DNA of 61,353 nucleotides, filler included. It is 6 parts of 6 records of this genome, joined end to end, with 100 filler letters (N's around TTAATTAATTAA, not from the genome) between each part and the next. Parts side by side here need not be neighbours in the genome. Positions count along the whole stretch, not along the records: positions 55,855 to 61,353 come from SRR31147125_17269; 5 more parts are not named here. One strand, 5' to 3'. A program made the translations under genes and the position numbers. The notes under the pieces were generated by a model. That model saw nothing but the letters and a program-made list of their open reading frames with translations. It was not told where the DNA came from and searched no databases. Shown here piece after piece: positions 1 to 61,353 of this stretch. Each line of letters starts with the position of its first letter. Position 1 is the stretch's first letter.

Positions 1-235
1 AGAACTCATTGGGTAAATTGTTGTACAAAAACTGATCGATTTTTAAAACCACTTTAATAAGGATTTTTTCTTCTCTGGTTTCGTTTATAATGGGCACATC
101 TATTTTTTCATTTAACCTTTGAGCCAGATCTCTTACTTCTGCCATGCTCATTTGTTGCCTTTTCTCAGGTTTTTCAAAGTATTGCTCCAGGAGTCCCCTG
201 AATTCATCTTCTGTTAGATTTTTAATTTTTCTCAT
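1..235 (-). CDS. Hypothetical protein, 3' end truncated by the window edge; third gene of the patatin operon
   Basis: Not in the ORF track. Manual translation from the ATG at 235 gives MRKIKNLTEDEFRGLLEQYFEKPEKRQQMSMAEVRDLAQRLNEKIDVPIINETREEKILIKVVLKIDQFLYNNLPNEF, open to position 1. It overlaps the end of the 222..800 ORF. Confidence 0.7.
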   Translation of the reverse strand, partial: MRKIKNLTEDEFRGLLEQYFEKPEKRQQMSMAEVRDLAQRLNEKIDVPIINETREEKILIKVVLKIDQFLYNNLPNEF

Positions 236-800
236 GGTTGATTGATTTTAAATTTACATTATAAAAATTATTGTAATTGAAATTATATTCCTTTGTGATA
301 GGGCATTCACTATAGTTTGTATATACCTTTATTGTCAGTTTATACTCTGATGCATTTATATCAATTTTTTCACTGCATTTGAAATCAATAAACCTATAAT
401 CAGCAGATTTCGGAGGAATAGTAATGACACTTACCATATGTATTGGAGTATTGATAAGATTATGAGCGATATAATCCTTTTTCGATGTATCTCGAATAGG
501 TATTTTATCAATAAACTGCTCCCATAAAGCAGTATCTAAGGAATGAGTATTATCTAGTTTAGATAATATAGCTTCTATTTTCATAATACTTCCTGCACTA
601 TTAGAATGATTAACAAATGAAAAGGGAATGATCATCTGATTAAACTTATTGCCTTGAGCATTTTTATATATTTCAATTTTCTCTCCGGCTTCAAAATCTA
701 ATTCAGGCGATTGAAGGTATGTAAGATAGAAAGTGATACCCGAAATAATAAAAGCAATAATTGCAATTATCAAGCTTATTTGTTCTTTTAAATTTTTCAT
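222..800 (-). CDS. Hypothetical protein with a single N-terminal transmembrane helix
   Basis: 192-aa ORF with hydrophobic LIIAIIAFIISGITFYLTYL; its start overlaps the patatin stop (ATGA). Confidence 0.7.
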   Translation of the reverse strand: MKNLKEQISLIIAIIAFIISGITFYLTYLQSPELDFEAGEKIEIYKNAQGNKFNQMIIPFSFVNHSNSAGSIMKIEAILSKLDNTHSLDTALWEQFIDKIPIRDTSKKDYIAHNLINTPIHMVSVITIPPKSADYRFIDFKCSEKIDINASEYKLTIKVYTNYSECPITKEYNFNYNNFYNVNLKSINHEKN

Positions 801-1822
801 GAGCTAAATTGGATTAGTTTATTCACTATTTCGTCAAGTTCATTGTTTTTATCTTCATTAGAAATATAACTCAACGCATCTTCTTTAAGTTTCTGCATAT
901 TTTCAACTGAAGCATGATCCATTTCAGGATTGGCACTTATAATTCTAGGCTCTATTCTATAATAATTGCTTTTTAATTCATCTTCTAATGTGTCGAAAAT
1001 CTGTTTTAGGTGATAATGCACTGTTTGCGAACTGGCACTCATCATTATTTCAATCAAGGGTTTTACCCATTGTGCCAGGCCCCAGTCCTTTGCACTTTTA
1101 TAAGCGTATTGTTTATTGGTGCTACCGGTACCAATAGAAACGATCATCATATCTTTAGCTGCGGGCTTTTCTATTTCGCCAAAATCCATGGTGCGGGCTT
1201 CGGAATAAGCCACCATTGCAGGATTATTTACAAAAACACCTCCATCAATCAATGGAAAAGGTGATCCGCTTATGTTTTTAACTCGGGCTGTTTCGAAATA
1301 GGTGGGAGCTGCCGAAGTTGCCCGGGCTACATCTTTCACTTTAAAGTTAAAGATATCGTTTGAAGATTTATGTTGTTTGAAAAAATGGGGCTTCCCATTT
1401 CTTATATCATAGGAAGTAATGATACAAGGTTTGAGAAGATCACTCAAATATTTTTCTTCGAAATTATCTTGCAAAGCCTCCTCCAGATTATCGGCCTGGT
1501 ATTTTTCGTCAATAATACCGCCTGCACTGCTTAGTTTTTGCCAAAAACTAATATCAAATATCTCATCGCCTCTATCTAAATACAAATTAACAGCATCCTG
1601 AGCTGTAAACTTTGGTCTCTTTTGATGTCTTGGTACAATATAGGCTAAAGATAAAATACCACCGGTACTGGTTCCAGCAAAGAAATCGAAATAATCAGAT
1701 ATGCGTACATTATCATCTCCTGTTTCTTTTTGGAGTCTTTTTTCTATCTCATTTAATATTATACCTGGTAGAATACCTCTAATTCCACCACCATCAATAG
1801 ATAAAATTCTTACTTTTTTCAT
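797..1822 (-). CDS. Patatin-like phospholipase
   Basis: DGGGIRG oxyanion motif, GTSTG nucleophile elbow, ATSAAPTYF and the DGG catalytic Asp motif. Confidence 0.95.
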   Translation of the reverse strand: MKKVRILSIDGGGIRGILPGIILNEIEKRLQKETGDDNVRISDYFDFFAGTSTGGILSLAYIVPRHQKRPKFTAQDAVNLYLDRGDEIFDISFWQKLSSAGGIIDEKYQADNLEEALQDNFEEKYLSDLLKPCIITSYDIRNGKPHFFKQHKSSNDIFNFKVKDVARATSAAPTYFETARVKNISGSPFPLIDGGVFVNNPAMVAYSEARTMDFGEIEKPAAKDMMIVSIGTGSTNKQYAYKSAKDWGLAQWVKPLIEIMMSASSQTVHYHLKQIFDTLEDELKSNYYRIEPRIISANPEMDHASVENMQKLKEDALSYISNEDKNNELDEIVNKLIQFSS

Positions 1823-2249
1823 TCTGCATATTTTTTAAAATTGAATAATAAATTAACATCCCTAAACTACTCATTACCTAACTGATAACAAAGCATTTGA
1901 GCAAAACACACAAAATGTATGATAGAAGTAAAATTGTGCTGAATAAAAGAAAATATTCTTGTTTGGTTTTTTATCAGAACAAAACTATTTTAAAGCAAAA
2001 AGATGATATTTCGCCCTATTTTCTTCTATTTGATAGAAAAAGTGATATATTTCTAACACCCGCTTCCCTCTATCTCCTAAATGGGAAACTTGAGATAAAA
2101 AACTCCAGAGGAATGGAACGATGCTGTTCGCTACGATAAATGTAGCGATAATGAAAGAATCGTCATTAATCAATACGTCAGCAGCGACATATCTATAGAA
2201 ATAGGTGAATATTTAAAGAGACGCATGATTATGCTAAAGGCAAAGCACA

Positions 2250-2578
2250 CCGTCAAGCGCAGGGCAAACGCATCTAAAATTCAGAAAGTTTAGAAAACCA
2301 AAACAATAAGGAGTCAACTAACTGATAATAAGATTTCTCCCTTTGGTCGGAACGACTGTTTTGTGTTGAAAGAATGAAGAAGAATGGGAATGCTGCAAAG
2401 CAGCATTCCCATTCTTCTTCCAATAATCACTTAATTTGGGTCATTCCGACCAAAGGGAGGAATCTATAAATATGTAATACAAAATTGTATATTAATTATC
2501 AGTTCAATTAGATGAACTCACAGTTCTTATAAGTGTTTAAATATTTATTTTAGACTCTTTTGCCCTAGCGTCAAACGG
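2250..2578. repeat. Nested inverted-repeat (foldback) element containing a pair of GTCA-tagged REP-like repeats
   Basis: Outer imperfect IR 2250-2280 / 2547-2578. REP pair 2331-2356 (agatttctccctttggtcggaacgac) / 2440-2465 (gtcattccgaccaaagggaggaatct). Central perfect 21-bp stem 2376-2396 / 2400-2420 with an AAA loop. Confidence 0.8.
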
Positions 2579-2743
2579 CGATAATGAGTGTAAGGTATTA
2601 GAGTGTTTTTTTGCTTAAAACCTTCTAACCTTAAAAACTTCAATAAAATTTATATTGTCACAATAGATTGGGACACATTAAAAATTATGGGGAGTAAACA
2701 ACATTCAACACAACTATAATATTTGTATAAATATTTTTCCTAA

Positions 2744-2957
2744 TGCACTTTTTCGAAAAAGTGCAGCAAAAGCAGCCGCTGTATCAGAAAGTCTACTCCA
2801 CAAATGGATTTACGGAAAAACAATAAACTCCTCCTTATAGTGACATCCTTTGGAGTGTCACTAACGAGCGTTAAACAGTATTGTTTTTTTCTCCTTCAAT
2901 CCATTTGCTCTGCTTAACGACTTCCTGATAAGGCGGAGTAGACTTCCTGTGGAAGTC
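2744..2957 (+). ncRNA. Structured non-coding element, Flavo-1-like (RNA or ssDNA)
   Basis: 22-bp palindrome tgcactttttcgaaaaagtgca followed by gcaaaa, then nested stems ccgctgtatcagaaagtc/gacttcctgataaggcgg, caaatggatt/aatccatttg, aaaaacaata/tattgttttt, an aaactc...aaacag internal loop and a tagtgaca/tgtcacta terminal stem. The family resemblance is from memory, not from a search. Confidence 0.55.
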
Positions 2958-3066
2958 TTTATAAACTACTGTAGGGAAGAAGATCGTTTTTTTATAACAT
3001 AATTTTCTATTTGAAACTCTATGGCTTTCTCATTTCTCATTTCTTGTTTCGGAGACAGCGGGAAGG

Positions 3067-3311
3067 CCTGTCCAAACAGGGAGACCAGCAAGGCGGTGAA
3101 TATAAAAATGATAGATTTTTCGCTAAGGCGTTTACGTTTTAAAATAATGACAAACGAATTAGCAAAAAAAGGAAGCATATCGAAATTCTGAACACTATTG
3201 GAATTCTCTATAGTCATTATTTTTCTACTTTGCGCTAAAAAATCATCATTTTTATAGAGGAGGGAAGGCGTTTGTTTGGACGAGGTTTTGGTACTTTTGA
3301 CCTAAAAGTAC
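3067..3311 (-). ncRNA. Second long-hairpin non-coding element, convergent with the first
   Basis: On the minus strand it opens with the hairpin gtactttt-aggtc-aaaagtac followed by caaaa. Nested stems: gtccaaaca/tgtttggac, tataaaaatgat/atcatttttata and aaaataatgac/gtcattatttt. Confidence 0.5.
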
Positions 3312-3551
3312 ATTCAAAAAACAGAATATTACGACAAAAGAATTATAATTGCCTAAATGTTCTTGTTTTCTCGTTGGGTAAATAATGACTGAAAAATGGT
3401 CTCTTGTTGAGTTATTCTTTAATCCCCTACATTAGGGCACATTATTAATTATTGTCATACGCTCCCCATAATATTATTGGCAACCCTTTATTTCAGATCT
3501 AATTAAAAAGCTGTATAATTTCCTAACTAATCAGTGTTAGCTTGAATTCTC

Positions 3552-3583
3552 AAATTACCCTGCCATTTATGGCAGGGTAATTT
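3552..3583. repeat. Perfect 15-bp-arm palindrome (REP-like or terminator)
   Basis: aaattaccctgccat-tt-atggcagggtaattt. Confidence 0.6.
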
Positions 3584-3887
3584 TTAATGAACGGCTTTAA
3601 TATAACTGACTGATTATTTCTATTCTAATAACACCGTCCATTATTTAGAAGGCATCTAAATTTTGCTTTTTTCAAATAGTACCGAAACAGCAAAATCAAT
3701 GTTTAAAAATCGATATTAAGTGTTTAAAACACAGTTTTCGTTGTTTCGGTTTTTTCACAAAACTGGCTACATTTTATTGACTGTTAGGTATATAAGAGTA
3801 TATTATATAATTTAGCCATATAGCATTTAAAAACCAACCCAAACTTTTGGGATCATAATAAATTACTAACCCTTAAAAACTAACAAA

Positions 3888-4277
3888 ATGAGTATCAAAT
3901 TTAAAACTCAGGAAAAAGGCCAACCCGGTGTAGTGGGTGGAGGCGACAAAAAGTTTTATGCTACTATAGCATTTAACGAAGAAATAAGTGTAGACGAGCT
4001 CACACAAGAGATTGAAAAATTCAGTGCCTTAAGCGAACCCGATATCAAAGGAGTTATTATCGCTTTAGAAAATGTAATTAGCGCAAAACTGGCAGCAGGC
4101 CATATAGTTAGAATGGATCGTTTAGGCAGTTTCTATCCTGCTATCAGTAGCAGAGGAGAAGAAACAGAGGAAGAAGTAACAAGCCATAGTATTAAAAATA
4201 TTAAGGTGAATTACAGACCCGGAAAACGCATTTTAAGTGCCATGAAAGATGCCGGATTTAAAAAGGTTTCTAATTAA
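3888..4277 (+). CDS. HU/IHF-family DNA-binding protein, Bacteroidota long type
   Basis: KFYA...ELTQEIEKFSALSEPDIKGVIIAL...GHIVRMDRLGSFYP...VNYRPGKRI matches the HU fold with the Bacteroidota N-terminal extension. Confidence 0.9.
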   Translation: MSIKFKTQEKGQPGVVGGGDKKFYATIAFNEEISVDELTQEIEKFSALSEPDIKGVIIALENVISAKLAAGHIVRMDRLGSFYPAISSRGEETEEEVTSHSIKNIKVNYRPGKRILSAMKDAGFKKVSN

Positions 4278-4281
4278 CGTA

Positions 4282-4369
4282 AAAAAGCACAGGTGAAAAT
4301 AACCAAAAGCACCTGTGCTTTTAGGCAAAAGCACGTGTGGTTTTAGACAAAAGCAAGCGTGCTTTTTAG
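4282..4369. repeat. Four tandem 22-bp degenerate palindromic repeats
   Basis: Units start at 4282, 4304, 4326 and 4348; consensus cAAAAGCACnnGTGcTTTTAGn. Confidence 0.85.
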
Positions 4370-4755
4370 AAGCTTGTTCTTTTTTATCAAAATCAACACC
4401 AATTAAAGAAGATTAGCAAGAATGTATTATCAATTATCGAAAACACAGGAAACACAGAAATTAAAAACAATATTAAACTGTTATTATAATGTTTTTGTTG
4501 AGTATTTAATATCTGTTTTTTATTTGGGAAAGAATAAATTCGACCCGAGGTGGGTCATGGCTATTTCCTAGGCAGCCATGACCCTAAATTACTAGCAATT
4601 TCCTCAAGATCGAATATTAATTTATTACCCTTCAAAGATAAATAAAATGCCAATGGCAGAGGTGTATCTCTGATGCAAGGTTTTTATTAAACTACACTAC
4701 CAGCTATTTGCCAATTAGCTTAATAAATAAATTTAAAACGCTTAAAACAGGAATA

Positions 4756-7700
4756 ATGAAAAAAAACATATATTTAATACTATTGCTATCATTTATATAT
4801 TTTAGTAATGGTTTTGCACAAAACTACATTGGGTCATTTCAAATTACCCAAGTAAATAATGAATATTTTTATAATACAGGGAATCAAAGTATTCCAATTG
4901 ATGAAAAGCATATTATTCTTAAATATGTTAGTGGTGCAATAGAGGCCACAATTTCAAATTTTGAGCAATCAAATAATTTAACCTCATATGGTGAATTTGA
5001 TGGGTATTATATTTATAAATTACCCACAGGAATAAGTTATTTGTCATATTGCCAACAACTAGAACAAAACTCAATTGTAAATTACATTGAGGTATCACTT
5101 TTATTTGAATTATATGAGGAGTTTATTCCTGATGATTATGATGAGGATCAATGGTATATTGATGCTTTAAATATAAAGGAAACCTGGAAAATAACAACAG
5201 GAAGTGAAGATGTAGTTGTTGCTGTACTTGATACTGGGTTGGATATTGACGATGAGGAGTTTGCAGAAGACGACACTCCAATTTCAAACATATTTGAAAA
5301 TCCGGGTGAGGATGCTTGGACTGATTATGATGATCCGGAAGATGGTGATGGAGTAGATGGTTCTGATGACAACGAATATATTGATGATTGGAGAGGTATG
5401 GATTTCTTTAATTCAAATTTTTCTGGACAGACCTTTATTGATAACACGATTGATAATGATGTAACACCTCAATACATCTCAGGAGCAAATTATTGTTATG
5501 GATCAAGTGTTAGGGATCATGGGAATTGGGTGGCTGGATTAATTGCTGCAAAAAACAATAATGATAACGAACTAACTAGTTTGGCAGGAGGTGATGTTCA
5601 AGCTGGGAAAGAAGGAGTTAAAGTATTACCTATAAAGATTGGAGATTGGGTTCCTAGCAGTGGTTGCCTTTATTATTATCTACATACACCAGCAGTAATA
5701 TCAGCATTGTATTATGCCCGTGAAATGGAAGTAGATATTATTAATATGTCATTCGGAATTCCATATCCATCAAGCGGTGTAGGGTCAGTATCAAATCAAA
5801 TAAATTTGGCATATGACGAAGGAATTTTACTTGTAGCAGCAGCTGGAAACAACTATATAAATTATGGTGTATCCTATCCGGCTTTTAAGCGAGAAGTAAT
5901 TGCTGTAGGTGCAACAGATGTAGATGAAGAATATGCAGATTTTTCTGATAGAGGGCCAGATTTGGAACTAATGGCGCCTGGTGTTGATATAGATACTTGG
6001 GAAGATTATGGATTAGATGGGACGTCCTTTTCATCACCAATAGTTTGCGCTACAGCAGCATTAGTTAAATCTGTTAACCCCGATTTAACAAACATTCAGA
6101 TTAGGGATCTTTTAAGACAAACCACCTATCAAAACCCAGATTATGATTTTGACGATGATGATAATATTTGGGAAGATCCAAATTGGAATGAATATCTTGG
6201 TTTCGGTAGAGTAGATCCATACGCTGCCGTTTGTGCTGCAATTGATATGATTCCACAAAAAACAGTAACTTCAAATGAAACCTGGGATAGAGATATGTAT
6301 TCGAATCATGATATAAATATTGAATCAGGAGCAACACTTACTTTAACATCCACTTTAAAAATGGATCCGAATACAAAGATTATTGTTAAAAGAGGTGCAA
6401 AACTTATTGTAAATGGTGGAACAATTTCAAATTTACCAAATTGTGAAGGCGACCAACTAAAATGGGATGGCATTGAAGTATGGGGAGACCCAAATAAATC
6501 TCAACAGGCTAGTGGAGGTATTTATGAGCAAGGTTATTTAGAGCTCAATAATGCAACTATTGCAAATGCAAAAAGTGCTGTTGCTTTAAGAAAAGATGGT
6601 ACTTGGTCTTCTTATGGTGGCGGAATTGTTAAAGCATATAATTCAAGTTTTATAAATAATGAAAAGTCTGTATGGTTTGCTCCCTATCAAAACATCGTTA
6701 CAATAGGTACTGAAACTTTTGAAATGGATAATGAAGCTGTATTTAGAGATTGTATTTTTGAAATTAATGAAGAGTATTTCCCTGATTCAGAATTTGGGAA
6801 ACATGCTGATGTGGTTCAGGTAAGAGGAATAGATTTTATTAGCTGTGATTTTAAACGACTAAGTAATGATAATACTTCTGATTATTGTAGCGGGATAGCT
6901 GCTTATAGCGCTGGAATAAGTGTTAGGGATTATAATAATGATCCTTCAACATTCGAAGGTTTTTATTCAGGTATAGTACTAAGCTATAATAGCACAACAA
7001 GCGCATATGCTTCGTTTATTAGAGAATCTGAATTTACAAATAATAGCTTTGGAATTATTTTAAATCCAAACCCCAATATGGTTACTATTAAAGATAATAT
7101 TTTTCATGTTGGATATAACCCCCCTGGAAAAGTAATATGTGGTACATCCCAAGGTTTTGGAATTGACCTAAATAATTCCAACACTTTTGTAATAGAAGAT
7201 AATTATTTTGATAAATATACGCAAGCACCTTCTACAGAAGATTATTTTGGTATTAGAGCAGATAATACGCAGACATCTAATGATGAAATATTTAGAAATA
7301 CTTATAGCGGCTTAGATTTTGCAAATTATGCCATCGATCGAAATTACTATAGTAGTTATCCAACATCTGGACTTGAATATATTTGTAATGATCATTTATT
7401 AAATCAAAATGATTTGTTTTTCACATATTCTATAAGTTCTAATAATACAGGAGTTCAGATAAGCCAAGGGAATCAAAATAGATCAGCTGGGAATACATTT
7501 ACGCAAAACATCACAGGATATAATCTATATAATAATACAGGTTATACAATTGATTATTTTTATAATGTTGCTGAAAATGATGAGATTCCATTTAGCTACA
7601 CATCATCCACTGTTAATCCACATCCCCAAATATTAACTGCAGAATGTGGAAGTGGAATTGATCCAATTGGAAAGACAGCATCTGAAAAACAACAAATGGA

Positions 7701-8823
7701 AACCAATTACAATGCAATAGATTCAGATTATCAAAATGTAAAAACTGTTTTTGAGTCGTTAGAAGATGGAGGTGATACTGAAGGCCTAAAATCGGAAGTA
7801 CAAACAAGCTGGCCGAATGATATGTGGGAGCTAAGACAAGAATTGTTAGGTCTTTCCCCATATTTAACAACTGAAGTTTTAAAAACTGCTGCAGATAAAA
7901 CTGATGTATTACCAGAGTCTGTATTATTTGAGATTCTATCTGCAAATCCGGATGAGCTTAAGAATAAAGACTTAATGCAATATTTGGAAAGCAAAGAGCA
8001 GCCTTTACCAGACTATATGATTTCTATTTTAGAACAAGTATCCCAAGGATTAACTGCTAAATCAGCTTTAATCGGTGATATGGCTCTGTATAAACGAAAT
8101 AAAGATCGAATTGCAAGGCAAATGTTGGTGAGTTTGCATTTTGATGAACAATTTGATCATGAGTCATATAGGCTTTGGCTAAGTAGATTGGGAGGATTAC
8201 ACAATGATAGAAAGTGTATTGCCAGTTTAATAAGTGAAGGCAATATTGAAGATGCACTTGATTTAGCAGAAATTTTACCCGATATTTATGCATTAGAAGG
8301 AGACGATTTGGTAGAATACAATCAATATTTAAATTTGTTAGAGCTTGATATTGCTTTAATTGAAAATAATATGAATCCAACAGAATTGAATGATCAGGAT
8401 ATAAATATGTTAGAGAGCATGGCTGATAGTAAAGGATATCCTGCTGCGCAGGCTCAGGCATTGTTATCTCATTTTTACAATGAGCATTATTGTAATTGTG
8501 CCAACACAGATGTTGATGAAAATAAATCATCAGATGCTATAATTGATCAGAATATGTGGGCAGAGGCAATGGGATTATCAATAACAGCTGATCCAAATCC
8601 GGCTACAAACTGGGTAAATTTTAATTATATAATTCCTATAGGAACAGAAACAGCAAATTTAGTAATTAGAAATAGTGAAGGAAAAGTTGTTTATAATATT
8701 CAATTAAGTGGGGAAACAGGTCAAAAGATTTGGGATACACGCTCAATTAAATCAGGAACTTATATTTATGAGTTTAATTCAGGTGAATTCAAACGAACTG
8801 GTAAAATAGTTATAGTTAAATAA
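4756..8823 (+). CDS. S8 subtilisin-like serine peptidase with C-terminal T9SS sorting domain
   Basis: Signal peptide from MKKNIYLILLL; catalytic triad motifs VAVLDTG, DHGNWVAG and GTSFSSP; oxyanion AAAGN; CTD PNPATNWVNF...SGTYIY...KIVIVK. Confidence 0.92.
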   Translation: MKKNIYLILLLSFIYFSNGFAQNYIGSFQITQVNNEYFYNTGNQSIPIDEKHIILKYVSGAIEATISNFEQSNNLTSYGEFDGYYIYKLPTGISYLSYCQQLEQNSIVNYIEVSLLFELYEEFIPDDYDEDQWYIDALNIKETWKITTGSEDVVVAVLDTGLDIDDEEFAEDDTPISNIFENPGEDAWTDYDDPEDGDGVDGSDDNEYIDDWRGMDFFNSNFSGQTFIDNTIDNDVTPQYISGANYCYGSSVRDHGNWVAGLIAAKNNNDNELTSLAGGDVQAGKEGVKVLPIKIGDWVPSSGCLYYYLHTPAVISALYYAREMEVDIINMSFGIPYPSSGVGSVSNQINLAYDEGILLVAAAGNNYINYGVSYPAFKREVIAVGATDVDEEYADFSDRGPDLELMAPGVDIDTWEDYGLDGTSFSSPIVCATAALVKSVNPDLTNIQIRDLLRQTTYQNPDYDFDDDDNIWEDPNWNEYLGFGRVDPYAAVCAAIDMIPQKTVTSNETWDRDMYSNHDINIESGATLTLTSTLKMDPNTKIIVKRGAKLIVNGGTISNLPNCEGDQLKWDGIEVWGDPNKSQQASGGIYEQGYLELNNATIANAKSAVALRKDGTWSSYGGGIVKAYNSSFINNEKSVWFAPYQNIVTIGTETFEMDNEAVFRDCIFEINEEYFPDSEFGKHADVVQVRGIDFISCDFKRLSNDNTSDYCSGIAAYSAGISVRDYNNDPSTFEGFYSGIVLSYNSTTSAYASFIRESEFTNNSFGIILNPNPNMVTIKDNIFHVGYNPPGKVICGTSQGFGIDLNNSNTFVIEDNYFDKYTQAPSTEDYFGIRADNTQTSNDEIFRNTYSGLDFANYAIDRNYYSSYPTSGLEYICNDHLLNQNDLFFTYSISSNNTGVQISQGNQNRSAGNTFTQNITGYNLYNNTGYTIDYFYNVAENDEIPFSYTSSTVNPHPQILTAECGSGIDPIGKTASEKQQMETNYNAIDSDYQNVKTVFESLEDGGDTEGLKSEVQTSWPNDMWELRQELLGLSPYLTTEVLKTAADKTDVLPESVLFEILSANPDELKNKDLMQYLESKEQPLPDYMISILEQVSQGLTAKSALIGDMALYKRNKDRIARQMLVSLHFDEQFDHESYRLWLSRLGGLHNDRKCIASLISEGNIEDALDLAEILPDIYALEGDDLVEYNQYLNLLELDIALIENNMNPTELNDQDINMLESMADSKGYPAAQAQALLSHFYNEHYCNCANTDVDENKSSDAIIDQNMWAEAMGLSITADPNPATNWVNFNYIIPIGTETANLVIRNSEGKVVYNIQLSGETGQKIWDTRSIKSGTYIYEFNSGEFKRTGKIVIVK

Positions 8824-8832
8824 AAAATCATT

Positions 8833-8862
8833 TAACCCAAAGCTCATTTGAGCTTTGGGTTA
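8833..8862 (+). terminator. Intergenic stem-loop (terminator or mRNA stabiliser)
   Basis: taacccaaagctca-tt-tgagctttgggtta directly after the S8 stop codon. Confidence 0.6.
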
Positions 8863-8879
8863 TAATAAAATATTAGGTT

Positions 8880-9506
8880 ATGAAAAAATTGTATTTTTTT
8901 ATTTTTATCTTTTGCATTAGCAGCATAAGCTTTGGACAAACGTATTTTGTTATTAATCAAATTAGTATTGAACCGGAAAATCCTACAACCGATGACTCAA
9001 TTAATATCCTACTTATTGGAAGTTTGTCAGAAACGGGAGCATATATTGAAGAAGTGGAAGTATTTATTCAAGATAATGATGTTTTTTTAACAATTCATGC
9101 CAATTCAACTGGTGGTTTTCAAATGTTAAATGATCACACCGAAACCATTGAACTTACTCCTTTATCTACTGGAGATTATCAAATCCATATTGAGGGAGAT
9201 TTTATTCTCGATAATGTCTCAGATCCCTTAGAATATTACTTCACAGTGGAAGATGCAACAGGCTTACATGAACAAATAGTTCAAAATATCTTTGAAATAT
9301 TTCCTAATCCTGCATCTGATTATATAAATATTAATTGTCAAAATTGTGATGCTTTTAGTTTTAAAATTATAAATTCTAATGGAGTAGAATTATTGAAGAC
9401 ATCACAGATGAATAAAATAAATATCACTGAACTTAAATCTGGTTTATATTTTTTGGTTTTATATAGCGGAGAAAAACAATTTATTCATTCATTTGTAAAA
9501 CAATAA
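8880..9506 (+). CDS. Secreted protein with T9SS type A sorting domain
   Basis: Signal peptide; CTD IFPNPASDYINI...LKSGLYFL...FVKQ. Confidence 0.88.
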   Translation: MKKLYFFIFIFCISSISFGQTYFVINQISIEPENPTTDDSINILLIGSLSETGAYIEEVEVFIQDNDVFLTIHANSTGGFQMLNDHTETIELTPLSTGDYQIHIEGDFILDNVSDPLEYYFTVEDATGLHEQIVQNIFEIFPNPASDYININCQNCDAFSFKIINSNGVELLKTSQMNKINITELKSGLYFLVLYSGEKQFIHSFVKQ

Positions 9507-9519
9507 AGATCTACCTTAT

Positions 9520-11159
9520 ATGAAGTATTTGTTTTTCATTTTTTTGCTCTTTAATATGGGTGTTATACAAGCCCAGAATTATCAAACGACATGGTCCAGA
9601 TGTTATGGTGGGACAGGCAATGATGAGGTAAGAAGTATAATTCCACATGATAATGGATATCTGTTTTTTGGGAATACACAATCACATGATGGCGATGTGT
9701 TAAACAATCCATTGGATGATTGGCCAGCTGGATGGTTAGTTGGAATTGATAGTATAGGAAATATAGAATTTGATAAATATTATACTGGTTTTGGAACACA
9801 TGTAGCTGGTTGTAAGATTTTAAGTAATGAATCAGGTTATTATTTATTTGGTGAAAGTGGACCTAATAATTATGATAATATTGATGGCTATTGGTTAGCA
9901 AAAACTGATCATGATTTTAATATTGTTTGGCAAGAAGTTTATGGTGGTTCTGGTGATGAAGAGCCTACAAGCCTTGTTATAACTGAAGATAGTGGAGTTA
10001 TAGGTTTGGGAAGAACTACTTCAAATGATGGAGATATTGAAATTAATTATGGTTATTGGGATAATTGGCTTGTTTCTTTAGATGCAGATGGAAATAAAAA
10101 ATGGGTTAAATCATTTGGGTGTTATGCTGCTGATGTTCCTAGTCAAATAATTAGTACTTATGATTCAAATTATTTATTTAGTACAACGGGTTATAATATA
10201 GATTCAGGAAATGTTTATTGCTCAGGTCATGATTTATTAAATGAAGAAGCAAAATTGATGAAGATAAATCCATCTGGTGAAGCAATATGGTTGCAGTGCT
10301 ATGGAGGGAGCTATACAGATGTGTTTAGTGATATTATAGAATCTGATGATGGATATATTTGTATTGGTATGTCGTTATCAAACGATTTAGACCTGCAAGG
10401 TCATCATGGTATTCCAGATGATGATAGTGATTTATGGATAGCAAAAACAGATTTAAATGGAGAACTTCAATGGTCGAAGCTCTATGGAGGTTCTCATTGG
10501 GAGGTGGGTCTTAAAATATTTACAAAAAGCAGAGGCGGTTATACTGCTTTTGGTTTTACCAAATCACAGAATGGAGATGTTAATGGTAATACCACAATTC
10601 AAAGAACTTTTATATTATGGATGTTAGAAATTGATGAAAATGGTGAATTATTATACCAAAAGCCCTTTATTGAGCTTGAGAATTTAGGTTTAATGGATAT
10701 TTTGCAGGTTTCAGATTATAAATATGTAATTGCAACCACTAAGATAACACATGGTTGCCATCATACCTATCCAAATGTGAATAGCGATATCTATATCTTC
10801 GAAATACAGGATATAGATGAGTATATACCATCTCAGCCAATGGGAGATAATGAAGTATGTGTTGAAAACAATGCAGAAAGTATATACTCTACACAATTGG
10901 TTGTAGATACTATGGAAACCCAATGGCAACTCATTCCAGAAGAAGCAGGGGAGATCATTAATTTACATGACAGTGTTCGTATAAGCTGGAACCAAAACTA
11001 TTTTGATACAGTCTGGTTACAAGTAAGAGCAGTAAATGAGTATGGTGAGAGCAGTTACTCAGAAGCCAAACAGATTTTACTTAAAGATTGTACAGGCTTG
11101 GGAGAAACTCATCAAAAACAACTCAAAGCTTACCCCAACCCAGCCAGCAGCCAAATCAC
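9520..11159 (+). CDS. T9SS-secreted repeat (beta-propeller-like) protein, truncated at the contig end
   Basis: Repeated W-x-x-x-YGG-x-x-x-[DE] units; the CTD begins (AYPNPASSQI) at the linker. Confidence 0.85.
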
Positions 11160-11259
11160 NNNNNNNNNNNNNNNNNNNNNNNNNNNNNNNNNNNNNNNNN
11201 NNNTTAATTAATTAANNNNNNNNNNNNNNNNNNNNNNNNNNNNNNNNNNNNNNNNNNNN
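11160..11259. other. Artificial contig-joining linker
   Basis: N-run, TTAATTAATTAA (stops in all frames), N-run; base composition changes across it. Confidence 0.98.
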
Positions 11260-11434
11260 CTCTCCCATGAACGCTCCCCTAGGGTGCAAATTCCAGACAC
11301 GCTGCCCTTACAAAACAGAGGCATGCGAACGGGTTCGACCCCGGCTTGAGCCCGTCAATCCGGAAAAAGAGGATGGGCACGCCGTTGCCTGTCATAACTG
11401 GCGGACACTGCCGTTTGCTTCAAGAAAGGATTAA
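11260..11434 (+). CDS. C-terminal fragment of an oligopeptide/dipeptide ABC transporter ATP-binding protein
   Basis: Manual translation SPMNAPLGCKFQTRCPYKTEACERVRP...HAVACH matches the Cys-rich OppD/OppF C-terminal motif. Confidence 0.85.
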
Positions 11435-11483
11435 GGGCGTGGGGAATTATTGAAAAGCGCGGCACAGGTGTAAAGGAAGATGT

Positions 11484-12236
11484 ATGAAACCGGTCATCGG
11501 CATTACAACCCATCTGGATACCAGCAACCCCAAAAAAGTGTATGCAGCTGTCAGTAACAGCTATATCCATTCCGTACTGATGGCAGGAGGGATTCCGGTC
11601 ATGTTGCCGGTGGTGGAAGATCAGGATGCGGCAATGGAGTATTTGTCGGTTATTGATGGGCTTCTTTTGTCCGGCGGAGAAGATGTCTGTACCATGGTGT
11701 ATGGAGAAAATCCCATCAAAGAGGTGGAGATGTTTTGTCCCCAGCGGGATGCATTCGAGATTGCCCTTTTTACGGCAGCCTTGGAGCAAGACCTGCCGGT
11801 GTTGGGGATCTGCCGGGGACTTCAAGTGATGAATGCCGCAGTTGGCGGGACCCTGTATCAGGATATATTTACCCAATGCGAAAACTGTCTGGGCCATCTT
11901 CCCCAAAAATTGCCGGTGGACTGCCTGTATCACACCATCACCATTGAAAAGAACTCTCTTTTGGCCGAGGTGTTTGGAAAAGAGGAGCTGCGGGTCAACT
12001 CCTACCACCATCAGGCAGTAAAAGATGTGGCCGAATCCTTTCGGGCAACAGCCTTTTCCACGGATAATGTCATCGAGGCCATCGAGCATAATGAGAAGAA
12101 ATTTGCCCTGGGGGTGCAGTGGCATCCGGAGGATCTGACCATCAAGCATCCCCATTTCATCGCGCTGTTCAAAGCGTTGGTCAATGAGGCATTACACTTC
12201 AAAAGGAAGACATGTCTAGACGCGTGTAATGGTTGA
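11484..12236 (+). CDS. Gamma-glutamyl-gamma-aminobutyrate hydrolase family protein (peptidase C26)
   Basis: KPVIGIT, GLLLSGGEDV, LGICRGLQ (nucleophile Cys), VNSYHHQAV and GVQWHPE. Confidence 0.93.
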   Translation: MKPVIGITTHLDTSNPKKVYAAVSNSYIHSVLMAGGIPVMLPVVEDQDAAMEYLSVIDGLLLSGGEDVCTMVYGENPIKEVEMFCPQRDAFEIALFTAALEQDLPVLGICRGLQVMNAAVGGTLYQDIFTQCENCLGHLPQKLPVDCLYHTITIEKNSLLAEVFGKEELRVNSYHHQAVKDVAESFRATAFSTDNVIEAIEHNEKKFALGVQWHPEDLTIKHPHFIALFKALVNEALHFKRKTCLDACNG

Positions 12237-12817
12237 CATCATTGGAGGAATATGGATGCTCCGGAGCACCACCCCACGATTCGATCATCACTTGATGATA
12301 TTCTCCGGTTTGATTTTGTCGTCTTTGTCATTTTTTGTTTGATCGCGTTTGCCTGTCACCTGACAGGAATTTCGCATTCATGTGGATATTCCCATTTTGG
12401 GTAAGAGGTATAACTGCATCAGCAGGTAGACGCCGATAAAGACTAAAAAAAGAACCATTTCTTTCATTTTCGATTGCCTCCGAATAACCGTTTTCATTTA
12501 ACCGTGAAAATGGTTTTTTATTTTCATGGTTGGCCTTTGTGTCTAAATGACTATAAGCACAATTTAGGCCAATGGCCATAGTTCCGGTAAACCGGGATCT
12601 GCAACGCGCGCCATGGGATTATGGTTTTGAAGTATCGCAACAAAACGATTGGTAACGCTATGTTGCGATGGATTGATTCCCTACCGCTTTAGGAAAATTT
12701 GATAGGAGTCTTCATTTCCTGATTGAATAAGATGGGGTCAAAAACACTTAAATTTACAGAGAGTTGTACTTTCTTACAACAGATTGAAATATGCATACTT
12801 GCTGAAAAGGGATCCAT

Positions 12818-12833
12818 TGGCATGTATCTTGGT
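12818..12833 (+). promoter_or_regulatory. Possible sigma-54 (-24/-12) promoter
   Basis: TGGCATGTATCTTGGT versus consensus TGGCACGnnnnTTGCW; spacing is correct but -12 reads GG instead of GC. About 120 nt upstream of the transporter gene. Confidence 0.3.
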
Positions 12834-12952
12834 TATGATTATTTGCCGAAAACATTGTGTGAAATAAATTGCAAATTCAATTGGAGTTTAAGTTGGGGAG
12901 AAATTTTCAGTCTCGCAACAGTTACTAAAATGAGTATTGGAGGAGGAATATC

Positions 12953-13959
12953 ATGTGGAAATTTTTCGGTAAGATATCAAAAAATTTGATCATTGCCATT
13001 CCGGTAATGATGATTCTGGGATTTCTGTTCGGCATCATTTTCAATGCCGCGTTTCTAAAAAGTTTGATCATTCCGTTTACCTTTCTCATGGTTTACCCCA
13101 TGATGGTGACCCTGAACATTCAGAAGGTGTTTGAGGGGGAGATGTCAAAGCACAACTGTTGACTCAGATCATCAACTTTGGAATCGTTCCAGTTGTCGCT
13201 TATGTGATTGGACTCTTTTTCTTCCGTGAGCAGCCATACATGGCACTGGGGCTTTTGTTGGCAGGACTGGTCCCTACCAGCGGAATGACCATCTCTTGGA
13301 CCGGATTTGCCAAAGGAAATATCGAGGCAGCCGTTAAAATGACGGTTATCGGACTGACCTTGGGGTCCATTGCAACGCCGTTTTACGTCCAGATGCTCAT
13401 GGGCGCATCCATTGAGATTAACTTTGCCAAGGTGATGCAACAGATTGTGGTGATCGTTTTCTTGCCCATGATCGCGGGATTTATTACCAGAAAATATTTG
13501 GTCAAAAAACATGGGGTGAAACCATTTAAAGAGCGTATCGGTCCCAGATTTCCTGCACTCTCCACCTTGGGCGTCATCGGAATCGTCTTCATCGCCATGG
13601 CCCTGAAAGCAAAGGGAATTGCTTCAGCGCCGGGTATGATTCTTTACATCCTCATCCCTTTGACGATCATCTATGGCTTTAATTTTGTGTTGAGCAGTTT
13701 GGTGGGAAAATACTTTTTACCCAGGGGAGACGCCATTGCCCTGGTGTACGGTTCAGTGATGCGAAACCTCTCCATCGCTCTTGCCATTGCAATCAATGCT
13801 TTTGGACAGGAAGGGACAAGCGCCGCACTGGTGGTGGCCATTGCCTACATCATTCAGGTGCAGTCGGCAGCCTGGTATGTGAAGTTCACCGATAAAATTT
13901 TCGGACAATTGCCGGAAAAGATTGACATGGAACCTGCTTTGGCGTCTCGTTCATCATGA
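12953..13959 (+). CDS. ACR3/SBF (arsenite resistance / bile acid:Na+ symporter) family transporter, split by a 1-nt frameshift
   Basis: ORFs 12953..13162 and 13159..13959 join if one G is added to the G5 run at 13135-13139 (…FEGGDVKAQLLTQIINF…). Motifs FLMVYPMM, WTGFAKGN and RNLSIALAIA. Confidence 0.85.
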
Positions 13960-14154
13960 GAATTTGCTTGTTTCTTGAGTTAAAGAATGAAAAAATATTG
14001 ACGGATGTGGAGAAACGTGCCACTCCGTCAAGTGGTATTTTAATGCAATATGATGGAATCAGGGAAGTAGAATTTCGAATCACTTGAAAACAGTGAGTAT
14101 TTTTTTTGACATAGTTGGAAATGCGTCTCAAGATTAAGGAGCAGTTAGACAGCC

Positions 14155-14358
14155 ATGGGAAAATGTAAAAATCACCCGGATAGAGAGAGTGCCTACCACT
14201 GTATGAAGCACAACTATTTTCTTTGTAAAGAGTGCCTGAAATGTAGCGACCCGGAGATCTATTGCAAATTCAGGTCATCCTGCCCCATACACTTTTTATC
14301 GAAAAAAAACTTTGATGAGGAAACGCCCAGGGAATCTGAAGGTGCTGCCGTTCATTGA
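14155..14358 (+). CDS. Small Cys/His-rich zinc-finger (B-box-like) protein
   Basis: CKNHP…CMKH…LCKECLKC…YCKFRSSCPIH; aaggag RBS upstream. Confidence 0.75.
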   Translation: MGKCKNHPDRESAYHCMKHNYFLCKECLKCSDPEIYCKFRSSCPIHFLSKKNFDEETPRESEGAAVH

Positions 14359-14591
14359 AATTCATCTTGTCACACGCTTTTTGATTTGATATTTCTTTAT
14401 TTTTTCAATATTCCAGATGAGTGACCTGAGACAATAATGAGCGACAATGCAGCCATGTGAGTGTTCTCCCAAAACCATCCGTCTTCCCACTTACATACAG
14501 CGCATCCACCGTTCTTATTGATCGATGTGAAGATTTTTCGGTGAGCGCATCGTCGTTTGTGAAAATGTGAAATGCGAGGATAAAAGCTTTT

Positions 14592-15167
14592 ATGACCATT
14601 AATTACTGTTCCAGCTGCGGCGGTCCCATGACCCAGCGCATTCCGGAGGACGACGATCATCTTCGATCCGTTTGTACAAAATGCGGCTTCATCCATTATC
14701 TCAATCCCAAGGTGATTGTCGGAACCATTCCGGAATATGAAGATCGAATTCTACTCTGCCGAAGAAATATTGAACCGGGAAAGGGCAAATGGACCCTTCC
14801 TGCCGGTTATCTTGAAAATGGAGAGCGTACCCAAGACGGTGCGGTGCGGGAGACCTTGGAAGAGTCTCAGGCTGAGGTTGATATCATTTCTCCCTATCGT
14901 TTGTTCAATATTATCCATGTCAATCAGATCTATTTCATGTTCAGGGCGCAAATGAAGGCACCTCTCTTTGGACCAACGGCAGAGAGTATGGATGTGAGAC
15001 TGCTCCATGAATCTGAAATTCCATGGGATGAGATTGCCTTTAAAGTGATCAAAGAAACTCTGGAACACTATTTTTACGATCGTATAGAAGGGATATTTCC
15101 GTTTCAAATGGGAGATATTCGTGTTCATAACCATAACATAAAATCTGTTGACGGTGTGTGTGCTTAA
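14592..15167 (+). CDS. NUDIX hydrolase with N-terminal zinc ribbon
   Basis: CSSCG…CTKCG zinc ribbon; Nudix box GYLENGERTQDGAVRETLEE. Confidence 0.93.
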   Translation: MTINYCSSCGGPMTQRIPEDDDHLRSVCTKCGFIHYLNPKVIVGTIPEYEDRILLCRRNIEPGKGKWTLPAGYLENGERTQDGAVRETLEESQAEVDIISPYRLFNIIHVNQIYFMFRAQMKAPLFGPTAESMDVRLLHESEIPWDEIAFKVIKETLEHYFYDRIEGIFPFQMGDIRVHNHNIKSVDGVCA

Positions 15168-15224
15168 AAACACGCGGTTTGATCAGTAAGGAATGAGCCC
15201 GAAATACCGGTCCCATTTCGGGGG

Positions 15225-15251
15225 CGGGGACAGTTTAAAGATCCGTCCCCG
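15225..15251. repeat. Short palindromic REP-like repeat, copy 1
   Basis: cggggacagtttaaagatccgtccccg, related to the copy at 15891-15914. Confidence 0.55.
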
Positions 15252-15296
15252 AATCACAACAATGGAGCAATAATTAAAAAATATGAAGGAGAGAGC

Positions 15297-15818
15297 ATGA
15301 GCAAGACCATTGAAAATTTGAAAGCGGCATTTGCCGGTGAGTCCCAAGCGCGCAATAAATACACATTCTTTGCCAAAGTGGCTCGAAAAGAGGGGTATCA
15401 TTACATTGCCAAGGTGTTTGAAGAGAGTGCGGAAAACGAACAACGCCATGCCAATGATCATTTCAAACTGCTTGGCGGTATCGGCGACACCATCGCCAAC
15501 CTGAAAGAGGCCATTGACGGTGAAGATTACGAAACCGTGACCATGTACCCGGAATTTGCCGAGATTGCTGATCAGGAAGGAAACAAAGAGGCTGCCGCCC
15601 TGTTCCGGCAGATTGGAAAGATAGAGGCCCTTCACCGCGATCGTTATAAACGGTGCCTGGAGATGGTGGAGAATGGGATGGTATTCAAACGGGATGAGCC
15701 CATTAAATGGAAATGCAGCCTATGCGGATACACCCATGAAGGAACCGAGCCTCCAACGAAGTGCCCCAGCTGTCAGCATCCCAAAGAGTACTATGAGCCG
15801 GCAAGCATGGATATTTAA
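15297..15818 (+). CDS. rbr: Rubrerythrin
   Basis: NLKAAFAGESQARNKY, di-iron ExxH motifs and a C-terminal rubredoxin-like CSLC…CPSC. Confidence 0.95.
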   Translation: MSKTIENLKAAFAGESQARNKYTFFAKVARKEGYHYIAKVFEESAENEQRHANDHFKLLGGIGDTIANLKEAIDGEDYETVTMYPEFAEIADQEGNKEAAALFRQIGKIEALHRDRYKRCLEMVENGMVFKRDEPIKWKCSLCGYTHEGTEPPTKCPSCQHPKEYYEPASMDI

Positions 15819-15890
15819 CCCCCAAAGAAAAGGTAAAAAAAGGGCAGAATTCCATGAATGAAACCGGGAATCTGCTCTTCTTATGAAAGT

Positions 15891-15914
15891 GGGGACGGAT
15901 TTAGAATCCGTCCC
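15891..15914. repeat. Short palindromic REP-like repeat, copy 2 (may also terminate convergent genes)
   Basis: gggacggatt-tag-aatccgtccc. Confidence 0.55.
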
Positions 15915-15941
15915 TGAAACACGTTACAATGAATGACCGGG

Positions 15942-16346
15942 TTAATCGTTTCTCACCTCAATTTTTCTGGGTACCGCTTTTGCTACCTTCGGCAGAATCA
16001 CTTTCAGCACACCGTCATTGAGATGCGCTTCAATACTCTCCTGGTTTATGGCTTCGGAGAGGGTGAATCGCCGGAAATACCGACCCAGCCCAAACTCCAC
16101 CAGTACATTGGATTCATCATCCTTCTCCCACGGTTTCACATCACCTTCCAAAGTCAGTACCCCATCCTTCAGATCGATGGTGATATCTTCGGCACCCACA
16201 CCCGGCATATCGGCCAGCATGACAAGCTCTCTGTCGTTTTCGTAAATATCCACCGATGGTGTAAAGATCGGGCCTGGACGGGTATGTTCCGTTGGGGTAC
16301 TCACTTCCTGTTTCTCTTTTACCTGTAGTTCTTTTGTCTCAGCCAT
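15942..16346 (-). CDS. Hsp20/alpha-crystallin small heat shock protein
   Basis: PSVDIYE…ADMPGV…YFRRFTL…LNDGVLKVILPK; the ATG at 16346 has a ggagg RBS. Confidence 0.93.
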   Translation of the reverse strand: MAETKELQVKEKQEVSTPTEHTRPGPIFTPSVDIYENDRELVMLADMPGVGAEDITIDLKDGVLTLEGDVKPWEKDDESNVLVEFGLGRYFRRFTLSEAINQESIEAHLNDGVLKVILPKVAKAVPRKIEVRND

Positions 16347-16513
16347 TTTATTTTTCCTCCAAATCGTTTCGTTCAACAATACTCAAGTCGTTGAAATTGA
16401 TGGGATTGGGTGTGACGGATCTTTTGTCGACACGTAAAGCGTTTTCTCAGAAAAAGATCCGTCATGATGGTCGCAACTCGCGCAGACTCGTTATTACAAG
16501 GGCTTATGTCTTG

Positions 16514-16987
16514 TTAATGAATGGTGATCTGCCTTGGTTTGGCTGCTTCCGATTTGCCGACGGAGATGGTTAAAAGACCGTTGACCATTTCCGCAGTGAC
16601 CTTATCGGCATCGACATCGCCGGGAAGCATAACCGCTCTGGAGAATTTCCCGCCTTCCCGCTCTCGTCTGTGGTATTTTACATTTTCCTCTTCAGCGCGT
16701 GTCTCTCTTTTGCCGGTAATGGTCAGATTTTTTCCATTGATCTGCAGATCGATATCCTCTGACTTGATGCCGGGAAGCTCCGCACGGATATAGTAGTTCT
16801 CCTTATCTTCCATGATGTTCAGGGCGGGAAACACACCTGATTTACTGAGGTGAGTGAATGTTGACGGGAGTGCGGCATCCATCAATCGACTCAGGCGAGT
16901 CATCTCTTTTCTCAATCCATCCATTTCAAAAAAAGGATGGTTCCAATTGCTGACTGTAGGGAAATTAAACATTCTTCTGGCGATCAT
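16514..16987 (-). CDS. Hsp20/alpha-crystallin small heat shock protein
   Basis: FPALNI…AELPG…YHRRER…FSRAVMLP…NGLLTI. Confidence 0.94.
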   Translation of the reverse strand: MIARRMFNFPTVSNWNHPFFEMDGLRKEMTRLSRLMDAALPSTFTHLSKSGVFPALNIMEDKENYYIRAELPGIKSEDIDLQINGKNLTITGKRETRAEEENVKYHRREREGGKFSRAVMLPGDVDADKVTAEMVNGLLTISVGKSEAAKPRQITIH

Positions 16988-17228
16988 GATTCGTCCTCCT
17001 TATTGAGTGGTGACTGTTGATCCCTGATTGAATCCGTCTGGAATCAATTCGGTTGTACTGAAATAATTTATGTTCATGAATTTATCTTTTTTATTACTCA
17101 ATTAAAGTTTAAACAAAAAGTAATGTATAATGATTAATAGTCAAGGGGCAGAAAGGAATTTTTTTGAAATGAATGAAATCTTGTGGGGAAGGAATGGGAG
17201 AAAGGGGGGCGGAATTGGAAATAACAAA

Positions 17229-17265
17229 AAAGGCCGCCGCACAAATCATCTGTGCGGCGGCCTTT
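17229..17265 (-). terminator. Rho-independent terminator downstream of gap
   Basis: aaaggccgccgcaca/tgtgcggcggccttt stem with a U-tract on the minus strand. Confidence 0.75.
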
Positions 17266-17388
17266 GAAAAGCGCATCAAAAGTTTTTTTGGAATCGGTTT
17301 TAAATAACCTGCTCATTCAAGACGCGCTTTTCGTTGAAGAATGGCGTGGTCTCAATGTAAAATGGGAGTCTTATTTTCGGTATATTTC

Positions 17389-18650
17389 TTACATATCTTC
17401 GGCAATGGAGACGGTTCGATCGCCCAGCATATTCACATAGCTGCCCATCTCATTGTCATACCACCCATAAACGACGGTCTGGGTAACCGGTACATTGATC
17501 GTCGTGCTGGCAAGGCTTGCAATGACGGTTTGATCCAGTCCCGGTACCGACGCAAGATCGATATTGACCTCGGCGGTTCGGGTATGGGTCTCATGCCCCT
17601 CGATGGTGGCGGCGGCTCTCGGGGTACCGATAATGTCTCCCGACACATTCTGCTTGTCCGTATAATGGAGGTACCCTCTGGGATCGTTGTCAGCCGCGTC
17701 TTTATAGATGCCGTTGATGAAATCCCTGCGGATCTCCTGACCCTGGATGTCTTCCTGGAGATTCAGCACCAGAATGACCAGGGAACCCGTGGTCGTCGGG
17801 ATACGGACCGACTCGGCAATGAATCCGATCTTCTCCATTTCAGGGATGACCAGGCGAAGTGCTTTGGCCGCTCCGGTGGAGGTGAGAATGATATTGTTGA
17901 GAATGCTCCGGTTCTTTCGTAAATCGGTTTTTCCCTTGCCCGGCAGCCGGTCCAGTACTTGCTGGGATCCGGTGGCTGCATGGATGGTGGCCATGGAGGC
18001 GGAAAGGATTTTTTCGGCCCCAGAACATCCAGCAGCGGCTTCATCATATGGGCCAGGCAGGTGGTGGTGCATGACGCATTGGAGATGATGGCGTGTTTGC
18101 GGGGATCATACATATGATCGTTGATGCCCATGACCGTGGTGACGGCATCTTCAGGCATGGCCCCTTTGAGCTCCATCCCCTTGTCTTTGAATTTGAAGGG
18201 GGCGGAGGCAATCACTTTTTCTGCGCCGGCTTTAAGATGGCCGCGGATGGAGCCTTTGGGATCTTCCGCCGGAAGCGTGGGGTCAAGGAATTGTCCGGTG
18301 GTGTCCACCACAATAGAGACGCCGTTGTCTTTCCAGGCAATTTCGGCAGGATTCCGCGCCTCTCTCAAAAACCTGACGCGGGTGCCGTCTACAATCATAC
18401 TCCCTTCAGCTTCATTCACGTCACTGATGACAGGCTCTGCCCGGTATCCGTGGAGAAACGCGTCCAGCCGCCCATAGGTGGAATCCCGCTCCATATAGTG
18501 GGCCATGTCATCCATGCCTTTTCCCACATCCCGCCCTACGTTGATGATCAACTCGTCAAAGTGTTTACGGCCGATGTGGTGCCACGCAGTCAGTTTGCCG
18601 ATGCGTCCGAAGCCATTGATTCCCAACTTGTTACTGCTGTCGATATCCAT
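17389..18650 (-). CDS. gap: Glyceraldehyde-3-phosphate dehydrogenase (long type I variant), split by a 1-nt frameshift
   Basis: GINGFGRIG, SNASCTTTCLA, TTGSLV and WYDNE. The two ORFs join at the C4 run 18018-18021 to read LLDVLGAEKILSASM. Confidence 0.9.
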
Positions 18651-18782
18651 TTGTGTATCCTTATTTGAATGGTGTTAAAAGTGGAAAAACGGAATAAAAT
18701 GAACTGAATTTATCTTGAAATATCGATGACATTATGAATTTTTAACAGGAGCGGCAAGCCCGTCATCATATAGCATTTCTCA

Positions 18783-21700
18783 TTACGGGCTGACAATGGG
18801 AAGTTCCCCTTTGAAGACGCTTCCCTCATGCCCGTCAATGCTCAGGAAATCTCCGGAAGAGAGGGTGACGGCTTCGTCGATTTTGCATTTTTTTTCAATC
18901 TCGTCACACACCATCATGCGGTATCCCACTACACAGGTTTTGTCAAGACGATAGGCTACAATGGAGGCGTGGGAGGTCATGCCTCCCCTTGCGGTGAGTA
19001 GACCGTCGGCAGCGTGGATCTCCCGGATATCATCAGGGACGGTGTCGTTTCTGACGATGATCAGAGGGGTATCGGGTTCCAGCTTGCGCCATCTTTGAAT
19101 TTCCTCGAGGGTAAAGACCAGACGGCCGGCCATGGCACCGCCGCTGACGCCGATACCGTTTCCCAGGAAGCGATCGGATGAGAAGGCCGCTGTCATGGCG
19201 TCCTGCCGAAATTCCGGTCTCTTTTTTCGTTCACGGATACCGAGGTCTCTTGTTTGCAGGATATAGAGATCTCCCAGTTCCGGTCCCTCAAATGTGAATT
19301 CGATTTCCTGGGGACTCCACCCCCGTTTTCCCACCAGCTCGTCCGCCCACAGCTGAAGCCCTTTATAAATCCGGGGAAAGTGGCTCTCCAGTGTGGTGTC
19401 GGTATTTCTCATCTCCCGTTCCTGCTGGGTGATGGAGATGGGAAAGGTGTTGACAAGTCCGGCCACGACATCTTCTCCCTGGCTTCCCTTGGTAAAATCT
19501 CCCCACAGGCTGATCTGCTCCCTGGGAGAGCGGGGATCGTGGGTCAGCACCACACCGGTTCCGGAATCTTCCGATATATTTCCAAAGACCATCTGCTGCA
19601 CGGTGATGGAAGTGCCCCAATCCTCCGAAAGGCCGATGATACGGCGGTAGGCCATGGCCCTTGGAGAATTCCATGAGTCAAATACCATCTTGATGGCAGT
19701 GAGTAGCTGATTGAAAGGGCTTTCACTGATGGAAAAACCGGCATCCACAATCTTATTCTTGTACGCCAGTGCCACCCGCTTCATCTGATTGCCGCTGAAG
19801 TCCTTTTTATAGGGAACGTGCCATTTATCCTTGTAATTGTTGATGATGGCATCGAACGCGTCTCTTTTCAGCCCCCTTGCCATTCCAAAACATTGCAAAA
19901 ATCGACGGTAGTTGTCCCATGCCAGCCAAGGGTTGCCTGTTTTTTGGGCCATGCCGTGGGCAATTTCCTCGTTCATTCCCACATCGATGAACGTATCCAT
20001 CATGCCCGGCTGGGAGATGACCGACCCGCTTCTTACCGACAATAACAATGGGTTGGACGGATCGCCGAATCGCTTTCCTGCCGTTTGTTCCAACGCTTTT
20101 AGTTCTCGTCTGATCTGCTCTCTGAAGTTGTATCGGGCCGGTTGATAGTAGTCGATCAGCTCCCGATAGCGAAATGCTTCCGTGGTGATGATAAACCCCG
20201 GAGGTACGGGAAGGCCGCAGGCGCAAAGCGTTACTAAGTTGCTCCCTTTGTTGCCCAGGTCCATGGCTCCCATGATCCATGTTTCGGGTTTATGCAGGGA
20301 GGTGATGATTCGTTTGGGATCGTACATCAAGAGTTTTTGAAGATGTTCCTGGGGCAACCCCTGGGCCTGTTGGGACAGGGTGGTCTGGATCCGTGTCAGT
20401 AGTCTGTCCAGCTGCTGCAATCCCAGGGCCGATGCCATCCGCTCTCTGAAAAAAATCTCCGCGACTTGATGGTCGCCGTCAAAGGTATCTTGCGTAAGGC
20501 GGTACTTTTCCAATAGCGCGGATTTTGGAACCGTCGCCAGAACCCGGCTCAGATTTTCCTGATGAGTGGTGTGAAAGTAATCGTTAATGATGTTTTTGAC
20601 GGCTTTGTTGATGGCTTGAAAAATATCCAGATATTGGGTGAAGGTGAATCCCTGTACTCCGAGAGAGTGGGTCAGCAGTTCCATTTGGAATTCATATTCG
20701 GAAGAGGAGATGCCGTCTAATTTCAGTGCCGTGTAGAACATCAGCAATCGGTTTCTGATTTTATGCACCGTCACCTTGGTGATGATGGAGAGATCCAGCT
20801 CTTCGACAAGCGCTTCAAACAGGGGGTTGACAAGGGATTCAAGACGAAACGTCAAGCCCAGGGCATCGAATTTTCTTTCATGATAACTGCCGTAAAGGGA
20901 GGGGATATCCGTGGTAAAGTGGCGCTTTTTGAAGATATCCTCCTGCGCGTCGTATCGCTTTTCCGACAATAGCTCTTTTTTGAGAAGCCCCAGATAGTTG
21001 AGCAGTTTTTGAAGTTTCCATTTTATTTTTGTATCGGGCTTTTTTTGCTCCGCCAGTGCCTCATGCAGTTGAGCCATGTGGGGGATATGGGCGGTATTGA
21101 CAAGCTCCAGGTATTTATCGATTTCCGTGAATGCCGGAGAATATTTTTGATAGAGAAGCTTGTAGAGGGTGATCAGCAGCATGACGCGTCTATGATCACT
21201 GCTGGTCGCAGCAGGGCAGGGGTTGCGTTTTAGAATGTCTTGAATCTGACGGCCGGATGTGTCCAGCAAATCTCCGGGAATATCGAATCCGTTCTCTTCA
21301 AGATATTTGAGGTCGGAGTGTACGCCTTTGATGGATTGATCGGGGTGTTGCTCTTTTTTAAATTTTTTTACTTTTGTTCCAGTCGTCTCGGAAATCGCGT
21401 TCGCTTCTATGGCGTGCATGAGTTCATCCGATAGATACGGCGTAAGGGCCGTCAAATCCCTGGTGAGCCAATAGGTGAAAATTCCTTCGGTCATGGCAAT
21501 AATCCGGTTACTGCTCTCCACATGGATCCGTTTCCGGTAAAAATGGATCAGCCGGTCTTTACGGTGGCACAGTTCATCCAATTCCGTGGAAATATCCCGG
21601 ATGGAGCCTTCGGCGCCGATTTCATTGTAGTAGACCGGAAGCAGACGGGTCAATTGCTTCACAAGATTGTAAACCGGTTCGATGGGACTGTTGAGTAGGG

Positions 21701-23045
21701 TTGTCACCTCCCTTGGAAAAAGATCGGTATCTTTGATCAGCACCCCGTAAAGGGAGAGATGGATCACCAGATGGGAGATCAGCCGGGTGGAGAGGGAGGG
21801 ATTAAAGGCGATGAGGTTGAACCAGATCCGCAGATTCTTGATATGTGCCCGGTTATCCTTCAATTGCCAGTTTTCCCCCACCGCCTGCACCACGGGAATT
21901 TGAAAGCCAGAATCGATGACGCATTCCAAAAAGAAGTGAATCAAAGCGGTATCTTCGGTGTTGTAGACGCCGGTTCCCATGTTGAGAATGGAGCTCAAGG
22001 TCGTTTCGGGAAATTCCGCCGATCGAAGTTTCAAGATGGTGAAGGTTTGACGAATCAGCTGTTGAATGTAGGGATTGTTTTCCGCACGAATCAACCATCT
22101 GAGGGTGTTGTTGATATCCTGGAAGGTGGCGATATGAATCATGGAAAGGCCGGGAATGCTTAACGTATAAAAGAGAAAGAGCACCTTCCAGTGATTTCCT
22201 TGACGACTGGATGAACCGGCCTCCAGAAGCTGTGAGGGCATGGATTTATACCGATCGATAATTTCATTGTATTCGGGAAATTGAATCAATTGGACCGCTA
22301 ATTCGGAAGGGGGGACACTGTTTTCCCGAAGCGCCTTTAGACGATGTAATTCCATTGACATGCGATCGTGGGAAATGGGGGTAAACAGGGAAATCACTGC
22401 GTCCGGCAAACGGTCTTCTTCCACTTCGTTTTCAAACCAGGTCAAGGGATCGCTCTCTTTGAGCCAGCAGGCATAGGACAGTTCATGGTATCGGAAAAGA
22501 AGGGCGTTGATGAGGGGCCAATCAATATTTTCCAAACGGCTTTGCTTCAGAAGATCCCCGACAATTCGGTTCAATCGATAGTAGCTTTTGGAAAAGAGAA
22601 CGAGGGGGGAATCATCGCATCGGTTGAGTCGTTGAAACGCATGGTTGATGACCTCTCCCATTTGATCTTGGTGCCGATGGGCCTGGCGGATCACTTTTTG
22701 AAAAAAGCTCAGAAACTGGTCGGCGGCCTCTTCCTGAACCCCCTTGTTGGTCGCCTCTTCCACGGCATCGAAAAAGATCGTCAAGAAGAGATGGATCGCC
22801 TCAGGTGCATTGGGTTGGGAGAGTATCATGTGGAGATGATCAAATGCGTATTTTCTAGCTTCTGAGACAATGAAACCCCAGTTTCTCATGGGGTTGCACA
22901 CTTCAGCTAAAAAAGTGTGCAACGTGCCTTGAAGTGCCGGATACTTCTCGAAAATCGAGATCAGAATGTCATATTTCTCATCGATTTCAACATGAACCCG
23001 GGTCTCTTCCAGGTTTACTTTCAGGGCTTGTGATTTGATTTCCAA
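18783..23045 (-). CDS. PPDK-like dikinase: long N-terminal region, ATP-grasp domain and phosphohistidine swivel domain
   Basis: LGNKGSNL, VPPGFIITT, LLSVRSGS, PGMMDT, QGEDVVAG, ILQTR and GGMTSHASIVA; the protein ends right after the swivel domain. Confidence 0.88.
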   Translation of the reverse strand: MEIKSQALKVNLEETRVHVEIDEKYDILISIFEKYPALQGTLHTFLAEVCNPMRNWGFIVSEARKYAFDHLHMILSQPNAPEAIHLFLTIFFDAVEEATNKGVQEEAADQFLSFFQKVIRQAHRHQDQMGEVINHAFQRLNRCDDSPLVLFSKSYYRLNRIVGDLLKQSRLENIDWPLINALLFRYHELSYACWLKESDPLTWFENEVEEDRLPDAVISLFTPISHDRMSMELHRLKALRENSVPPSELAVQLIQFPEYNEIIDRYKSMPSQLLEAGSSSRQGNHWKVLFLFYTLSIPGLSMIHIATFQDINNTLRWLIRAENNPYIQQLIRQTFTILKLRSAEFPETTLSSILNMGTGVYNTEDTALIHFFLECVIDSGFQIPVVQAVGENWQLKDNRAHIKNLRIWFNLIAFNPSLSTRLISHLVIHLSLYGVLIKDTDLFPREVTTLLNSPIEPVYNLVKQLTRLLPVYYNEIGAEGSIRDISTELDELCHRKDRLIHFYRKRIHVESSNRIIAMTEGIFTYWLTRDLTALTPYLSDELMHAIEANAISETTGTKVKKFKKEQHPDQSIKGVHSDLKYLEENGFDIPGDLLDTSGRQIQDILKRNPCPAATSSDHRRVMLLITLYKLLYQKYSPAFTEIDKYLELVNTAHIPHMAQLHEALAEQKKPDTKIKWKLQKLLNYLGLLKKELLSEKRYDAQEDIFKKRHFTTDIPSLYGSYHERKFDALGLTFRLESLVNPLFEALVEELDLSIITKVTVHKIRNRLLMFYTALKLDGISSSEYEFQMELLTHSLGVQGFTFTQYLDIFQAINKAVKNIINDYFHTTHQENLSRVLATVPKSALLEKYRLTQDTFDGDHQVAEIFFRERMASALGLQQLDRLLTRIQTTLSQQAQGLPQEHLQKLLMYDPKRIITSLHKPETWIMGAMDLGNKGSNLVTLCACGLPVPPGFIITTEAFRYRELIDYYQPARYNFREQIRRELKALEQTAGKRFGDPSNPLLLSVRSGSVISQPGMMDTFIDVGMNEEIAHGMAQKTGNPWLAWDNYRRFLQCFGMARGLKRDAFDAIINNYKDKWHVPYKKDFSGNQMKRVALAYKNKIVDAGFSISESPFNQLLTAIKMVFDSWNSPRAMAYRRIIGLSEDWGTSITVQQMVFGNISEDSGTGVVLTHDPRSPREQISLWGDFTKGSQGEDVVAGLVNTFPISITQQEREMRNTDTTLESHFPRIYKGLQLWADELVGKRGWSPQEIEFTFEGPELGDLYILQTRDLGIRERKKRPEFRQDAMTAAFSSDRFLGNGIGVSGGAMAGRLVFTLEEIQRWRKLEPDTPLIIVRNDTVPDDIREIHAADGLLTARGGMTSHASIVAYRLDKTCVVGYRMMVCDEIEKKCKIDEAVTLSSGDFLSIDGHEGSVFKGELPIVSP

Positions 23046-23190
23046 CGCTTACCTCCAAAGCGGGGTCTGTGATTTCATCTTTTGCTGCATCTTTCTCATT
23101 TTTTTCATTTAATGCAAAATGGTGAAGGAATCGTTTTAGTGATTACTCTCTTGTTCAATATTTTTATTTGATTGCCATTGGCAGCACTCT

Positions 23191-23290
23191 NNNNNNNNNN
23201 NNNNNNNNNNNNNNNNNNNNNNNNNNNNNNNNNNTTAATTAATTAANNNNNNNNNNNNNNNNNNNNNNNNNNNNNNNNNNNNNNNNNNNN
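23191..23290. other. Artificial contig-joining linker
   Basis: N-run, TTAATTAATTAA, N-run. Confidence 0.98.
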
Positions 23291-24309
23291 GGGGAAAGTC
23301 TTTTGCGTTCAAGAAAATGGTCAGCCATTTTCTGATTCATCATCCCAATGGCACTGTTTTCATACTGGACAAGGACTTTTCTGCTTACTGTTTTTGTCAT
23401 TTAATGAATGGTCGGCACTATAATTTGAGTGATCCCCACAGCCAATTGATGCCCTTGATGGATATTGATCAGCCATCGGAATTGGCGTGGGCGTATGACT
23501 GGTTACTCAACTTGGTAAAATCCAATCTATCCGACATTAGCGTTTCGGCAAAGCAAGACCTGCAACAAGCCCTGCAAAGCTTGTCATTGTTGCCGAAACA
23601 GCACCGTGCTTTGACCGGACTACAAATGCTGTTGCAGGACAATAATCTCCGCTCGGCTCTACAACCATATTTAGCGGGGAGCGTTAACGGTCTGTTGGAT
23701 GCAGAACATGACAATTTCCACCACGCTCGGCTGATTGTTTGTGAAATGGGTGGACTGCTCTCTGATTATCCACACTTGGTCGCTCCCACTTTCTCGCTGT
23801 TGGTGCATCGACATCAGAACAGCTTGCAGGGGCAACCAGCTTTGCTCGGCATTGATGAAGCACCCACTTTTCTGGCTCATCCCTCGTTCTCATCTCAAAT
23901 CAAAGATTGGCTTAAAAATTTACGTAAACAAAACTGCCATGTCTGGCTAATGCTTCAATCATTGGCAGATATTACTCAATCTGCCATTGCTCCCCATTTA
24001 ATTGAGGGCATCCCCATAAAACTGTTTACCGCAGCCCAACTAGACAACCTGACCATTACGGAAGCATATCGAGATTTCGGTCTGAATGAAAAAGAGATTC
24101 AGTCAATTAAGGACGCTACACCACGTCAAGATTACCTACTAAAAACCCATGAGGGCAGTCAGTTGATTGATTTGGCAGTTCCTAACGGTTCCGCTACGCA
24201 ATCCATCTGCGGATCTGACAGCAAAGCTGACATTCGACGCATGAAAGCCTTGGTGGAGGCAGGTCTTGAACATGAGGAACTGTTTCAGAGGTTCATGGAG
24301 GGAGAATGA
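23291..24309 (+). CDS. trbE: VirB4/TrbE ATPase, C-terminal part (5' truncated)
   Basis: Walker A remnant GKS at the contig start, ILDKDFS, IDEAP (Walker B), WLKNLRKQN and QSLADI. Confidence 0.85.
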
Positions 24310-25229
24310 TGGACAATAGCGGATTACTCACATCATTGCTGTTGGCAATCAAGCAACAAGCCAGCCTCGGTTATATTCAGCTTATTAGTCCTGCTCTCAG
24401 CTTGGCTCAAATATTCATCACTTTGGAAGTGTTATTTCTAGGGCTTTGGATTGCCTTTAATGAAGTGGACAACATGGTGGTAGCAGGATTTAAGAAAACC
24501 TTATTTATCGGCTTTTCCCTCTACCTAATCACCAATTTTGAATATCTTTCCGGTGTCTGGTTGGGCTCAATGGGACAGGCGGGAATATTAGCGGGAGGTG
24601 GCGGTATTCCTCCCAATCTGCTTCATGATCCATCACTTATTTTAGAACTAGGCTTTGTTTGTGCCAATGACATCTTTACGGAAATCGGTGGGGCTTGGCA
24701 GATTATAAGCAATCCTCTCAAAAGTTTGTTTTTAGGTATTGGCGGACTGGCAATCATTTTAGCTTATTTTATCATCAGTGCTAATTTGCTGATTATTATG
24801 GTTGAGTTTCATCTCATGGCTGTCTGTGCCGTCATTCTTCTTCCATTCGGCATATTCAGTCATACAAAGTTCATTTCCGAAGGGATTTTGTCTGGCTGTG
24901 TCCGCAGTGGCGTTCAAGTTATGGTTTTAGCGTTCATACTATGCCTGTCATTCAACATCCTCAGAAGTTTACAAGTACCCGAAGATCCCACCATCTCAGA
25001 GCTGTTACTCGTTTCCGCTATCTGTGGCACTATCGCTTGGCTTTCCAGTTCTACCCCTTACCGCATTGCTTCGGCACTAAGCGGTTCCCCCGATTTATCC
25101 ATGAGAGTGAGCGGTGGAGCGGTTATGACCGGCACTGCTGGTGCGGGAGCGGTCGGCGTTTATACTGCTCGGAAAGCCGGACAGCAGGGCAAAAGACTTA
25201 TCAATCAACTCAGGAAAACCGGTAAATGA
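24306..25229 (+). CDS. trbL: VirB6/TrbL polytopic membrane protein
   Basis: Multiple TM helices, KKTLFIG, DPSLILELG, LLPFGIF and a Gly/Ala-rich tail; position in the trb cluster. Confidence 0.85.
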   Translation: MMDNSGLLTSLLLAIKQQASLGYIQLISPALSLAQIFITLEVLFLGLWIAFNEVDNMVVAGFKKTLFIGFSLYLITNFEYLSGVWLGSMGQAGILAGGGGIPPNLLHDPSLILELGFVCANDIFTEIGGAWQIISNPLKSLFLGIGGLAIILAYFIISANLLIIMVEFHLMAVCAVILLPFGIFSHTKFISEGILSGCVRSGVQVMVLAFILCLSFNILRSLQVPEDPTISELLLVSAICGTIAWLSSSTPYRIASALSGSPDLSMRVSGGAVMTGTAGAGAVGVYTARKAGQQGKRLINQLRKTGK

Positions 25230-25236
25230 AAAAGCG

Positions 25237-25352
25237 TGTCATTTCGACCGGAATATTTCGTAGCAAAGCGAAGAAATATGGAGCGGAGAAATCCCTTTTG
25301 TTACGATGTCGCCAAGGGATTTCTCCACTCGTTTCACTCGGTCGAAATGACA
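25237..25352. mobile_element. Non-autonomous 116-bp REP-pair/MITE-like element
   Basis: Terminal IR tgtcatttcgaccg/cggtcgaaatgaca and inner IR ggagaaatccctt/aagggatttctcc; same ends as the element at 31278-31723. Confidence 0.85.
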
Positions 25353-25383
25353 AAAAAATCATTATAAAAAGGAATCAACACTT

Positions 25384-26052
25384 ATGGAAAAATACCCAAG
25401 CACTCCCATCCAAAATCCTTTTGAACAAAGCGGTCTTCGTAACTGGTTGACAGGATGGCGAACCGAAGCGAAATTCTGGCGTATAGCCACGCTTTTTTCA
25501 CTCATCGCTAATACCCTTGCCGTTGCCGGACTCATCTACCAATCCCAACTGGCAACGGTCATGCCTTACGTCATTAAGCTGGATGAACAAGGCGTTATTC
25601 ACGGGGTTGATAAAGTCTTAGATCCCTACCAACCGACACCCGCTATCATAGAGTTCTTTGTAAGTGACTTTATTAAAAAAATTCGTAGTCTATCATCCGA
25701 TCCGGTCTTGAGCAAACAGCACTTTTTGCAGGCTTATGATTACGTCAGTGATAAGGGCAAAAAGATTCTCACGCATTATTGTCGGGATTATACCCCCATC
25801 GAGAGAATCAAAGTCGGTGAGACCTGTACAGTCACAATCCTCAACACCTTAAAGATTTCCGACTCATCTTATCAGGTCACTTGGCAGGAAACCCGATTCA
25901 ATTCGAACGGTGTCAGCCAAGGGACGGAACGGTGGGCGGGAATCCTCAATATTCTAATCAGATCTCCCCAAGATGAGGAACAGTTACGCCGCAATCCTGC
26001 CGGTATCTTTATTGATTACTTCCAACTATCACCGGAAATCACGCAACCTTGA
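25384..26052 (+). CDS. trbF: VirB8/TrbF
   Basis: WRIA…TM…VMPYVIKLD…RSLSSDPV…SYQVTWQE…LRRNPAGIFI. Confidence 0.9.
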   Translation: MEKYPSTPIQNPFEQSGLRNWLTGWRTEAKFWRIATLFSLIANTLAVAGLIYQSQLATVMPYVIKLDEQGVIHGVDKVLDPYQPTPAIIEFFVSDFIKKIRSLSSDPVLSKQHFLQAYDYVSDKGKKILTHYCRDYTPIERIKVGETCTVTILNTLKISDSSYQVTWQETRFNSNGVSQGTERWAGILNILIRSPQDEEQLRRNPAGIFIDYFQLSPEITQP

Positions 26053-26070
26053 TTTTTTGGAGGAAATCCC

Positions 26071-27012
26071 ATGAAAGCACTAATCCCCATTGCCATAGCT
26101 TTAAGCCTCATTCTCCCCGCTTGTGTCAGTCAACGAGAGCCAGTACTGATACCAAGCCGTGTGGAGATAATAGCTCCACCAAAAGCGGTAAAGGAAAATT
26201 CGGTACCAAGCCATATCCCCATAAAAAAAATAGTCAAAACAAAAAAGAAGAGCAAATCAAAACTCTCCGTCGGCAAAGTGCTGGATACTGCTGTTAAACG
26301 AGCCACCATTAAACCAGATTTAAGCGACTACAATAACGCCATAGTCCGCTATCCATTTGAAGATGGCAACATATACGCCATTTACACCTGCCCTGATCGT
26401 ATCACTGATATTCGTTTTCAGACTGGGGAAAAAATCACATCCGTGTCCACAGGTGATAGTGAGCGGTGGTTGATTAATCGTTCCACTTCGGGAGCGGGAA
26501 AAAAACAACGTGAACACATCGCCGTCAAGCCGATACAGCCCAAATTAAATACCAATTTTGTAGTGCATAGTAATCGACGAGTTTACTATCTCTATCTGAC
26601 TTCTTTTCGGGAGTCTCATCTCACTTCTGTGAGCTGGATATATCCGCAAAATGAGGCAAAAAAAGCCACAAAAGAACCGTCGGATATCTTCGCTACTCTC
26701 AGAGGGAAGCAACTTAATTTCCACTATGAGATTCAGGGCAATGCGATGTGCATGTTCAAACCTCAGACTGTGTTTGATGAAGCCATACACACCTTTATCC
26801 AATTTCCCCCGAACATCACTCAGCATGAATTGCCAGTACTCTATGTCGTTTCTGATGAGACAGACACTGAAATAGTCAACTCACGTTTCCTCAACCACTA
26901 CCTGATAGTTGACCGCATTTTCAGTAAAGCCGTTCTCCGTTTGGGTAAGGAAAAAATCTACATCTACAACACATCCAGACAGCCCCCTAAGAAATGGTGG
27001 CAAGCGGATTGA
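26071..27012 (+). CDS. trbG: VirB9/TrbG lipoprotein
   Basis: Lipobox LPAC; YPFEDGNIYAIYT, TDIRFQ, GDSERW, VKP, NRRVY and IVDRIF. Confidence 0.9.
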   Translation: MKALIPIAIALSLILPACVSQREPVLIPSRVEIIAPPKAVKENSVPSHIPIKKIVKTKKKSKSKLSVGKVLDTAVKRATIKPDLSDYNNAIVRYPFEDGNIYAIYTCPDRITDIRFQTGEKITSVSTGDSERWLINRSTSGAGKKQREHIAVKPIQPKLNTNFVVHSNRRVYYLYLTSFRESHLTSVSWIYPQNEAKKATKEPSDIFATLRGKQLNFHYEIQGNAMCMFKPQTVFDEAIHTFIQFPPNITQHELPVLYVVSDETDTEIVNSRFLNHYLIVDRIFSKAVLRLGKEKIYIYNTSRQPPKKWWQAD

Positions 27013-27038
27013 TGACAATTAAATTAAGGAGAAAACCA

Positions 27039-28091
27039 ATGGGAAAACCAACTCATAGCGGAATGCCCAAAGTAAAGCGTATTTCTAAGGTCAGAATTAT
27101 AATATTCGTGATGTTCTTGCTCTTCATTTATGCCGTCGGTTTCTGGCTCAGTAAAAGCAAAACCGGGCAGGAACCTTTGCCCCAACCGATTGCCAGTGGA
27201 GCCGATCTTACCGCTAAAAACCTTTTTAATGATCTGCCTAACACCTACGCTGATATCAAACCGGAAATTGAGCCGGAACCGGAGGAAATCATTGTCGATT
27301 TGCCACCGATTCAGGAAGAGCCGATGATTGAGAATCCAGTGGATGAAATGGAAGAAAAAGCCCATCAGTCATCAATTGCATTCAAACTCAATAAACCGGT
27401 GGGATTATCCGCAACTCACGACAAATCAGCTCTTTCATTTAGCCTTAATCATGAACTTACACCACCACCTGATGACGTGCATCATCGCTTGCTTACCGGC
27501 ACTGTTATTCCAGCGGTTTTGATTACTGCTATCAATTCAGATATTGCAGGAAATATAACTGCCCAAATCAGCTCCCACGTCTATGATTCTGTCAGCGGAA
27601 CAATGCTCTTGATTCCCCAAGGTTCTCGTCTATTCGGCACATATGATAGTGAAATTCTGTATAACCAAGGTCGTCTAAAAATCGCATGGTACAGGCTGAT
27701 GTTTTCCAACGGTTCCACGCTATATTTAGGGAAGGAATCACAGGCAGGAGTGTCCTTATCTGGTGAAAGTGCCGTGGCAGATCAGGTTGATCACCATTAC
27801 GGCAAACTCATTACTGCCGTTTTGTTCTCCACCATATTGTCGGCTGGCACCTCTACAGTGGAAGCCAAAACGGACACTGGTAATTCCGATTTGGGTAATG
27901 AAATCGCCGTGGATTTGAGTCAAGATGTAAATCGCACTTCGCAAAGCATCATCGACCGGCAATTTAGAGTTAAGCCGACCATTAAAATTCGGGCAGGATT
28001 CCGTTTCAAAGTGATGTTAGCTCAGGACATCATTTTACCGCCTTATGAGGAACAAAAAGTTTCAGTTTTGCGTTTTTCCTACGACCAATAA
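27039..28091 (+). CDS. trbI: VirB10/TrbI
   Basis: N-terminal TM, Pro-rich linker, GTVIPAVLITAINSD, LLIPQGSRLFGTY, VDHHY and PTIKIRAG. Confidence 0.92.
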   Translation: MGKPTHSGMPKVKRISKVRIIIFVMFLLFIYAVGFWLSKSKTGQEPLPQPIASGADLTAKNLFNDLPNTYADIKPEIEPEPEEIIVDLPPIQEEPMIENPVDEMEEKAHQSSIAFKLNKPVGLSATHDKSALSFSLNHELTPPPDDVHHRLLTGTVIPAVLITAINSDIAGNITAQISSHVYDSVSGTMLLIPQGSRLFGTYDSEILYNQGRLKIAWYRLMFSNGSTLYLGKESQAGVSLSGESAVADQVDHHYGKLITAVLFSTILSAGTSTVEAKTDTGNSDLGNEIAVDLSQDVNRTSQSIIDRQFRVKPTIKIRAGFRFKVMLAQDIILPPYEEQKVSVLRFSYDQ

Positions 28092-28128
28092 GCATAAGCA
28101 AAGAACACATCATTTTAAGGAGAACATC

Positions 28129-28320
28129 ATGGCTAAAAAACTTACCCCCGCTCAACTCAGAGCCAAAGCTAAAGCCCTGCAAATGAAAGCCACCGAAGAG
28201 GAAAATAAACGCTATATCCGTATCGGCAAATTGGTGGAAAAAAAGATTATCAAATCGGAATTTTCTTCTATCGATGTTGCTGAAGTAAAACGGGAGATTC
28301 AGGCGATTTTGGCGGACTGA
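28129..28320 (+). CDS. Small basic helical protein, possible relaxosome accessory
   Basis: 63 aa with a strong aaggag RBS, immediately before the putative oriT. Confidence 0.6.
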   Translation: MAKKLTPAQLRAKAKALQMKATEEENKRYIRIGKLVEKKIIKSEFSSIDVAEVKREIQAILAD

Positions 28321-28550
28321 TGGACGTATTATTACCGTAATACCTCGTATTACGTTCTCTTTTCCATGACTTAAATTCACTTTCTCGCTGGAAAGTATCA
28401 CACTCTGTATTACGACTAAACAATCGATTTCCAAGGCGGGACAAGGGATTTGGCACTGCTATTATTAGCGTAACGTCTAAGATCTATTTAACGAGTGCTA
28501 ATTTTTTCATTTTCCCTTTTTTGTTCAGTTCTTTGTTCCGTGTCTTTTAG
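28321..28550. promoter_or_regulatory. Candidate oriT region
   Basis: Non-coding gap directly upstream of the relaxase with repeated GTATTA(C)/GTAATAC boxes; the nic site was not identified. Confidence 0.45.
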
Positions 28551-28566
28551 GTGGGAGGATTTTCAT

Positions 28567-31272
28567 ATGCGACCATTCAATGTATCTGGCTCACAAGCAA
28601 TTACTTATTATTATGACCGTGACCCCATCTTCTCCCCTCAAGACTGTTTTTGGCATGGACAAGGGGCTGATGAGTTAAAATTACATGGTAACATCAAACA
28701 AGCTGATTTTGCCAACTTGATTGCCGGTAGTGATAAAAAAGGAAATCAATTAATTCGGGATGGTAGAAACGCTAAGGGACAATCAATTCATCGCAGTGCT
28801 ACTGACATATCATTTTCGGCTCCCAAGAGTCTGAGTTTATCCGCTTTACACGCTGACTTCAAAGACCTATTTGAAGCCCATAAAAAAGCCGTTATCGCCA
28901 CACTGGATTATATCGAATCCAAACACATTTTCATTCGCAAATATCATGATGAACAACAGCAAGTTTACTTGTCACGCAAAGCGGTGTTTGCCGTTTTCCC
29001 TCACTCTACCTCCCGCACTTTAGATCCACAGATTCACAGTCATTGTTTGATACTAAATGTTACGAAATATGACCATAAATACTATGCTTTGTGGAGCGAT
29101 AGTATTTATAGGCACCAACGCTTAATAAATAGTGTTTACTTGAGTAACTTGGCTCATGAAATCCGTCAGCTCGGTTATCCCATCTCACTAAGGAAAGAGG
29201 GCTTTTTTGAAATCACTTCGGTCAAGGATTCGTGGATAAAAATTTTTTCCAAGCGAACACGAGATATCGAAGAAGCTGAGCAGAAAATTCAAGCAGACAC
29301 AGGTGTTTCATCCTTGCCTCCAATAATTCGCAGACAAGTGGTTTTGGCATCTCGTCAAGCCAAAGACAGAAGCGTGACGGCATCTGATCTACATGAATTA
29401 TGGAACTCCCAACTTGACCGCTACGAGTTAATCAAAACTATCCGCAACTCCCGCTCACTTTCCCTGCCTCAACATAAAATCTCCGCTTCTGACTACATCC
29501 GTTTAGCCGTTGCCAATATCCACGAATCCGAGAGCCTTTTTTCTAAGGCAGACTGTATAAACAACGCCCTGCAAATCAGCCGAGGATATTACCGTTATTC
29601 CGATATGGAAAAAGCGTTTCGGCAGTTGGTTAAAGAGCGGGAGATCCTACTTCAACAAATCAACATGAGAGTGTCCTCTCGTTTTAATGAAGCCCTGTTT
29701 ACTTCTCATAAAATGAAGCAGTTGGAAGAAAATCTTTTGCAACGGATTTTTAAGGAAAAAGACAACTGCCAACAAATACTTTCCTCTGAACAAACGGATA
29801 AACATTTATCCGTTTACGATTACTTCACTCAAGGACAAAAAGAAGCCGTTAGCCATATCCTGACCGGCACGGATAGAGTTTCTTTAATACAGGGAGATGC
29901 CGGTGTGGGTAAAACCTCGGCTTTGACGGCGGTGCGGGAAATTCTTGAAACAGAAAACACCCCATTCCGACTCCGTGGTTTGGGATATACCGGCAGGGCA
30001 TCGGAAGAATTGGAGCTTTCTGCGGGAATAGAATCAGACACCATCAGTCATTTTTTACAGGGTAAAAATCTTGAACCAAACGAAGTTTGGTTAGTGGATG
30101 AATCAAGCTTGGTGGGCAGTAGTCAGTTATCCGCTCTGACCGATAAAGCCCTTTCCTATGATGCTCGATTGGTTTTAATCGGTGACTGCCATCAGATCCA
30201 GTCCATTTCAGCCGGACGGTTCTTTACTGACCTCCAAGAGAGCGGACAGATGAAAATCGTCAGCATGAATGAACGCCTCCGGCAGAAAACGCCCAACGCT
30301 CAGAAACTGGTAAGTGAAGTTACTGAGTACCAAATGGGAAAACGGGGAAATTTATCCTCTGTTTTTACCCTGCTGAAGCAAGAAAATAACATCATCGAAA
30401 TTCCGCAACAATCCGAGTGCATCAAAGCACTGGTGACTGATTATTGCGGTCGGAAAAACTATCATGACACCATGATTATAACCGCCACTCGTGAGCATCG
30501 TTTAGCGATTAATCTCTATGTTCGGCAGGAATTACAGCACCGTGGATTGATCGACCAACAAGACCATTTGTTATCGGTGATGACTCCGACTTCACTGACT
30601 GGCACAGATCGTTATTTTGCCCATAGTTACCAAATTGGGCAAAGAGCTTTTGTGAATGCGAAAATTAACGGAATTTCTTTTAATGAGCTAAATCAATCTG
30701 TCATTCCCGCTGGTCAATTAGTGCAAATTACGCAGATAGATAAGCAGTACAATCGCTTGACTCTGGCTATCTCTGACCGATCAAGTGTTAGTATCAGCCT
30801 AAAACACCACGCTCACAGATTATCTTGGTACTCCGACAGAAAAGCGGGATTCAGTGTGGGGGATAAAATTGTCTTCTTAAAAAATGACCGTCAACTCTCA
30901 GTCAAAAACGGCAATACCGGAATCATTAAAGCTCTGGATGATACTGGAAATCTTTCGATCAAACTGGATTCGGGAAAACAGCGTCAATTCAACCTTAAAA
31001 AATACGCCTCCCTTGACCACGCTTACGCTATTTCTGCACTCAAGAGCCAGGGTGCCACCGCTAAAAATGTAATTTTTTATGCCGACTCAGCTTTTCCCTC
31101 TATGAACCGAACGGAGTTCCTATACGTGGCGTTAAGTCGTGCTCAATACAGCACCAAACTATACACGGATAATATTAAAAACATTCAAAAACAGTTTGAG
31201 AGAGGGCAGGAAAAAACCTCCACGCTGTCACCTGTGAAAAAATTGAGTAAGGGCTTCGGTTTGGGGATGTAG
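28567..31272 (+). CDS. mobF: MOBF (TrwC-like) relaxase-helicase
   Basis: N-terminal AITYYY, DISFSAPKSLS, HSTSRTLDPQIHSH (HUH/3H), helicase QGDAGVGKT, LVDESS, SQGAT and YVALSR. Confidence 0.95.
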   Translation: MRPFNVSGSQAITYYYDRDPIFSPQDCFWHGQGADELKLHGNIKQADFANLIAGSDKKGNQLIRDGRNAKGQSIHRSATDISFSAPKSLSLSALHADFKDLFEAHKKAVIATLDYIESKHIFIRKYHDEQQQVYLSRKAVFAVFPHSTSRTLDPQIHSHCLILNVTKYDHKYYALWSDSIYRHQRLINSVYLSNLAHEIRQLGYPISLRKEGFFEITSVKDSWIKIFSKRTRDIEEAEQKIQADTGVSSLPPIIRRQVVLASRQAKDRSVTASDLHELWNSQLDRYELIKTIRNSRSLSLPQHKISASDYIRLAVANIHESESLFSKADCINNALQISRGYYRYSDMEKAFRQLVKEREILLQQINMRVSSRFNEALFTSHKMKQLEENLLQRIFKEKDNCQQILSSEQTDKHLSVYDYFTQGQKEAVSHILTGTDRVSLIQGDAGVGKTSALTAVREILETENTPFRLRGLGYTGRASEELELSAGIESDTISHFLQGKNLEPNEVWLVDESSLVGSSQLSALTDKALSYDARLVLIGDCHQIQSISAGRFFTDLQESGQMKIVSMNERLRQKTPNAQKLVSEVTEYQMGKRGNLSSVFTLLKQENNIIEIPQQSECIKALVTDYCGRKNYHDTMIITATREHRLAINLYVRQELQHRGLIDQQDHLLSVMTPTSLTGTDRYFAHSYQIGQRAFVNAKINGISFNELNQSVIPAGQLVQITQIDKQYNRLTLAISDRSSVSISLKHHAHRLSWYSDRKAGFSVGDKIVFLKNDRQLSVKNGNTGIIKALDDTGNLSIKLDSGKQRQFNLKKYASLDHAYAISALKSQGATAKNVIFYADSAFPSMNRTEFLYVALSRAQYSTKLYTDNIKNIQKQFERGQEKTSTLSPVKKLSKGFGLGM

Positions 31273-31277
31273 AGGTA

Positions 31278-31723
31278 TCTGTCATTTCGACTGGAATGTT
31301 TTGGAGTGAAACGGAAAAACATGGAACGGAGAAATCCCTTTTGACAGTACAAAATTTATTTGTATAAAATGAAACAAAATAATTTTAAATTTATGAAAGA
31401 TCATCATTACTACATTTACATCATGGCAAGTAAAAGCGGTACTTTATATGTTGGCGTAACCAGTAATTTAGAGCAAAGAGTTCAGCAACATAAACAAGGT
31501 AATTTGGCAGGATTTACCCAAAAATATGATTGTCATAAATTAGTATATTACGAAGAGACTAACGATGTAATTTCCGCTATTGCTCGTGAAAAACAGATAA
31601 AAAAATGGAGACGAGAAAAAAGGAATTTCTCATTAAACAGATGAATCGCAGTTGGCAAGATCTGAGTAAGCAATGGCAATAAGGGATTTCTCCATTCCGC
31701 TTCGCTCCAGTCGAAATGACAGA
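31278..31723 (+). mobile_element. 446-bp element: GIY-YIG nuclease gene bounded by REP-like inverted repeats
   Basis: Perfect 18-bp terminal IR tctgtcatttcgactgga/tccagtcgaaatgacaga and 13-bp inner IR at 31328-31340 / 31681-31693; no target duplication seen. Confidence 0.85.
31393..31682 (+). CDS. Stand-alone GIY-YIG nuclease (UPF0213-like), 1-nt frameshift near the 3' end
   Basis: YYIYIMAS…TLYVGVTSNLEQRVQQHK…GFT.KY…LVYYE…AIAREKQIKKW. Adding one A to the run near 31616-31621 restores KKEFLIKQMNRSWQDLSKQWQ*, the family-typical tail. Confidence 0.88.
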
Positions 31724-31780
31724 CTTTTTCTTTACTTCAAACACCAACACTAAAAACTATCAAATCGAAAGGAAGACGTC

Positions 31781-32140
31781 ATGACCACCACCAAAACCCT
31801 CCGCTTATCCGGTCATCATCTCAACATCGCCGACCAAATCAGCGACCAATTCGGCATGTCGTTTACCGACGTGGTACGGCATCTTTTAGAGCAATACCAT
31901 CAGGAACAGATAGAGAGCCACAGCATTCAGAAATCATTGCACAACATCCAACGGCGGATTGAAGATTTGGGCAAGCCCGATGCGGAGAATGAAGGCGATT
32001 TTTCAGCAAATTCCTCTTGGGACATGGTTGTGACTGATCTACAAGCCATTAAACGGGATTTAAGCATGGTTAAACAAATCCTGTTGATAATCGGGCAAGC
32101 CGATCCCCGCACCAAATCAATGATAGGGAGTCTGGAATGA
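31781..32140 (+). CDS. Ribbon-helix-helix / CopG-like protein (TrwA-like relaxosome accessory)
   Basis: TKTLRLS…IADQISDQFGMSFTDVVRHLLE; ATGA-coupled to the coupling protein gene. Confidence 0.65.
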   Translation: MTTTKTLRLSGHHLNIADQISDQFGMSFTDVVRHLLEQYHQEQIESHSIQKSLHNIQRRIEDLGKPDAENEGDFSANSSWDMVVTDLQAIKRDLSMVKQILLIIGQADPRTKSMIGSLE

Positions 32141-33900
32141 TCGCTAAAAACCCCGCTCATATTGCCTTTGCCTCGTTCTTATCAGCAGAGAAAATGCGGT
32201 TCAAGATGTTCCTACATTTGATTCTGGCACTGATTGGCTTGCACTTATTCACTACCGTTGTTTTCTTACTGCTGATAACCCAACCGCCTCAGCTTCGGAT
32301 TAGCGGACTGTGGCTATTTTCCCACGCTATGACGGAAATAAATCCTGATTACCAAGTCATTTTCCCTGACAGTCACGGAAACTTCCGCACCACCGTCAAA
32401 ACCGTGGCTCAGTCAGCGGAAGTCGGAGATTACGTCGAAGACTATGGGCTTATTTTGCAACGCTGTTTTTATCTGTCGGCACCCGTGTACCTGCTTTTGC
32501 CGATATTACTGTTTTGGTTTCGGCATCGCTCACGGAAGCAACTGCAAGCGTTTCATATCAGAGGCAGTCGTTTATTGACTGCTCCCCAACTAAACAAACT
32601 CATGCGGTCAAAGCAGGAATCATCTGATTTGCCCCTGGGCAAAGTCACTATGCCTTGCAATGCGGAAAATAAGAGTGTTTTCATTCTCGGTCGTCCGGGT
32701 AGTGGCAAGTCAACCGCTCTCAACCAAGTTATCCGCAAACTGGAAGGACGTCAGGCAAAAGTGCTGATTTATGATTTCAAGGGCGAGTATCTGGAAAGAT
32801 TCTATAATCCCGATACGGACATCATTTTTAATCCCCTAGATGCCAGATCCGTGACATGGAATCTGTTTGCCGAAATCAGACAAAGCACTGATATTGACTC
32901 CATCGCCTCATCACTGATTCCTCCCGCTCATGCTCACGCCGATCCATTCTGGTCTGATGCCGCACGTCAAGTATTTACTGGAATCCTCCACTATCTGCAT
33001 CATCACAATTTTCGCACCAACGCCGATATCTGGAAGATGATTACATCTGACGTATCCACTTTAAGAGAAGCCCTGTTGAGTGTTCCGCAATCCGCTAAAG
33101 CGACTCGTTATTTGGAAACCGCTGATGCAGATGACGGCAGTTCCAAACAGGCAATCTCGATTTTATCAGTGATGATGCAGTATTGCTCAGCTTGGGAGTA
33201 TCTGACTGACAGTGCAGACGGTTTTTGCCTGACCGACTGGCTAAAGCAAGGAAAAGGACGGATTTTCCTGACCTCTAATGCCAATATCTCCGCTACTCTC
33301 AAACCTATTCATTCTCTGTTCATTGATTTGCTGGCAAAACTGATTTTGAGTCAATCAGATCAAGATGAGACATCACTTTTTCTGATTCTGGACGAGTTCG
33401 GCACCCTGCAAAAACTTCCGGCAGTCGTAAACCTGTTGACTCTCGGCAGATCCAAAGGAAGTAGTACATGGTTGGGTATTCAGGATGTTGGACGAATTGA
33501 TTCTATCTACGGCAAAGACTTGAGACAGACCATCGTCAATGCTTGCGGAACACATCTCATCTTTGGTCTTAATGACAGCGTGACCGCCAAATACGCTTCT
33601 GATCTATTAGGAGAACATGAATCTTTCATGGCTGATAAATCATTATCAGTCGGCAACAGCAAGCACAAAGACAGTGCCGGTATCAGTTATCGACGGCAGA
33701 AAAATCCGCTACTGCTTCCCTCGGAAATAAACCAGTTGCCGGATTTGACTGGCATCGTTCGTTTTCCCAATTATTTTCCTGCCACGACTCAATTCACATA
33801 CCGTCATTTTGAGAAGCAATGCGAGCATTTTGTCATCCGTCCCGATTTGCAAATGACAACTAATGAGGAGGAAACCACGCATGAAGAATCCGCATCATAA
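32137..33900 (+). CDS. Type IV coupling protein (TrwB/TraD-like)
   Basis: Two N-terminal TMs, HIRGS, Walker A GRPGSGKST, IYDFKGE, NPLDARS, LDEFGTL and GRSKG. Confidence 0.93.
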   Translation: MIAKNPAHIAFASFLSAEKMRFKMFLHLILALIGLHLFTTVVFLLLITQPPQLRISGLWLFSHAMTEINPDYQVIFPDSHGNFRTTVKTVAQSAEVGDYVEDYGLILQRCFYLSAPVYLLLPILLFWFRHRSRKQLQAFHIRGSRLLTAPQLNKLMRSKQESSDLPLGKVTMPCNAENKSVFILGRPGSGKSTALNQVIRKLEGRQAKVLIYDFKGEYLERFYNPDTDIIFNPLDARSVTWNLFAEIRQSTDIDSIASSLIPPAHAHADPFWSDAARQVFTGILHYLHHHNFRTNADIWKMITSDVSTLREALLSVPQSAKATRYLETADADDGSSKQAISILSVMMQYCSAWEYLTDSADGFCLTDWLKQGKGRIFLTSNANISATLKPIHSLFIDLLAKLILSQSDQDETSLFLILDEFGTLQKLPAVVNLLTLGRSKGSSTWLGIQDVGRIDSIYGKDLRQTIVNACGTHLIFGLNDSVTAKYASDLLGEHESFMADKSLSVGNSKHKDSAGISYRRQKNPLLLPSEINQLPDLTGIVRFPNYFPATTQFTYRHFEKQCEHFVIRPDLQMTTNEEETTHEESAS

Positions 33901-34861
33901 GAAAGAACTCAAAGAAAAAAGAATGACAGCCATGCTGACCTTTTCTTTAGGGAAAATAGAAAACTACCTACAAGATCCCAAACTTACGGAAATCATGGTC
34001 AATCCTGACGGTAAGCTCTTGATTGACCACTTAGAGACTGGCCGTCAAGATACGGGGCTGCTCATCCCGCCGACTGAAACCTCTCGCCTGATAAAACTGG
34101 TAGCCAGTCAAGCGGGATGTGTCTGCAATGAGGCTAATCCCACTCTATCGGCTGACTTGCCCATGTATAAAGCTCGATTTCAGGGGATGATACCGCCAGT
34201 GGTGGCTCAACCTTGCTTTGCCATCCGCAAACATGCCCGACGAATATTCTCCCTCTCGGCTCTGGTTCAGCAGGGAGTATTGACCACGCCCCAAGCTAAA
34301 GTCATTCAGCAAGCGATTGGGGAACAACAAAACATCCTGATTGCCGGTGGCACAGCTTCCGGCAAAACCACCTTTGCCAATGCCTTGCTATTCGAAATCG
34401 GCAGAATGAACCAACGCTTAATCATCATTGAAGACACACCAGAGTTACAAGTTGACGCTGAGGATTTCCTCAAACTGACCACCACCGATGAACTTGGCAT
34501 GAATGCTTTGCTTAAATCATCGCTTCGGCTCCGTCCTGACCGCATCATTGTGGGAGAGCTGAGAGATGGAGCTTCCGCTCTCACATTCCTGAAATCCATT
34601 AATACCGGACATAAAGGCAGTCTAACAACCTTACACGCTAACGGCGTAAATGGGGCTTTAATCCGCTTGGAGCAATTGATTCAAGAAATATTGCCCCAAG
34701 CCCCTTGCCATCTGATAGCCGAAACCATTGATTTGGTCATTTTCATTGTCAAAGAGGGAAACAACCGAAGAGTGCGAGAAATGGGGCAGGTAAAGGGACT
34801 TGATGAGGTGAGCGGTAATTACCTGATTGATTACCTTGAACAAACAAAAAAAGAGGGCTAA
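33881..34861 (+). CDS. trbB: VirB11/TrbB ATPase
   Basis: EIMVNPDG, GGTASGKTT, IEDTPEL, LRLRPDRIIVGELR, NTGHKG and TLHAN. Confidence 0.93.
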   Translation: MKNPHHKKELKEKRMTAMLTFSLGKIENYLQDPKLTEIMVNPDGKLLIDHLETGRQDTGLLIPPTETSRLIKLVASQAGCVCNEANPTLSADLPMYKARFQGMIPPVVAQPCFAIRKHARRIFSLSALVQQGVLTTPQAKVIQQAIGEQQNILIAGGTASGKTTFANALLFEIGRMNQRLIIIEDTPELQVDAEDFLKLTTTDELGMNALLKSSLRLRPDRIIVGELRDGASALTFLKSINTGHKGSLTTLHANGVNGALIRLEQLIQEILPQAPCHLIAETIDLVIFIVKEGNNRRVREMGQVKGLDEVSGNYLIDYLEQTKKEG

Positions 34862-34871
34862 AGCCCTCCCT
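34845..34871 (-). terminator. Terminator overlapping the stop codon of cassette gene 1
   Basis: Minus strand gagggc-ttta-gccctc-ttttttt. Confidence 0.7.
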
Positions 34872-35331
34872 CGATATCTGATATCAACCGTAAAACTTTG
34901 TTAGCAAAGTAGCAAAAAGCGGTTTCTTGAACTGATTTGGTTAACTGATATATCCCACCGTTTTTGAATTTATTGATGAGATGTTGAGAACCAAAATCAT
35001 TCAAAAATTGTAGCCCAAATTTATCAAAATACTCTGAGTTAACACAAGCCAGATAATTATTAGGTTCAACACTATCTTTTGCCCATTGTTTAATCGGATT
35101 AGTGAAGAAAAATGCCGCACTGTACGCAACAGGTAGATTAGGATCATAATTGTCCTCAGTGATATCAAGAATTTTCAGCAAACGCTCAATATCATAACGC
35201 CGTTGAACATCTGGCTCATTGAAATCACTAAACAGGAAATCAAACTCAGCAAAATTTTCCTCGGTATTGATACGATCAATTACTTCGGAAAGAGATAAAG
35301 AAGCCGACGAAGATGTAATGTTTTCAATCAT
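34858..35331 (-). CDS. Hypothetical acidic protein (157 aa), cassette gene 1
   Basis: ORF from the ATG at 35331 (MIENITSSS…SDIEGGL*); no motif recognised. Confidence 0.7.
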   Translation of the reverse strand: MIENITSSSASLSLSEVIDRINTEENFAEFDFLFSDFNEPDVQRRYDIERLLKILDITEDNYDPNLPVAYSAAFFFTNPIKQWAKDSVEPNNYLACVNSEYFDKFGLQFLNDFGSQHLINKFKNGGIYQLTKSVQETAFCYFANKVLRLISDIEGGL

Positions 35332-35384
35332 GGTAAGAAAATTAAGAAATAAAATTAAAAACACTCGAAAAAGCAGAAAGTGAC

Positions 35385-35485
35385 TTTAGGTTCGGTCAAA
35401 TAAATTTTTAACAATTATGACTATTTCAAATCTTAAAAAATTATTTTACGGGTTCTAAAGGCACTTTCTACAATGAGGAAGAGTT
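35385..35485. repeat. Conserved upstream repeat, copy A
   Basis: 75-bp imperfect palindromic core (35385-35459) plus ggaagagtt 18 nt later; about 10 differences from copy B. Confidence 0.85.
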
Positions 35486-35497
35486 TTTTTTACAAGA

Positions 35498-35527
35498 CAA
35501 AAAAAGAGAGAGCTTAAAGCCCTCCCT
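35498..35527 (-). terminator. Terminator overlapping the stop codon of cassette gene 2
   Basis: Minus strand gggagggc-tttaa-gctctctc-ttttttt; homologous to 34845-34871. Confidence 0.7.
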
Positions 35528-36434
35528 TGATTGATTGCAAATACTGATAAGTCGCTGATTGACGCCAAGCAGACAGCACTTGCTCCCGACTATGGAACTG
35601 ACACTCAAACCACGGCATCCCTTGTAAATCACTAACCTGTTTCTTTTGCACAATCAATATCTTGGTCGATGTGTTGGTAGTAGCAAAAATGCCATTAGGT
35701 AAAGCTACCATCCCCAAGACTCGGAAATGATCCCAGAAGAATCTGATGACTTTTTTATTGGCAGTCGGTTTACCATAAGCAGGGCAAACAAAGGCTAAAA
35801 CACCACTATCCTTTAGATAACACTGACAACGATGCAGATACAGGCTTTGCGAGAGAACATTACCACTGCGGAAGGAGAAGGGATGGAGCGGAGCATACAC
35901 GTCCAAGTTAAACGGCGGGTTACCCACGATGTAATCACATTGAGGAATCGCATTCATGGTCAACATACTGGTGTGCTGAATCTGAGCTTGGGGAAACAGT
36001 TTCTTGGAGATGAGATAAGCCTCTTCATCAATCTCCACACCATACAAGTTTTGAGTCGGCAGATGGTTGAAAAAGCTTCCTTTCCCGGAACAAATATCAG
36101 CCACAGTCGCCTCCGGCTCAATCTCCAACATCTCCACCATCAAGCGACAGATAGAGTCGGGGGTGAAGAACTGACCTTGTTCAACAGATTGCTTGGCTTT
36201 AGCGTATTCCCGAAAACTATCAAAATCACGCCTCTTAAAACTATGAAGCCGACCTTTACCGCTGAACTGCTGAAACGCCCACTGTAAATCCTTAGTATAC
36301 AAGGCTCTACGGTTGTTTTTCTGCCTGATTTGTTTACTTCGATTAATGCCATACTTCGTTGGTAAATACTTGGCAGGGGCTTCATATGAACCTTGATTTG
36401 ATAAAGCCGGTGATGAGGTGAGAAGTGTATTCAT
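35514..36434 (-). CDS. Orphan N6-adenine DNA methyltransferase, cassette gene 2
   Basis: GQFFTP, motif I ADICSGKGSF, YGVEID and motif IV VGNPPF; no restriction or specificity gene adjacent. Confidence 0.88.
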   Translation of the reverse strand: MNTLLTSSPALSNQGSYEAPAKYLPTKYGINRSKQIRQKNNRRALYTKDLQWAFQQFSGKGRLHSFKRRDFDSFREYAKAKQSVEQGQFFTPDSICRLMVEMLEIEPEATVADICSGKGSFFNHLPTQNLYGVEIDEEAYLISKKLFPQAQIQHTSMLTMNAIPQCDYIVGNPPFNLDVYAPLHPFSFRSGNVLSQSLYLHRCQCYLKDSGVLAFVCPAYGKPTANKKVIRFFWDHFRVLGMVALPNGIFATTNTSTKILIVQKKQVSDLQGMPWFECQFHSREQVLSAWRQSATYQYLQSIKGGL

Positions 36435-36482
36435 GAATAATGAATTAAAAATTAAAAATACACTTCCTTAAAAAAGCGGGGA

Positions 36483-36584
36483 TTTAGGTTCAGTCACAAT
36501 AAATTTTTATCAATTATGACCATTTTTAAGTCTAAAAAATTATTTGACGGGTTCTAAATCTTGGTCTTTATAATTGGAAGAGTT
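36483..36584. repeat. Conserved upstream repeat, copy B
   Basis: 76-bp core (36483-36558) plus ggaagagtt 18 nt later. Confidence 0.85.
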
Positions 36585-36686
36585 GTATTTTATTTAGTTG
36601 AATTTAGCGATTAATTGAGTAGGTTTTATCGATGACAAAAGTAAAAATAAAAGGAAAATAGTTTAATTATTTTTATTGGTTGAGGA

Positions 36687-37082
36687 ATGAAAATTATGCT
36701 TTCCGACTTTCAAAAAAATGAGCTTTGTGATATAGATTTAATGCGTGTTAAAGATGTTGCCAAGTTTTTGGGCAAGTCCCCATCATGGGTATATGCCAAT
36801 TACAAAATACTTGGTGGTGCGAAAGTCGGTGGCTCATTGTTTTTTCCCTCAAAGGAGAAGATATATGAGCGTATATTTCGACAAAAAGAAGAAATTTTGG
36901 AGATACGAGTTCCGATATCAGAAACAACGCTACACCAAAGCGGGATTCAAAACCAAAAAAGAAGCAATCGCCGTCGAAGCGGAAAGAAGGAAGGAATTAA
37001 AAGAGGCAATGACGGTTTCGGTGCGGACAACGACCACAATAACCGAGATCCCAACCGACATGGACTTCTTGGAACTGGTTAA
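36687..37082 (+). CDS. Excisionase-like HTH protein overlapping the integrase start
   Basis: LMRVKDVAKFLGKSPSWVY…KVGGSLFF is an HTH_17/Xis-like pattern. Confidence 0.65.
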   Translation: MKIMLSDFQKNELCDIDLMRVKDVAKFLGKSPSWVYANYKILGGAKVGGSLFFPSKEKIYERIFRQKEEILEIRVPISETTLHQSGIQNQKRSNRRRSGKKEGIKRGNDGFGADNDHNNRDPNRHGLLGTG

Positions 37083-37941
37083 TTTACGTTTGGATTATCT
37101 GCAAGCATATGAATCCAAAAAGTATTATGAGGATAATTTAACCAGTACAAAACGTTGGATTAAACAGTGGGGAAAATTAGATTGTACAGCCATTACTTCC
37201 CAAATGGTTCAGGATTACATGATTAAGCTCAAAAATAGTGTTTCTGCATTTACCGCTAATAAAGAACTGCGTTATTTACGAGCAACCTTTAATTTTGGCA
37301 TCAAGAAACCGAATGAGTGGATCACTATTAATCCTACGACTGGAATCAGTTTTTTTCCCATTGAGAAAAAGAAAAAACGGATACCACCTCAAGAAGATGT
37401 TCGCCGGGTTATTATGGTAGCTGATGCCGATACTCAGGATTACCTCTGGACAATTGCTTTAACATTGGGAAGAATGACCGAAATTAATCAATTGACTTGG
37501 GATGATATTGATTTTGCCAACAATTCTGTCACGCTGTACACTCGAAAGAAAAAAGGTGGACACCTCACTCCACGAGATATTCCCATGAGTACAAAATTAC
37601 AGAATATTTTCCAACGTAGAAACCAAAACCGTAATAGGGAAACGCCCTATGTGTTTTGGCATAAATATTACAGTCGGAAACAAGGTAAGTGGGTAACAGG
37701 CAGATATCATGACCGCAAACGCATCATGAAAACACTGTGTGCCAAAGCCGGTGTTGAGTATTTTCGGTTTCATCCGCTCCGGCATTTCGGAGCCTCGTTG
37801 TTGGAAAGAGAAGGTGTGTCGATTAAAGTGATTCAAGAAATCTTAGGACATGAGAACCGTCGCACAACGGAAATTTACCTGCATTCTTTTTCCGGTTCCG
37901 GTAAAGAAGCCATGAACACTTTAGAGACAGCTTTGCAGTAA
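36865..37941 (+). CDS. Tyrosine recombinase / phage-type integrase
   Basis: aaggag RBS; arm-binding N-terminus (WRYEF…GFKTKKEA); catalytic R (TLGRMTEI), HxxR (FHPLRH), LGH and Y (TEIYLH). Confidence 0.95.
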   Translation: MSVYFDKKKKFWRYEFRYQKQRYTKAGFKTKKEAIAVEAERRKELKEAMTVSVRTTTTITEIPTDMDFLELVNLRLDYLQAYESKKYYEDNLTSTKRWIKQWGKLDCTAITSQMVQDYMIKLKNSVSAFTANKELRYLRATFNFGIKKPNEWITINPTTGISFFPIEKKKKRIPPQEDVRRVIMVADADTQDYLWTIALTLGRMTEINQLTWDDIDFANNSVTLYTRKKKGGHLTPRDIPMSTKLQNIFQRRNQNRNRETPYVFWHKYYSRKQGKWVTGRYHDRKRIMKTLCAKAGVEYFRFHPLRHFGASLLEREGVSIKVIQEILGHENRRTTEIYLHSFSGSGKEAMNTLETALQ

Positions 37942-37992
37942 ATCAGTTTCACTAAGACGATAAATAATATTAACGACAGAATCAGGAAAAAG

Positions 37993-38040
37993 TGGTGTGG
38001 GACTCAAAAAAGTGAAAGTCCCACACCAACTCCCACACCA
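37993..38040. repeat. Probable integrase arm-type binding sites
   Basis: TCCCACACCA at 38019-38028 and 38031-38040, inverted copy at 37993-38002, between the integrase and the att core. Confidence 0.65.
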
Positions 38041-38086
38041 AAACAAAAAGGGTTACAACCACTTGGCTGTAACCCCTTGATTTCAT

Positions 38087-38114
38087 TGGCGCGCCCGGCA
38101 GGATTCGAACCTGC
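38087..38114 (-). tRNA. 3' end of a tRNA (probably Arg) = att core; truncated by the contig end
   Basis: Minus strand GCAGGTTCGAATCCTGCCGGGCGCGCCA shows the T-arm and CCA. The anticodon is not visible. A terminator-like hairpin follows at about 38048-38078. Confidence 0.8.
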
Positions 38115-38214
38115 NNNNNNNNNNNNNNNNNNNNNNNNNNNNNNNNNNNNNNNNNNNNTTAATTAATTAANNNNNNNNNNNNNNNNNNNNNNNNNNNNNN
38201 NNNNNNNNNNNNNN
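38115..38214. other. Artificial contig-joining linker
   Basis: N-run, TTAATTAATTAA, N-run. Confidence 0.98.
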
Positions 38215-38506
38215 TTTTTTCATGGTGTTTTTAACAAAATAACGACTTTTTCGCCTCTTAACTGGATTAGCTTGTTTTATCTCGCTTTTTTTGGTACTGT
38301 TCTTGGATTTTTATGGTACTATGAAGGCATTCAAAAAATAGGTGCCACGAAAGCAGGAATATACATTAATTTCGTGCCTGTCAGCTCACTCTTCCTGGCT
38401 TTTTCTGCTCGGCGAACCCGTAACCTTTTCTTTAATAATCGGTATGATATTTGTCGGTTGCGGAGTCTATCTTACCAACGCCAATTTCAAAAACAAAATA
38501 TTCTAA
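38215..38506 (+). CDS. EamA/DMT transporter, C-terminal fragment with a frameshift in the T-run near 38400
   Basis: YLAFFGTVLGFLWYYEGIQKIGATKAGIYINFVPV, continuing in another frame as FLLGEPVTFSLIIGMIFVGCGVYLTN. Confidence 0.85.
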
Positions 38507-38635
38507 AAGATTTTCGATCATATTGTCTCTTTCTTTTTTTATTGGGATTAGTTGGATGTGATGAGTTGTTCTTATTGGTAATATTACAAGAAGAATTGGT
38601 GCCATTAATTCGATAAAAGTGGGAGGGAAGACAAC

Positions 38636-39079
38636 TTGAAAGCTGTTTTTTTCTTCTGTATGTGTCTGCTGATAATATATTGTGGATCGCAACAAACACA
38701 ACAGGCTGGTTCACAAGGATTACGCAAAATATCATACAAAAATGAGGCTGAACTGCAACAGTTACGCGATACTGGTGCGGAAATCATTGTGCAAGAGGAC
38801 GACTATGTCATAGTAAGAATGGACAGTATGATAACAGCTCTGTCTTTAGACTCGGAACCCATTGCAGAAGCAGATTTGGTACAACGATTTGTTCATATTA
38901 TTTTTACCGATAGCAGTGATCTGCAAAAAATCGCTAACATTGGAATCGATCTATGGCAAGTTAAAGGGGATACGGTCATTGCCCGTGCCTTTGATACATA
39001 TATCAAACAACTCAGGGAAGCTGGATTTACAGTAAAGATAATTGCTTCCGATTCAAGAACAATTCTGGAGAAAGAATGA
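38636..39079 (+). CDS. Secreted/lipoprotein with two carboxypeptidase-propeptide-like repeats
   Basis: Signal ending IIYC; two similar units (ISYKNEAELQQLRDTGAEII / IIFTDSSDLQKIANIGIDLW); ATGA-coupled to the M14 gene. Confidence 0.6.
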   Translation: MKAVFFFCMCLLIIYCGSQQTQQAGSQGLRKISYKNEAELQQLRDTGAEIIVQEDDYVIVRMDSMITALSLDSEPIAEADLVQRFVHIIFTDSSDLQKIANIGIDLWQVKGDTVIARAFDTYIKQLREAGFTVKIIASDSRTILEKE

Positions 39080-40099
39080 AAAATAATTTACGGATTTTAT
39101 TATACCCATTTATTTTCCTGTTTTTCTTTTTTATTTTTCCCGCTTTTAAATTGTGATAATGGGGGAGATCCCGATCCAACAGCAGGACAGTTTCATACCT
39201 ATTCAGAAATCAATGATGAACTACACCAGCTGGCAAACACTTTTCCAAATATCGCTTCTGTTACCTCCATCGGACAATCTCTTGAAGGACGGGAATTATG
39301 GGGAATTAAAATTAGCGATAACGTGAATATGGACGAAACAGAGTCTATTATCATTCTTCTTGGTGCTCATCATGCCAGAGAATGGATATCCGTTGAAGTT
39401 CCGTTTCTTATTGCCAAACATTTACTTGAAAGCTATGGCAATGATTCGTTTGTTGACCAAGTGGTCAATAACAGTGAGATCTGGATTATACCTCTTGTTA
39501 ATCCGGATGGACATCAGCATTCTGTGACAACGGATCGTCTGTGGAGAAAGAATCGTCGTAAAAATGGTGACGGAAGTTATGGTGTCGACCTGAACCGCAA
39601 TTATAGTCATCAATGGGGAGGACCCGGATCTTCAGGAGATACCTTTTCCGATATTTATCGCGGTACATCGTCCTTCTCAGAGCCTGAAACCCGTGCTGTG
39701 AGGGATTTTATTCAACTACATCCGCCAAAAGCTCTTATTAGTTATCATAATTATTCCCAGCTTGTCCTTTATCCCTGGGGCTATACAAGTACACCTGCGC
39801 CTGATAAACTACTTTTAGACAACCTGGCGATTGCTATGGCAGATAAGATCAGAGCCGTGCATGGGCGAAACTATTCCCCTGAACAATCCTCTCGACTTTA
39901 TCTGGCAAGCGGTGATACAACAGATTGGCTGTATGCTTTACTTTCAGTACCTGCTTTTACGATAGAATTGAGACCTAAATCCAGCAATCCCGGTTTTGTA
40001 TTACCTGAGAATGAAATCCAATCGACATTTGAAGAAAATTTACCGGCAGCTCTTTCTCTTATCGATTGGGCTATTCAACAAAATTCAGTCACCTTTTAG
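39076..40099 (+). CDS. M14 zinc carboxypeptidase (carboxypeptidase T-like), frameshift in the signal-peptide T-run
   Basis: HHAREW, NPDG, WRKNR, GVDLNRN, SEPET, SYHNYSQ and FTIELRP. The ATG at 39076 is one base out of frame with LLNCDNGG…FHTYSEI…SIGQSLEGRELW. Confidence 0.9.
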
Positions 40100-40245
40100 A
40101 TTTTTATAGAGCATTTTTACATATTTTATCTTGATTAAAAAGGGGATTTCCTTTATTTTCTATTTAGCCAACCCAATGCACTAACGTTTAAGCATGTTTG
40201 ATATTCTCTACGAAATTGCCACATCCAATAAGCTTTGTTTAAGGA

Positions 40246-40806
40246 TTGATAATGAATCCTAAAAAGTCAAAAAAATCGAAAAAACGACAAACACAAAAGC
40301 AATATAATGTGAAAACAGGTTATCTGATTCGAAATGTGCTCGTACTTGCCATGTTTATACTGATTATATACCTTTTGTATTCCATCAATCCTGGCTACAA
40401 GTGGCTCGTCAAAGGTCCGATTCTGCAAAACCTGAGGATCGTTTGGTCTTACCCGCATTTGGAACTGGATAAAAAATATCAGGCGAAGCTTGGTTTTGAT
40501 TACGAGTATGTAAATTTAATCAAGCAAAATACGCCTGAAAATGCCGTCCTCCTGATGCCGGGTAAAGAGATTTTTAAAAATAGCAATTTTAATCAAGACG
40601 GTGCATGGGGGGTAAAGTCAAAAACCTGGTGTACTTATTTTTTATACCCCAGAATACTGATTAGTGAAGATGATAAAAATATACTTCAAATGAAGGATAA
40701 AATTACACACATTATGATTATTAATTACTGGGGCTATGATAAAGTGCCGTTTGTTACCGATGAAAAGCATCAGTATGCCATATTACGTGTAGATCCAGAG
40801 AGTTAA
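40246..40806 (+). CDS. Hypothetical membrane-anchored protein
   Basis: Basic N-terminus, one TM, YFLYPR motif; co-oriented with the next gene. Confidence 0.7.
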   Translation: MIMNPKKSKKSKKRQTQKQYNVKTGYLIRNVLVLAMFILIIYLLYSINPGYKWLVKGPILQNLRIVWSYPHLELDKKYQAKLGFDYEYVNLIKQNTPENAVLLMPGKEIFKNSNFNQDGAWGVKSKTWCTYFLYPRILISEDDKNILQMKDKITHIMIINYWGYDKVPFVTDEKHQYAILRVDPES

Positions 40807-40809
40807 TTT

Positions 40810-42192
40810 ATGATTATACCTGGCTTACTTATTGTTTACCTGCTTGGTTTTGCTATTATAAACCACCTGTCCAAAGAGTTACAACTTGCTGAAAAAATTG
40901 GCCTTTCTTTTCTAATAGGTATTGGTGTGGAAACAATTTTTATGTTTGTTTTGGATATTGTACATATCCGTATAAATGCACTATCTTTAATGATTTTGTC
41001 CTTTATAGTTTTTATGTGTTTTCATTTTAAAAATATTTCACGAGTGAAGGACATTTCATTAATATTTAAACAAATACCTGAATTTAAAATCAGCAAAATT
41101 TCATTATACAAAATCAATTATGTCTGGATTGCCCTTATTACAGTGATCTGTTTCTTGCTCTTGTCAAGTGCTCTAAAATCTTTTTACTGGCCAACGACGT
41201 CCTATGACTCTGTTGCCGGATATGATTTAATGGGTAAGACAATTGCTCATGAAGGTAAAATTAATGTAAGTTTATTTAAATTGGGCACACAAGGTCCGCG
41301 TGCTATATATCCGCCACTTGTTGAAGGCAGCTTTGCGTTTGCCTATATTTTTAAATGTGTGTCCTCGAAAATCATGACAACGCTTTTTTACTTTTCATTA
41401 ATTTTTGTTTTTTACTCTCTTTTAAGAAGATATGTTAACTGTATCAACGCTACATTCTTTACGTTATTGCTTATTATTACACCGGAAATGTACGCCCATT
41501 CCTCACTTTCTCTAACCAATGTGCCAGGTGCAGCTTATGCAGGATTGGCCATTATCTATCTGTTTATATGGTTGGATAAACATGAAAAACACGATCTCTA
41601 CCTTTCATCTATCCTTATGGGTTTGAATGTATGGACCAGAAATGACGGTGTGGCGTTCTGTATTGCAGGTTTTATTGTGCTCTTGATTGAAACCATCCGC
41701 ACTAAAACATGGAAGGAATTGGCAATTTACACCGGTTTTGCATTTTTGCCCCTCTTAAGTTGGACCCTTTATTTAAAATTTGTATTAGATTTGGTACAGG
41801 ATCGATTTGTCACTTACTTGTTTTGGGATGCCAATCGGCTTACGGATGTTATAATATGGGCGAAATTATTCATAACACATACATCCTTTTATGGATTAAC
41901 TTTTTTCATTTTCCTGGTAGCACTTTTAATAAATATAAAAAATATTTTTAAAGATAAATTTTCTTTAATAGTATTAATATTCGTATCTTTATTAGTTTAC
42001 CTGAGTATCTATTATCAATTGGATTATAGTAAACAAGACTCTTTAGCAACTATGATGAAAGCCTCATTTAAACGAGCCTTGTTTTATTTTGTCCCAATGG
42101 TGTTGTTTTATGCTTCAACAAATAAAGTAGTGAATCGTTTATTTCAATACATTGAACGATTTAGAGCCGGCAACACCACTTTGACACCGTAA
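40810..42192 (+). CDS. Polytopic membrane protein, GT-C/PMT-like glycosyltransferase candidate
   Basis: Many TM helices with loop motifs WPTTSYD, YPPLV and WTRNDG. Confidence 0.65.
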   Translation: MIIPGLLIVYLLGFAIINHLSKELQLAEKIGLSFLIGIGVETIFMFVLDIVHIRINALSLMILSFIVFMCFHFKNISRVKDISLIFKQIPEFKISKISLYKINYVWIALITVICFLLLSSALKSFYWPTTSYDSVAGYDLMGKTIAHEGKINVSLFKLGTQGPRAIYPPLVEGSFAFAYIFKCVSSKIMTTLFYFSLIFVFYSLLRRYVNCINATFFTLLLIITPEMYAHSSLSLTNVPGAAYAGLAIIYLFIWLDKHEKHDLYLSSILMGLNVWTRNDGVAFCIAGFIVLLIETIRTKTWKELAIYTGFAFLPLLSWTLYLKFVLDLVQDRFVTYLFWDANRLTDVIIWAKLFITHTSFYGLTFFIFLVALLINIKNIFKDKFSLIVLIFVSLLVYLSIYYQLDYSKQDSLATMMKASFKRALFYFVPMVLFYASTNKVVNRLFQYIERFRAGNTTLTP

Positions 42193-42269
42193 CCATTAAA
42201 AATATTTATTGCTTTAGAACAATTGAATCCGCGAAAAACAACTTTTGTAATTGACAAAAAGGAAAGAAT

Positions 42270-43459
42270 ATGAAGAATCTTGTAAAGATTACTCTTATGG
42301 TATTGATTTTAAAAACGGTAATTATGCCTCAAAATCCTTTATATTGCCAGGCAGATCAACAAACTCAGGATAGTATTCTGGTTGCCAAACAAGCAGAAAC
42401 ATTACTTATATTAACAACGGAATTAGACCTGCTTAAAAAGCAGATCGGAGAAGAATCTGAAAATCAAAAATCGACCATATTAATTCAAAAGGAAGTTCAG
42501 GATCTGAAAGAAAAACTCCGTGATCTTGATGCCATAGAAAAACAAAACTGGGAACAGAAACACCAGGCAGATAATCTGAGAGACCAAATTGAAGATTTAG
42601 AAACCCAGATTACCACCCGGGAAGAAGAAATGACATCTCTTCAAACGCAAATGACAAGTTTGAGCGAAAAAATTCAATTTATCTCAAATACCATGAATAA
42701 GGCGAGTAAAGAAAAAGCAAAAGCGGATAGTCTTGCACGAATCGCGATTGAAGCCTCTGACAAAATCACACAAAGAACCATTGGCAAATTTATTGGCGAT
42801 GTACGAACCTGGGCTGATTTGGGGACGATACTTAATGCCATCGCAAATACAGCCGAAAACCTGTTATTGTTTTCCGAAAGTGGCAAGGAACCTTTCTTAA
42901 TTAAAGCCGGAAAGACCCTGGGACTTTTAGCAGCTGGAGGCGGGACCTATGTCGCTACAAATGATGCTGAAAGCGGAGCTATAATGGCTGGTGGGGCTCT
43001 TACACTCTCATTATTGATGCAAATGATACCCAATGATGTAAGTCAATCCGAGTTAATTGAAAATATAGCCAGAAACAGAGCTTTTACCGACGAAGTAAAA
43101 GCCTTTACCCGAATTTCCGGACCTTTTGTTAAAAAAGCCAAAGAACTCAATGCGAAAATTCCACATGGTGGTGGAGATGTCAATTGGCAACCTGCAGGAG
43201 AGGAATTACAATCCTATTATCAGCTGATTGCCGCAAGAAGAGACCTTACGGTTGTGATCAGACAAATGAAAGCAAAAGCTCAGTATTTGAGAGCTTTTGA
43301 AACAATTACTGAACAGGGGGAGTAAAATTGGACAAGTTGATTAAAGACTATAATGATGCCCTGGGATCCTGGGAAAGTTCAGAATCTGTTTATATGAGTA
43401 CGTACAATTACTTAAAAGAGGTGTTGGCTCAAAAGAATAAACTTTTAAAAGGAATGTAA
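42270..43459 (+). CDS. Secreted coiled-coil protein; the stop at 43325 is probably due to an indel in the G5 run
   Basis: Signal peptide, long heptad region and hydrophobic Gly-rich hairpin. An open frame VKLDKLIKDYNDALGSW…KGM* continues right after the G-run at 43316-43320. Confidence 0.6.
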
Positions 43460-43461
43460 AA

Positions 43462-43814
43462 ATGAATAGAAGAGATTTTATTTCAGCTACGTGTTTAGCC
43501 AGTGTTGGCTCCATGGGAGCTCTTAATAAAACAATGGCTGATGCAAATGACAAAGAGCCTGAATATTATGAATTAAGACTCTATCACACGCTTTTAGGCT
43601 CAAAGAAAAATGTGCTTAACGATTTTTTACGTGATGCCACTATTCCTGCTCTAAATCGTCTTGGAATCGGTCCTGTTGGTGTATTTAATGTCATGTATGG
43701 CCAGAGCAGCCCGACTCTTTACGTTTTAATGCCTCACAAATCTTTGGAATCCGCTGCTACAGTATCGACTCAGCTATTGGATGATGCTGAATTTCAAAAA
43801 GCCGGAGCATCCTT
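43462..43814 (+). CDS. NIPSNAP family protein with Tat signal, truncated
   Basis: MNRRDFI Tat motif; YYELRLY and PALNRLGIGPVGVF. Confidence 0.85.
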
Positions 43815-43914
43815 NNNNNNNNNNNNNNNNNNNNNNNNNNNNNNNNNNNNNNNNNNNNTTAATTAATTAANNNNNNNNNNNNNNNNNNNNNNNNNNNNNN
43901 NNNNNNNNNNNNNN
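43815..43914. other. Artificial contig-joining linker
   Basis: N-run, TTAATTAATTAA, N-run. Confidence 0.98.
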
Positions 43915-44044
43915 GCCTTGCGAGAAATTGTTTTCCTTGTCTTGCACCCTCTCTCGACGGTCTGCTAATTCAAAGGGTTTTTCGACACTCTTAGATAAGG
44001 GCAAAAGTCCTTATCTTTTAATTTATCATATATATTTTTTTAAA

Positions 44045-45016
44045 TTATCTATCCTCACGGAAATACGGAAGCCCCAAGCTTTCTGGTGGTTGGTTCTCTC
44101 TTTTTCTCTTCATAGAAACAATAATCAAAACCAAAATAGTTACGATATATGGTAGCATCTTGAAAAGTTCCTGAGATGAACGTGTTAGACCTGGGATATA
44201 AAAATACAACCAGAATAGTGTACCAAAAAGATAAGCACCCCAAATTGCTTGTTTTGACTTCCACCTAGCAAAAATAACCAAAGCAACAGCAAGCCATCCA
44301 AGCTTTTCTATGCCTCCATCATTTGCCCAAGTTCCTTTAATATAATCCATTGTATAGTACAGCCCGCCAAGACCAGTAATAGCGGCACCAATGCATGTCG
44401 CTAAATATTTATACACAGTTACGCTAATTCCAGCAGCATCCGCAGTTGCGGGGTTTTCTCCCACAGAACGAAGATTTAAACCCTTACGTGTTTTATTCAA
44501 AAACCAACTTATAATTATAGCAAGAATCAACGCAAGGTATACCATAAACCCAAGGGCAGAAAGCACGCCAACATCTGATAAAAATGGAAGTGTAGAGCGA
44601 TAAGCACCACTTGTAACAGCAACAGAAATTTGTCCAACGCCCCCAGCCATTTTATTCAATGCACCACCAAAAAAGTTAGCAATTCCTGCACCAAATATAG
44701 TAAGAGTAAGACCCGTAACGTTTTGATTTGCCCTTAATGTTATTGTCAAAAAACTATAGATAAGCCCACCTAGCAATGAAGCTATTAAAGAAAAAACCAA
44801 AGATATTAATAGTCCAACCAATGGATTAGGAGCAGCAAATGTACTTTCGTACCAAAAAGCTCCAGCAAGACCTGCGATTCCACCAAGATACATAATCCCA
44901 GGTACTCCAAGGTTTAGATTCCCTGACTTCTCTGTCAAAATTTCTCCCAAAGCACCAAATAATATGACCGTACCAAATACTAGAGCAGCTTGTAATAAAG
45001 ATAAAAATTGAGCCAT
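44045..45016 (-). CDS. Nucleoside/sugar ABC transporter permease 2
   Basis: GEILTEKSGNLNLG, RSVGENPATADAAGI, MLPYIVT and LGLPYFRE. Confidence 0.93.
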   Translation of the reverse strand: MAQFLSLLQAALVFGTVILFGALGEILTEKSGNLNLGVPGIMYLGGIAGLAGAFWYESTFAAPNPLVGLLISLVFSLIASLLGGLIYSFLTITLRANQNVTGLTLTIFGAGIANFFGGALNKMAGGVGQISVAVTSGAYRSTLPFLSDVGVLSALGFMVYLALILAIIISWFLNKTRKGLNLRSVGENPATADAAGISVTVYKYLATCIGAAITGLGGLYYTMDYIKGTWANDGGIEKLGWLAVALVIFARWKSKQAIWGAYLFGTLFWLYFYIPGLTRSSQELFKMLPYIVTILVLIIVSMKRKRENQPPESLGLPYFREDR

Positions 45017-45017
45017 A

Positions 45018-46118
45018 CTATTTCACTTCCTTTCTATTACGAAAAACCAATCTATACTGAGCAAAAAATTCGCTTCCTAAAATAAAAAATAGAATAATCC
45101 CTGTAATAACTTGGGATACATAATCGTTCAAGTTAAATTGAGATGCTATTTGTGTTGCACCTTTTTCCATAAACACCAGCAATGTCGCTATTAAGATCAT
45201 AGTGAACGTATTAAACTTTGCAAGCCAAGCCACTATAATTGCAGTAAAACCTCTGCCTCCAGCAGTGTTAGTAGAAATTGTATGCGATGCACCCGCTACC
45301 GCTATATACCCAGCAAGACCGCATATAGCCCCAGATATTACCATTGTGCGGACTATAGTTTTTTTAACATTTATACCAATATAACGCGCAGTTTTTTGAG
45401 ATTCGCCAACAACAGCAATCTGATATCCTTGTTTAGAATATTTAAGATAAATATATACTAAAACGGTTATCGCAAAAACAATTACCAAGTTAAGCAAATA
45501 CTTTTGCTCTAACAAAGGAGGAAACCATCCCGCTTTTGTCGTTTGGTTTATTATTCCCACAGTATTGGACCCAAAAGGGTTTTCCCAAAGAGCAACACAG
45601 TAAGAAGTTAGCTGAATAGCCACATAGTTCATCATCAAAGTAAAAAGCACTTCATTTGTTCCATAACGCGCTTTGAAGAATGCAGGAAAAGCACCCCAAA
45701 GAGCACCAGCTATTATGCTTGCAACTAGAGAAACAATAAGTAGCATCCCTGTTGGCATAGTTTTTCCAAAATAAATCATTACAGCTGCAGTAGCCATTCC
45801 CCCTGCAAGAATCTGACCTTCTGCTCCAATATTCCAAAAACGCATTTTGAAAGCAGGCGCTAAAGCAACTCCAATACAAAGAAGCATAGCCATGTCTCGC
45901 AAGAAAACCCATACTCGCTTTGCTGAACCAAAGTTACCCTCAAACATTGCAATATAAATCTTAACTGGATTTAGTTTTACAATAGAATATATAATAACAG
46001 CACTAACAGCAAGTGCCAATACAACACCTACAAGACGGATAAATAAACTATGCATCGTAGAGATAGAATCTCGTTTGACTATGCGCACAAACGGTACTTT
46101 TTTATGTAGTAGATTCAT
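45018..46118 (-). CDS. Nucleoside/sugar ABC transporter permease 1 (fused to the ATPase in the ORF track)
   Basis: Own gaggag RBS and ATG at 46118; WNIGAEGQ, LMMNYVA and GFTAIIVAWL. Confidence 0.88.
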   Translation of the reverse strand: MNLLHKKVPFVRIVKRDSISTMHSLFIRLVGVVLALAVSAVIIYSIVKLNPVKIYIAMFEGNFGSAKRVWVFLRDMAMLLCIGVALAPAFKMRFWNIGAEGQILAGGMATAAVMIYFGKTMPTGMLLIVSLVASIIAGALWGAFPAFFKARYGTNEVLFTLMMNYVAIQLTSYCVALWENPFGSNTVGIINQTTKAGWFPPLLEQKYLLNLVIVFAITVLVYIYLKYSKQGYQIAVVGESQKTARYIGINVKKTIVRTMVISGAICGLAGYIAVAGASHTISTNTAGGRGFTAIIVAWLAKFNTFTMILIATLLVFMEKGATQIASQFNLNDYVSQVITGIILFFILGSEFFAQYRLVFRNRKEVK

Positions 46119-47651
46119 GTTTTTCTCCTCTCTAAGTCTTGTCATCATCATACCTACTTCATTTTTGTCAGCTCCTTTACCAGGAACAATACCACTTACT
46201 TTTCCATTACAAAGGACAAGTATACGGTCACTTAACTCCAACAAAACATCCAAGTCTTCTCCTACAAATATTACTGCGACGCCCTCTTGTTTTTGCTTAT
46301 TAACAAGATCATAAATTGTATAAGAAGAGTTGATATCAAGTCCTCGTACAGCATATGCTGTCATAAGAACAGTTGGATCATTGGAAATTTCTCTTCCAAC
46401 TAAAACCTTTTGAACATTCCCACCAGAAAGCTTACATACTGGAGTGGTAAGTCCTGGTGTTTTGACTTCTAGGTCTTCTACAATATTGCTAGCTAAACTC
46501 CTTGGAGTTCTTCTATCTGTAAAAATAGATTTACCCTTTTTAAAGGATCGCAGCATCATATTGTTTATCAAATCCATATTCCCAACCAGACCCATTCCAA
46601 GCCTGTCTTCTGGTACAAACGAAAGCGAAACTCCAAGAGCTGCAATATCGCTTGGAGTTTTTCCAGAAATCTCTACTTCATTAGATGTTTCTGGGTCTAT
46701 ATAAACTATCTTTCCTGATTCCAAGTGTTGAAGTCCGGCAATAGCTTCTAATAGCTCTTTTTGTCCAGAACCAGAAATACCTGCAATGCCTAAAATTTCA
46801 CCAGAATTTGCAGTAAATGAAACATCCGAAAGTTTTGTTATTCCATCTTTATCTTTAACAGTTAACCCATTGGCTACAATTCTTGGTTTAACATCTTTAG
46901 GTTCGGGTCTGTCAATATTAAGAGAAACAGAGCGCCCAACCATCATGTTTGTCATCTCAGAGGCATTTGTATCTTTGGTCTTCATACCACCAATATATTT
47001 TCCTCGTCTTAAAACCTCTACCCTATCCGATATTTCTTCAACTTCATGTAATTTATGAGTAATGATTACAATTGATTTACCATCATTGCGCATGTTGCGT
47101 AAAATCTCGAACAATTTTGCTGTTTCTTGCGGAGTAAGGACTGCAGTTGGTTCATCAAGAATCAAGATATCTGCACCCCTGTACAACACTTTTACAATCT
47201 CCACGGTTTGCTTTTGAGAAACAGACATGTCATAAATCATTTGCATAGGATCAACATCAAAGCCGTACATTTTACAAATATCACGTATCTTTTCATTTGC
47301 GGCATTCATGTCGAGCTTGCCTTTTCCTTCCATACCAAGGATAATGTTTTCGGCAGCAGATAAAACATCAACAAGTTTAAAGTGCTGATGTATCATACCG
47401 ATACCAAGTTCAAATGCATCCTTAGGGCTTTTAATTGTAACTTCTTTATCATCAACAAATATCTGTCCAGTATCAGGAAAATATATACCAGAAAGCATAT
47501 TCATAAGTGTTGTCTTACCACTACCATTTTCGCCAAGCAGAGCTAAGATTTCCCCTTTATATAAATCAAGAGATACGCAGTCATTAGCTATTACTTTCCC
47601 AAAAGTTTTTGTAACTCCACGCATACTAACAGCAGTTTTCGAGTTTTGCAT
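46115..47651 (-). CDS. ABC transporter ATP-binding protein with two NBDs (CUT2 family)
   Basis: GENGSGKTT, LILDEPTAVL, ITHKL, VPEDR and LSGGNVQK. Confidence 0.93.
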
Positions 47652-47726
47652 AAAAAAACTCCCCCTTAAAATAACAGAAAGGGCCACCTAATAATTAGGT
47701 GGCTCTTTCACATTGATTATTAAATT

Positions 47727-49019
47727 TTACTCAAATAGTTCTGTAATACCATCAATACGTAAGCCAAAGTATGGTGCACTACGTAATGTTGATTCTGCAA
47801 ATACGCCATCTACAATAGCTTCGCCACTATCTGGAACAAAGTCACCGTCTGTATCAAGAGCAGGAGTAGATGTAATAGTTTCTCCGCCTACTGTAAATGT
47901 AGAAGTATCAAACACGTTTAAGCTTCCATCTGTAATAGCAGCTTCAACTTCTGCAACTTTTTCAGCAGTTCCTTCAGCACAGCTTTCGCCAAGCTCAGAA
48001 ATCATAACAGCACCTTCAGCATATCCTTCAGCCCAGTCCGTTGCAATGTCTTCACCTTTTACAGCTTGACCCAATGCATATGTGTAATAAGCACTCCAGT
48101 CATTTTGTGAACTTGTTAATGCAGCATTTGGAGCTACAGAAAGCATAGAGATGTTATACCCAACATTATATACTGTTGTTCCACCCTGAAGTGCATCTTC
48201 GCAAGCAGAAGGAGCTCCAGTAGAGTCTGCATGTTGACCTATAATAATACAACCATTAGACATTAGTGCATTAGCAGCTTCACCTTCAGCAACTGGATCA
48301 TACCATGAGTTTGTATAAATAACGTCCATAACAACATTTTCAACTACAGATTGAATTCCTAAGAAGAAACCAGTATAACCAGATACAACTTCTTCATATG
48401 GGAAAGCACCAACGTAACCAATTTTAACTTTTCCATCAACCATATTTGAATCAGCAACTTCACCAGCTTCAACTAGTTCAGCTAGTTTCATACCCGCAAC
48501 AACACCAGATACATAACGAGATTCATATGTTAGGTTAAAAGCATTTTTAAAGTTTGGTAAACCTGATGGTGCAGCTGCTGTACCTGTCATAGCGATGAAA
48601 GTTACATCTTCGTTTTCCTCAGCAGCTTGTTGCATATATGATTGGTGTCCGAAACTATCAGAAATGATAAGCGTACAACCCTGTTCTACAAGATCACTAG
48701 CTGTATCATAACAACTTTCGTCTTCAGGAATATTATATTTCCAAATGATTTGATCTTCAGCAACACCAACGTTAGCAGCTGCAGTCTCAATACCTTGGAT
48801 ATGAGCATAGTCATAACCAGAGTTTTCATCATGGACTAAGATAACTCCAACCTTTACAGTTGCATCTCCCTCTACTGCTGTTTCTTCTGATGCGCTTTCC
48901 TCTGTTGCCGTACTTTCCTCTTCTGCTGGACTTTCAGTTACATCAGAAGCTCCTGAGCCACAAGCTGCAAGAACAAATACAAGTGAAAGTATCAGTGCAA
49001 AAGTGATTAATTTTTTCAT
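47727..49019 (-). CDS. BMP family ABC substrate-binding lipoprotein (purine nucleoside type)
   Basis: Lipobox LAAC; GYVGAF, SWYDP and GQHADS. Confidence 0.92.
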   Translation of the reverse strand: MKKLITFALILSLVFVLAACGSGASDVTESPAEEESTATEESASEETAVEGDATVKVGVILVHDENSGYDYAHIQGIETAAANVGVAEDQIIWKYNIPEDESCYDTASDLVEQGCTLIISDSFGHQSYMQQAAEENEDVTFIAMTGTAAAPSGLPNFKNAFNLTYESRYVSGVVAGMKLAELVEAGEVADSNMVDGKVKIGYVGAFPYEEVVSGYTGFFLGIQSVVENVVMDVIYTNSWYDPVAEGEAANALMSNGCIIIGQHADSTGAPSACEDALQGGTTVYNVGYNISMLSVAPNAALTSSQNDWSAYYTYALGQAVKGEDIATDWAEGYAEGAVMISELGESCAEGTAEKVAEVEAAITDGSLNVFDTSTFTVGGETITSTPALDTDGDFVPDSGEAIVDGVFAESTLRSAPYFGLRIDGITELFE

Positions 49020-49143
49020 TTCAAATCCTCCATTTTTATTAATTTTACTCATTCAGTAATCAAACTGTCTGACAAATTTTTATATACCATTGTCGTTTAT
49101 GGCATTATGTGTATTTTATGCCAAAAAAGAGTAATTAGATAAT

Positions 49144-49176
49144 AAAAAAGGCGTGGTTGTGAATTCAACATACGCC
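49144..49176 (-). terminator. Leader terminator-like hairpin between the promoter and the bmp gene
   Basis: Minus strand ggcgtatgttg-aattca-caaccacgcc-tttttt. Confidence 0.6.
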
Positions 49177-49201
49177 ATAGTATTATCAATTTTCTTATAC
49201 G

Positions 49202-49230
49202 ATTTTACATCATTTTATTCAATCTGTCAA
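49202..49230 (-). promoter_or_regulatory. Sigma-70/SigA promoter of the nucleoside ABC operon
   Basis: TTGACA-17 nt-TAAAAT on the minus strand. Confidence 0.8.
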
Positions 49231-49341
49231 ACTTACGATGCTTTAATTCGAACTTGCTTTCTTTTTTAAAGTTAAAATGACTCTTACTAACAATTATGAT
49301 ATAATATCGTATCATAAAGCTTATGTTTTAAGGGGAAAATT

Positions 49342-50370
49342 ATGCTAGAAAAAAGACTGTATAATATTGTACTTTGGAGCGCATTGAGCTTATCCGTTTT
49401 AAGTATCATTACTAACACAATCGGTAATTTCCCGTGGACTGTCAATATTAAATGGGTAATACTTTCGATTGTAGCAACATGCTTCTTAATTATAAACAAA
49501 TTTCACCAAAACGTCGAAAATGCTAAACTCTATTTTTTCTTACTTCTTTTTGTTGTTTTCACTCCTGTTGCCTTTTTTGATTCTGGTGAAAGCGTTAACA
49601 ACGCACTTGGATACAGTTACATACTATTAATATGCATTGTTTATCTATTTAATGGAAAAAAACGAATTTTTCTTGTAATAACACTCATCCTTATGGTCAC
49701 AATAGTTCATGTTGTAGAACACCAATTCCCTCATTTAGTTAAAGTTTATTCGGACGAATCTAATTTTATAGAAAAACTAACTCAAATCCCTATAATCATG
49801 CTTGCGATTTACTTAATCACAAGCCGGTTTGCGAATGCTTATTTAAAGCAACAAAAAAAACAGGAAAAAGATAATGAACGATTAGGCATCATCGCAAATT
49901 ATGATAGTTTAACTCAGTTGTATAATAGAAGAGCTTTTAACCAAGTTCTAAACAATCACTATTACACTTTATCAAAATCAAATGATATATATATCGTCAT
50001 AATTGACCTTGATTATTTTAAGCATATAAACGACCAATTGGGACACCTTACAGGGGATAAAGTCTTGAAAGATTTTTCGCAAGAATTAAGAACGTTAATA
50101 TTTGATCCTAATATTGTATGCCGTTGGGGAGGAGACGAGTTTGCTTTACTATTCCACGGTAATAATAAATCACTCGAAACCATGCTTAAACAAATACAAG
50201 AAAGTTATAAAAAAGTGACAGCTCATTTAGAGATTAATACTGGAATTAGTATTGGTGCTTCACTTTGGGAAGATGGAATATCTATTGAAGAGATCATGAA
50301 AAAGGCTGACAAGCAACTATATGACATAAAGTCCAACAATAGAGGTCAATACTCTTTAGACAGTGTGTAA
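49342..50370 (+). CDS. Membrane-bound diguanylate cyclase
   Basis: N-terminal TMs; DSLTQLYNRR, DLDYFKHIND, GHLTGD and RWGGDEF. Confidence 0.94.
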   Translation: MLEKRLYNIVLWSALSLSVLSIITNTIGNFPWTVNIKWVILSIVATCFLIINKFHQNVENAKLYFFLLLFVVFTPVAFFDSGESVNNALGYSYILLICIVYLFNGKKRIFLVITLILMVTIVHVVEHQFPHLVKVYSDESNFIEKLTQIPIIMLAIYLITSRFANAYLKQQKKQEKDNERLGIIANYDSLTQLYNRRAFNQVLNNHYYTLSKSNDIYIVIIDLDYFKHINDQLGHLTGDKVLKDFSQELRTLIFDPNIVCRWGGDEFALLFHGNNKSLETMLKQIQESYKKVTAHLEINTGISIGASLWEDGISIEEIMKKADKQLYDIKSNNRGQYSLDSV

Positions 50371-50447
50371 ATATTCTTTATTTGTATTAAACGCATGTAT
50401 ATACTTTTTAGCTAAAAGCAAATGCGAAAGGAGCATAATTTATATCA

Positions 50448-51272
50448 GTGCCTATTTTTAACGATGATGCAACTAAACATATGGAAAATCGTATAGAAAA
50501 CGAACTACGAGAACTTCTGTTAAACCAGGACTACAATAAAATTGAAATCTGTCTTGAGTCTATCATTAAAGATTTACATAAAGCTATACCTGATAAAAAA
50601 CGCGTATCCTATGGAATTACTTATGTGGTTAAAGTTCTAAGCCAGTATCTGTTTAAATGGATGGAAAACGCCTCGCTTGATACTTTAAAGATAGGTTCTA
50701 TGATGTATAATGAAATGTGTTCATTCCAAAACAAATGTGTTGGACTTGGAATCATATCTCATATCGGTATTACCGATGTCAATATAGCTCTACCCTATTT
50801 CAAAGATGCAGCATCCCACAAATTATGGGAGATTCGCGAGTTTGCTCAAATGTATATTCGAAAAATCACAAAAGCGCACCCAGAGATTATTCAGTCTTTT
50901 TTGTTGGAACTTACAGGGTCTGACAACCCTAATCATCGTAGGTTTGCAAGCGAATCACTACGTCCTGTTGCGGAAAACAGATGGATTAATACACAGCCAG
51001 AATACTCATTAGTTGTATTAAGGAATCTGTTTTATGAAAACGACGAATATCCAAGAACTTCCGTAGGGAACAATCTTAGTGATTTATCGAGAAAACAACC
51101 AGACTTGATTTTCGATATTGTTAACGAACTCGTCTCACTTGGAGATGAAAATGCAAGTTGGATTGCCTATAGAGCCTGCCGAAATCTTATTAAAACCGAA
51201 CCTGTGCGTGTAATGGATATACTTGGAATTGATTTGTATGAGTACAAAGGCAAAAAATATATACGCAAATAA
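50448..51272 (+). CDS. DNA alkylation repair protein-like (AlkC/AlkD HEAT-repeat family)
   Basis: WEIREFAQ, NHRRFASESLRP and SVGNNLSDLSRKQP. Confidence 0.75.
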   Translation: MPIFNDDATKHMENRIENELRELLLNQDYNKIEICLESIIKDLHKAIPDKKRVSYGITYVVKVLSQYLFKWMENASLDTLKIGSMMYNEMCSFQNKCVGLGIISHIGITDVNIALPYFKDAASHKLWEIREFAQMYIRKITKAHPEIIQSFLLELTGSDNPNHRRFASESLRPVAENRWINTQPEYSLVVLRNLFYENDEYPRTSVGNNLSDLSRKQPDLIFDIVNELVSLGDENASWIAYRACRNLIKTEPVRVMDILGIDLYEYKGKKYIRK

Positions 51273-51302
51273 CATAATCAATAACTATTATTGGAAATGT
51301 AT

Positions 51303-52166
51303 TTACGGGTAAACATACAACTCATCCAATGGCGGTATATCAAGCTTATTAATTTCGCCTCCAACAATAACAGGGTAAGAATAAGAACCATTTTCGGATG
51401 ATAGCTCTACTTTACTCATAGTCCCTTTTACCTCAATCCACTCATCTTCTTCAAAATCATCTGCATTTTCGACTTTAACTGGATAACCAACAACATATGC
51501 GTCCGCCATACAGCAGCTTACAACTTTTCTTGCAACTACAATTGTATTTTCGTCTAAAATATCATATTTAAATACAAATCCATATAGAGAAACCTCTTCA
51601 TCAGTCATCTGCATAACATCAGATGCAAAAAGCTCCTTAAATTGATCATTGAATTCTTTACTATTTTTATCCGCATTTAGAATATAAGATGTTTTTTCTT
51701 GCGATTCAGTATTGGTTTCATATGCATCTTCATCCTTTGTCGCTTCTGGATTTACAGAAGTATCTGCTTCCTCTTCACCAGGCGCCTTTCTCATTCCATA
51801 TACTTTATTAGCACTTCCAATATTGCTATTTTCAACAGTACCAGTCAAATAAGGAATAGATACATTTTGATTTGACATTCCGTTAACAACATTCACATCA
51901 GGTTTTGATGTTATAAAAAGCACAACAGGAATAACAAACAACAAATATTTTATATAAAACGTCGAATTATTCTTTTTTCCAATATTTTTTATACCAATAA
52001 GCTGATTTATAAACAATATCAATAAAACAGCACTTCCAAAGCAGAGCATTGGAATCATTCTTGGTGCAAGATATAGTATAATATCTTGGCTAATAATCAA
52101 GTAAATGCTTGTAATAAAAAGAAATAAAAGCAATAATAGCCACACTATATAATTGACTTTACGCAT
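51303..52166 (-). CDS. TIGR03943/YcgQ-like (DUF1980) putative permease subunit
   Basis: YLAPRM, GFV, SCCMADA and DEWIEVKG. Confidence 0.88.
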   Translation of the reverse strand: MRKVNYIVWLLLLLFLFITSIYLIISQDIILYLAPRMIPMLCFGSAVLLILFINQLIGIKNIGKKNNSTFYIKYLLFVIPVVLFITSKPDVNVVNGMSNQNVSIPYLTGTVENSNIGSANKVYGMRKAPGEEEADTSVNPEATKDEDAYETNTESQEKTSYILNADKNSKEFNDQFKELFASDVMQMTDEEVSLYGFVFKYDILDENTIVVARKVVSCCMADAYVVGYPVKVENADDFEEDEWIEVKGTMSKVELSSENGSYSYPVIVGGEINKLDIPPLDELYVYP

Positions 52167-53265
52167 AAGCACCTCCTATTATAAAGCTTGCGATAAGTGA
52201 AAGCGCAAAGCATACAATCAATATTATAACAATTAATTTTATAACAAACTTTCTTTTAAAAGAACCAAATAACATCATAGTATTTTTTATATCAATCATC
52301 GGTCCTGTAATCAAAAACGCCAATACCGATGCGGCTGAAAAATGCAACAAGAATGTGTTTGCTATAAATGCATCTGCCTCAGAGCAAAGCGATAAAACAA
52401 ACGCTAGCGTCATCATAGAAAGAATTGATCCACCTTGACTATTTCCTAATGAGAACAAGATATACTTAGGAACGAAAAGCTGCATTGATGTAGCAATAAT
52501 TGCTCCAAATATCAAATAAGCACCTACACTTTGAAGTTCTATATTTGTATGACTAATAATTTCCTTAATTACCGATTGAAATGTTCTTTTGTGATGATGG
52601 TGATGATGATCATGGCATCCACAATCTGATTCGTGATGATGGTCGTGATCAGAACCACAACTTTCATTATGGTGATCATGCCCACATGCGCATGACAACT
52701 GTTCTGCACTTTCTAACAATATATCCTTTGAGTGGTTATCAACCAAATATCCAATAATTATTGCTCCAATAAAACCAAACACACCTCTATATACCGTCAT
52801 CATTGGCATAGTTGAAAAAGCATTGTAGGTAGAAAGCAAAACCACAGGATTAACAATCGGAGTCGCCAACATAAATGCTATTGCTGGACCAATCGGCATT
52901 CCTTTTTTTACCAAACCTCTTGTAATAGGTATTATTGCACACTCGCATACCGGGAAAATAATACCTAAGCACGAAGCAAATATCAGCCTAAGAACATTAT
53001 TTTTTGGTAGTACACGCATAATTGTATCTTCACTAACAAACACTTGAATAAGCGAAGAAATAATAGTTCCTAGCAACACAAATGGCAGTGCTTCTAGTAG
53101 AATTGACCACAGAATAAGTGCAAAATTTTGAGCTTCTACCTCAATACTAGTTTGTCCTTTTCCTATAAAAAGGCTGTAAACAACCCAACAGATTATAATA
53201 AAAACAAACAGGATTAATATAAAGCTTTTAAAGCTTGTTTTTTTCTTTACTTGATCATGATTCAT
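52159..53265 (-). CDS. YcgR-like (DUF318) permease with His/Cys-rich loop
   Basis: LEALPF, FPVCECAIIP, SLCSEADAF and GPMIDIKN; poly-His insert. Confidence 0.9.
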   Translation of the reverse strand: MNHDQVKKKTSFKSFILILFVFIIICWVVYSLFIGKGQTSIEVEAQNFALILWSILLEALPFVLLGTIISSLIQVFVSEDTIMRVLPKNNVLRLIFASCLGIIFPVCECAIIPITRGLVKKGMPIGPAIAFMLATPIVNPVVLLSTYNAFSTMPMMTVYRGVFGFIGAIIIGYLVDNHSKDILLESAEQLSCACGHDHHNESCGSDHDHHHESDCGCHDHHHHHHKRTFQSVIKEIISHTNIELQSVGAYLIFGAIIATSMQLFVPKYILFSLGNSQGGSILSMMTLAFVLSLCSEADAFIANTFLLHFSAASVLAFLITGPMIDIKNTMMLFGSFKRKFVIKLIVIILIVCFALSLIASFIIGGAYA

Positions 53266-54097
53266 TATGAATTCTCTTTTCATGTATTTTTTGCTGAATT
53301 GCTTTTTTAACAAACAGAATACTTAAATATACGATGGTCATAATAACAATAATACATACGCCAGATGGGATATTTATGTAATATGAAATCACCAAACCTA
53401 AAACACAAAAAAACATACTGATAAAAATTGATGCAACAACAACTTTTCCAAATGATTTAAAAAACATTTTAGCAATAGACGTTGGTGTTGCCATTAACGC
53501 AATAGTTAAAATTATTCCAACAACTCTTATAAGAACAATAACACCTATAGGGATAATCAAATATACAATGAAACGAATCAACCCAACATTCATACCTTTA
53601 GCTCTAGCAAACTCTTCGTCAAACAAGTATGCAATCCAATAATGGTACATCAATATATAAACCAAAACGATAATCCCCGCAAACACAGCCATAGAGATAA
53701 TCGCAGCATTTGATATCGAAAGAATATCACCAAACAAATAACTCGTCATATCGGGCATGTACCCTGGCTTTAACGAAATAAATAAAATTCCAAGTGCCAT
53801 ACCAAACGACCACAAAATACCTGTTAATGTGTCTGCCTTTACTCGCCTATTTTGCGAAAACCTTGAAATCAAAGCGGATGATCCAATCGCGAAAACAAAC
53901 CCACCTAAAATCGGTTCGATGCCCAACAAGTATCCAAGTCCTATACCACCAAAAGAAGCATGTGCTATACCACCTGACATACTGATTAGTTTTTTTTCTA
54001 TCGCAATAGTTCCAATTATTCCTGTAACAATACTAGCAAGGACAGCTGCGATTAAAGCATTTTGCATAAATGTATAGTTCATTATCGCATCAATCAT
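53255..54097 (-). CDS. znuB: Zn/Mn ABC transporter permease
   Basis: FMQNAL, GIAHASFGG, YLFGDIL, FDEEFA and VVGIIL. Confidence 0.9.
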   Translation of the reverse strand: MIDAIMNYTFMQNALIAAVLASIVTGIIGTIAIEKKLISMSGGIAHASFGGIGLGYLLGIEPILGGFVFAIGSSALISRFSQNRRVKADTLTGILWSFGMALGILFISLKPGYMPDMTSYLFGDILSISNAAIISMAVFAGIIVLVYILMYHYWIAYLFDEEFARAKGMNVGLIRFIVYLIIPIGVIVLIRVVGIILTIALMATPTSIAKMFFKSFGKVVVASIFISMFFCVLGLVISYYINIPSGVCIIVIMTIVYLSILFVKKAIQQKIHEKRIHNES

Positions 54098-54774
54098 ATT
54101 ACTAATCCTCTTGTCAATTTTCCTTTTAATTTTTTTGCATCATCAAATTTTTGAATCGTTTTATTAACATAAACAGCAATATCTGCAATATCCAAAATAG
54201 AATCGATATTATGACTAACCAAAACGATGGTTTTATCCAGTTTTAGAGTGTTTAAAAGCTCATATAATTCTTCTAAAGCTTCAATATCCAAATTACTGTC
54301 CGGTTCATCCAAAACAATTATATCAGCATCCGAAGCTAAAGCTCTCGCTATAATCACACGCTTAAGCTGCCCCCCAGATAATTGATTTATACCACGGTTT
54401 TCCATATTATTTAGCCCAACCATATCAATCGCCTTTTGAACCTTAACTTTTTGTTGCTTGGAATATTTAAAAAAAGGAATTATTTTTTTATACATTGTTC
54501 CTGTTAACACTGCTTCAAAAACTGTTATTGGAAAAGAGTCATCAAAGTTAAACTTTTGTGCAACATAACCAATATTCTGGTTTTGCCCAATCTCCAGCTC
54601 GCCAACGTCTGGCTTAATAAGCCCCGTTAAAAGCTTAACAATTGTACTTTTGCCCCCGCCGTTAGGACCGACGAGGACAGTTAATTTATTTTTAGGAATT
54701 GTAAACGAAATATCGTCTACTGCACATACATCTTCATAGCAAAAACGTACGTTTTTAAAATTTACAGCTTTCAT
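54094..54774 (-). CDS. znuC: Zn/Mn ABC transporter ATP-binding protein
   Basis: GPNGGGKST, LSGGQ, LDEP and VSH. Confidence 0.9.
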   Translation of the reverse strand: MKAVNFKNVRFCYEDVCAVDDISFTIPKNKLTVLVGPNGGGKSTIVKLLTGLIKPDVGELEIGQNQNIGYVAQKFNFDDSFPITVFEAVLTGTMYKKIIPFFKYSKQQKVKVQKAIDMVGLNNMENRGINQLSGGQLKRVIIARALASDADIIVLDEPDSNLDIEALEELYELLNTLKLDKTIVLVSHNIDSILDIADIAVYVNKTIQKFDDAKKLKGKLTRGLVI

Positions 54775-54783
54775 ATTCTACTC

Positions 54784-55722
54784 TCAATTATTATTTAAAG
54801 CATCCGCAAAATCTTTCAGCCCTTGTATATAATCTTTTGTCAGTGGTGACGATTTTACAACCGAACCTCCGATTTCGCTTGCAACAGTTTGCGCTTGCGT
54901 ATCGTCAAATTCGTCTTGATAAAATATTGCACTGATGTTTTCTTCTTTAGCGTGTTCAATAACTTCTTGCATTTTTGAAGCAGTTGCATCTTTGCCATCC
55001 GCTTCTATAGCTATCATTGTTAGTCCATAGTCATCAGCAAAATACCCATATGCACCATGATAAATCATAAATGCCTTGTTATCCATTTTTTCTACAGTTT
55101 GAGCAATTTCCGTATCCAATTGCTCTAATTCTTCAATGAATTTTTCTGCGTTTTCTTGATAAGCCTTTTCATTGCTAGGATCTAGAATAGACAATTCATC
55201 AGCAATTGTGCTAACCATTAAAACTACACGTTTTGGTGAAAGCCAGATATGCGGATCAGTTACTTCCTCCGACTCTTCTTGTTCATCTGCATGCTCTTCT
55301 TCGTGTTCATCAGAACCTTCGTCATCGTGAGAATGTTCTCCCATATGTCTTAAAGGGTATACTTCGCTTGTTACTTCACGAAGACTAACCATTTTGACGT
55401 CTTCATTAAAATCTGCTATTTTCGGTAGAATATTCGCTTCTTCTGTAGGCACATGCATATAAAAGTATATATCTGCATCAGACAACGCCTGCATTTCTTG
55501 TGTTGTTGGCTGGTAATTAGCCGGACTATTACCTGGTGGAATAACCGTAACAACCTCAACCAAATCGCCTGCTACCGCTTCGACGAATCCTGCTTCTGGC
55601 ACTATACTAACTGCAACCATTAGCTTGTCCTTTGAATCTTCATTATTTACAGCTTCAGAACTACACCCTACCAATGCAAATAACAAAACTAATATCATTA
55701 ATGTAACAACTGTTTTTTTCAT
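54784..55722 (-). CDS. znuA: Zinc ABC transporter substrate-binding lipoprotein
   Basis: Lipobox LVGC, His/Glu-rich loop, DPHIWLSP and HGAYGYFA. Confidence 0.92.
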   Translation of the reverse strand: MKKTVVTLMILVLLFALVGCSSEAVNNEDSKDKLMVAVSIVPEAGFVEAVAGDLVEVVTVIPPGNSPANYQPTTQEMQALSDADIYFYMHVPTEEANILPKIADFNEDVKMVSLREVTSEVYPLRHMGEHSHDDEGSDEHEEEHADEQEESEEVTDPHIWLSPKRVVLMVSTIADELSILDPSNEKAYQENAEKFIEELEQLDTEIAQTVEKMDNKAFMIYHGAYGYFADDYGLTMIAIEADGKDATASKMQEVIEHAKEENISAIFYQDEFDDTQAQTVASEIGGSVVKSSPLTKDYIQGLKDFADALNNN

Positions 55723-55733
55723 AGCAACCTCCT

Positions 55734-55754
55734 TATTGCAAATCATTTGCAATA
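55734..55754. promoter_or_regulatory. Zur/Fur-family operator
   Basis: Perfect 10-1-10 palindrome TATTGCAAAT-C-ATTTGCAATA abutting the znuA RBS. Confidence 0.8.
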
Positions 55755-55854
55755 NNNNNNNNNNNNNNNNNNNNNNNNNNNNNNNNNNNNNNNNNNNNTT
55801 AATTAATTAANNNNNNNNNNNNNNNNNNNNNNNNNNNNNNNNNNNNNNNNNNNN
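55755..55854. other. Artificial contig-joining linker
   Basis: N-run, TTAATTAATTAA, N-run. Confidence 0.98.
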
Positions 55855-55953
55855 TATTTTTCTAGCCGAAGCCACAATACTTCGACTAGATCCTTTCTCT
55901 TTCTTCATACGATCATACCGTTGTATAGTAGCCTCTCTGTTCCTGATGCTCTT
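55855..55953 (-). pseudogene. Possible IS110-family transposase C-terminal remnant
   Basis: Translates to …ATIQRYDRMKKEKGSSRSIVASARKI, resembling the IS110 C-terminal KG..A.VA.ARK motif; preceded by an in-frame stop. Only 33 codons. Confidence 0.4.
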
Positions 55954-56006
55954 TCAACAGTGTACCAAACTTACCTCTCACGTTTTACTTTTTTACCATT
56001 TTCTCT

Positions 56007-59000
56007 TTAATGGTTTTCAAGTTGAAAAATTAATTGTATACAATAATTATTGGTGTTTTTTTCTTTATAGGGGGAAATCAAATAGCAATTAAATATTTTT
56101 AAATCATTTTTAAATTTTTCAAGACCTCCTTTATGATTTGGATCGATTTGAATTTTTGTATGATCATTTTCAATAAAAATATGCAATTTATTTTCTTTTA
56201 TTGTTGAGGAAATCCATAATGTAATTTCTGATAAATTAGTATTTTTCTTTTTTATATTAGTTTTTATATGTAATAGAAGATTTTTCAATTCTCTTTCAGG
56301 ATAAATAATGTTCTTATTTTTAATTGAATCAATATTCTGGATAACATTTTTAAAAACTCCTTCCTTAGGGTAAATATCTATTAGCAAATTGTAAGCATTT
56401 GATGGGAACTGGGCAATGATTGAGTGAATATTACATAAATCTTCATGGTAGATTTCACGATTATCAATCAATGTGTATAGCGTATCGATAAAATTATTAT
56501 AGAATTCGATTCTATCAATTACTACTTCAGGATCTTTACTTATTGCAGCTGAAAGTTCATGGAAAGTTTCTTTATTTAAATTATAGTAGCTAAGCTTAGA
56601 ATTAAAATATTGGAAAATTTTACTTTTTAGAATTATTTGATGTTTATTAAATAGAGTTGCTAAGTCTACATCTATTAATCTTTTTATAATCAGCCAGTTA
56701 CTAAAAATTGCTTTGCTATACTTTATTATAGATTCATAATGCATAGAATTTTTTCTATGTGTAGAGAAATCTTCCCAAAGCTTTTTGTTATAAAATCCTA
56801 ATGTTCTGAAATCCATTAAAGTTAATTTTTCTTCTACATTGTGTGGAGAATGAAAGATTTCAGCTATTTTAGTTTTTAATAGAAAAATGAATTCAACAAT
56901 TTCTAATTGTTGTTTTGTACTTTCAATTTGTTTAATATTTTTTAGATTTTCTATTTTAATATGTTCATAGGCAGCATATTTTTTTGAGGCACGTATAATA
57001 TCATAAATTCCATTATTGTCAATCATTTGAAAACTTTCTTGAATTCTTTTGAAATATGCTAAACTTTGGTTATATCGATTTTTAATTAATGAAGTAGTGT
57101 GATAAAGAATATTCTGAAAAGTATTATCGCTAATTCTATTTTCATACGATGAGGAAATTACCATTTTTGTTATTTCTTGACAAAATTTGTATTTATTTGA
57201 GGATCTTAAAACAGTAATAGCTGAAAATTTATATCGTACAGCTATTACTAAAGGTTTATTATTTGTTGTTATTTCATTAAAATTAGTAATTAGATTTTTA
57301 ATCTCGATCGTAGCAATATAACTAGCCATTTCTGAAATTAAAAAACGAAATTCCTGAAATACCAGTGGTTCAATTTGTAGTCTGTAAACTTCAAATGATA
57401 ATAAATATAATACTGCAAAAAGATTTGATTCAGGATTTTTTGATTCATTTTCAATATTGCATAAAATATTGACCAAGAAATCAAATAGCTTTACTCTATA
57501 TCTAGTATGTAGTAAAGAGTAATCAACTAAATTTTTAAATTCATACATTTTCATTATTAGAATACTTGATAATTCATATATATCTTTGTCATTATTAGAA
57601 AAATAAAAATCATGGGGAATGTTTGATAAATTTGTTCTGTCCATGATTTCCAATCTATTTTTTCTATCATTTACAAAATTGTGCATATAAGTACTATGAA
57701 AATTATATAATTGTAAATATCGTTCATGTTCACAGATTGGACAGTTTGCTGAAGTATAATAATATAAGTTGAATTTTTGAATGAAATCAATTTTTATATT
57801 AGCAGTTTTCAGTTCATATTGAGACTCTATAAATCTAAGATTCTTTTCCTTTTTAACATGAGGAATTTTTATTTGGAATATATTTTTATAAAATGTAAAC
57901 ATATCATCAATAAGATTAGAGAATAAGATGATAACTAATATATTTTTTGTATTGATTAATGATGCTGAAAATTCACTTATTGCTTGACCTGTGATGCTGT
58001 TAAAATCTAAATAAATGCAATTTTCTTCGGAAAGTGCATAGCTTTGATTAAAATTAATTACTCTCATTACTGGTTCAGGAAAGATTTCCTTTAGTTTCTG
58101 AATACACTTCTCAAAATAATTTATCTCTTCATAATTTTTGTATGTCAATAAAAAATTTTCAATCTTATTTTCACTTTTCCAAACGAAAATTGATTTTATT
58201 ATGCTATCCAGAAATGGGGATCCATTATTAAATAAACTAGATTTATTAATATAAAATGTATAATGTCTTCCAATATTTTTACCAATATGAGAATAATGTA
58301 AAATTTTCTCTCTAATGAAAAAATCTTTTATTTCTGAAGGAAGTTCGAATTCTTTTTTTTCAATAATTTCTTCTTGATAATGTGGTGAAATGAATTTTGA
58401 AATACTACCTAGGTCATTGCTTTTTTTAATTAGTTTGCTTAACAAAAGCTTCTTTTTCTGTGTTTCGTTTTTGTTTTTTGTATAAATACTAATTATTGGA
58501 GTTTGAATATCCCATGTAGTTAATCTTTTAATATTATAATCTCTATTATTTACAAGACATAATATACATATTGGATTAGCATAATCTCTTTTTACTTGCT
58601 TTACTAATCTTCTTATGGTTTCAGAAGATGAGATTATTGATGTAATAATTATTACATCGACTCCTTTCTTAAAAAGTTTTATTCTTCTGGGAACATTAAT
58701 ATCTACATCATCAAAAGCATTATGTATATTTCGAGTATTGATACCAGATAATCTTGCAAATTCTAGTGAAAGATTTCTTTGCTGATTATGATCATAAAGT
58801 ATGCTTGTTTTGGGGGTGATTATATGGTTATTTTTAATGAATAATAAATAAAGAGCAAGAGCATAACCAAGAATTTTATCTTTAACAAAAAGTTTTTCCT
58901 GATTTATCCAACTATTTACTATCTTTAATTTTGGTGTTATTAATGGTTCTGTAGAACTACTTGAGCTTACAATTTTTTCTAAATCACTATAGAAAAAATC

Positions 59001-60791
59001 AATAATGTTTGTAAAATTTAAGAAAACCCTTTTATCATTAAGAATTAAAATCAATGCGTTATCATTTTGAAAATGAAATAATAAGTTTCTTTGTTCATTT
59101 AAGCTTAATTTTTTAAAACTCGATAATTGTTTTAATGAATTTATTTGATTGGGTCTATTATAAATTTCATTTAATATATTAATAACATTCTGATTTCCTC
59201 CTAGCCAGAAAATTCTATTACCTTTTTCTAAAATAATTATTGGATCATAAACATTTTCTTCATTTGGTGAGGCATGATCGAGATTAATAATATCTGATTT
59301 GCTTTTTTTTACTTTTTCAAGCAGTAGTTCATTTGCATCTTCTGCTATTGTCATTAATGTATCAGGTCCAATATTATCATTAGTGAAATAGACAACGATT
59401 CCGTTTGGATTTGTTATTAAACTTAACGATAAAAGGAGATCAATTATCTTTGATTTGTTTACAGAGTCTAGAGAGCCATCATAGTGGACTTTCAAGATTA
59501 ATAATATATTTAAGTCTTCTTTGATTATGTTTTGAATTGTAAAATTGAATAAATCTAAATCTTTTTTTGTAAAATCAAAATACTGGACGATCCATTTTAT
59601 GTCACTATTAACTTTTTGTGACTTAAAATTAAAACTTATTATTTCTTTATATGGGATTAATTTAATTCTGGTGAACGTGCCTGGATGATAGAATGAGGAG
59701 CTACTTTTCTCCTTGACCCATTTTGCACGAGTATATCCCCCTTTTTGATAACCCCCAATTAATTTTTTTGTATGCACTAAAAATAACCCATTATACTTAT
59801 TATTTATTCTATTTATTCTATATAATCCTTTTGTTCCTCGAATTTCTTCATTTTGTTTTCTTGTTGACCATTTACTAAAAGACCATTTCAAAGTAGAGCC
59901 TTCCCCCACTACTTTATGTGTATGAGCTAGACTTTTTTTATGTGCTTGAATCAATAAATCACTTACAAGCCCCATTCCAGAATCGCCAAAATATATTTCA
60001 ACTATACTTTTAAAGGAGTTATTTAGTACCCAAGAATTAAAATTGGAATCAATAAAGTTCGTATTATCATTTTTTATTAAAGATTGTACTGAAAAGATAG
60101 CAATAGAGAAAATAGCATAATTAGATATCGAATTTGCATGCTCTTTTACATTTTTTAATAACTCGGTAAAAATAACATTGTATAATGCTAGTGCATCTAT
60201 TTTGCCTAAACCTTTAGTGTTATTGCCTAGTAATACATCAATTTTTTGTTTGATCCTTTTTAATGTACGCAAATCTGAGTTTGCATCTATCCAAGTTATT
60301 GGTAATACTTTTGTTCTATCTGCAATATGTGAAAACTTTTGACCAATTTGATTAAATTGATTTTCTGGTTCGAATGATTCATTAAATAAATTAAAATTTA
60401 TAGAAGTAGATTTGGTAAAGTACCTTTCAGTTATAAATATATGATTATTCTTTTTTAAATGTTTACATCGCATACTTATGTCAAATTCTATATACTTAAG
60501 AAACTGATTACACTTTCTTATTCTTTCATTTTCTGTAGTTGTGGGTAATGCAATATAGATATCAAAATCATTTTTTAGAAAAAACTCAGCGATAAGGCAT
60601 AACTGAGTTGCAACACTGATCGACATAAAAGTAGCTTTAGAAAAATCAAAAAAAATGCCTTTTGTTAAAATAATGTCCTTATTTTCTATTACTGATTCTA
60701 ATGGTAAGATAGTTGTAAATGCACTTTTTAATTCCGAAGAATCAATTCGCTTATCATTATTGAAGAGATGAATAGGTTTGTTTTTTCTCAT
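56007..60791 (-). CDS. 1594-aa multidomain protein: STAS-like, HATPase, two degenerate PRTase-like domains, helical region and possible second HATPase-like domain
   Basis: FDFSKATFMS (STAS-like); ELLKNVKEHA, FGDSGMGL, RGTKGL and PGT (GHKL N/G1/G2/G3 boxes); DVIIITSIISSSETIRRL and IYLDFNSITGQAI (PRPP-loop-like); CPICE. Extremely AT-rich. Confidence 0.65.
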   Translation of the reverse strand: MRKNKPIHLFNNDKRIDSSELKSAFTTILPLESVIENKDIILTKGIFFDFSKATFMSISVATQLCLIAEFFLKNDFDIYIALPTTTENERIRKCNQFLKYIEFDISMRCKHLKKNNHIFITERYFTKSTSINFNLFNESFEPENQFNQIGQKFSHIADRTKVLPITWIDANSDLRTLKRIKQKIDVLLGNNTKGLGKIDALALYNVIFTELLKNVKEHANSISNYAIFSIAIFSVQSLIKNDNTNFIDSNFNSWVLNNSFKSIVEIYFGDSGMGLVSDLLIQAHKKSLAHTHKVVGEGSTLKWSFSKWSTRKQNEEIRGTKGLYRINRINNKYNGLFLVHTKKLIGGYQKGGYTRAKWVKEKSSSSFYHPGTFTRIKLIPYKEIISFNFKSQKVNSDIKWIVQYFDFTKKDLDLFNFTIQNIIKEDLNILLILKVHYDGSLDSVNKSKIIDLLLSLSLITNPNGIVVYFTNDNIGPDTLMTIAEDANELLLEKVKKSKSDIINLDHASPNEENVYDPIIILEKGNRIFWLGGNQNVINILNEIYNRPNQINSLKQLSSFKKLSLNEQRNLLFHFQNDNALILILNDKRVFLNFTNIIDFFYSDLEKIVSSSSSTEPLITPKLKIVNSWINQEKLFVKDKILGYALALYLLFIKNNHIITPKTSILYDHNQQRNLSLEFARLSGINTRNIHNAFDDVDINVPRRIKLFKKGVDVIIITSIISSSETIRRLVKQVKRDYANPICILCLVNNRDYNIKRLTTWDIQTPIISIYTKNKNETQKKKLLLSKLIKKSNDLGSISKFISPHYQEEIIEKKEFELPSEIKDFFIREKILHYSHIGKNIGRHYTFYINKSSLFNNGSPFLDSIIKSIFVWKSENKIENFLLTYKNYEEINYFEKCIQKLKEIFPEPVMRVINFNQSYALSEENCIYLDFNSITGQAISEFSASLINTKNILVIILFSNLIDDMFTFYKNIFQIKIPHVKKEKNLRFIESQYELKTANIKIDFIQKFNLYYYTSANCPICEHERYLQLYNFHSTYMHNFVNDRKNRLEIMDRTNLSNIPHDFYFSNNDKDIYELSSILIMKMYEFKNLVDYSLLHTRYRVKLFDFLVNILCNIENESKNPESNLFAVLYLLSFEVYRLQIEPLVFQEFRFLISEMASYIATIEIKNLITNFNEITTNNKPLVIAVRYKFSAITVLRSSNKYKFCQEITKMVISSSYENRISDNTFQNILYHTTSLIKNRYNQSLAYFKRIQESFQMIDNNGIYDIIRASKKYAAYEHIKIENLKNIKQIESTKQQLEIVEFIFLLKTKIAEIFHSPHNVEEKLTLMDFRTLGFYNKKLWEDFSTHRKNSMHYESIIKYSKAIFSNWLIIKRLIDVDLATLFNKHQIILKSKIFQYFNSKLSYYNLNKETFHELSAAISKDPEVVIDRIEFYNNFIDTLYTLIDNREIYHEDLCNIHSIIAQFPSNAYNLLIDIYPKEGVFKNVIQNIDSIKNKNIIYPERELKNLLLHIKTNIKKKNTNLSEITLWISSTIKENKLHIFIENDHTKIQIDPNHKGGLEKFKNDLKIFNCYLISPYKEKNTNNYCIQLIFQLENH

Positions 60792-60990
60792 TGTTTATAC
60801 CTGTAATAATAATTATTATAATATATAAATGAGAATTTGCAATTAAATATATGGGAATTAGAAAATTAGAAAATGCTTACAAAGTAATAAAATGAATAAG
60901 CTGGTTTCAAGATTAATTTTTTGTATAAGAATATTATGGGTATAGTAATTGAAAAACTATAAGAATTAGACAATAATTACAAAAAATTAA

Positions 60991-61353
60991 TCACTGCGTA
61001 AACGATATCCCCCCATCTCCCATGCTTCCCACTAGGTCTATCTGACCTTTGCCGGTTACCGGTTCTTTAAGCCCATCCTTATCTTCATTCACGTACTTCT
61101 CAAACCAGCTCTCCATATCACCTTTTAATTCAGTTATAACTTTCTGGTAGTTGGGGCCATCGATCAGGTTGATTCGTTCATCGGGATCTTGGGTTAGGTG
61201 GTAGAGTTCATTGGGGCCATCGGGGTAGCGGAATACATATTTCCATTCCCGGGAGCGGATCATGCGTACCGGGCCATATTCATCATAGACCACTACCTGC
61301 GATTCATTATCATCTGCTGTTCCCGTCTCAAGTACATTTTTAAAGCTCTTTCC
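60991..61353 (-). CDS. Sulfatase-family hydrolase, C-terminal fragment
   Basis: GKSF…YDEYGPVRMIRSREWKYV…ELYHLTQDPDERINL; the frame is open to the window end. Confidence 0.85.
   Translation of the reverse strand, partial: GKSFKNVLETGTADDNESQVVVYDEYGPVRMIRSREWKYVFRYPDGPNELYHLTQDPDERINLIDGPNYQKVITELKGDMESWFEKYVNEDKDGLKEPVTGKGQIDLVGSMGDGGISFTQ

Follow-up and report, generated by a model that had tools for sequence, protein, structure and literature searches.

What does a gene of nearly five kilobases encode, and does it act alone? This question is raised by the last contig of the window (the whole stretch of DNA analysed, 61,353 nucleotides long). A preliminary description, made from the letters alone, had read the gene as a candidate single-gene defence or signalling system, its 1594-aa frame being far more AT-rich than the neighbouring sulfatase gene. 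The frame is intact, with no internal stop over 1594 aa, and the contrast in composition stands (GC 0.248, with GC3 of 0.18, vs 0.468 in the upstream sulfatase fragment); all the motifs quoted in that description were found in the giant protein. As the window consists of separate contigs joined by N44-linker-N44 spacers (the last at 55755-55854), only the sulfatase fragment truly neighbours the giant gene and the remaining window genes do not, and a GC contrast with the genes left of 55755 was discarded because those genes sit on different contigs. Besides the giant gene, its own contig holds only 363 nt of sulfatase, a 200 nt spacer and 152 nt downstream. A promoter scan gave 5 sites, vs 2.5 +/- 1.3 in shuffles. 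Among public sequencing runs, the gene was found in one DNA run (a small share, as short pieces only, none of which showed what lies beyond the contig end), and no RNA run was listed as carrying it. The features of the locus are collected in Table 1.

Table 1. Features of the giant gene and its contig, with positions counted along the window
Feature	Position	Strand	Basis
Sigma-70-like promoter match	60815..60842	-	upstream of giant gene, consensus match only
Giant sensor gene	56007..60791	-	1594 aa, GC 0.248
STAS domain, aa 1-143, without phospho-acceptor Ser	60363..60791	-	VIA Z 8.8 to 3oir, 8.3 to 3f43
Complete GHKL ATPase, aa 160-385	59637..60314	-	SpoIIAB Z 10.2, rmsd 3.1, 138 aligned
Beta/alpha domain, aa ~398-530, resembling STAS in secondary structure only	within 59010..59600	-	model secondary structure
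Winged-helix-like unit, aa ~531-594	within 59010..59600	-	model; PurR alignment
PRTase-1, aa 595-807, OPRT/APRT fold	58371..59009	-	OPRT Z 15.6, APRT Z 16.5
PRTase-2, aa 818-1030	57702..58340	-	profiles in homologues, conserved residues
Helical region, aa ~1035-1455, with conserved His	56427..57689	-	AlphaFold model
H1317, candidate phospho-acceptor	56841..56843	-	loop between two helices in model
C-terminal histidine-kinase catalytic fold, aa ~1459-1594	56010..56417	-	VanS CA Z 14.8, rmsd 2.4, 124 aligned
11-codon frame	55985..56020	-	starts -13 from giant-gene stop, same offset as partner start in L001 and L004
IS110-like transposase C-terminal remnant, to contig end	55855..55953	-	58% over 24 aa, E 0.4 (weak)

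Searches with the giant protein itself gave no match in Pfam, none under E 0.06 in a PDB profile search, only Csx20 (E 0.04) in PADLOC 2.0 and only single-domain PRTase and kinase matches in BFVD; no copy of the gene was found in plasmid, phage and viral-contig collections. Its homologues include 22 full-length proteins at 31-36% identity. We counted residue conservation over 122 full-length homologues (one column check was made over 48) and compared the folds of AlphaFold models of parts of the protein (pLDDT 84 and 88) by structure search. These structure and profile searches do support the PRTase and HATPase folds that had been proposed by eye.

The N-terminal half was correctly recognised, with a STAS fold at its start and a complete GHKL ATPase behind it whose N- and G-box residues (N214, D270, G274, G322 and G371) are each kept in 122/122 homologues. 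The analogy with an anti-sigma partner switch fares less well. Position 58, which we take from the STAS motif to be the phospho-site, is Ser in 0/122 homologues and Thr in 6. The giant protein resembles SpoIIAB/SpoIIAA and RsbW/RsbV in placing a STAS domain beside a SpoIIAB-like GHKL domain, but differs from them in that the two are fused and the phospho-Ser is absent; no sigma factor was seen among the subset of neighbour genes scanned with Pfam. With no Ser at the STAS site and no acidic pair for catalysis in the loop of either PRTase, a partner switch of this type is unlikely.

The middle of the protein opens with a domain (aa 398-594) to which neither hhalign, the Atlas nor the PDB profile gave an identity, followed by the two PRTase-like domains of the preliminary description. 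The first is borne out by structure, along with a weak NCBIfam pyrE match, and the alignment with PurR spans aa 521-801 (Z 14.6 in the structure search), thus including the winged-helix-like unit. The second is supported by profiles in homologues and not by fold search, in which it was not isolated as a separate match; its profile likewise found nothing among PDB sequences. Pfam Pribosyltran is above cut-off for PRTase-2 of homologues P0142 and P0065, pyrE_Therm matches in homologue P0057 reach its CPxC end, and hhalign pairs it with PRTase-1 at E 0.0015. The PRPP loops had been described as lacking the canonical DD. The adjacent acidic pair is indeed present in 0/122 homologues in either domain, but one loop Asp is retained, in 63/122 for PRTase-1 and in 119/122 for PRTase-2 (D929). 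PRTase-2 also keeps R842, and H835, H843, C1017 and C1020 are all four kept in 122/122, likely forming one putative metal site. PurR and PyrR are PRTase folds that serve as PRPP or nucleotide sensors; the giant protein differs from them in that a tandem pair of PRTases, without the acidic pair, is built into a kinase. That loss agrees with the earlier view of inactive, nucleotide-binding PRTases, and a non-catalytic pair acting as nucleotide sensor is the likely reading of these residues.

At the C-terminus, the degenerate HATPase-like region noted before proves to have a histidine-kinase catalytic fold (aa 1461-1592 in the structure match), with the N-box N1512 kept in 116/122 homologues and a G1 column that is Asp in 0/122 (Asn in 74, Tyr in 30); Pfam HATPase_c is above cut-off in homologue P0130. 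The absence of a HisKA His-box was rightly reported, but a conserved histidine, H1317, had been overlooked. Its column is invariant in 48/48 sequences, and a His lies within 3 residues of it in 120/122. The giant protein departs here from canonical HisKA-CA kinases, since H1317 stands about 195 residues before the N-box, in a loop and not in a DHp helix, with no H-box or HisKA motif and no G1 Asp. The only homologue pair without this His also lacks the C-terminal Asn, and the pair's one known locus (L028) is without the partner gene described below; being sister sequences, they count as a single event of joint loss.

The gene does not act as a single-gene system in its relatives. Directly downstream of it, in 23/24 relatives with downstream DNA (17/17 close loci and 6/7 distant ones), lies a gene for a receiver (REC) domain joined to an APH-like kinase, with a product of about 520 aa. 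This is the kind of response-regulator partner that the preliminary description had suggested seeking. Its start falls within a few bases of the giant-gene stop, and the two genes are translationally coupled. The REC Asp and the kinase Lys and Glu are kept in 23/23 partners, and the HxDxHxxN motif and the kinase Asp in 22/22 complete sequences. Profile matches are to REC and to APH(9)/methylthioribose-kinase, the nearest kinases being small-molecule kinases (spectinomycin phosphotransferase and methylthioribose kinase). The trees of the two genes are congruent (FastTree, 13 close loci; Mantel rho 0.88, 0/5000 permutations), which indicates co-transfer and not signalling, and no other neighbour is conserved across 19 loci. 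A complex of the C-terminal 571 aa of L001 with its own REC, predicted without alignments, scored 0.00, which speaks neither for nor against contact. Judged from sequence and gene order, the giant gene supplies the sensor of a two-gene signalling module.

The copy studied here is an exception, as the partner gene is absent from all six frames of the window. The IS110 scar proposed earlier is weakly supported, an IS110 transposase being the best annotated match of the remnant, and the 11-codon frame could at most be taken as a faint candidate for a stump of the partner. An IS110 element has probably severed the partner and left this copy an orphan. No other member of its clade retains so few conserved residues (96/118, the lowest of 42), as would be expected of an orphan.

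The module shares with histidine kinase/response regulator pairs a C-terminal kinase catalytic fold, a conserved His and a coupled REC with its phospho-Asp. It differs from two-component pairs in a second, complete GHKL domain at the N-terminus, and from usual response regulators in a partner whose output is an APH-like kinase with no DNA-binding domain. For the vWA-MoxR-VMAP systems, which are predicted conflict systems, an active APH-like kinase (TCAD9) and REC domains are described among the effectors, and that study found no histidine kinase among them (PMC7159879). The partner is like these systems, as there described, in its APH-like kinase and REC, and the TCAD9 profile picks it up, with a score that exceeds the cut-off only in L023; vWA, MoxR and VMAP genes were not seen among the scanned neighbours of the module loci. 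PRTases are also described as signal components of the Ter system (PMC7824862). An Atlas feature gave a lead of 0.80, to be read as a lead only, to a HisKin-conflict cluster (PF22561). Neither HisKin-conflict nor the Ter PRTases match the giant protein in Pfam, and architecture and partners differ. Pfam and PADLOC have no model of the module, PADLOC gave 0 matches for 4 partner proteins, and a literature search found no publication on it.

The horizontal acquisition proposed earlier is in keeping with patchy spread and low GC. Hosts include Bacteroidota, Chlorobium, Balneola, Ignavibacteriaceae, Cloacimonadales, Gemmatimonadaceae and high-GC metagenome lineages, while in three genera the partner occurs in only 1/62, 2/229 and 1/78 genomes. 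Module GC is below that of the flanks in 18/21 loci, and integrase, relaxase and defence contexts surround module loci. By distribution and composition, the module is rare, patchy, AT-rich and mobile. A check of homologues for defence islands, in line with the defence role thought plausible before, gave a modest enrichment: two-gene PADLOC systems lie within 5 kb of 6/24 loci vs 0/14 control stretches drawn from 5 genomes only (p = 0.049). The control had been set at 16 stretches, two of which turned out not to exist. Lone matches were removed, of housekeeping type from the loci (PolA, ABC transporter, IstB) and from the controls (UvrD, cysteine desulfurase, a partial repeat match); a nuclease match in L018 (E 6e-11) misses the control threshold and was left out (counting it, 7/24, p 0.027). 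In the six loci the very next genes are Gabija, Lamassu, short Argonaute, Septu or PDC systems. Any strong defence match was seen in 9/24 loci vs 2/14 controls (p 0.12), and 15/24 loci had none within 5 kb. An anti-phage role is possibly indicated by gene neighbourhood.

We consider the chances about even that the giant gene provides the sensor kinase of a two-gene conflict module, probably anti-phage, running from PRTase sensor through His-Asp relay to kinase effector. In the manner of PurR and PyrR, the two PRTases would take PRPP or a nucleotide as ligand, and a shift in the level or identity of this ligand on infection would license phosphorylation of H1317. With this His placed outside any DHp helix and no G1 Asp in the C-terminal domain, there are two candidate phosphate donors: the complete N-terminal GHKL, or the C-terminal domain with a non-adenine nucleotide. 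The phosphate would pass to the invariant REC Asp, freeing the partner kinase to phosphorylate a small molecule or protein, so that growth or viral replication stops. A more specific and more tentative reading, which we think has somewhat less than an even chance, is an immune phosphorelay of an undescribed class. Here a nucleotide signal would be sensed by a tandem pseudo-PRTase with bound metal, two GHKLs in one chain would phosphorylate a non-DHp His and the receiver would unleash the APH-like kinase. One GHKL might use a non-adenine nucleotide, as Asn replaces the G1 Asp, and the signal may in some lineages be made or tuned by a linked cassette: at five distant loci the module is joined by OMP decarboxylase, and at four of these by GTP cyclohydrolase II and an SDR as well, with motifs intact-looking in those four, while none of 19 close-clade loci has the cassette.

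The cassette fits a metabolic or detoxifying role as well. The same His-Asp relay and kinase could answer chemical stress, with PRTases sensing a toxic nucleoside, antibiotic or nucleotide imbalance, the APH-like kinase modifying or detoxifying, and the cassette adjusting or making nucleotide-derived metabolites. The kinship of the partner to small-molecule kinases, the intact-looking cassette in 4 loci with OMP decarboxylase in a fifth, and the lack of defence neighbours at most loci speak for this, but the extreme patchiness, the integrase, relaxase and defence contexts and the cassette count of 0/19 in the close clade make it rather unlikely. It is less probable still that PRTase-2 itself acts as the toxin, as an atypical enzyme that consumes PRPP or nucleotides and is restrained by the REC-kinase as antitoxin. 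PRTases of retron type III-A and ShosTA offer parallels, and D929 (119/122), R842 and the four-residue putative metal site go beyond what a passive fold would require; against this, the acidic pair is found in 0/122, and the giant gene stays intact without a partner here and in L028, which is hard to reconcile with an unrestrained toxin. Least credible of all is the self-contained STAS/anti-sigma-type switch first proposed, which the SpoIIAB-like GHKL behind a STAS domain and the partnerless copy here would suit, but which has to contend with Ser at the STAS site in 0/122, a partner in 23/24 and the orphan-like residue loss of this very copy (96/118, lowest of 42).

The two-gene module is now defined and open to direct test, as intact copies occur in the cultured Dyadobacter arcticus, Mucilaginibacter galii and Chlorobium ferrooxidans. 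If it is defensive, it would connect the sensing of nucleotide pools with His-Asp signalling and a kinase effector, and the literature search turned up no such route. Were the immune phosphorelay reading true, a two-component system would serve to trigger antiviral action, and its histidine kinase would be of a new architecture. Even if the module is not defensive, a kinase in which two GHKL domains serve a His acceptor that is not part of a DHp would have a new layout.

The giant gene, put forward as a candidate single-gene system in the preliminary description, is one half of a two-gene sensor-kinase/receiver-kinase module, as in its relatives it is adjoined by a gene coding for a REC domain and an APH/choline-kinase-like domain. 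This partner, a conserved response regulator of the kind sought in homologues, directly follows the giant gene in all 17 close-clade loci (those nearer the window copy) with downstream DNA and in 6/7 distant-clade loci; L006, L012 and L024-L026 were too short downstream to be scored; L006 and L017, each a half, come from the same genome. The partner is 516-539 aa long (one copy is cut by a contig end) and touches or overlaps the giant gene stop. Its REC Asp is present in 23/23 copies, with all kinase motifs intact. Giant-gene and partner trees are congruent (Mantel rho 0.88, 13 close loci), which indicates that the module was transferred as a unit.

The sole distant exception, L028 (protein P0118), is without the partner, the His and the C-terminal Asn. 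Both residues are also missing from its sister P0099, so that the losses in the two represent one event; with n=1, it ties the His and the C-terminal domain to the receiver. The L028 giant gene lies directly downstream of a patatin gene, and an effector swap is possible in this variant. Elsewhere, L036 carries a kinase-only partner remnant near McrBC-like genes (named by eye), with no giant gene within 10 kb, and the broken giant genes of L005 and L019 reflect either decay or sequence error (Table).

Models of residues 1-810 (pLDDT 84) and 601-1594 (pLDDT 88) bear out the proposed STAS, GHKL and first PRTase domains and reveal a C-terminal histidine-kinase catalytic fold, a histidine kinase being the top Foldseek match of the second model. 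In the model, GHKL and PRTase-1 are separated by a beta/alpha domain (unnamed) and a winged-helix-like unit, and PurR aligns over residues 521-801. PRTase-2 is backed by homologues P0142 and P0065, in which it passes the Pfam cut-off. Across 122 aligned proteins (the query plus 121 of 162 homologues, those 1500-1900 aa long), the N-terminal GHKL is complete (N214, D270, G274, G322 and G371 in 122/122) and H835, H843, C1017 and C1020 are invariant; from this conservation we infer that the latter may form one metal site. The presumed STAS phospho-site, placed by motif, is never Ser (0/122). H1317 (query numbering), in a helix-loop-helix, is His in 120/122. The C-terminal domain has its N-box Asn in 116/122 and its G1 Asp in 0/122 (Asn in 74, Tyr in 30), a change to Asn that could mean either a dead domain or use of another nucleotide. 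There is a precedent for a histidine kinase that uses GTP (PMC4064291).

The family is real, conserved and unusual. The giant protein has no match in Pfam, no notable match in PADLOC and only weak PRTase matches in NCBIfam. There are 22 full-length homologues (31-36% identity), and residues 1-1164 match 213 clusters at E <=0.001 (best 150 of 213 listed). Named hosts include Dyadobacter, Mucilaginibacter, Chlorobium, Balneola, Ignavibacteriaceae, Cloacimonadales and Gemmatimonadaceae; the distant clade occurs in metagenome contigs (GC 0.43-0.72).

The six contigs of the window, separated by N44-linker-N44 spacers at 11160, 23191, 38115, 43815 and 55755, range in GC from 0.26 to 0.48 and probably come from different organisms. 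Because the window is such a join, the true context of the giant gene is limited to 363 nt of sulfatase (identity confirmed, GC 0.468), a 200-nt spacer upstream and 152 nt downstream. The IS110 scar proposed there holds weakly: a frame reaching the contig end resembles a transposase end, its best annotated match being IS110 at E 0.4. The window lacks the partner gene. At -13 relative to the giant gene stop, the offset of the partner start in L001 and L004, a TTG opens 11 codons only, followed by the IS-like remnant. The query branch is long, and the query keeps 96/118 conserved positions, the smallest number among the 42 members of its clade, though its GHKL residues are all retained, as are the metal ligands and the His. 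The window copy is probably incomplete and probably an orphan under relaxed selection; its partner may be located past the end of the contig. On another contig, the patatin gene and the ORF overlapping it (222-1822) are a possible CBASS-like remnant.

Locations of the giant gene, its domains and other elements in the window and in loci with relatives
Feature	Location	Strand	Remark
Giant gene	window 56007-60791	-	1594 codons uninterrupted; GC 0.248
STAS	aa 1-143		model, Z 8.3-8.8
SpoIIAB-like GHKL	aa 160-385		model, Z 10.2
PRTase-1	aa 595-807		model, Z 15.6
Histidine-kinase catalytic fold	C-terminal		model, Z 14.8
Unnamed 192-aa ORF	window 222-800	-	overlaps patatin gene
Patatin phospholipase	window 797-1822	-	matches PADLOC phospholipase effector, E 7e-73
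Subtilase, second protein	window 4708-9506		type IX secretion tails
Conjugative element	window 28495-37941		another contig; TrwC relaxase, coupling protein, secretion ATPase, integrase
Giant gene variant	L028 6553-13226		
Kinase-only remnant	L036 8930-9760		without REC
Broken giant gene	L005 9998-14782		one stop; partner intact
Broken giant gene	L019 9935-14670		two frame changes; partner intact
Cassette	L020 743-4181		
Cassette	L021 7033-9313		
Cassette	L022 6154-8490		
Cassette	L023 14394-16683		
OMP decarboxylase	L029 14412-15371		
Three unnamed genes	L014 16761-20633		straight after module
Control gene group	L050 2374-7752		
Gabija	beside L003		
Lamassu	beside L004		
Short Argonaute	beside L011		
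IetAS	beside L023		
PDC-M01	beside L024		
Septu	beside L027		

A cassette of GTP cyclohydrolase II, OMP decarboxylase and SDR genes, their motifs apparently intact, flanks the distant-clade module upstream in L020 (with a methyltransferase) and downstream in L021, L022 and L023; OMP decarboxylase directly follows it in L029, and the cassette is found at 0/19 close-clade loci. These enzymes point to an input or output that involves nucleotide chemistry. The most probable reading, with about an even chance, is a pathway in which the PRTase pair would sense a change in nucleotide or PRPP, the His (H1317) would be phosphorylated by either GHKL, the phosphate would pass to REC, and the kinase would then be freed to act as an effector in a conflict setting. 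A role in chemical stress or detoxification is less probable, at something like one chance in four. That PRTase-2 acts as a toxin is unlikely; its PRPP loop keeps one Asp in 119/122 proteins, and the canonical acidic pair is found in neither PRTase (0/122), as had been noted. A single-gene partner switch is very improbable given the adjoining partner.

No description of this architecture was found in the literature searched, which included PMC7159879, PMC10910872, bioRxiv 10.64898/2026.09.18.752743, PMC13712802, PMC7824862, PMC4064291 and PMC13092281; it may already be named in Burroughs and Aravind 2020 (J Bacteriol) or Nicastro et al. 2023 (NAR), or in the supplements of either. Among the conflict effectors described in PMC7159879 are APH-like kinase and REC but no histidine kinase; the Fig. 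6 legend of PMC13092281 names HATPase and REC among predicted systems.

The suggested horizontal acquisition agrees with a patchy distribution, the partner profile matching 1/62, 2/229 and 1/78 genomes of three genera and 4/401 of a phylum-level sample in which three carriers were already known, and with a module AT-richer than its own flanks in 18/21 loci; integrases, relaxases or transposases lie close by in several. The proposed defence-island association stands in part. PADLOC was run on all 166 ORFs (>=130 aa, within 5 kb of 24 loci) and on 118 ORFs from 14 control stretches drawn from 5 of the genomes. Two cognate defence genes at E <=1e-30 occur at 6/24 loci versus 0/14 controls (p 0.049), any strong match at 9/24 versus 2/14 (p 0.12), and none within 5 kb at 15/24. 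Of the three genes in L014, one is caspase-like (PADLOC E 3e-18), and a Rosmer-like peptidase comes next; control stretch L050 groups methyltransferase, PRTase III-A-like and CARF genes, possibly an uncatalogued defence locus. From the PADLOC counts, a defence role for the module is not established but plausible.
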